This document shows positions 1 to 19,163 of a stretch of DNA of 19,163 nucleotides, in pieces (position 1 is the stretch's first letter; every line of letters starts with the position of its first letter). The position numbers and the translations under genes are program-made. This DNA comes from Candidatus Nanohaloarchaea archaeon (lineage in GTDB: Archaea; Nanohalarchaeota; Nanosalinia; Nanosalinales; Nanosalinaceae). The notes below the pieces were generated by a model. The model worked only from the letters and a program-made list of their open reading frames with translations. It was not told where the DNA came from and made no database searches. The stretch spans positions 1 to 19,163 of the forward strand of contig JBDGRK010000002.1 of the NCBI GenBank assembly GCA_042218075.1. Reading direction: 5' to 3'.

Positions 1-2
1 CA

Positions 3-1634
3 AGCGAGGATGTAGCCCGTTTCAAGAACGGCGGGAGTGTTGAAATCCCGAACGGCAACCTGAGGGTTGACAAAGCAGTCGAGTTGAGTGATATGGGATT
101 CGGTAATTCCTGGGGAGGTATCAAGAACAAGGATGTGGCGGATTCTGACTACGCCCTCCTCCAGAAGGATAATGGACAGACGCTGATTAATACAGATGGA
201 GGTAATTTCATCAAATTCAAGGAGGATGACAGTACAGTTCGGATGAGTTTAGACGCAAACAATAATGTTGAAATCCCGAACGGCAACCTTGACATGAGTG
301 GGAACGATTTGAAGAATGTCGATGATGTCAAGAACTTTACCGCTACAAACATGTTCAGGAACGGGGATATAGAGGATTCTCATACCTCTAATTTTGGAGG
401 TGATGCCTATAGAACCAGCAATGAAGCCTATAAGGGAACATATTCTATGGTCGGCGGAGATTCAGATTTCGGTCAATACGTTGGTGCTTGGATTGTGAGA
501 GACCATACAACTGGGGAATTCAAAGAGAACGAGTCTTACACGCTATACTATTACGCTAAGAATACTGATGACAATGAAAGAACTTATGGATTTGCAGGGT
601 GCGGTGGCATGGCGGTACATACTATACCAGCCAACTCTGGCTGGCAACTCTATAGGGAGACGTTCCAGATTCCTGAAAACTGTGGTTATCCGTCAGCAGG
701 AAAAGGAGAGACTAGGTTCCAGGTGAGAGATTCCCACACATGGAATGGAAAGGTTTACTTTGACAATATTGTTTTGGTGAAAGGGGAAACAAAACAGGAT
801 GAATTCCTGCCACACCCTCAGGACCCTATAGATAATGGGGCAAGTCTTGACTTAAGCGAGTCCGAACTACAGAACGTGGACGGTATCCAGGATGGGAGTG
901 GTACGAACACAATCCATTTCGACGGCAGTAATAATGTTGACATCCCGAACGGCAACCTTAAGGTTGCAGGTAGTGCTGGGACTTCCTCAACTACGTCAGG
1001 GCTGACGATTGATGGTCAGCGGAATGTAGAGTTTCTGACCAGTGGATCCAGGGATTTCCGCCTGTACAACCATGGGGGAAGGATTACATTTGAAGACAGT
1101 GATGAGGAGTTGCTGGATATAAATGAGAACGGCCCTGTTGAAATCCCGAACGGCAACCTTAATCTTGGGTCGTTCCCGCAGCCGGGCAGTGATTCCATGT
1201 GCTGGGACGGCTCCGGGGCTTCGAACATCGGGGACTGCTCCTCTCTGCGCAAGTACAAGAATAACATCACCGACCTCGGCCTCGGTCTGGAGACGGTGAA
1301 CGCGATGCAGCCGCGGCGCTTCGTATGGGATAAGAACATGAGCGGTGAGGAGGACATCGGGTTTGTGGCGGAAGAAGTCGAAAACGTCAACCCGATCATC
1401 GCGGATTACAACGGTGACAACCTGAGCGGTGTCAAGTACCGGCAGTACACCGCCGTCCTCACCAACGCGGTGCAGACACTCGACGACAGAAACGAAGAAC
1501 TGAAACAGGAGAACAAGGAGCAAGAGGAAAGAATAAGTGAGCTGGAATCGGAGATGGAAGAGCTGGAGAGGGAAAACGAGAAGATGAAGGAAGTGCTGTG
1601 TGAGATGAAGCCGGGAGCCGAGTTCTGCGGTTGA
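3..1634 (+). CDS. 5'-truncated modular fibre/adhesin-like protein with a CBM4/9-like domain, C-terminal peptidase S74 (intramolecular chaperone) domain and coiled coil
   Basis: The frame is open from nt 3 (SEDVARFKNGGSVEIPNGNL...), so the true start lies upstream of the window and 84 is not the start. The S74-type signature SSLRKYKNNI..L..V..MQP..F.W....DIGFVAEEV..V.P..........GVKY..Y...L..AVQ lies at about 1239-1480, followed by a heptad coiled coil. The segment NMFRNGDIE...YTLYYYAK...GWQLYRETF...VYFDNIVLVKG (about 348-785) resembles CBM4/9 jelly-roll domains. Confidence 0.85.
   Translation, partial: SEDVARFKNGGSVEIPNGNLRVDKAVELSDMGFGNSWGGIKNKDVADSDYALLQKDNGQTLINTDGGNFIKFKEDDSTVRMSLDANNNVEIPNGNLDMSGNDLKNVDDVKNFTATNMFRNGDIEDSHTSNFGGDAYRTSNEAYKGTYSMVGGDSDFGQYVGAWIVRDHTTGEFKENESYTLYYYAKNTDDNERTYGFAGCGGMAVHTIPANSGWQLYRETFQIPENCGYPSAGKGETRFQVRDSHTWNGKVYFDNIVLVKGETKQDEFLPHPQDPIDNGASLDLSESELQNVDGIQDGSGTNTIHFDGSNNVDIPNGNLKVAGSAGTSSTTSGLTIDGQRNVEFLTSGSRDFRLYNHGGRITFEDSDEELLDINENGPVEIPNGNLNLGSFPQPGSDSMCWDGSGASNIGDCSSLRKYKNNITDLGLGLETVNAMQPRRFVWDKNMSGEEDIGFVAEEVENVNPIIADYNGDNLSGVKYRQYTAVLTNAVQTLDDRNEELKQENKEQEERISELESEMEELERENEKMKEVLCEMKPGAEFCG
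38..61 (+). repeat. In-frame 24-nt module-junction repeat, copy 1 (TGTTGAAATCCCGAACGGCAACCT; VEIPNGNL)
   Basis: Identical to 266-289 and 1136-1159; one mismatch to 935-958. Confidence 0.95.
266..289 (+). repeat. In-frame 24-nt module-junction repeat, copy 2
   Basis: TGTTGAAATCCCGAACGGCAACCT read directly. Confidence 0.95.
935..958 (+). repeat. In-frame 24-nt module-junction repeat, copy 3 (one mismatch; VDIPNGNL)
   Basis: TGTTGACATCCCGAACGGCAACCT read directly; it also shares the upstream AATAA with copy 2. Confidence 0.95.
1136..1159 (+). repeat. In-frame 24-nt module-junction repeat, copy 4 (precedes the S74 module)
   Basis: TGTTGAAATCCCGAACGGCAACCT read directly. Confidence 0.95.
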
Positions 1635-2077
1635 GGTTTACCGTATTGACATAAAACCAGCGATGACAGAACCAAAGACCATCGCGAAAATGCAGACCGC
1701 ATGTTGAGAGGATTAAAAACCGAGTTTATACTTCCTGTCCAAGATCCACCTGATTTCCTTCGATTCCGGGACGAGTCCAGAACCTATCTAGGCCGAGATC
1801 CCTCCACCTCAAGCCGGATAAGAACCATTTCCAGGAACTAGAAGATAGAAAATCAAGCGAATCCGGAACAGCGTTTCTTCATATGACGCCGTCAACTTCT
1901 ACTCGTGCCAGGACCGCCTGACGTTTGACACGTCAAAACCACGTGATTTCCAGGAGATTTGGAAGAGAGATGATCGAGTCGCTCCGGGCTTTTGATTTTA
2001 TCTTTGGCAGGATGTCGTTTGCGTGTATAATCCATGGAAAGCGGATGGAGGTAACATAGGAGAGGAGTAACAGGGTT

Positions 2078-3412
2078 TTAGAGTAGGTCCTCTACATTTT
2101 TGAGTTCTGTGTCTTGTTGCTTGAGTTGTTCTGTGAACCCGTTTCTTGAGAATATGATGTATTCGGTTTTCCTCTGGCTGTTTTTCCATTCCACTTTTTC
2201 TGACTTTTCCCGGAGTTTTTCCAGAGTCTTTCTTCCTGCTGGCTGTGAGGTCCATTTGCATTCTCCGAGCAGTAGCCTGTTCTGTCTATGGTTCACTGCT
2301 GCAACATCGATTTCGTTTTCCTGGTACCACCATGATCCAACTTTCTCGTATTCTTTTGTCTGTCTTACATGGCTCCGGCAGATGTCTTCGAACGGCCTTG
2401 ATACGTACCGGTCTAGCTCGGGTTTGATCTTGTTTTGGAGCACGTTTTCGGTGTTCTGTTCTAGCTCTGTCCGGTTGGGGAAGATGTATCGGAACCAGAA
2501 TCTGAAGTAGTTGTCTTTGATCCGGTATCTTCCTCTTTTGCTCTTTTCTGAGGCGGTCACAGGCAGTCTTTTCTGGATTATATGGAGGTTCTGAAGTGTT
2601 TTCAGGTATTTGCTTACGCTGTTCTGAGGTATGCCTGTTTCGTTTTTGATCTCGTTAAACTTTGTTTTACCTCTTGCTACTGCTTTAAGTATTGAGAAGT
2701 AATTTTTAGGTTCTCTCAGTTCTTGCTGGAGCAGTCCTTCTGCTTCCTCCCTCAGCACCGACCCTTTTTTCAGTATGTGCTGGTGTATGTTCTCGGGTAG
2801 CCTGATTTCCGGGTTGAACTGTTCAAGGTAGTAAGGTGTGCCTCCCAGGATTGCGTAGGTTCTTATTATGTCTTCCTTGCTGTAATCTGGTAGGAACGGA
2901 GATATCTGGTTGTATTCAAAGGGTTTCAGGTGCCACTGTCCTGTTCTCCTACCGTATAGAGGGCTTTCGTATCCCAGGACTTTTGATTCCATCATGCTGA
3001 TAGATGAGCCTGTAAGCACCATGTTTGTGTCTTTCTGTTTCATTTCCTCATCCCATGTTTTCTGGAGTATTTTCAGTATTTCCTCGTCCGTTTCTATCAG
3101 GTACGGGAATTCATCGATCACTACAGTTTTGCAGTTTTCTGCCGTGAACCGGAGAACGGGTTCCCAGTCATTTCTGATATCCTCTATACCAGGGTATTTC
3201 TGGCCTATGCTCTGTTTGAATTCCTGTATCTGGTCTTTTTCAGATTCTCTGGAAACAAGGTGGTATATTCCCTTTGTTTCCTGGAGAACCTTTTTCATCA
3301 GCCTTGATTTACCTACTCTTCTACGGCCGTAAAGTGCTATAAACTCTGCTTGATCGGAGCCCAGCTTTTCTCTAAAGAATTTTAGCTCTTCTTTTCTATT
3401 ATGGAACTTCAT
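2078..3412 (-). CDS. Archaeal AAA-type ATPase (ATPase_2 + wHTH + DUF234 PD-(D/E)XK-like C-terminus)
   Basis: N-terminal FHNRKEEL, Walker A YGRRRVGKS, Walker B VVIDEFPYL, LTGSS, SPLYGR, GGTPYYL, DNYFRFWFRYI, and the C-terminal WW...EIDVAAV...LGECKW. Confidence 0.93.
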   Translation of the reverse strand: MKFHNRKEELKFFREKLGSDQAEFIALYGRRRVGKSRLMKKVLQETKGIYHLVSRESEKDQIQEFKQSIGQKYPGIEDIRNDWEPVLRFTAENCKTVVIDEFPYLIETDEEILKILQKTWDEEMKQKDTNMVLTGSSISMMESKVLGYESPLYGRRTGQWHLKPFEYNQISPFLPDYSKEDIIRTYAILGGTPYYLEQFNPEIRLPENIHQHILKKGSVLREEAEGLLQQELREPKNYFSILKAVARGKTKFNEIKNETGIPQNSVSKYLKTLQNLHIIQKRLPVTASEKSKRGRYRIKDNYFRFWFRYIFPNRTELEQNTENVLQNKIKPELDRYVSRPFEDICRSHVRQTKEYEKVGSWWYQENEIDVAAVNHRQNRLLLGECKWTSQPAGRKTLEKLREKSEKVEWKNSQRKTEYIIFSRNGFTEQLKQQDTELKNVEDLL

Positions 3413-3432
3413 ACTTTGAGTTTAACAGCCGG

Positions 3433-3465
3433 ATTTAAAATGATACTTGTAAGTATGATACTTGT
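3433..3465 (-). promoter_or_regulatory. TATA-like box (TTTTAAAT) plus two 15-nt-period direct repeats (ATGATACTTGT) upstream of ATPase 1
   Basis: ATGATACTTGT occurs at 3440-3450 and 3455-3465, and the pair contains the dyad ATACTT-GT-AAGTAT. The TATA-like box is about 21-29 nt upstream of the ATG at 3412. Confidence 0.6.
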
Positions 3466-3526
3466 GAGAATTATATTTCCTTATGCCTGATGATCTTACA
3501 GAGAGTTGGTAAAAGCATTCGATAGA

Positions 3527-3619
3527 GCCATTATTGCCGCTCAGCACGAGGTCATGAGGGGCCAGCAGCAGGAGATTGATGATTTGAAGGAGAGGGTCAG
3601 GAAACTTGAGAATAACTGA
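3527..3619 (+). pseudogene. Remnant B: orphan 3' end of a probable S74/fibre-type gene (AIIAAQHEVMRGQQQEIDDLKERVRKLENN*)
   Basis: Resembles the QQ.EI..LK.R...LE coiled coil that typically ends S74 domains. There is no intact 5' part. 3555-3610 is repeated at 4371-4426. Confidence 0.6.
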
Positions 3620-3671
3620 AGTTTTTGATCATGACATTATTGATTTAACTTCTGTCACACAAACCGGTGTC

Positions 3672-4034
3672 ATGATGGAGGATGGAAATGAGTGGCTGGA
3701 AAGGGCTGAAAGTGATTTTGATGATGCAACCTATAATCTGGATGATGATAGGTATGCTCCTGGTTTGTTCTTTCTCCAGCAGGCGGCTGAAAAAGCCTTG
3801 AAAGCTGTCGTGGTGGGTAGTGGTGAAGAGCCGAGTTACACTCACAACCTTCTCAGGCTGGCAGAGGAGGCCGGTCTTCCGGATGAAAAGACGAATTATT
3901 TCGCCGAGTTGAATAATCTTTACACTGGAGTAAGGTATCCGGGCAAAGAGTTTGGAGATGTGGAAAATATTGGTGATATGAGAAAATCCGTCAGGGAGGT
4001 GTTAGAATGGACGAGAAAACAGTTGAAAAAGTAG
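3672..4034 (+). CDS. HEPN domain protein (HEPN-MNT pair 1)
   Basis: WLERAESDF..A...........FFLQQAAEKALKA......THNLLRL....L...Y...RYP. ATG 3672 is preferred over 3606 because a TATA-like TTTAAC lies at about 3644-3649 and 3606 falls within remnant B. Confidence 0.9.
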   Translation: MMEDGNEWLERAESDFDDATYNLDDDRYAPGLFFLQQAAEKALKAVVVGSGEEPSYTHNLLRLAEEAGLPDEKTNYFAELNNLYTGVRYPGKEFGDVENIGDMRKSVREVLEWTRKQLKK

Positions 4035-4333
4035 GAGAAACAATAAGATCTATTGCTGAAGATGAAGCTATTAAAATTGATGAACTGATGATATTCGGCT
4101 CACGTGCCAGAAACGATTACACAGAGGATAGCGATGTGGATGTTGTTCTGGTCTCAGAAGATTTCAGGAATGTAAAGTGGTACGAGAGAGGTATGAAATT
4201 CCAGAGAGACTGGGATTATGGAAATTTACCTGATCCGGAAATAATCTGCCTGACTCCAGAAGAGTTCGATGAAAGAAGAAAGAAACTTGGGGATATTGTC
4301 AAGAGAGCAGTACAGGAAGGCATAGAGATATAG
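4007..4333 (+). CDS. Minimal nucleotidyltransferase (MNT) of pair 1
   Basis: IFGSRARNDYTEDSDVDVVLVS matches GSX10DXD; the gene overlaps the HEPN 3' end. Confidence 0.92.
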   Translation: MDEKTVEKVGETIRSIAEDEAIKIDELMIFGSRARNDYTEDSDVDVVLVSEDFRNVKWYERGMKFQRDWDYGNLPDPEIICLTPEEFDERRKKLGDIVKRAVQEGIEI

Positions 4334-4370
4334 GTTTTAATCAGTTATCCGTTTAAATTGGATTAGGTCT

Positions 4371-4426
4371 TGAGGGACCAGCAGCAGGAGATTGATGATT
4401 TGAAGGAGAGGGTCAGAAAATTGGAG
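4371..4426 (+). repeat. Remnant B': direct repeat of 3555-3610 (RDQQQEIDDLKERVRKLE)
   Basis: 45/46 identity for 3555-3600 versus 4371-4416, and 52/56 over the full length. Confidence 0.92.
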
Positions 4427-4602
4427 GAGATCGAAGAGTTTGAACAGAAACATGCCATGAGCTTCGAAGAATTCAAAGAAAAATGGGAGAACGGTGAAAT
4501 AGAGGGAAAGTATTCCTACGATGTCGAAAGCGATTTCTGGGAGTGGGGGGTCTGGTTACCCGGAAGCAGAGGATTCAGGAAGGGCTTGAGAAGATTGGCT
4601 GA
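4427..4602 (+). pseudogene. 5'-truncated, frameshifted small antitoxin-like gene (...FEQKHAMSFEEFKEKWENGEI..YSYDVESDFWEW/EGLVTRKQRIQEGLEKIG*)
   Basis: Resembles archaeal small proteins with the KYGMSFEEF...D..EWE pattern. Adding one base in the G6 run at 4545-4550 gives a stop at 4600-4602, just before the next ATG at 4608. The N-terminus is replaced by remnant B'. Confidence 0.5.
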
Positions 4603-4607
4603 TATTT

Positions 4608-4787
4608 ATGGATGCTGAGGATTTTGCTTCCAGGATAATTGATCTGGCGGCTGAATATGATTTTATCGAAGATTACAGTATTGATATAAGGGAAGAGGTC
4701 GTTCTGGATTCCAGAATTGATCTGGAGCAGGGTTCTGCGGTTGAGGTTCATTCCAAGACCGTGCGTGGTATACTTATCCAGTCATGA
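4608..4787 (+). pseudogene. 3'-truncated partner gene, possibly a DUF6516-like toxin N-terminus (MDAEDFASRIIDLAAEYDFIEDYSIDIREEVVLDSRIDLEQG...)
   Basis: A 59-aa ORF, below the ORF-track cutoff, interrupted at about 4732 by remnant A'. The family guess rests on recalled resemblance only. Confidence 0.4.
4732..4748 (+). repeat. Remnant A': 17-nt exact copy of the fibre gene stop region (GTTCTGCGGTTGAGGTT)
   Basis: Identical to 1622-1638; the 13-nt core also occurs at 6406-6418. Confidence 0.85.
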
Positions 4788-4803
4788 AGATAACATTATT
4801 CAA

Positions 4804-4844
4804 ACTATGTTAGTTGAGACTATGTTAGCTAAAACTATTTAAGT
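4804..4844 (+). promoter_or_regulatory. Three 15-nt-period direct repeats (ACTATGTTAG x2, ACTATTTAAG) overlapping the TATA-like box of ATPase 2
   Basis: Copies start at 4804, 4819 and 4834. TATTTAAGT at 4836-4844 is 22-30 nt upstream of the ATG at 4866. Confidence 0.65.
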
Positions 4845-4865
4845 GTGGATGTTTTCAATTCAAGT

Positions 4866-6245
4866 ATGGAAAAGTTTGTGGACAGGGATGAAGAGCTTGA
4901 CAGGCTCAGAGCCCTATTTGACTCGGATAAGGCCGAGCTGGCGGTCATCTACGGTAGAAGACGGATAGGAAAGACAGGCCTGGTAACCGAGGCAGTAGAG
5001 GAAAGGGATAACACGGTCTACTACCAGGCCATCGAAACCACGAAGAAAGACCAGATAGAAAGCTTCATAGCTTCAGCCGGAGACAGTTTTCCAGAAGTTG
5101 AAAACTTGAAGCAGGAATGGGAGCCAATCCTGAAACATCTCATAAAGGAAGATGCTACCATCATACTTGACGAATTCCCCTATCTAGTGGATTCAGATGA
5201 AAGTCTACCTTCTAAACTACAGAGGATATGGGATCACGAGACAGATGACTCAAAAGCAAAACTAGTCCTAACAGGTTCTTCGATTGGAATGATGTATGAT
5301 ATCGCATTAGAAGGAGGATCCCCACTCTACGGCAGGGTTTCACAGAACCCGAACGGAGAGTTTTCAATCAGCCAGCTCCCTTTCACAGCTGCAACAGAGT
5401 TCTTCCAGGACTACAGCTATGAGGAAAAGGTGCTGGCGTTCAGTATTTTCGGGGGAACACCCCACTATCTCAACGCAATCAAACCGGAGAAAAGCATAGC
5501 GGAAAACGTCCAGGAAACCATTATCTCCCAGAGCGGAGGTCTCCATAACGAACCGGAGACAGTTCTCCGAATGGAACTGGAAGAGGTAAACCGGTACTTC
5601 GCCACGCTGAAATCCCTGGCCAGGGGAAACCGGTCTAGAAATGAAATCATAAACGAAACAGGTATAGACCAGTCCAGCGCAGGTTACTACCTTGACAGGC
5701 TCGAAAAACTGCACATCATACAGAAAGACCACCCGGTAACAGAAGACCCGCGGAAATCGAGGAAAACACGTTACCGGATAAGAGACCAGTTCTTCAGGTT
5801 CTGGTTCAGATTCGTATACGGCCAGACCACAAGATACAACCTCTACGGAGAAAAAGCCTACCAAGAGTTTATAGAGCCCGAGTTAGCAGATTTCTCGAGC
5901 GATAGTTTTGAAGAGCTATGCCATAAAGCCTCGTTAAAACTTCACCCTGACCTCAAATTCAGGAAGATAGGCCGATGGTGGAGAAAGGAGAGGGAAATAG
6001 ATGTTGTTGGATTAACCGACTCAGATGAAATACTTGTAGGAGAAGCCAAATTCACATCCTCTCCACTAGGTTACGACACTCTCTCCAGGCTGGAAGAAGA
6101 CGCAGAACACCTTAACATCGAAAAAGAAAAACGATACGCACTTTTCTCCAGAAACGGCTTCAAGGAATCAGTGAAAGAAGCCGATAATGAAAGAGAAAAC
6201 CTGTATCTCCACAACCTGGAAGAGATACTTGATTCAATGTCTTGA
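4866..6245 (+). CDS. Archaeal AAA-type ATPase (ATPase_2 + wHTH + DUF234), paralogue 2
   Basis: MEKFVDRDEEL, YGRRRIGKT, IILDEFPYL, LTGSS, SPLYGR, GGTPHYL, DQFFRFWFRFV and WW...EIDVVGL...VGEAKF. ATG 4866 is preferred over GTG 4845. Confidence 0.93.
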   Translation: MEKFVDRDEELDRLRALFDSDKAELAVIYGRRRIGKTGLVTEAVEERDNTVYYQAIETTKKDQIESFIASAGDSFPEVENLKQEWEPILKHLIKEDATIILDEFPYLVDSDESLPSKLQRIWDHETDDSKAKLVLTGSSIGMMYDIALEGGSPLYGRVSQNPNGEFSISQLPFTAATEFFQDYSYEEKVLAFSIFGGTPHYLNAIKPEKSIAENVQETIISQSGGLHNEPETVLRMELEEVNRYFATLKSLARGNRSRNEIINETGIDQSSAGYYLDRLEKLHIIQKDHPVTEDPRKSRKTRYRIRDQFFRFWFRFVYGQTTRYNLYGEKAYQEFIEPELADFSSDSFEELCHKASLKLHPDLKFRKIGRWWRKEREIDVVGLTDSDEILVGEAKFTSSPLGYDTLSRLEEDAEHLNIEKEKRYALFSRNGFKESVKEADNERENLYLHNLEEILDSMS

Positions 6246-6246
6246 A

Positions 6247-6418
6247 TGCGGCGCGAAAACACCGAACAATCAGAACGGATCGAAAAGCTGGAAGAAGAGA
6301 ACGAGCGGTTTAAAAAAAGTGCTGCACACCGTCGCTCTCCGAGGACGGTATTCGAGCACCGACCAAGCTGGTCGGTGCGCTCTGCGAGATGAAGCCGGAA
6401 GCAGAGTTCTGCGGTTGA
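6247..6418 (+). pseudogene. Remnant A'': degenerate copy of the fibre gene 3' end, interrupted by a 55-nt double-hairpin insert
   Basis: Reads RRENTEQSERIEKLEEENERF/KKVL...LCEMKPEAEFCG*, compared with KQENKEQEERISELE...ERENEKMKEVLCEMKPGAEFCG* in the intact gene. The frameshift is around the A7 run at about 6312-6318. Confidence 0.88.
6325..6379. repeat. Small palindromic (REP/MITE-like) insert with two hairpins
   Basis: ACCGTC(G)CTC-TCC-GAG-GACGGT at 6328-6349, and the perfect 10-bp stem GCACCGACCA-AGC-TGGTCGGTGC at 6356-6378. Confidence 0.6.
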
Positions 6419-6464
6419 AGAAGTCGGGAAAACTGATTTATTATTAGGCTGATCGTTGTTTTTT

Positions 6465-6824
6465 ATGTCGGATTCTGATCTGTGGCTTGAAAAAGCGGAA
6501 GATGATCTTGATGCGGCAGGATACATGAGAGAGGGAGGTATGTTCTCTCAAGCTGCTTTCCTATACCAGCAGGCTGCGGAGAAAGTTTTGAAGGCGGTAC
6601 TTGTTGAAAAAGGAGAGGGTCTTTTCCAGAGCCATGACTGTTTTATACTGGCTAAGAAGGCGGGAGCTTCGGAAGAAGTTAAGGAGGCCGGGAACAGTAT
6701 CTCGCCTTATTACTTCAGGACTCGTTATCCTGATGCTGACCTGGTTGACCTGGAAAAATCAGAGATTGATAGTGTAGCTTCTTCTGCGGAGGCGATCTTT
6801 GAATGGGCCAGAGAGAGACTTTAG
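6465..6824 (+). CDS. HEPN domain protein (HEPN-MNT pair 2)
   Basis: WLEKAEDDLDAA.......AAFLYQQAAEKVLKA......SHDC..L.....YFRTRYPD. ATG 6465 has a TATA-like TTTATTA about 25 nt upstream. Confidence 0.9.
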   Translation: MSDSDLWLEKAEDDLDAAGYMREGGMFSQAAFLYQQAAEKVLKAVLVEKGEGLFQSHDCFILAKKAGASEEVKEAGNSISPYYFRTRYPDADLVDLEKSEIDSVASSAEAIFEWARERL

Positions 6825-7114
6825 AAAAGATAAAGCAAAAACTGGAGGGAAAAATCGTCATAGATGAAATTTATCTTTTCGGTTCCAGAGCAAAAGGCAC
6901 ATATAATCGTAGCTCAGACCTTGATATCGCGATTGTTTCGGAAAGCTTTAGAGACATGAGCAAAACAGAGAGGTATCACTACGTTATAAATGAAGTAAGA
7001 GAGGTAACGGGTGATACTCCTGTTGATGTCCTCTGTTATACTTCGAGTGAGTTTGAAAGAGGCAGTGATTCTTTCCTTCCTTCGATTATTCAGGACGAAG
7101 GTATCTCAGTATAG
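6803..7114 (+). CDS. Minimal nucleotidyltransferase (MNT) of pair 2
   Basis: YLFGSRAKGTYNRSSDLDIAIVSESF...PVDVLCYT..EF; the gene overlaps the HEPN 3' end. Confidence 0.92.
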   Translation: MGQRETLEKIKQKLEGKIVIDEIYLFGSRAKGTYNRSSDLDIAIVSESFRDMSKTERYHYVINEVREVTGDTPVDVLCYTSSEFERGSDSFLPSIIQDEGISV

Positions 7115-7259
7115 TTGAGGATTCCGTTTATGACTCTACGACAGATTCTGTATCTGAACCTTGAAGGCCGTCTGTGAGGTAGAACTCTGCCTCCTGTTTG
7201 GTGGTGTCTCCTTCATCGATTCTTGAGGACTGGGATGTTTCTGCTTGAGACTCTTTATA

Positions 7260-7563
7260 GACAGGTACGGCTACGGTATCAATGATAAGATTCCTCACCA
7301 GGTCCGGCACATCCCTTTGCTGGCGGCTCACCAGCACGAACTCCAGAAGCACGATGAGAGGATTTCAATGCTACAGAACACGACCGATAAAAGAGCCGGA
7401 AAACTGGAGGTAAGCCACCAAGAGAGAACAGTAACAATCAATGACACCCTGAAGCTCGAGAAGACCTCTCTGTTCCTGCACAGAGGAAGAGGCGGGAGAG
7501 ATCAGGTTCAACGGTTCGGCGCATTTCGCGTGTGACGGAGAGTCGTGGAGCAGGATGTACTAG
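7260..7563 (+). pseudogene. Remnant C: frameshifted orphan 3' end of another fibre/surface protein gene
   Basis: Reads YGYGINDKIPHQVRHIPLLAAHQHELQKHDERISMLQN...TVTINDTLKLEKTSL, then a frameshift at about 7472, then SCTEEEAGEIRFNGSAHFACDGESWSRMY* (TAG at 7561-7563). The C...AG.IR.N.....C.G..W pattern resembles fibre/adhesin linker motifs. Confidence 0.6.
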
Positions 7564-7632
7564 ATCCCTCTGAAGTCTCAGTGGAAGTTCTACCGGTTTG
7601 TGAGAGCAAGTTTTCACACTAGTGAGGAAGAT

Positions 7633-8397
7633 TCAGTCTGTTCCAGGTAGTTTTTCTTCCAGTTTCTCCAGGGATTCCTCGAACGCAGGTGGTGAAGAAT
7701 ATGTGAGTGTTTCCAGTGTTTCCCAGTTTTTCTCGAGCTTCCCAGCCTCCTTAATTATCATCTCCCTGCTGTATTCAAGGCTGTAGTATTCAAGTTTTTC
7801 CTTCACCAGCTCGGTGTCGATTTCAGTTCCCATCGCCAGCAGGTGGTATAAGTCGTAGAGGTCGCGGGGCTGGCTTCTCGTCACCAGCGCCCTTATCTTC
7901 TCCGCCAGTATCTCTTCCCTGTCAAGCACCAGTACTTCAAAGCTGGTGATATCCCGGAATTTCGGGTTGTACCTCCTGTTCCGGAAGTTCGAGGCCGTGC
8001 TTTTCCTGTTGATCTCTATCCTGATGAAGTTGAGGCTTCTCCTGTTGCCAGTGTAAAGCGGCCCCTGGATTCCAAGCCTGGCTCTGTAACTGCTATCTTT
8101 CTCATCTTCCTTCCTCTCTGCAACTTCAGCTCCATAGTTCTCCAGATCCCTGGCGATTTTATCTACCAGTTCTTCAAACTTGATTTCCTGGCGCATCGTA
8201 AAGTCGAGGTCTTCCGAGAACCGGTCAAGCTGGTAGAACTTCAGCAGTGCGGTTCCACCCTTGAATACCAGTTGTTCTGATGTCTCCTTACTTATAGTGG
8301 AAAGTATTATGTCCTGCAGGTAGAGTTTTTCGGCGTATCCCCTGTTTCCTCCTGTCAGCGTTTTCGACATGCTCTCTAACTCCTTTTCAGAGAGCAT
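7633..8397 (-). CDS. abiEii: AbiEii-family nucleotidyltransferase toxin (type IV TA)
   Basis: EKLYLQ..IL, LVFKGGTAL.......RFSEDLDF, EEILAEKIRAL..R.QPRDLYDL. Confidence 0.92.
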   Translation of the reverse strand: MLSEKELESMSKTLTGGNRGYAEKLYLQDIILSTISKETSEQLVFKGGTALLKFYQLDRFSEDLDFTMRQEIKFEELVDKIARDLENYGAEVAERKEDEKDSSYRARLGIQGPLYTGNRRSLNFIRIEINRKSTASNFRNRRYNPKFRDITSFEVLVLDREEILAEKIRALVTRSQPRDLYDLYHLLAMGTEIDTELVKEKLEYYSLEYSREMIIKEAGKLEKNWETLETLTYSSPPAFEESLEKLEEKLPGTD

Positions 8398-9058
8398 CGG
8401 TGTTCACCAGTACCATCCAGTCAGGATTTTTCTCTCCCTCTGCGGGCTGTGAAAGCTCGAGCGGAGTGTAATTTGTGTCCTCCACCATGAACTCCTCCAC
8501 TTCCTCGTCCCTCAATTTTTCGAACAGAAATCCCAGCCGTTTCTTCACGGATTTCTTGCCTGTTCTCTCCGCAAGTTCCACCAGTTTATCTATTTCCACT
8601 TCTTCAACCAGTTCGATCAGCTCCGATACAGCCACCTGTTTTCGACTCAGGCAGTCTATAAGCAGTTTCTCTTTCTCCGCCATGAATATCTCTATTCCCT
8701 TGTACCTTTTCTTCTTGTATCCGAACATGTCCTGGGTGTAATAGAACCTGATGTTGTCAAGGTCTTTCCTGTCAACCGGAGTCATTACATCAATCTTCCG
8801 TGGCGTCTGAGTCGTCAGGTCGTAGTAGCGTAGTCCGGACCAGAGGGAGATGTAGGAGGGCTTTTCTATGTGGGATGCGTAGATCAGGGGGTCATCATGT
8901 AAGGTGTACTTGTTTCGCTCGATCCTCTTCAGATCCCCTTTCTGGACCGCTCTCTGGATCTTTGTTTTCAGGTAGCTCCTGTCCTCTTTCAGCTGTCTCT
9001 GCGCTTCATTCAAATTGAATAGGGGTTTTTCCCTCCCCCAGTCCTTGATCTCTCCCAT
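8387..9058 (-). CDS. abiEi: AbiEi-family antitoxin / transcriptional regulator (type IV TA)
   Basis: N-terminal wHTH (G.LKRIERNKY), PSYISLWSGLRYYDLTTQTP, AEKEKLLIDCL and KRLGFL; it overlaps abiEii by 11 nt. Confidence 0.88.
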   Translation of the reverse strand: MGEIKDWGREKPLFNLNEAQRQLKEDRSYLKTKIQRAVQKGDLKRIERNKYTLHDDPLIYASHIEKPSYISLWSGLRYYDLTTQTPRKIDVMTPVDRKDLDNIRFYYTQDMFGYKKKRYKGIEIFMAEKEKLLIDCLSRKQVAVSELIELVEEVEIDKLVELAERTGKKSVKKRLGFLFEKLRDEEVEEFMVEDTNYTPLELSQPAEGEKNPDWMVLVNTDAL

Positions 9059-9066
9059 AACACGTT

Positions 9067-9128
9067 TTTCTTATCTTTTCCCTTTAAAGTTATCATTTTT
9101 GATCATTTTCTGGGGAAAAAGTAAGAAA
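9067..9128 (-). promoter_or_regulatory. Inverted repeat (16-nt arms, 14/16 match) flanking the TATA-like box of abiE; putative AbiEi operator
   Basis: TTTCTTATCTTTTCCC (9067-9082) and GGGAAAAAGTAAGAAA (9113-9128), with CTTTAAAG at 9082-9089, about 25-30 nt upstream of the ATG at 9058. Confidence 0.6.
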
Positions 9129-9142
9129 TCTGAAGCTGGCTT

Positions 9143-9215
9143 CTTGAAGCTTGAGAAGACCTATCTCAACTCCTGTAAAGAGGAAGAGGCGAGGGAGATC
9201 AGGTTCAACGGTTCC
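9143..9215 (+). repeat. Remnant C': diverged direct repeat of 7449-7517 (LKLEKTYLNSCKEEEAREIRFNGS)
   Basis: The blocks TGAAGCT.GAGAAGACCT.TCT, AGAGGAAGAGGCG and GAGATCAGGTTCAACGGTTC are shared. It ends flush against the pilin stop codon at 9216. Confidence 0.88.
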
Positions 9216-9644
9216 TCACTGCTTGGTCTCTACGCTCCTGTCTCTCTCCATTTCAGGACAGTTCGATGAAGCAATTACCACCTTACCAGGAGTCTTGTTT
9301 GAGTCAAGTGTAACGTTTCTCTCCTCGTCTACCTCCAGAAGCTCAACCTCCTTTGTGTTCAGTATCCTGGAGTTGTTGATCGATGCAACAGTAAGATCTT
9401 CCTCGAAGTTGATGGTTCCTGTGTTGAGCACGGTAACCCTGGTAAAGTTGGCGGAGAAGTCGTATTTTGCTCTCTTGATCGAGAAGCCGGCGTTCCTGCA
9501 TTCTATCTTCCTGTTTTCCTGTTCCGCGACACTTGAAGTCACGTTCCTGGAGAACTCCGGCGCCCAGCTTGCATAGACTGAGGCCATGGACATCCCAACA
9601 AGAAGTATCAGCGTTGCTGTTATTATCTGGGATATTCCTTTCAT
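9216..9644 (-). CDS. Archaeal type IV pilin-like protein (divergent or minor pilin)
   Basis: Class III signal peptide MKG/ISQIITATLILLVGMSMA; IEC..A...V.NTG...SNCPE pattern shared with the neighbouring pilins. Confidence 0.85.
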   Translation of the reverse strand: MKGISQIITATLILLVGMSMASVYASWAPEFSRNVTSSVAEQENRKIECRNAGFSIKRAKYDFSANFTRVTVLNTGTINFEEDLTVASINNSRILNTKEVELLEVDEERNVTLDSNKTPGKVVIASSNCPEMERDRSVETKQ

Positions 9645-9648
9645 GCTT

Positions 9649-10107
9649 CTACGTGTTGATGTTTTCTATTGTGTCGGTCACTTCGCTGCACTTGCTTGAG
9701 TACGCCTCGATGTAGGAAGGCTCGGAACTTACCCCGCTGATGTTGGTCTCGTTGACAGGGTTCTCCACGAGGTATTCCAGGTTTCCGATCTGTTCTATTA
9801 TTTTGTCATCCGAGTCGTATGTCGCTATAATTACATCCGTGAGGTTTACGGGCCCCGTGTTTCTTACAGTTATGACAGTGTAGTTTTCTCCTCCCGGGTT
9901 GTTTCCGTTGTAGAAGGCCGACCTGAGTTTGATTCCTGCCCGGTTACAGTCTATGGTTTCCAGTGTGTTGTTTTTTGTGTCTTCTGTTACTGTTTGGACT
10001 AGGTTTGGTGCCCATCCTGAGAATATTCCGACTACTGCTAGTGCTACTGCAAGTAATAGAATTGAGGCTATTATCGGTGATATCCCTTTCCTCTCCATGT
10101 GTGCCAT
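9649..10107 (-). CDS. Archaeal type IV pilin (paralogue 2)
   Basis: RKG/ISPIIASILLLAVALAVVGIF class III signal peptide; the start could also be 10098. Confidence 0.9.
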   Translation of the reverse strand: MAHMERKGISPIIASILLLAVALAVVGIFSGWAPNLVQTVTEDTKNNTLETIDCNRAGIKLRSAFYNGNNPGGENYTVITVRNTGPVNLTDVIIATYDSDDKIIEQIGNLEYLVENPVNETNISGVSSEPSYIEAYSSKCSEVTDTIENINT

Positions 10108-10144
10108 TTTTCTCTCACCCTTTAATTATTTTCCTCAGTCATGT

Positions 10145-10582
10145 TCAGGTATTTATATCGTTGAGTTCATCGTTCACTTCGCTGCACTTGCTTGAGTACG
10201 CCTCGATGTAGGAAGGCTCGGAACTTACCCCGCTGATGTTGGTCTGGTTTACGGGCTGGCTGACGTTGTAGTTAAGGTTACCGTCCTGCTCAATTATTTT
10301 ATCATCGGAACTGTAGGAGGCTATCACAACGTCTGTTAGGTTTACCGGACCTGTGTTTCTCAAAGTTACGACCATGTAGTTGTCGCCTGAGTTGTAGAAA
10401 GCCGACATCAGCCTTATACCCGCTTCATTGCATTCAACGGTTTCCATGGTGTTATTTCTTGTATCCTCTGTAATCGTGTTCACCAGGTTTGGTGCCCATC
10501 CTGAGAATATTCCGACTACTGCTAGTGCTACTGCGAGTAGAAGGACGGATGCTATGATCGGTGATATCCCCTTCCTGGCCAT
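10145..10582 (-). CDS. Archaeal type IV pilin (paralogue 1)
   Basis: MARKG/ISPIIASVLLLAVALAVVGIF class III signal peptide. Confidence 0.9.
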   Translation of the reverse strand: MARKGISPIIASVLLLAVALAVVGIFSGWAPNLVNTITEDTRNNTMETVECNEAGIRLMSAFYNSGDNYMVVTLRNTGPVNLTDVVIASYSSDDKIIEQDGNLNYNVSQPVNQTNISGVSSEPSYIEAYSSKCSEVNDELNDINT

Positions 10583-10615
10583 ATCGCCATAATGTTGATC
10601 TCTGTTTATAATAGT

Positions 10616-11827
10616 TTAGAGGAAGAATGTGATCGCCAGGTATCCTGCGGCGAAAAGGATGGCCATGTGCTTGAATCCTGCCCTGAGTTCTCCCTCTGCC
10701 AGCTTGCCTATGATCAGTCCGGAGAAAAATGCCTGTATGTAGACCAGTCTCTGGAACCACTTGTTGTAGAGCCTTATGTTTTCCTGCAGGTTGGCGCCCC
10801 CTCCCCCGAGCACCGAAAAACTACCTGAACCTCCCAGTGCATCCTGTGCTGATGCAAGATTCGGGAGAAGGAACTGCGTCAGTGCGATAAGAATGCCGAT
10901 AAAGATGAAGAATACGATGTAGCCCGTAATCATCTCGCCGTAGAGCTGTGACTCCCTCTTCTCCTTCAGCTCCCTTATAGTCCTTATATTCTCCCCCACA
11001 GAATCCAGGACGTCCTGGATGTTACCTCCCGAGGAGTAGGCCTGTATGATGGTATCGACGCTTCTCTCTATTAATGGCGAACCTGTCTGTGAGCTGAAGT
11101 TTTTCAGCACTTTCTCGAACGGGATGCCCCAGTCAAGCTGGGCGTTCATCTGTTCTATCTTAGGATCCAGAGCACCATAGCTGCCTGTCTCAGTGTTCTT
11201 GATGGCCTGGGGTAGTGACATACCTGCCCTAGTTCCCTCCACCACATCCCTCAGGAATTCCGGGAACTTCTCCTCCATGTCCTTCTTTGCCTGGAACTCG
11301 GTGTACTTCAGGTACATGACCGGTGCCGCAACAAGCAGAAGAGATACCATGTTCAGCAGAACGAAAACCAGCTGCTGGAAGCTTGTCTTCGATTTTACTT
11401 TTACGTATGTGAGCGCTTGCTGCTCAATGCCGAGTCCTGTGCTCTCTATAACAACCCTGTTATTCTTCTCCACCAGATCTTCCGGAACCTTCACCAGCTT
11501 TGAACTCGAGCTTGATTCGGATATCTCGTTTCCATTTACCTCTATGGTTACCGGGTTCTCGGGATCAACGTTCTCGAATTCCAGGTTAAGTTTCGGGCTC
11601 TGCGAGACTGAGGGCCTTGAAATCGTGAAGTTGAATTCCGCGGCGCTACTGCTGTTGATGGGTTTTCTCACCGAGCTCTCGTACTTGTTAATCGTATTCT
11701 GGTGGTTGACGTAGTTCAGCCCTGCTATCGTCACTCCGAGGACAAAGGCTCCCGCCACCATCAGGATCAGATTCTCGTGTTTCCTCCAGTAGTTCTTCAG
11801 CTTCAGCTTGATGTTTCTCGTATACAT
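10616..11827 (-). CDS. TadC/PilC-like (T2SS F domain) pilus platform protein with an extra N-terminal hydrophilic domain
   Basis: EEKFPEFLRDVVEGTRAGMSLPQAI......YGAL......LDWGIPFEKVL...SGG.I.DVL; C-terminal QAFFSGLIIGKL.EG...AGFKH. Confidence 0.88.
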   Translation of the reverse strand: MYTRNIKLKLKNYWRKHENLILMVAGAFVLGVTIAGLNYVNHQNTINKYESSVRKPINSSSAAEFNFTISRPSVSQSPKLNLEFENVDPENPVTIEVNGNEISESSSSSKLVKVPEDLVEKNNRVVIESTGLGIEQQALTYVKVKSKTSFQQLVFVLLNMVSLLLVAAPVMYLKYTEFQAKKDMEEKFPEFLRDVVEGTRAGMSLPQAIKNTETGSYGALDPKIEQMNAQLDWGIPFEKVLKNFSSQTGSPLIERSVDTIIQAYSSGGNIQDVLDSVGENIRTIRELKEKRESQLYGEMITGYIVFFIFIGILIALTQFLLPNLASAQDALGGSGSFSVLGGGGANLQENIRLYNKWFQRLVYIQAFFSGLIIGKLAEGELRAGFKHMAILFAAGYLAITFFL

Positions 11828-11828
11828 T

Positions 11829-12752
11829 CTAGTCCACCATCACCGCAAGGAATATAACGAAAAGGCCGTTTATGACCGGTATAAATACGTGTACGCCGAG
11901 CCACATCAGGTCCCTGATAGCGAACCCTCCGATTTGGCCTCCCAGCAGGTTCATGACCGCCAGTACCACCACTAGGAAGACAGGCGCGGCAATCAGTATC
12001 GCGGTGTAGAATGATGCGTAGGTGCTCAGCTTCTGGATTTCCCTCTGTCTCTGCTGGTTGTACTCGAAGAGTGCTTCATCAGCCTTCTCCTGTATGTAGG
12101 ATTTAAGGTCTCCTCCTGTCTCCACCGTCGATATTATCCCGTAGAGGACCTCCGACCAGTCCTCGCTCGGGCTTTTATCCGCCACCTCTTTCAGCGCGGT
12201 GGTCAGATCCTCGCCGAATACATTCACTCTCCTCGAGATCTCTCCCGCCTCCCTCGAGATTCCACCGTACTCCTCGAAAGTGTTCAGGAGTTCAAACATC
12301 GATTTGGGCGGTATTCCTGAAGTCGCGATCGCACCGAGGTGGTTGAGCGCGAACGGAAGATTGTCGTTAATACTTTCTCTCCTCCTCTTAGCCTTCTGAG
12401 ACGGGTAAATGTACATGAAACCGAATACGACAAGGGACATGGCGACAGGCACCCCTATCACGTACCTTACAGTTCCAAGTACGCCGAGACTGTTGGAGTA
12501 AGCATAATAGCCCCCTATAACTATGCCCATGAAGAAAGCGGTCGAGCTGTAGAGGAATATTTTTGAAACGTAGGTCCTGTAGAGAACGTCCATATCAGCC
12601 TCTCTCAGGTCCTGCTTCAGGTCTTCAAAATTTTCGCTGTACCTGTCGACTGTTGGGCCGAACAGCGCATTCGCCGCTGCCTCGACGGTTTCAGTCTTCG
12701 AGGAGTGCTTAAGCCTGTCCCTGAAGCTCTTGTTGAAGGGGTCGTGGCTCAT
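11829..12752 (-). CDS. TadC/PilC-like (T2SS F domain) pilus platform protein
   Basis: INDNLPFALNHLGAIATSGIPP...YGGISREA..I...VNVFGEDL..AL....PS..W...L.G....ETGGDL..Y; multiple TM segments. Confidence 0.9.
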   Translation of the reverse strand: MSHDPFNKSFRDRLKHSSKTETVEAAANALFGPTVDRYSENFEDLKQDLREADMDVLYRTYVSKIFLYSSTAFFMGIVIGGYYAYSNSLGVLGTVRYVIGVPVAMSLVVFGFMYIYPSQKAKRRRESINDNLPFALNHLGAIATSGIPPKSMFELLNTFEEYGGISREAGEISRRVNVFGEDLTTALKEVADKSPSEDWSEVLYGIISTVETGGDLKSYIQEKADEALFEYNQQRQREIQKLSTYASFYTAILIAAPVFLVVVLAVMNLLGGQIGGFAIRDLMWLGVHVFIPVINGLFVIFLAVMVD

Positions 12753-13393
12753 TGGACCTTCAGTCCTTTCGAGTCCAGGCTGTAGTTGTGGACGTTCTGG
12801 TTGTAATCTGATCCTTTCAGCTTTCTGATGTAAAGCTTTCTCTGCACCTCTTTTCCGTCCTCCTCAACTATCATATCTACTATGCCATCGGCTATCTCTT
12901 CCTCTATCGATGTTGCCTCCCCTGTCTCGGCCAGCATTAGCGCTGTGGCTTCTGAGTTTCTCACTTCTTTCTTTATAGATAGCAGAGTTTTCCTGATGTC
13001 TTTCCTTGAATCTATGTAAAGATCCAGATCTGTTATAGGATCCAGGACTATCCTTTCGGCCTCGTTGACTTTAATCATGCCTCTCAGCATGTCAGCAACT
13101 TCTTCATACCTGTAAGCATTCATTTTTCTTATATTGATTGTCCCGGATTCAACGTATTCCTCGAAATCCCAGTCAAAGGTGGTCGTCCTGAGTATTTCAT
13201 CCTCTGTCTCCTGGAAAGATACGAAAAGGCCATTTTGATCTTCCATAGCACCCCTGTAAAGAAACTCTATTCCAAAGTTCGTCTTCCCGGCTCCCGGTTC
13301 TCCTTCAATCAGTACTGTCTCTCCATGAGGTATTCCTCCCTCGATCTGGTTGTCAAAGTTTCTTATACCTGTCTCTATCCTCTGCATCTTCAC
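12749..13393 (-). CDS. KaiC/RecA-superfamily single-domain ATPase (ArlH-like)
   Basis: RIETGI..FD..IEGGIP, Walker A GEPGAGKT, RIVLDP, ADGIV, R.L.IRKLKGS; 4-nt overlaps with both neighbours. Confidence 0.88.
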   Translation of the reverse strand: MKMQRIETGIRNFDNQIEGGIPHGETVLIEGEPGAGKTNFGIEFLYRGAMEDQNGLFVSFQETEDEILRTTTFDWDFEEYVESGTINIRKMNAYRYEEVADMLRGMIKVNEAERIVLDPITDLDLYIDSRKDIRKTLLSIKKEVRNSEATALMLAETGEATSIEEEIADGIVDMIVEEDGKEVQRKLYIRKLKGSDYNQNVHNYSLDSKGLKVQ

Positions 13394-16300
13394 GCCTCAA
13401 ACGGGTTTTGCTCTACATCAGGGTTTTCAAACGGGTTTTCATCTTCGCTCCCCTCCCTTGTGACTTTGGCCTTCTGCCTCTCAGACTTCAACTTCTTCTC
13501 AAGCTCCGCCACGGGATTCTGCTCCTTCTTTTTCTTCTGCTCTATCCTGTCATCAGAATCTATCTCATCGATCTCTTCCTCCAGGTTAACATTCGTGTCG
13601 ATTTCCTCTTCTTCCATCCTCCTGTCCAGCCTGTCAGGTCTCTCGATATCAACTTTTCTCTCCGCGTCGATAACATCGTCGAGAGAGTACTCGTCGTCCT
13701 CAGAGTTAATCATCTTAAGTATCTCCTCCTTGTTCTTGTAGTATTCATGGATTATCTCCGAAACCCTGTGAAACTCGCTCACGTCTTTTTCTTTAAGCCA
13801 TTTAAGAACCTTTGACCTTCTCTCAAGTTCTTTCTCCAGTTTCTGCTTGCTGACGCCGAAGTCCTTGCTGATCTGGTCGAAAAGGAACGGTTCACCTCTC
13901 TGCTGGAAAGAGTCGTCCATAGCTGTCCAAGAAAACGCCTGGTTTGTTCTGGCGGACGCGGATTCTCCGACCACCTTCTGCAATTCGTGAACGTTTTTCA
14001 CCCGTCTTGCGGACTTTTCGACTCCCTTGGCATGCGTCATTATAACTATGGCGTCTATAGCCTGGATTAGGGCAGGTGAAAGTGATATTGGAGGAGTCAC
14101 CAGTCTCTTCACGACCGCGTTCGGTGATGATGCGTGCATGGTTCCCATGGAAGGGTGACCCGAGGACATTCCCTGGAAGAGGACCGACGCCTCCTCGCCC
14201 CTGACCTCCCCGACAACCACGTAGTCAGGGTTCTGCCTGAATGACTCCTTCAGAAGCTGGTCCATATCCACGTCCCCGTGCGAGTCGGTTCCAAACATCT
14301 CTCTTGTTACAGATGGAATCCAGTTCTCGTGGGGCAGCTGTAGCTCCCTTGTGTCCTCGATTGAAACTATTTTATCTTCCGGAGGAATGAATGAGACGCT
14401 TGCATTCAAGAACGTGGTATTGTGGGTTATCAGCGGTAGCGAACCGGCAGTAAAAGTATGCGAGTCGTCGACCGTAACGTCATAGACAAAATCAGGTGCT
14501 TTCCCTGGCTCTATTCTCTCCACATGCTCCACTCTATCCCAGAAAATATCAGATGAAAGTTCCTCAAGCCTTTGCAGTTCCTCTCTGGCTTCTCCAGCTT
14601 CTATACCTTCCTTTATATTTTGAACAGTAGTTCTCGAAGGAGTTCTCTCTCCATTAAGTATTCTTCCTATCGTTCTTCGTGCGAGTCCCGAAGATTCGGC
14701 AATCTCCCTGTTCGTAAGATCTTCTTTTTCCTTTATATTGGACAAGACTTTCCTGCAGGGTACCAGATCAACATTAGTGTGAGAAGAATCCAGTTGCTCC
14801 AGATTCTCTTTCAGCTGTTCTTCTTTCTCCGGGTGATTAAAACCTATCTCCTCAAGGAATATACTGTTCTGCTGTTCTCCAGAAACCCTTATGCGGTAGT
14901 AATCCTCTCCTTGAACTACCTTCGTGGTTTTTCTTGCTATGATTCCGTGCCTGTGCAGGAGGTTGACAACTTCCTCAGACAGTATTTCTGATGCGGTGGA
15001 GAACACTATCTCGGTCTGTTTCTTTGAAACTTCTGCCTCTGAGTCGAATAAAGCCCTCAGGTATGACGAGGTTACCCCTTCTGGAGACTTGAGTATTTTC
15101 TCATTTGTCGATACTTTCCTGGCTTTAGGCTGATCTACAGGGATCTCAAATACGTATTTCAGAAATTCCCTGAGAGCCTTGGAGCATACTCTTACCCTTG
15201 ACACCCGATCTTCCTGTTCTAGGGTCCTGGTTTCCAGGCCAAATTCCTTCCTCACCAGTTCCCGGAACCTTTCTCTCAGTTCTTTTTCCTGGTTGTGGAA
15301 GTTGACGTAGTTCCCCTCGATGTTTCCGTCGGCCAGTATATAACCGACGAGTTCTGCGAGTTCAGGCGTGACTTCTTCAGGTATCTCCATCGTCTTGCTG
15401 CCATGCATCGATGTCATTCCCTCTACATATCCGAGTGCCTCTTCTTTTGAGAAACTGCTCTCTTCCACTAAGTGTTCCAGGTTCATCCACGGAATCGAGT
15501 TCTGGTTCTGCCACTCGTTTACTGTTCTCCCGGCTTCTTCAAACTCCTCTGATATCTCACTCACACTTTCCTCTTTTTCGTCAAAGATTTGCCTGACCAG
15601 GTCTTCTGCTCCACGTGCGTAGGCTTCTATATCATGACTGAGCGGCTGTATGGGCTGTCTTTCCGTATCGAGATTCATCTCTCTCGGTGTCGCTATAAAG
15701 TCTCCCTCTTCTATCCTGTCCGTTCTTACTTTCTCGACCTCTCCATCTCTGTTTAGTATGAATGGGTGTTCGGGTGTTACGGTGATTTCTGCTCCTCTTT
15801 CAGTCTCTATACGGTAGACTTCGTCATCGTTCTCCAGCTTCAGGAACTTGTTAACTTTTTTCGGCCCTGTCTCCAGGTTCTCGTGCATAGTGTAGAGCTT
15901 CTTGGGTTCTCCCGTCTCTCTCACTTCCTCATGAAGCTCCTCTGCTTCCTTTATGTTTCCGTTACCCATGTGTATTCTATCGTCCGGCGCCACGCATTTT
16001 CCTGTGGCTGTGCCTCCACATATCAGTATTGACTGCTTGTACTGCTGCAGTATCCACATATATGCCATTATATCGGCGCTCGCGGTCCCAAGGTCCATAA
16101 GGTCGACTGCGGAGAAAGGCGTCTCCTGGAACTTTCTTATCGAGAAAGTTGGTCCGTGAGATGTTACGTCTTCCGTCAGCGAGGCGTTGACACGTGAACC
16201 GTCGGGAAGTGATCCGTCCAGCAGCGGGTTCGCGTAGGAAACGTAGCGGCCACAGCGCTCCGCCAGCTTGATGACCAGGTTCTCCAGCCTCTCCTCGTCG

Positions 16301-16887
16301 TTGAACACCACGTCCGACTTCACTGAACCGAACTCGGAGTGGACCGCGAATATCGGGGTTCCCACACCATCCGCACCTAGATCCTCGATGTAGGGATCGT
16401 GCATAAAGGGCTCGACCTTGCCCAGCCCGACAAAGTCCCTGTAGATGTAGTAGAGTATCTTCTTGTGCTGCTCGTCCGTCATCTCCACACCCAGCTCTAT
16501 CATCAGGTCGTCTATCTGGTTCTGGAGGTAGCCGACGATCTTCTCCCTGCCCCCCATCGAGCTCAGCGAAACGTCAATCTTCTCAGACAGGTTATCCTTG
16601 AAGAGGTTCAGCAATCTTTCCTCTTCCTCATCAAGCTTTGGCTCTATCACCCTGTAGATAAGCTCTTTTTCCTCTTCGTCCCATTTGACATGGGCGTAGG
16701 TGAAGGGCTTTATCAGCGGATACTTCGTGTCCACGTCCGCCATCTTGTCGACTTTGCTTGTTATCTTGATATCCTTCTTGTCGCTCAGCGTGAAGTCTAT
16801 CTCGGTATCCGCCTCTATATCGAACTCGGGCTCCTGCTTCCCTTCTTCTCCACCGAACATTCCCTTCACAGATTCCGCCAGCGACAT
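13390..16887 (-). CDS. Type IV pilus assembly ATPase (PilB/ArlI/VirB11 family), intein-containing
   Basis: PFMHDPYIEDL, PLLDGSLPDGSRVN, FSIRKF, Walker A GGTATGK|TT split by the intein, SIEDTRELQL, RQNPDYVVVGEVRGEEA, GH..MGTMHA. The predicted spliced product is 639 aa. Confidence 0.95.
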   Translation of the reverse strand: MSLAESVKGMFGGEEGKQEPEFDIEADTEIDFTLSDKKDIKITSKVDKMADVDTKYPLIKPFTYAHVKWDEEEKELIYRVIEPKLDEEEERLLNLFKDNLSEKIDVSLSSMGGREKIVGYLQNQIDDLMIELGVEMTDEQHKKILYYIYRDFVGLGKVEPFMHDPYIEDLGADGVGTPIFAVHSEFGSVKSDVVFNDEERLENLVIKLAERCGRYVSYANPLLDGSLPDGSRVNASLTEDVTSHGPTFSIRKFQETPFSAVDLMDLGTASADIMAYMWILQQYKQSILICGGTATGKCVAPDDRIHMGNGNIKEAEELHEEVRETGEPKKLYTMHENLETGPKKVNKFLKLENDDEVYRIETERGAEITVTPEHPFILNRDGEVEKVRTDRIEEGDFIATPREMNLDTERQPIQPLSHDIEAYARGAEDLVRQIFDEKEESVSEISEEFEEAGRTVNEWQNQNSIPWMNLEHLVEESSFSKEEALGYVEGMTSMHGSKTMEIPEEVTPELAELVGYILADGNIEGNYVNFHNQEKELRERFRELVRKEFGLETRTLEQEDRVSRVRVCSKALREFLKYVFEIPVDQPKARKVSTNEKILKSPEGVTSSYLRALFDSEAEVSKKQTEIVFSTASEILSEEVVNLLHRHGIIARKTTKVVQGEDYYRIRVSGEQQNSIFLEEIGFNHPEKEEQLKENLEQLDSSHTNVDLVPCRKVLSNIKEKEDLTNREIAESSGLARRTIGRILNGERTPSRTTVQNIKEGIEAGEAREELQRLEELSSDIFWDRVEHVERIEPGKAPDFVYDVTVDDSHTFTAGSLPLITHNTTFLNASVSFIPPEDKIVSIEDTRELQLPHENWIPSVTREMFGTDSHGDVDMDQLLKESFRQNPDYVVVGEVRGEEASVLFQGMSSGHPSMGTMHASSPNAVVKRLVTPPISLSPALIQAIDAIVIMTHAKGVEKSARRVKNVHELQKVVGESASARTNQAFSWTAMDDSFQQRGEPFLFDQISKDFGVSKQKLEKELERRSKVLKWLKEKDVSEFHRVSEIIHEYYKNKEEILKMINSEDDEYSLDDVIDAERKVDIERPDRLDRRMEEEEIDTNVNLEEEIDEIDSDDRIEQKKKKEQNPVAELEKKLKSERQKAKVTREGSEDENPFENPDVEQNPFEA
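14419..15996 (-). mobile_element. Intein (526 aa) with LAGLIDADG homing endonuclease and an HTH segment, inserted in the Walker A motif
   Basis: It begins K|CVAPDD, has block B ITVTPEHPF, endonuclease motifs ELVGYILADG and YLRALFDSEA, and blocks F/G FVYDVTVDDSHTFTAG..LITHN|T. Confidence 0.95.
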
Positions 16888-16922
16888 AGCTGGAATCTAT
16901 TTGTATAGCTTCGTTAATAATG

Positions 16923-17066
16923 TGTAGGTAAATCTACATCTCCTCCAGAGGCTCAACTCCTGGGCGGAGTCGTGGAAACTCTTTTCAGAGTTTCACTCGT
17001 CGCAGTAAAATCCGGCAGGTATTTTCTACGAGTTGGCGCGCCGAGATCATTCGCCTGAAGCGAATG
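16923..17066. other. Multi-hairpin intergenic element between argS and the pilus ATPase
   Basis: Stems: ACTCC/GGAGT (16956-16970), GAAACTCT/AGAGTTTC (16975-16994), ACTCGT..AAAAT/ATTTT..ACGAGT (16995-17033), GGCGCGCC (17035-17042) and CATTCGC/GCGAATG (17048-17066). Confidence 0.5.
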
Positions 17067-17076
17067 CACTTTAAGA

Positions 17077-18894
17077 CTACATTTCTTCCAGTGGTTCGAT
17101 TCCAAGTAATTCGAGGCCTTGCTCCATCACTTGTATGTAAGCCTCTACTATCGCCAGCCTGGATTGTTTCAGCTGCACTGTTTCCGCGGAGTTAACCGGA
17201 CACTTGTGGTAGAAGCTGTTGAACTTCTCCGCCAGGTCTTTCAGGTAGTGCGTCAGCTTCGCGGGCTCCTTGTAATCGAATGTTTCCTCTATCACTTCCT
17301 CGAACTCGGATATCTTCCTTATCAGCCCGTATTCAACATCCTTCTCAAAAGTGTAGAATCCGGGCTTTACTTCTGCATTATCCAGTATCCCGTGCGCTCT
17401 AGCGTTGGAGTAGAGAAGGTAAGGTCCTGAATCACCCTCCCAGTCCAGCGCCTTCTCGAAGCTGAAGGTTATCTCTTTGTCCCGATTGAACTTGGTGATA
17501 AAGTATCTCACTGCAGCTAAAGCCACTTTCTCGGCTATCTCTTTCTCCTTTTCCTCCGAAAATTCGTATCGATCCTGTATTTCTTCGAGAGCCAGATCCT
17601 CGCACCTATCAAGTACCGCATCTCCATGTTTGCCAACCCAGTTTCCCTTCCTGCCCGAGTAGGAGACATTGCCGGGCAGGTTCACAAGATCAAAACTCAT
17701 GTGAGTGAAGTTTTCCGCCTCTTCCTCAAATCCGAGCGCATCCAGTGATATCTCCAGTACCTTCATTACATAGCTCTGCGGCTCTCCGACCACGTTGATA
17801 TGATGATCTGCATCGCCAAAGTCCCCTGATTCTCTTTCACCGCCGGTGCTCCAGAGTATCTCTCCATTCGGCTGTCTGTCAAACTCTCTGTAGTCAAAGT
17901 CCGAGTCGAGTAGACCGAACTTCCACATCGTCAATGCTATATCTTTCGCTGTATATGTCGCGGTTCCATCGCTACGGAAAAGTATCTTGTAAGGCTTCTT
18001 CATCCCCCCAAGCTCGTCTTCATAGTCTGAGAGCTCGATCACCACACATCCTTCATCCTCTCCATCCTCGATCTCGTGAACTCTCTCCAGCTCTGAAAGC
18101 TTTTCCATACATTCTTCCAGGAGGTTGGATCTGACTATATCCCTTTCGAAGGTTATCAGGTTGTAGAAAACATTGCTGCGGTATGCGGTCTCAAGCTGAC
18201 CCCTTACCGATTTATCCACAAGCTCCTCCATCAGTTCAAAGTTGTCGTTGCCTCCTTCCTCTATGTCCCGGATAATCTGCTGCACTTTCTCTTCGTCATC
18301 TGGATTTTCCTTAAGGTATTCTCCTGCATCCGAGTAAAGAAGTCCTATCCAGAAATCGTCTTTCTTAGCTCTATCTTCCTCATCTATTTCTTCCAGGAAG
18401 TTCTTGTAGGCGTATACGGTCCTGGCGCTCTGCCTCCCCAGGTCGTTAATAAGATCAATTACTTCGACTTCGTATCCAAGTGTTTCCGCGATCCTTGAAA
18501 CTGTGTCTCCAAGAATCGCTGTCCTCATCGTTCCCATGTGTAGAGGCTTGTTGGGGTTCGGAGAAGTGTGCTCCACCGATACTTTCTCATTTTTATCCTC
18601 AAAGTCTGCGCCGGCAGAACTCACGATTTTCTCCGCGTATCCCTCCCGATCAACGTAGAAGTTCAGGTATCCCGGTCCCGCGACCTCTATTCTATCCACT
18701 CCCTCGACCTCCAGCTCCTCGCTGAGCTCTTCCGCCAGCTCCCTCGGCTCTCTACCAAGCTCCGAAGCCGCTTTCATCGCAGGATACGCAAAGTCGCCGT
18801 GTTCAGGCTCCGGCACCTCTATCTCTTTCCCCTCTATCTCTAATCCAAGTTCTTCCTCGAGTTTTTCCGCGATCCTCTGTTTAAATTCCTCCAT
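17077..18894 (-). CDS. argS: Arginine--tRNA ligase
   Basis: HGDFA, VAGPGYLNF, EHTSPNPNKPLHMGT (HIGH region), RSDGTATY..KDIA, SGRKG, F.FEKALDWEGDSGPYLLYSNARA and LAEKFNSFYHKCPV...RL; an SD-like GAGGTGA lies at 18905-18911. Confidence 0.97.
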   Translation of the reverse strand: MEEFKQRIAEKLEEELGLEIEGKEIEVPEPEHGDFAYPAMKAASELGREPRELAEELSEELEVEGVDRIEVAGPGYLNFYVDREGYAEKIVSSAGADFEDKNEKVSVEHTSPNPNKPLHMGTMRTAILGDTVSRIAETLGYEVEVIDLINDLGRQSARTVYAYKNFLEEIDEEDRAKKDDFWIGLLYSDAGEYLKENPDDEEKVQQIIRDIEEGGNDNFELMEELVDKSVRGQLETAYRSNVFYNLITFERDIVRSNLLEECMEKLSELERVHEIEDGEDEGCVVIELSDYEDELGGMKKPYKILFRSDGTATYTAKDIALTMWKFGLLDSDFDYREFDRQPNGEILWSTGGERESGDFGDADHHINVVGEPQSYVMKVLEISLDALGFEEEAENFTHMSFDLVNLPGNVSYSGRKGNWVGKHGDAVLDRCEDLALEEIQDRYEFSEEKEKEIAEKVALAAVRYFITKFNRDKEITFSFEKALDWEGDSGPYLLYSNARAHGILDNAEVKPGFYTFEKDVEYGLIRKISEFEEVIEETFDYKEPAKLTHYLKDLAEKFNSFYHKCPVNSAETVQLKQSRLAIVEAYIQVMEQGLELLGIEPLEEM

Positions 18895-19027
18895 AATTCA
18901 GTCTTCACCTCTGAAGTTTATTATAGTGAATCTAGTCTGAGAGGATTCAAACCAACTGGCAGGCGATCCAGTTGGAAGATCTTTTTGGTTTCTTGTTCAT
19001 TGTTGTCTAATTTTGAAAAGTTATATT

Positions 19028-19125
19028 CGAGTCCGGAGGGATTTGAACCCTCGACAACAGGATGTCTTTTGATATTGGAAGGTCAGTAGAAGTCCTGCAC
19101 TCTGTCCGGGCTGAGCTACAGGCTC
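19028..19125 (-). tRNA. tRNA-Arg(TCT) with a 23-nt canonical-position (37/38) intron at 19064-19086; CCA not encoded
   Basis: Reverse complement: GAGCCTG TA GCTC AGCCCGGACA GAGT G CAGGA CT TCT A [CTGACCTTCCAATATCAAAAGAC] A TCCTG TTGTC GAGGG TTCAAAT CCCTC CGGACTC G. The anticodon is at 19088-19090, the Arg identity element A20 is present, and there is a relaxed BHB. Confidence 0.93.
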
Positions 19126-19163
19126 TGATAGTGAGCTATATCAGGATTAGAGTTAAACAATTT

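Follow-up and report, generated by a model that had tools for sequence, protein, structure and literature searches.

Fibre-gene 3' remnants separate toxin-antitoxin and ATPase units in a nanohaloarchaeal island

Chromosomal integrons gather many small cassettes, often toxin-antitoxin (TA) pairs, at one site with border repeats, while the 3' ends of tRNA genes are places where tandem genomic islands and integrase-less, cis-mobilisable elements stack. Additive flexible genomic islands are hot spots between conserved genes, where small units have been gained by some strains and not by others. It is poorly understood how DPANN archaea, which live attached to hosts and whose tiny genomes contain few recognised mobile elements, renew their surface structures and defence genes. 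At Rhs and CDI loci, orphan arrays are thought to result from recombination that displaces the previous gene end. Arrays of orphan modules have been described at the polymorphic toxin genes CDI cdiA-CT/cdiI, Rhs and MafB (PMC4927057).

Here we describe a locus from a nanohaloarchaeal genome (a 1.1-Mb metagenome bin of 40 contigs, G000 in our comparisons) in which a surface-fibre gene and a pilus operon flank a series of TA and ATPase units, with remnants of fibre-gene 3' ends as separators. No description of this tail-punctuated layout was found in open-access papers and preprints. The locus resembles the CDI, Rhs and MafB arrays: a complete gene for a surface or secreted protein has behind it co-oriented fragments of the same kind that lack promoters, and with each fragment goes a toxin/antidote-type pair; the orphans of the present locus likewise lie downstream, in one orientation and without a 5' part. 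No variable C-terminal toxin fused to a fragment and followed by an immunity gene is present, however: the fragments stop at their native stop codon, and the toxins are encoded apart, in TA genes that in some cases lie on the opposite strand. What is conserved here is the extreme 3' tail, whereas in Rhs/CDI it is the region upstream of the variable toxin domain, and the cargo consists of free-standing, unfused TA, Abi or ATPase units on either strand, each with its own candidate promoter. The host, moreover, is a DPANN archaeon, and there is no secretion-linked toxin.

The co-oriented 3'-end repeats between inserts, with the intact gene at one end of the array, recall tRNA-gene islands, and the direct repeats are indeed copies of the 3' end of the target gene. 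The anchor here is nevertheless a protein-coding fibre gene with several unrelated tails and repeats of variable length, some of which share start points, and the arrays examined neither contain nor adjoin an integrase gene, the integrases of the genome being located elsewhere. Reminiscent of integrons are single units with like repeats on either side, which might allow them to loop out; the locus differs from integrons in having no intI, attI or folded attC, in repeats that are translated gene ends and in the mixed orientation of its cargo. Like flexible islands, it adjoins genes for exposed surface structures; unlike them, it has a specific anchor and footprints, the orphan tails, that make events countable.

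Layout of the island

The window is the whole stretch of 19,163 nucleotides that was analysed, at the start of contig JBDGRK010000002.1. The contig start truncates the fibre gene at its 5' end, and the island occupies the 7.6 kb from the fibre stop to the stop of the convergent pilin gene. Its features are as follows.

3..1634, + strand: surface-fibre gene with VEIPNGNL repeats, a Peptidase_S74 domain (intramolecular chaperone) and a coiled-coil tail that contains a Cys pair
1595..1638, + strand: tail A, the intact fibre end (stop codon 1632-1634)
1706..1952, no strand assigned: conserved stretch of unassigned nature, with the fibre stop on its left and the ATPase 1 stop on its right
2078..3412, - strand: cargo 1, ATPase_2 + DUF234 ATPase with wHTH (Pfam E 7e-28 and 1e-24)
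3494..3619, + strand: tail B, orphan of 41 codons plus stop, post-S74 helix type
3606..4333, + strand: cargo 2, HEPN + MNT pair (Pfam E 2e-25 and 2e-10)
4365..4426, + strand: tail B', 62-nt stopless copy of B that runs in frame into the broken antitoxin
4427..4735, + strand: cargo 3, TA remnant (C-terminal half of the antitoxin, N-terminal half of the toxin)
4724..4748, + strand: tail A', the last codons, stop and ~4 nt of an A-type tail
4845..6245, + strand: cargo 4, ATPase_2 + DUF234 ATPase (Pfam)
6247..6418, + strand: tail A'', frameshifted A-type orphan with a two-hairpin insert at about 6310-6378
6456..7114, + strand: cargo 5, HEPN + MNT pair (Pfam E 3e-21 and 1e-13)
7254..7563, + strand: tail C, the longest orphan, ~310 nt (stop codon 7561-7563)
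7633..9058, - strand: cargo 6, AbiEii toxin + AbiEi antitoxin (Pfam E 1e-34 and 7e-5)
9145..9215, + strand: tail C', copy of the central part of the C module, 70 nt long, its right side cut by the pilin 3' end
9216..9644, - strand: last pilin gene of the pilus operon and right border of the island (pilin orthologues)

A sequence-only reading of this DNA had placed seven co-oriented tails around a series of defence or TA units. All seven tails were found at the positions claimed, all on the + strand, and Pfam bears out the units, two of which (of six) are reversed. The TA partners are adjacent and hit family models (HEPN + NTP_transf_2 twice, AbiEii + AbiEi, all above the cut-offs save AbiEi_4), and these remain predicted systems. 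Cargo 3, described earlier as a broken TA-like pair, is just that: compared with the intact pair of genome G023 (L004 1304-1974) it has 68% nucleotide identity, the homology is confined to window positions 4430-4737, and the N-terminal half of the antitoxin and the C-terminal half of the toxin are missing. Its breaks coincide with the end of B' (about 4427) and with A' (about 4731), the latter lying at the exact end of the toxin homology. The region of cargo 4 (window 4795-6211) has a counterpart in G058:C76 with 77.5% identity over 1419 nt. Candidate TATA-like boxes were picked out by eye at 4352-4359 (TTTAAATT), 4837-4843 (ATTTAAG) and 6437-6446 (TTTATTATTA). At the right border, the pilin gene at 9216-9644 has no Pfam match and is 48-50% identical to orthologues in G002, G004 and G001; Pfam identifies Pilin_N in the genes from 9649 onward.

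The repeats between the tails were assessed by blastn against the whole genome. B (3549-3610) and B' (4365-4426) agree at 57/62 nt (E 1e-19), C (7450-7517) and C' (9145-9214) at 60/70 columns with a 2-nt indel (E 1e-15), and A (1595-1634) and A'' (6379-6418) at 36/40 nt (E 5e-9), all far beyond chance. The weakest copy is A', which matches A (1614-1638) at 23/25 nt with a borderline E of 1e-3. Blastn found no further copies of the A, B or C tails in the 40 contigs of the genome. Identical cores measure 38 nt for B/B', 20 nt for C/C' and about 17 nt for A/A', the first two being set within more diverged arms.

That the array might be an artefact, either a chimeric metagenome assembly across short repeats or a set of chance matches, is suggested by the source being a 40-contig bin, by Logan contigs of the likely source run that break exactly at B and B', and by the mere 25 nt of A'. 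Yet run X2, probably independent and from another study, provides pieces with 0 differences across the end of A, across B' and across C, which makes mis-assembly unlikely; among the pieces listed B, A', A'' and C' are unbridged, and X2 has the same arrangement. Given also the E values of 5e-9 to 1e-19 in three of the four repeat comparisons and the occurrence of the layout in four other loci or genomes, we regard an artefact as scarcely credible.

Origin of the orphan tails

The fibre itself belongs to a recognisable class. Peptidase_S74 (PF13884) is detected in it at E 3.1e-6 (27.8 bits, against a cut-off of 22), near the C-terminus and followed by a helical end as in the S74 family, and nine of the 11 PHROG families matched at E<=0.001 fall in the tail category. 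Peptidase_S74 proteins are present in only six of 70 genomes of the order.

Tails B and C had been assigned to fibre genes by motif resemblance. B ranks second among 31,576 ORF fragments of the genome (E 0.0038) with an HMM built from five foreign S74 tails, and it matches the last 23 residues of an S74 protein of G069 (BLASTP E 5e-5). Tail C is in two parts: positions 7254-7388 form a proximal post-S74 helix, and positions 7419-7563, which contain a frameshift, form a distal terminal module. The proximal part matches the last 45 residues of the same G069 protein (BLASTP E 2e-8), with tail C scoring E 2.5 against the foreign S74-tail HMM; a C-tail HMM gives 73.5 bits for tail C and recovers C' at E 2e-4. 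The distal module forms the terminus of intact fibre-like proteins in three other genomes, in a search that included 70 genomes: G017 (231 aa), G059 (144 aa) and a Pacearchaeota MAG (at least 537 aa). Both B and C therefore match ends of S74 or fibre genes, and the mismatch by which the assignment could have fallen did not appear; the S74 evidence in the orphans is confined to the post-domain helix. Intact parents with a TA unit directly downstream do occur: in G017 the C-type gene is followed by MNT and HEPN genes. No intact B-type parent was found, B having only weak matches among 70 genomes, and B and C had 0 matches in a large protein collection. Since B and proximal C both resemble the post-S74 helix, the division into three tail families is better cast as two S74-type endings, one with the Cys pair (A) and one without (B), plus an additional C terminal module.

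Among eight aligned C-type copies from two genomes with GC contents of 0.47 and 0.66, similarity stops at or just past the stop codon, the left ends vary, and tail differences between genomes are mostly synonymous or conservative. The stop-codon boundary, the variable left ends and the codon-like substitution all speak for leftovers of gene 3' ends, as originally proposed. The boundary and the substitution pattern also speak against an integron-type array in which the tails are attC-like folded sites, translatable by accident. Such an array would account for small promoter-bearing TA cassettes with border repeats, as in chromosomal integrons, and integrons have been reported in Archaea. Of six junction segments, however, five fold no better than shuffles (z -0.59 to +1.54), and in the sixth the folding is due solely to a separate hairpin insert; the tail stop codons are followed by no conserved motif, no integrase adjoins the array, and two of the six cargo units are reversed. 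With neither intI nor attI near the array and no attC-like folding at five of the six junctions, the integron reading is largely refuted, and we give it very little weight.

Another reading takes the tails for decayed tandem paralogues: several full fibre genes, each with its unit, would have suffered independent deletions that spared just the 3' ends. In G004 and G058 two or three fibre-like genes do follow one another, and C retains about 310 nt. This history would, though, call for deletions that occurred independently six times in the window and six times in each of two further arrays (C10 and G038), sparing exactly the stop-proximal end every time, and recombination between neighbouring paralogues would give gene fusions rather than tails. 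We consider it improbable.

Recurrence of the layout and the empty site

The same genome contains two further such loci, C10 and C25, and arrays occur in G038 and G058. In C10 six orphan tails, all in one orientation, come after the gene for a 698-aa secreted protein. They are 36-91 codons long, share 47-71% identity, in several cases contain stops or frameshifts, and divide PIN and RHH units as well as unassigned ones, on either strand; several of these tails have common start points. In C25 two 105-nt fibre tails (88% identical) flank a DUF433/DUF5615 pair, beyond which lies an ATPase_2/DUF234 gene. G038:C11 has six C-type tails among UPF0175/DUF3368, PIN and MNT/HepT units and ends, like the window, at a convergent pilin-like gene, and cassettes in G058:C76 are bordered by D-type remnants. 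Particular tails also keep company with particular cargo: a C tail precedes MNT/HEPN in G017 (the intact gene) and G038, and a D tail and a small ORF precede PIN in G000:C10 and G013:C28, G058 having the tail and small ORF. One cassette (C10:10811-11572) is 86% identical to its G058 counterpart over 765 nt, with D-tail pieces on both flanks in both genomes that are only 70-77% alike. Layout and tail-cargo linkage thus recur in other loci and genera, and this recurrence at other loci and in related genomes points to gene ends as docking points for new cassettes.

In G004 and G001, which belong to the same genus, a gap of 1-3 nt separates the stop codons of a fibre-like gene and the orthologous pilin gene, with no array between them, an empty site; tblastn in the four syntenic loci recovered not one of the 11 proteins encoded by the window's fibre gene and array. 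The array is an insertion relative to these genomes. Two or three consecutive fibre-like genes stand at the corresponding locus in related genomes (G004, G058).

We think it probable that repeated recombination at the 3' end of the surface-fibre gene has built the locus up, cassette by cassette, into an additive island in which displaced tails were left behind. The sequence-only reading had seen in the tails the homology anchors of an integrase-free island. Their gene-end origin, the empty site, recurrence and linkage support this in part; joining by homologous recombination with no dedicated recombinase, as well as the order of events, is inferred. Incoming DNA would comprise a fibre 3' end and the defence or TA unit downstream of it in the donor. 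With the left crossover within or upstream of the conserved tail and the right joint inside the resident tail, the truncated resident tail and all older units would shift downstream. Pairs of like tails round one unit (B/B', A'/A'', C/C') would reflect recombination between tails of the same kind, and such a tail-cargo-tail block might be excised as a loop and inserted again at any similar tail. Where the tail type changes (A to B, B' to A', A'' to C), the fibre allele itself would have been replaced. In favour of such an island we count the lack of a PF00589 integrase gene among the window's ORFs (Pfam), the lack of excess hairpins at five of six junctions and the lack of a post-stop motif. 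Against it stand the short identical cores (38, 20 and about 17 nt), the B' fusion to mid-antitoxin, which would require an extra deletion, the missing B-type parent and the 0 matches of B and C in the protein collection. In C25, moreover, some cassette borders are non-coding repeats and not gene tails, and in G013:C39 TA units lie away from any tail. Neither tail-to-tail deletion joints nor circles were seen among contigs, and with the identical X2 arrangement no event was caught in the act.

The main rival is a trans-acting integrase, by which small integrase-less elements would be mobilised by a tyrosine recombinase encoded elsewhere, at an att site overlapping the fibre 3' end, with a replacement copy supplied. 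Tandem events of this kind yield co-oriented 3'-end repeats irrespective of cargo orientation, and the 38-nt and 20-nt identical cores flanked by more diverged arms also speak for it. Furthermore, the orphan tail to the right of the shared cassette begins at the same codon in C10 and G058; common start points fit inheritance as a block but also a site-specific cut. The genome has five PF00589 matches (contigs C13, C16, C37, C19, C23), of which three, on C13, C16 and C37, are Phage_integrase genes above cut-off; all three are on contigs other than that of the window, which also counts against an integrase-free island. On the other hand, at least four unrelated tails (A, B, C, D) would demand several specificities, three of them within a 7.6-kb array, tails measure anything between 25 and about 310 nt in the window, those in C10 spanning 36 to 91 codons, many orphans are just 47-71% identical with no common core, and no integrase was found in the window or among the ORFs scanned in the G038, C10 and C25 arrays. 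We judge site-specific integration unlikely, if less so than the alternatives considered above.

If the tails are anchors, recombination at gene ends would be a simple, recombinase-free way of accumulating cassettes that standard island and integron finders miss. Orphan tails would be countable footprints of gene-end replacement (at least six in the window, six in C10 and six in G038), and stop-proximal fragments of an upstream surface gene provide a search rule for such islands. More tentatively, fibre 3' ends in Nanohaloarchaeota, and perhaps in other DPANN, could be recombination sites of an integrase-free cassette system that trades TA and defence units between genera, the addictive cargo helping to retain a newly acquired fibre allele. 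This offers a testable link between TA 'addiction' and the fixation of surface-protein alleles; if true, fibre diversification, for host attachment or virus evasion, would be mechanically coupled to the turnover of defence genes.

The stretch at 1706-1952 has no Rfam match at E<=1, and is 76% identical to positions 2716-2963 of G000:C10.

Layout of the array in the window

The genome to which the window belongs (G000, with the window as its contig C12) comprises 1.10 Mb in 40 contigs, with a GC content of 0.47 and a completeness of 92%, and encodes acidic proteins; relatives are about 1 Mb in size, the sequencing run is recorded as a salt lake metagenome, and the organism is probably a nanohaloarchaeon. 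Six cargo units lie between a surface-fibre gene and a convergent pilus operon, which beyond its pilins contains two T2SSF genes, a KaiC-like ATPase and an intein-bearing PilB ATPase; an arginyl-tRNA synthetase gene is also present.

3-1634, + strand: surface-fibre gene, 5'-truncated, with a Peptidase_S74 domain
9216-10582, - strand: pilins of the convergent pilus operon
13390-16887, - strand: PilB-type ATPase with an intein carrying LAGLIDADG and HTH domains (Pfam Intein_splicing, E 7e-23)
19028-19125, - strand: 98-nt tRNA in the ARAGORN output, given a four-base anticodon and no assigned type; probably an archaeal tRNA with an intron

The array contains no tRNA fragments as att sites, and a search of positions 1-9800 against Rfam (E<=1) gave no match. 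A stretch of about 250 nt at 1706-1952 is 76% identical to C10:2716-2963 in another island of the same genome; it includes a short palindrome, with neither a convincing ORF nor an Rfam match.

The sequence-only reading had described seven fibre-gene tails, all on the + strand, and all seven are present in that orientation: A, the end of the intact gene, followed by the orphans B, B', A', A'', C and C'. The cargo is likewise as described, namely two ATPase_2/DUF234 ATPases, two HEPN+MNT pairs, an AbiEii/AbiEi pair and one toxin-antitoxin (TA) remnant. Like tails resemble each other to the extent listed below, and no further copies of these sequences were found elsewhere in the genome.

Similarity between like tails (E values against the whole genome)
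A and A'': 36/40 nt identical, E 5e-9
A' and A: 23/25 nt identical, E 1e-3
B and B': 57/62 nt identical, E 1e-19
C and C': 60/70 columns identical, E 1e-15

Compared with an intact pair in genome G023, the TA remnant lacks the first half of the antitoxin and the second half of the toxin. One break falls at the end of B' and the other at A', so that the tails are placed exactly at joints. TATA-like boxes at the cargo were recognised by eye only. Error-free contig pieces from a sequencing run of another study (X2) span the end of A, B' and C; the cover of this run is gapped (for example at 3483-3855), and the gaps carry no evidential weight. Across positions 1-10500, neither a B-B', A'-A'' or C-C' joint nor any other sign of excision or integration was seen in four runs (X1-X4), which were compared as contigs that drop rare variants. 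A joint of 4215 to 5791 was discounted as likely foreign, one side being only 21 nt long. A single contig of run X3 joins 1491, in an S74-like stretch, to 7509, in a C-type end, with a side of 53 nt and divergence past the stop; it hints at a relative whose fibre carries both the S74 region and a C-type end, and is too uncertain to count.

Tail A'' holds an insert of about 70 nt (6310-6378) with two hairpins (fold z -2.8). The insert recurs in a genome of another family (L006, G032:C5, about 1501-1565), where it lies in frame within a 563-aa ORF, its first 40 nt 95% identical and its second stem rebuilt through compensatory changes. One possibility is a mobile element, small and palindromic, that can lie inside coding sequence.

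Relative to same-genus loci, the array is inserted sequence. Synteny of the pilus operon extends across the genus, and in two relatives (G004 and G001) just 1-3 nt separate the stop of a 172-aa fibre-like gene from that of the orthologous last pilin. None of the fibre or array proteins of the window was detected (tblastn, E<=1e-5) in four syntenic loci, drawn from three same-genus genomes and G017; G003 was left out as it gave a paralogue match only.

The tails are ends of protein-coding genes

That the tails derive from the ends of coding genes is shown in three ways. C-type sequence occurs in six co-oriented copies on a contig from another family of the order (G038:C11, GC 0.66), in an array that is also bounded by a pilin-like gene (Laminin_G_3), which is convergent and meets it with its 3' end. 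Across eight aligned C-type copies, similarity ends at or just past the stop codon and the left ends vary; no conserved motif was seen 3' of the stop codons. Decay of tandem full-length paralogues is given less weight here, as it would need many deletions, each sparing the stop-proximal end. The changes between the G000 and G038 copies are mostly synonymous or conservative. This codon-like conservation would be left unexplained by an integron-type array, a reading that fails also in that five of the six junction segments show no stronger folding than shuffled sequences and that there is no neighbouring integrase.

The C module was found in 4 of the 70 genomes searched across the order, and closes intact proteins.

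G017: 231 aa, with a signal peptide and the VEIPxGxL motif of the fibre; module at the end
G059: 144 aa; module at the end
Pacearchaeota MAG: at least 537 aa; module at the end

The S74 family itself is present in 6/70 genomes. The C-terminal ends of the order's five foreign S74 proteins were used to build an HMM. Among the 31,576 stop-to-stop fragments that G000 contains, it ranked the fibre first (E 5.6e-8) and tail B second (E 0.0038), with B' at E 0.33 and the C fragment at E 2.5. Proximal C aligns with the last 45 residues of the S74 protein of G069 and B with its last 23 (pairwise, single-comparison E 2e-8 and 5e-5, respectively). On these matches A, B and proximal C are read as S74-type endings, C with an additional terminal module; the prospect, set against the sequence-only reading in advance, that B and C are unlike fibre ends is thus not borne out.

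A close intact B-type parent was found neither among the 70 genomes nor in a large protein collection, which gave 0 matches each for parents of the B and C tails, and in JGI metagenome contigs neither the C-tail alignment nor the last 210 residues of the fibre had a confirmed relative. Tail B had matches in 8/70 genomes at E<=0.05, the best outside the window (E 8.5e-4) being a small protein upstream of the PolB gene in G009, G060 and G056, which was rejected as a parent and judged to share a coiled-coil ending. The small protein is conserved directly 5' of the family-B DNA polymerase gene at these loci (L026, L027 and L028), and its coiled-coil end resembles tail B at E 8.5e-4 to 0.01.

Recurrence of the layout and of tail-cargo pairs

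A screen of G000 for direct repeats (>=80% identity, 35-400 nt long, 300-6000 nt apart) returned 24 pairs on nine contigs, of which C10 and C25 were analysed further.

G000:C10, 7926-16000 (L064): second array; 698-aa secreted protein (7926-10022), then six orphan copies of its end, here called the D tail
G000:C25, 8390-8494 and 9248-9352 (L065): third locus; two 105-nt fibre ends, 88% identical

The C10 orphans are co-oriented, 36-91 codons long and 47-71% identical; several contain stops or frameshifts, and all extend to one common stop position. Between them lie units with PIN, RHH or unassigned small genes, on either strand. On C25 the fibre ends bracket a DUF433/DUF5615 pair, after which another ATPase_2/DUF234 gene follows. 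D tails occur in 3/70 genomes, and on G058:C76 D-type remnants lie at several cassette borders beside fibre-like genes, two detected by tblastn and three short ones by eye from translations and one alignment.

Other repeats were noted in passing. Upstream of the C10 array (1-7600) are more TA units, an AAA_14/DUF4143 ATPase and an AbiE pair. Two C25 repeat pairs (3857-4068/4918-5129 and 2954-3087/3793-3925), also at cassette borders, are non-coding in six frames, and one of them begins 75 nt past the stop of a 442-aa fibre-like gene. C29 carries a repeat of about 120 nt in four copies (2353-4636, L066; 95-97% identical) and C3 two repeat pairs (L067). In G023:C1 (L004), an S-layer-like gene is followed by three TA pairs that share 43-55-nt direct repeats at the cassette starts (602-656, 1252-1294 and 1924-1979; 98% and 82% identical), which consist of promoter and first codons rather than a gene tail.

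Tail and cargo also recur together. The sequence-only reading had proposed looking for intact parents with cargo downstream, and in G017 the C-tailed gene is followed directly 3' by MNT+HEPN; in G038 two C-type orphans each precede an MNT/HEPN-type pair. MNT-HEPN genes are described as conserved in DPANN in PMC6393860. Downstream of the D tail, G000:C10 and G013:C28 share a small ORF and a PIN gene; in G058 the D tail is followed by that small ORF. A cassette at C10:10811-11572 matches one on G058:C76, from a different genus, at 86% identity over 765 nt, and each genome has D-tail pieces on both sides of it. The similarity between these flanking tails is only 70-77%, as expected if orphans drift as pseudogenes. 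The ATPase 2 unit of the window is 77.5% identical to a G058 sequence over 1419 nt. For the HEPN2/MNT2 and AbiE units, the closest relatives (G013:C39 and G037:C26) lie in other contexts, with no tails beside them.

Assembly of the array

Coding ends, empty sites, recurring layout and tail-cargo linkage give good support to that part of the sequence-only reading in which displaced fibre-gene ends record the serial acquisition of linked cargo; its further proposal, a mechanism without an integrase, is plausible. In our search of open-access papers and preprints, no account was found of archaeal TA cassettes separated by orphan gene tails.

The right ends of the tails are fixed and the left ends variable, and the tails are co-oriented whatever the strand of the cargo. 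Like tails flank single units, the tail type switches along the array, and the joints cut the resident tail and, once, the cargo. Repeated recombination at the 3' end of the fibre gene explains all of these facts best. The tail would serve as the homologous anchor for each event, and tail-cargo-tail blocks might be able to loop out and then re-enter. The recombination at the gene end proposed for the orphan arrays of Rhs/CDI loci works alike. A trans-acting integrase using att sites in the gene end carries less weight but is the serious rival: it is favoured by recurring start points of some orphans, identical cores within more diverged arms and three integrase genes on other contigs of G000, and disfavoured by four unrelated tail sequences, varying tail lengths and the low identity of many orphans.

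Follow-up and report, generated by a model that had tools for sequence, protein, structure and literature searches.

A 24-nt repeat at the shaft-unit boundaries of a nanohaloarchaeal phage-fiber-like surface protein gene, with copy identity probably due to recent gene conversion

Overview

The 24-nt sequence that recurs four times in a fiber-like gene of a Candidatus Nanohaloarchaea archaeon is best read as the DNA of a protein boundary, VEIPNGNL, which separates repeating shaft units, the copies of which would owe their identity to recent short-tract gene conversion without a dedicated site or recombinase. We assign to this reading a probability of roughly 0.6. Nanohaloarchaea live attached to haloarchaeal hosts. 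The window (the whole stretch of 19,163 nt that was analyzed) holds part of a family of cell-encoded, phage-fiber-like proteins characterized by a glycan-binding-type module, chaperone ends, and a mosaic make-up, which may be regarded as the archaeal counterpart of the chimeric fibers that Bdellovibrio uses on its prey. This is a known kind of system in a new host, and the DNA repeat alone calls for no new mechanism.

In the mechanism that we propose, the gene would specify a trimeric surface protein, encoded by the nanohaloarchaeal cell and resembling a phage fiber, which is built of repeating shaft units and bears a CBM-like β-sandwich, probably for glycans on the host surface. Judging from its family, the S74 chaperone together with the coiled coil at the end would trimerize the fiber and then be cleaved off. 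The copies of the boundary would have been homogenized by concerted evolution, that is, by recent conversion of short tracts through ordinary homologous recombination.

The fiber gene and its repeat

The window begins at base 1 of contig C12, and the open reading frame of the fiber gene is open at that end; its parts are collected in Table 1. The genome is a draft in 40 contigs (92% complete; only 12 tRNAs were found by ARAGORN) in which the fiber genes are fragmented. The neighbors of the gene on this chromosomal contig include toxin-antitoxin genes, a type IV pilus locus, and arginyl-tRNA synthetase; because of the latter two, an origin of the fiber gene from a provirus was rejected. An Rfam scan of the gene returned no RNA family, and Tandem Repeats Finder returned no array in it.

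Table 1. Features of the fiber-like gene, in window coordinates.
Feature	Position	Strand	Remarks
Fiber-like surface protein gene, 3′ part (543 codons)	3..1634	+	5′ end cut by contig start
Repeat copy 1, xxT GTT GAA ATC CCG AAC GGC AAC CT, encodes VEIPNGNL	38..61	+	
Shaft unit 1 interior (76-aa unit)	62..265	+	Aligns with 19 other 50-80 aa units via end motifs only
Repeat copy 2	266..289	+	Exact match, pattern scan
Module 2 (223-aa unit) with inserted globular domain	290..934	+	Collinear with P0018, 45% identity
CBM-like β-sandwich, aa about 115-265	345..797	+	AF2, Foldseek; likely glycan-binding
Repeat copy 3, GAC for GAA, giving VDIPNGNL	935..958	+	Exact match, pattern scan
Shaft unit 3 interior (67-aa unit)	959..1135	+	Interior HMM score; trimer interface of model
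Repeat copy 4	1136..1159	+	11 codons ahead of chaperone domain start
Peptidase_S74 intramolecular chaperone domain	1248..1394	+	PF13884 above cut-off
C-terminal long helix (coiled coil), aa 479-535	1437..1607	+	AF2 helix; trimer-model contacts

The four copies had been reported in the first-pass annotation, and a scan of the window with TGTTGAMATCCCGAACGGCAACCT, tolerating up to three mismatches, returned exactly these four, all on the forward strand and each with 0 mismatches; no match was found in 200 dinucleotide-preserving shuffles. They are spaced 228, 669, and 201 nt apart, multiples of three, and all lie in one frame of the gene, which is what a repeat at the protein level entails. All four copies share the Val, Ile, Pro, Asn, Gly, and Asn codons, and copy 3 alone carries GAC (Asp) where the other three have GAA (Glu). 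Under genome codon usage, derived from 607 ORFs of at least 200 aa, the chance that six codons are alike across four copies is about 1.8e-8, which bears out the earlier claim of an excess over protein-level selection: neither codon bias nor protein selection can explain the DNA identity of the four copies.

Outside the 24-mer, identity between copies falls straight to background. The intervening segments are dissimilar in sequence, as had been described, and the unrelated flanks of the copies speak against a recent duplication of whole modules as the source of identity. An HMM constructed from the interiors of 18 related units gave the third segment 12.0 bits, where the best of 200 shuffles reached 9.0, and the first 4.2 bits, which is inside the shuffle range. 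Two further properties that had been ascribed to the repeat fell away. The residues preceding the motif are S, N, N, and P, each with a codon ending in T, and this wobble T is not a signal, since 41 of the 79 copies across the clade likewise follow a T. The predicted folding of the 24-mer (-1.4 kcal/mol, z = 0.11) is equaled or bettered by 93 of 200 shuffles.

Protein domains and predicted structure

The description of the gene as a modular fiber gene with an S74 end is upheld by PF13884 (Peptidase_S74), which was detected at the C-terminus with 27.8 bits (cut-off 22) and 31.8 bits and has no other match in the genome. Within the fiber protein, GDCSSLRKYKNNI, a candidate site of the Ser and Lys that would catalyze self-cleavage, is kept in homologues P0002-P0004. 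A sequence search of the PDB gave a weak match, over the S74 part, to the long tail fiber distal subunit 6f45 (E 0.014). The inserted domain was modeled by AF2 with a pLDDT mostly above 90, and its best Foldseek matches are CBM16, CBM22, and CBM4 (top match 3oea_A, E 2.5e-6, TM 0.66); the match to Pfam CBM_4_9 is weak (E 0.35). This β-sandwich, judged by its modeled fold, probably binds host-surface glycans.

The shaft units were modeled with low confidence in the AF2 monomer (residues 1-78 and 320-375 have a pLDDT below 50), and this want of a confident structure is a counterpoint to the favored explanation. Modeled in three copies, residues 296-543 scored 0.84, and the best of three controls scored 0.00. 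Among proteins solved as pairs of one chain, 20 of 30 attain this mark, compared to 1 of 23 among those solved as single chains; the S74 part resembles solved complexes, and the result may partly stem from this likeness to known S74 trimers. Contact agreement between runs was at least 83% and partner pLDDT at least 80. The modeled interface includes residues 308-325 and 373-390, which is the motif region, as well as the interior of shaft unit 3. From this model we infer that the fiber protein may be a homotrimer with the motif in its interface, and its role is presumably that of a surface adhesin.

Distribution and spelling of the motif

VEIPNGNL is the conserved core of a boundary motif, [FVIL]-x-x-G-G-N-V-E-I-P-N-G-N-L-[DN]-[MVIL], of the repeating shaft unit in nanohaloarchaeal fiber-like mosaic surface proteins. 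Eight fiber-like frames are present in the genome, on contigs C10, C12, C25 (two), C30 (two), and C36 (two), and 15 of the 18 matches to the motif expression fall in such frames, on all five of these contigs. One of the eight carries S74. Of the remaining motif-bearing frames, those with an intact 5′ end have signal-peptide-like starts of their own. In the order, V-x-[IV]-P-N-G-[ND]-L occurs at 58 sites in 16 of 70 genomes, with 0 control matches. A total of 91 motif instances was collected from 39 fiber-like ORFs, 13 of which contain at least three (three to nine each), and the 50-80 aa units, once aligned, have the motif at either end.

The exact 24-mer is confined to fiber frames, and the genome holds five exact copies, four in the C12 gene and one at the end of C25. 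The repeat had been called DNA-invariant, a description that does not extend beyond these copies: VEIPNGNL at C30:699 and C36:7768 of the same genome differs from the repeat by at least two synonymous changes each, and 13 of 17 VEIPNGN copies in other genomes are spelled otherwise, V, I, P, and G each using every synonymous codon. With the C12 gene and the C25 end copy left out, copies in the same ORF have a codon identity of 0.446, those in different ORFs of a genome 0.443, and those in different genomes 0.411; the C12 gene is an outlier at 0.933. Judged by these spellings, letter-for-letter identity is a property of this one gene and not of the motif generally.

The same 21-mer spelling is nevertheless found in 4/17 VEIPNGN copies outside the genome, against 0.88 expected (permutation P 0.002). 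It is present in four genera (three besides the organism's own) as sharply bounded islands, the exact runs stopping at the edges of the motif; in genome G066 exact and diverged spellings stand side by side. The exact 23-mer has no match in IMG/VR and JGI metagenome contigs.

Origin of the copy identity

The nearest relative, P0018, is collinear with residues 73-409 of the C12 protein (P0001) at 45% identity. Its counterparts of copies 2, 3, and 4 read VEVPNGDL, VKVPNGNL, and VQVPNGKV; the copies thus predate a deep split, and as their counterparts differ even in protein, their identity in the C12 gene is young. Copy 4 leads into S74 in the C12 gene and into further units in P0018. The best match outside the genome among 49 family genomes (E 8e-17) covers residues 278-415, and the species genomes searched contain no close orthologue; among 70 genomes of the phylum, the best match is a lone CBM-like module. 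A search of metagenome contigs with P0018 found no relative. Module order, which had been supposed to be exchangeable, is the same in X1 and X2 (runs from two sequencing studies) and collinear in P0018, a comparison that rests on P0018 and on two near-identical samples.

The most likely cause of the copy identity, on the evidence of these sequences, is gene conversion. It is inferred rather than directly observed, and it has its counterpoints. At 24 nt, and set between unrelated flanks, the tract is very short for homologous exchange. Relatives evidently undergo conversion only rarely, their codon identity being no higher within than between ORFs, and conversion within one gene leaves the spelling islands in three other genera unexplained. 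At both repeat-bearing contig ends, moreover, the assembly graph forks in or at the end of the repeat, which fits crossover.

These last observations lead to an alternative that is possible, if on the unlikely side, namely, homology-guided exchange. The motif DNA would here be a short crossover linker between paralogues, strains, and genera, at which ordinary homologous recombination swaps shaft units, binding modules, and C-terminal ends, so that identity is both the trace of exchange and what enables it. Several features of the assemblies are in its favor. In both X1 and X2, one contig stops inside copy 1 (window base 55), and the next begins at base 26; the depth of the upstream contig compared to the next is 33 vs 16.2 (X1) and 20.3 vs 6.12 (X2), from which, contig depth being a weak measure, one upstream part with several continuations at copy 1 is suggested. 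The first 55-mer of C12 likewise ends at window base 55, and the first 55 bases of C25, reverse-complemented, stop exactly where its repeat copy does. Among segments shared between relatives (at least 88% identity over at least 80 nt), 6/15 have an end no more than 9 nt from a motif copy, and the 85% similarity between C10 and C36_4718, which extends over 233 nt, stops within the motif. C25 carries a second, diverged fiber 3′ end, displaced behind an inserted toxin-antitoxin pair, which begins at the motif. The change from S74 to further units after copy 4 in P0018 and the spelling islands in four genera point in the same direction.

Against homology-guided exchange, the unit boundaries are the most conserved stretch, so that similarity would end at the motif under any mechanism; module order has been stable over a deep split and is identical in two samples; and there is no overall excess of common spelling within genes or within genomes. 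X3 record 18 is identical to window positions 1233-1411 and unlike the window upstream, a mosaic boundary away from the motif. The gene also contains twelve contig joints, the sides of which (85% likeness) are a mere 20-34 letters long and cannot be told from cross-matches of the repeat, and as deletions or reorderings they were dropped. The first-pass annotation had proposed the repeat as a recombination joint; what stands of this are the hints of crossovers at the motif (the forks and the segment ends), whereas a dedicated system is unsupported. Were crossover at the motif real, the host range of the symbiont could shift by module swapping. The depth spikes at repeat bins show only that many other contigs share the motif.

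In a stronger form, which we consider unlikely, an exact 21-23-mer of VEIPNGN(L) would be kept at the DNA level across genera as a shared crossover linker, or "plug." If this were true, the linker would constitute a cassette-exchange system for host attachment, moving units, glycan-binding modules, and chaperone ends between fiber genes, strains, and genera by homologous recombination, and its traces would be the five exact copies, the graph forks, and the 3′ end displaced on C25.

Very unlikely is codon selection, by which no recent event took place and a favored spelling is held at an invariant structural turn for translational accuracy or speed. Compared to elsewhere in the same ORFs, the codons of the motif are indeed biased (CCG 62% vs 38%, GGC 58% vs 28%, GAA 73% vs 52%, and AAC 77% vs 66%). 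Starting from 4/17, furthermore, four of four would arise with a chance of about 0.003, which is not negligible over 13 ORFs with at least three copies. By contrast, every position displays all synonymous codons in the clade, the P0018 counterparts differ even in protein, synonymous sites should be saturated at 45% protein identity, and exact and divergent spellings coexist in G066.

Dedicated recombination

A dedicated site-specific system, be it shufflon-like, integron-like, or a CRISPR-like array inside a protein, is highly improbable and already largely refuted; the sole support for it is the repeat itself, an in-frame identity of 24 nt with sharp borders that stands between segments unlike one another. 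The earlier statement that the window has no recombinase holds over its 18 scanned ORFs, among which no recombinase family was found. A co-occurring recombinase, which had been suggested as a thing to look for, did not appear: PF00589 is absent from the fiber contigs C10, C12, C25, C30, and C36, its four matches in the genome being on C13, C16, C37, and C19, and linkage to a fiber gene is not fully excludable in a draft of 40 contigs; PF00239 has no match in the genome (92% complete). Neither the window nor the fiber contigs contain an integrase with attI. The repeat has no inverted partners, and because all copies are direct repeats, exchange between them could only delete modules. A CRISPR-like array was rejected, the spacings being irregular (201-669 nt), the copies lying inside one ORF, and the 24-mer occurring only in fiber frames. 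No silent-cassette array flanked by the repeat was found in this assembly, which is fragmented at these genes. Together with a folding no better than that of shuffles and the different spelling of motif copies elsewhere, these results leave the integron-, shufflon-, or CRISPR-style system that had been envisaged without a footing.

That the modules were wrongly joined by the assembler through a short repeat has practically nothing to recommend it beyond the 40-contig state of the draft and the two contig ends at the repeat, since all 32 listed contig-end overlaps are exactly 55 nt, longer than the repeat, and independent contigs of X1 (over 26-293 and 264-2600) and X2 (over 26-293, 415-1082, and 1061-2059) agree with but one synonymous difference.

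Comparison with known systems

In the shufflon, the sites (sfx) are inverted and adjoin their recombinase (Rci), and the attC sites of integrons fold as hairpins. In both, short repeats border adhesin ends or cassettes that can be exchanged, and the fiber gene is alike in having short repeats at its unit borders; it differs from both in that the copies are direct, unfolded, without a nearby recombinase, and spelled differently in other genes. In the antigenic variation of vlsE, direct repeats flank the cassette that undergoes segmental gene conversion. Here, too, the variable segments of a surface protein lie between short, conserved, in-frame DNA repeats, which may guide conversion; unlike vlsE there is no silent-cassette array, the only candidate being the one displaced 3′ end on C25.

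A closer parallel may be drawn to phage adhesins. Recombination at conserved motifs in the fiber genes of T-even phages, to which the His boxes of gp37 belong, is reportedly the subject of work by Tetart (1998). For the T-even adhesin gp38, the published account (PMC3157838) states that short, conserved, glycine-rich motifs separate the hypervariable segments of this host-recognition protein, and that crossover within these small motifs can yield chimeras with no dedicated enzyme. The same alternation of conserved short motifs and variable segments is seen in the fiber protein analyzed here. By comparison with that account, the host is an archaeal cell rather than a phage, there are no more than hints of exchange at the motif, and what the motif delimits are whole shaft units and an inserted CBM-like domain, not loops of a single domain as in gp38.

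A search of the literature on nanohaloarchaeal and DPANN tail fibers, S74, adhesins, and the motif peptides, conducted in part over titles and the beginnings of abstracts, found nothing on this family or motif. In a cellular setting, the mosaic adhesive trimer (MAT) fibers of Bdellovibrio bacteriovorus, as presented in the accessible portion of PMC10769870, are phage-fiber-like trimeric surface proteins of a host-dependent cell, some ending in S74 and others not, with mosaic and varied binding modules. No MAT chains were found among the PDB sequence matches at E up to 1, and neither a sequence relation beyond S74 nor a relation of the shaft to the MAT β-prisms was detected. The organism here differs in being an archaeon, and a VEIPNGNL unit is not described for MAT fibers in that portion of the source (PMC10769870). 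The likeness to the MAT fibers thus described lies in the several paralogous fiber genes of a cellular genome, with and without S74. PF13884 at the C-terminus is likewise shared with the endosialidase-type S74 domains of phage tail spikes and fibers, and, unlike in those phage fibers, the gene is located on a chromosomal contig and not in a virus.

The fibre protein

The product of the fibre-like gene at the start of contig C12 carries a Peptidase_S74 domain at residues 416-464 (27.8 bits against a Pfam cut-off of 22), which is the only S74 domain in the genome and bears out its earlier annotation as an S74 fibre gene. The AlphaFold2 model of the protein (mean pLDDT 67.9) contains a confident β-sandwich at residues ~115-265 and, at residues ~420-543, an S74 part and a long helix, both confident; the short units have pLDDT below 50. 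Foldseek groups the β-sandwich with the carbohydrate-binding modules CBM16, CBM22, and CBM4, the top match being 3oea_A (E 2.5e-6, TM 0.66 on target). Modelled in three copies, residues 296-543 gave a score of 0.84, where the best of three controls gave 0.00; contacts agreed between runs to at least 83%, and pLDDT was at least 80. Among proteins of solved structure, 20 of 30 one-chain pairs and 1 of 23 single chains reach that mark. The predicted interface takes in residues 308-325 and 373-390, which hold motif copies 3 and 4; the S74 part resembles solved trimers, and its share of the result may come from that likeness.

A 719-nt contig of a third sample (run X3, record 18) is identical to part of the S74 region, and its 540 nt upstream of the shared stretch do not fit the window. 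The chaperone end may also be present on another fibre.

The repeat within the gene

The repeat pattern matches the window four times, always on the forward strand and with 0 mismatches, whereas matches occurred in 0 of 200 shuffled windows. All four copies share one reading frame of an ORF that is open at the contig start, and encode VEIPNGNL (VDIPNGNL in copy 3); identity between copies just outside the 24 letters is at background. From the genome codon table (607 ORFs of at least 200 aa), a match of six codons across all four copies has a probability of ~1.8e-8, so the DNA identity is real and not due to codon bias. Two statements of the first-pass annotation therefore stand, namely that the gene holds four in-frame copies and that six codons are the same in each of them. 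Two others do not: the T preceding the motif, proposed as a DNA-level signal, is found before 41 of 79 motif copies, and the suggested weak fold is no better than that of shuffled 24-mers (z = 0.11).

A family of motif-bounded units

The 24-mer encodes the conserved joint of a structural repeat and was probably homogenised within this one gene. With a relaxed peptide pattern, 15 of 18 matches in the genome lie in eight fibre-like frames (contigs C10, C12, C25, C30, and C36), several of which have signal-peptide-like starts and dissimilar C-terminal ends. These paralogues form a mosaic of common segments with 68-85% DNA identity. Among 70 genomes of the order, the degenerate pattern V-x-[IV]-P-N-G-[ND]-L yields 58 sites in 16 genomes and 0 control matches; the loci fetched from these sites contain 91 motif instances in 39 ORFs, 13 of which hold three to nine each. 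Conservation extends to G at -2, N at -1, D/N at +8, and hydrophobic side chains at +9. Twenty units (50-80 aa) can be aligned with the motif at both ends and have barely similar interiors, so that the description of the intervening segments as largely unrelated is fair at the sequence level. An HMM built from the interiors of 18 related units gives the third segment 12.0 bits (best of 200 shuffles, 9.0) and the first 4.2 bits. Whole-codon spacing and a common frame need no special explanation.

The CBM-like module is found in further proteins that are built differently (P0019-P0021) and so travels between scaffolds. A non-fibre protein (L048) in another MAG of the order has a 49%-identical copy; the contig concerned, at 67-68% G+C, may be host-like DNA or a contaminant. 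In the draft, three contig ends fall in fibre genes; one of these genes, on C30, runs off its contig at a point other than a VEIPNGNL motif.

A search of 1.8 billion representatives identified P0018 (1403 aa, E 3e-105) as the nearest relative, collinear with residues 73-409 at 45% identity in the order end of unit 1, motif, CBM module, motif, unit 3, motif. Opposite copies 2, 3, and 4, P0018 has VEVPNGDL, VKVPNGNL, and VQVPNGKV. The collinearity indicates that these three motif copies predate a split which we infer to be deep enough to saturate synonymous sites; identity to the letter is confined to the C12 gene. Motif-copy codon identity in this gene is 0.933, standing alone above the next highest, 0.714; with this gene and the C25 end copy left out, it is 0.446 for copies in the same ORF, 0.443 for copies in different ORFs of one genome, and 0.411 for copies from different genomes. 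The simplest reading of these sequences is that the C12 copies were recently homogenised, presumably by short-tract gene conversion among themselves.

Possible exchange at the motif

Ordinary homologous exchange at the motif is a live and testable possibility, for which there are hints. In both X1 and X2, runs from two studies, one contig stops at window base 55, within copy 1, and the next starts at base 26; the upstream contig is the deeper (33 versus 16.2 in X1, 20.3 versus 6.12 in X2), contig depth being a weak measure. One upstream part with several continuations, first differing at base 56 (the Gly-codon wobble), would fit these contigs, which were presumably built from 31-letter words. 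The first 55-mer of C12 also ends at base 55, and that of the C25 minus strand stops precisely with the final base of a fifth exact copy. Six of 15 shared segments in the fetched loci (at least 88% identity over at least 80 nt) have an end no more than 9 nt away from a motif copy, and copy 4 is followed by S74 in the C12 gene and by more units in P0018. Weighing against exchange, any mechanism would let similarity stop at the motif, which is both the best-conserved stretch and the edge of a unit. Module order is stable, being the same in X1 and X2 and collinear with P0018, one boundary (that of X3 record 18) lies away from the motif, and the joints found on mapping contigs of the runs to the gene have sides of only 20-34 letters.

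In the L005 locus on C25, a fibre gene ends ...NVEIPNGNLNMTQNNITAQGGGNEMCIGDECA* and is followed by a toxin-antitoxin pair (a DUF433 gene and a DUF5615/PIN-like gene). Behind the pair comes a second copy of that fibre 3′-end, diverged (87% over 101 nt), whose start lies a little ahead of the motif. By analogy, it looks like a displaced "orphan" tip; such tips are found behind Rhs or CDI toxin genes.

Spelling of the motif across the order

The motif was previously described as DNA-invariant, a description that does not extend beyond the C12 gene. Elsewhere in this genome, the VEIPNGNL copies at C30:699 and C36:7768 and five VEIPNG[DN]L-like copies are spelled differently, as are 13 of 17 VEIPNGNL sites in the other 69 genomes; every synonymous codon of Val, Ile, Pro, and Gly is used within the order. 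The exact 21-mer recurs in three other genera, with one copy in G032, two in G066, and one in G029; these 4 of 17 copies compare with an expectation of 0.88 under the codon frequencies of the motif itself (permutation P 0.002, with small counts and relatives that are not independent). Exact runs of at least 20 nt occur in 58 of 3664 cross-genome motif pairs, the longest being 51 nt, and are most often limited by the first Val-codon base and the CT of the Leu codon; since they are confined to the motif, they do not stem from a recent transfer of longer stretches. Codon selection at an invariant turn may explain why motif codons are biased compared with other codons of these genes (CCG 62% versus 38%, GGC 58% versus 28%), but leaves the linkage between codons unaccounted for.

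Comparison with known systems

The integron-like reading is not upheld, given direct repeats, a 24-mer that folds no better than shuffles, variable spelling elsewhere, and a search that found no dedicated machinery; shufflon or integron membership fails on the defining features tested. Tyrosine recombinase matches are found on C13, C16, C37, and C19, the genome (92% complete) has 0 serine recombinase matches, and no recombinase family matches any of the 18 window ORFs scanned, in agreement with the first-pass annotation. An assembly artefact in this 1.10 Mb, 40-contig draft is ruled out by the contig-end overlaps, all 32 of those listed being exactly 55 nt and so exceeding the repeat, and by a segment order common to X1 and X2, whose contigs show one synonymous change, at base 1133.

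In its working, the closest parallel is the recombination at conserved motifs seen in adhesin genes of T-even phages. The proteins, as a family, are reminiscent of the Bdellovibrio mosaic adhesive trimers, which PMC10769870 describes as phage-like fibres that are encoded by the cell and fall into subfamilies with and without S74; no sequence link to these was found beyond S74. A literature search returned no paper on the VEIPNGNL motif or on such fibres in Nanohaloarchaea.

Genomic setting

The window spans bases 1-19163 of contig C12. This contig carries other chromosomal genes, which indicates that the fibre gene is chromosomal; a viral origin is rejected. A defence-type island lies directly downstream. 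The PilB/T2SSE-type ATPase gene of the pilus locus is split by an intein with LAGLIDADG and helix-turn-helix domains (Intein_splicing, residues 307-823). The tRNA gene, 98 nt matching a 71-position model and given a four-letter anticodon by ARAGORN, probably contains an intron.

Features of contig C12 and related loci
Feature	Location	Strand
Fibre-like gene, 5′-end cut	C12:3-1634	+
Repeat copies 1-4 (starts)	C12:38, 266, 935, 1136	+
Stretch identical to X3 record 18	C12:1233-1411	
Defence-type island: two tandem ATPase_2/DUF234, HEPN + nucleotidyltransferase sets, then AbiEii/AbiEi	C12:2078-9058	
Type IV pilus locus	C12	
PilB/T2SSE-type ATPase gene	C12:13390-16887	-
Arginyl-tRNA synthetase	C12	
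tRNA gene	C12:19028-19125	-
L005: fibre gene end, toxin-antitoxin pair, second 3′-end copy	C25:~8391-9376	-
Third fibre-like gene	C30:1-993	-
L048, non-fibre protein	G052:C5:26001-28285
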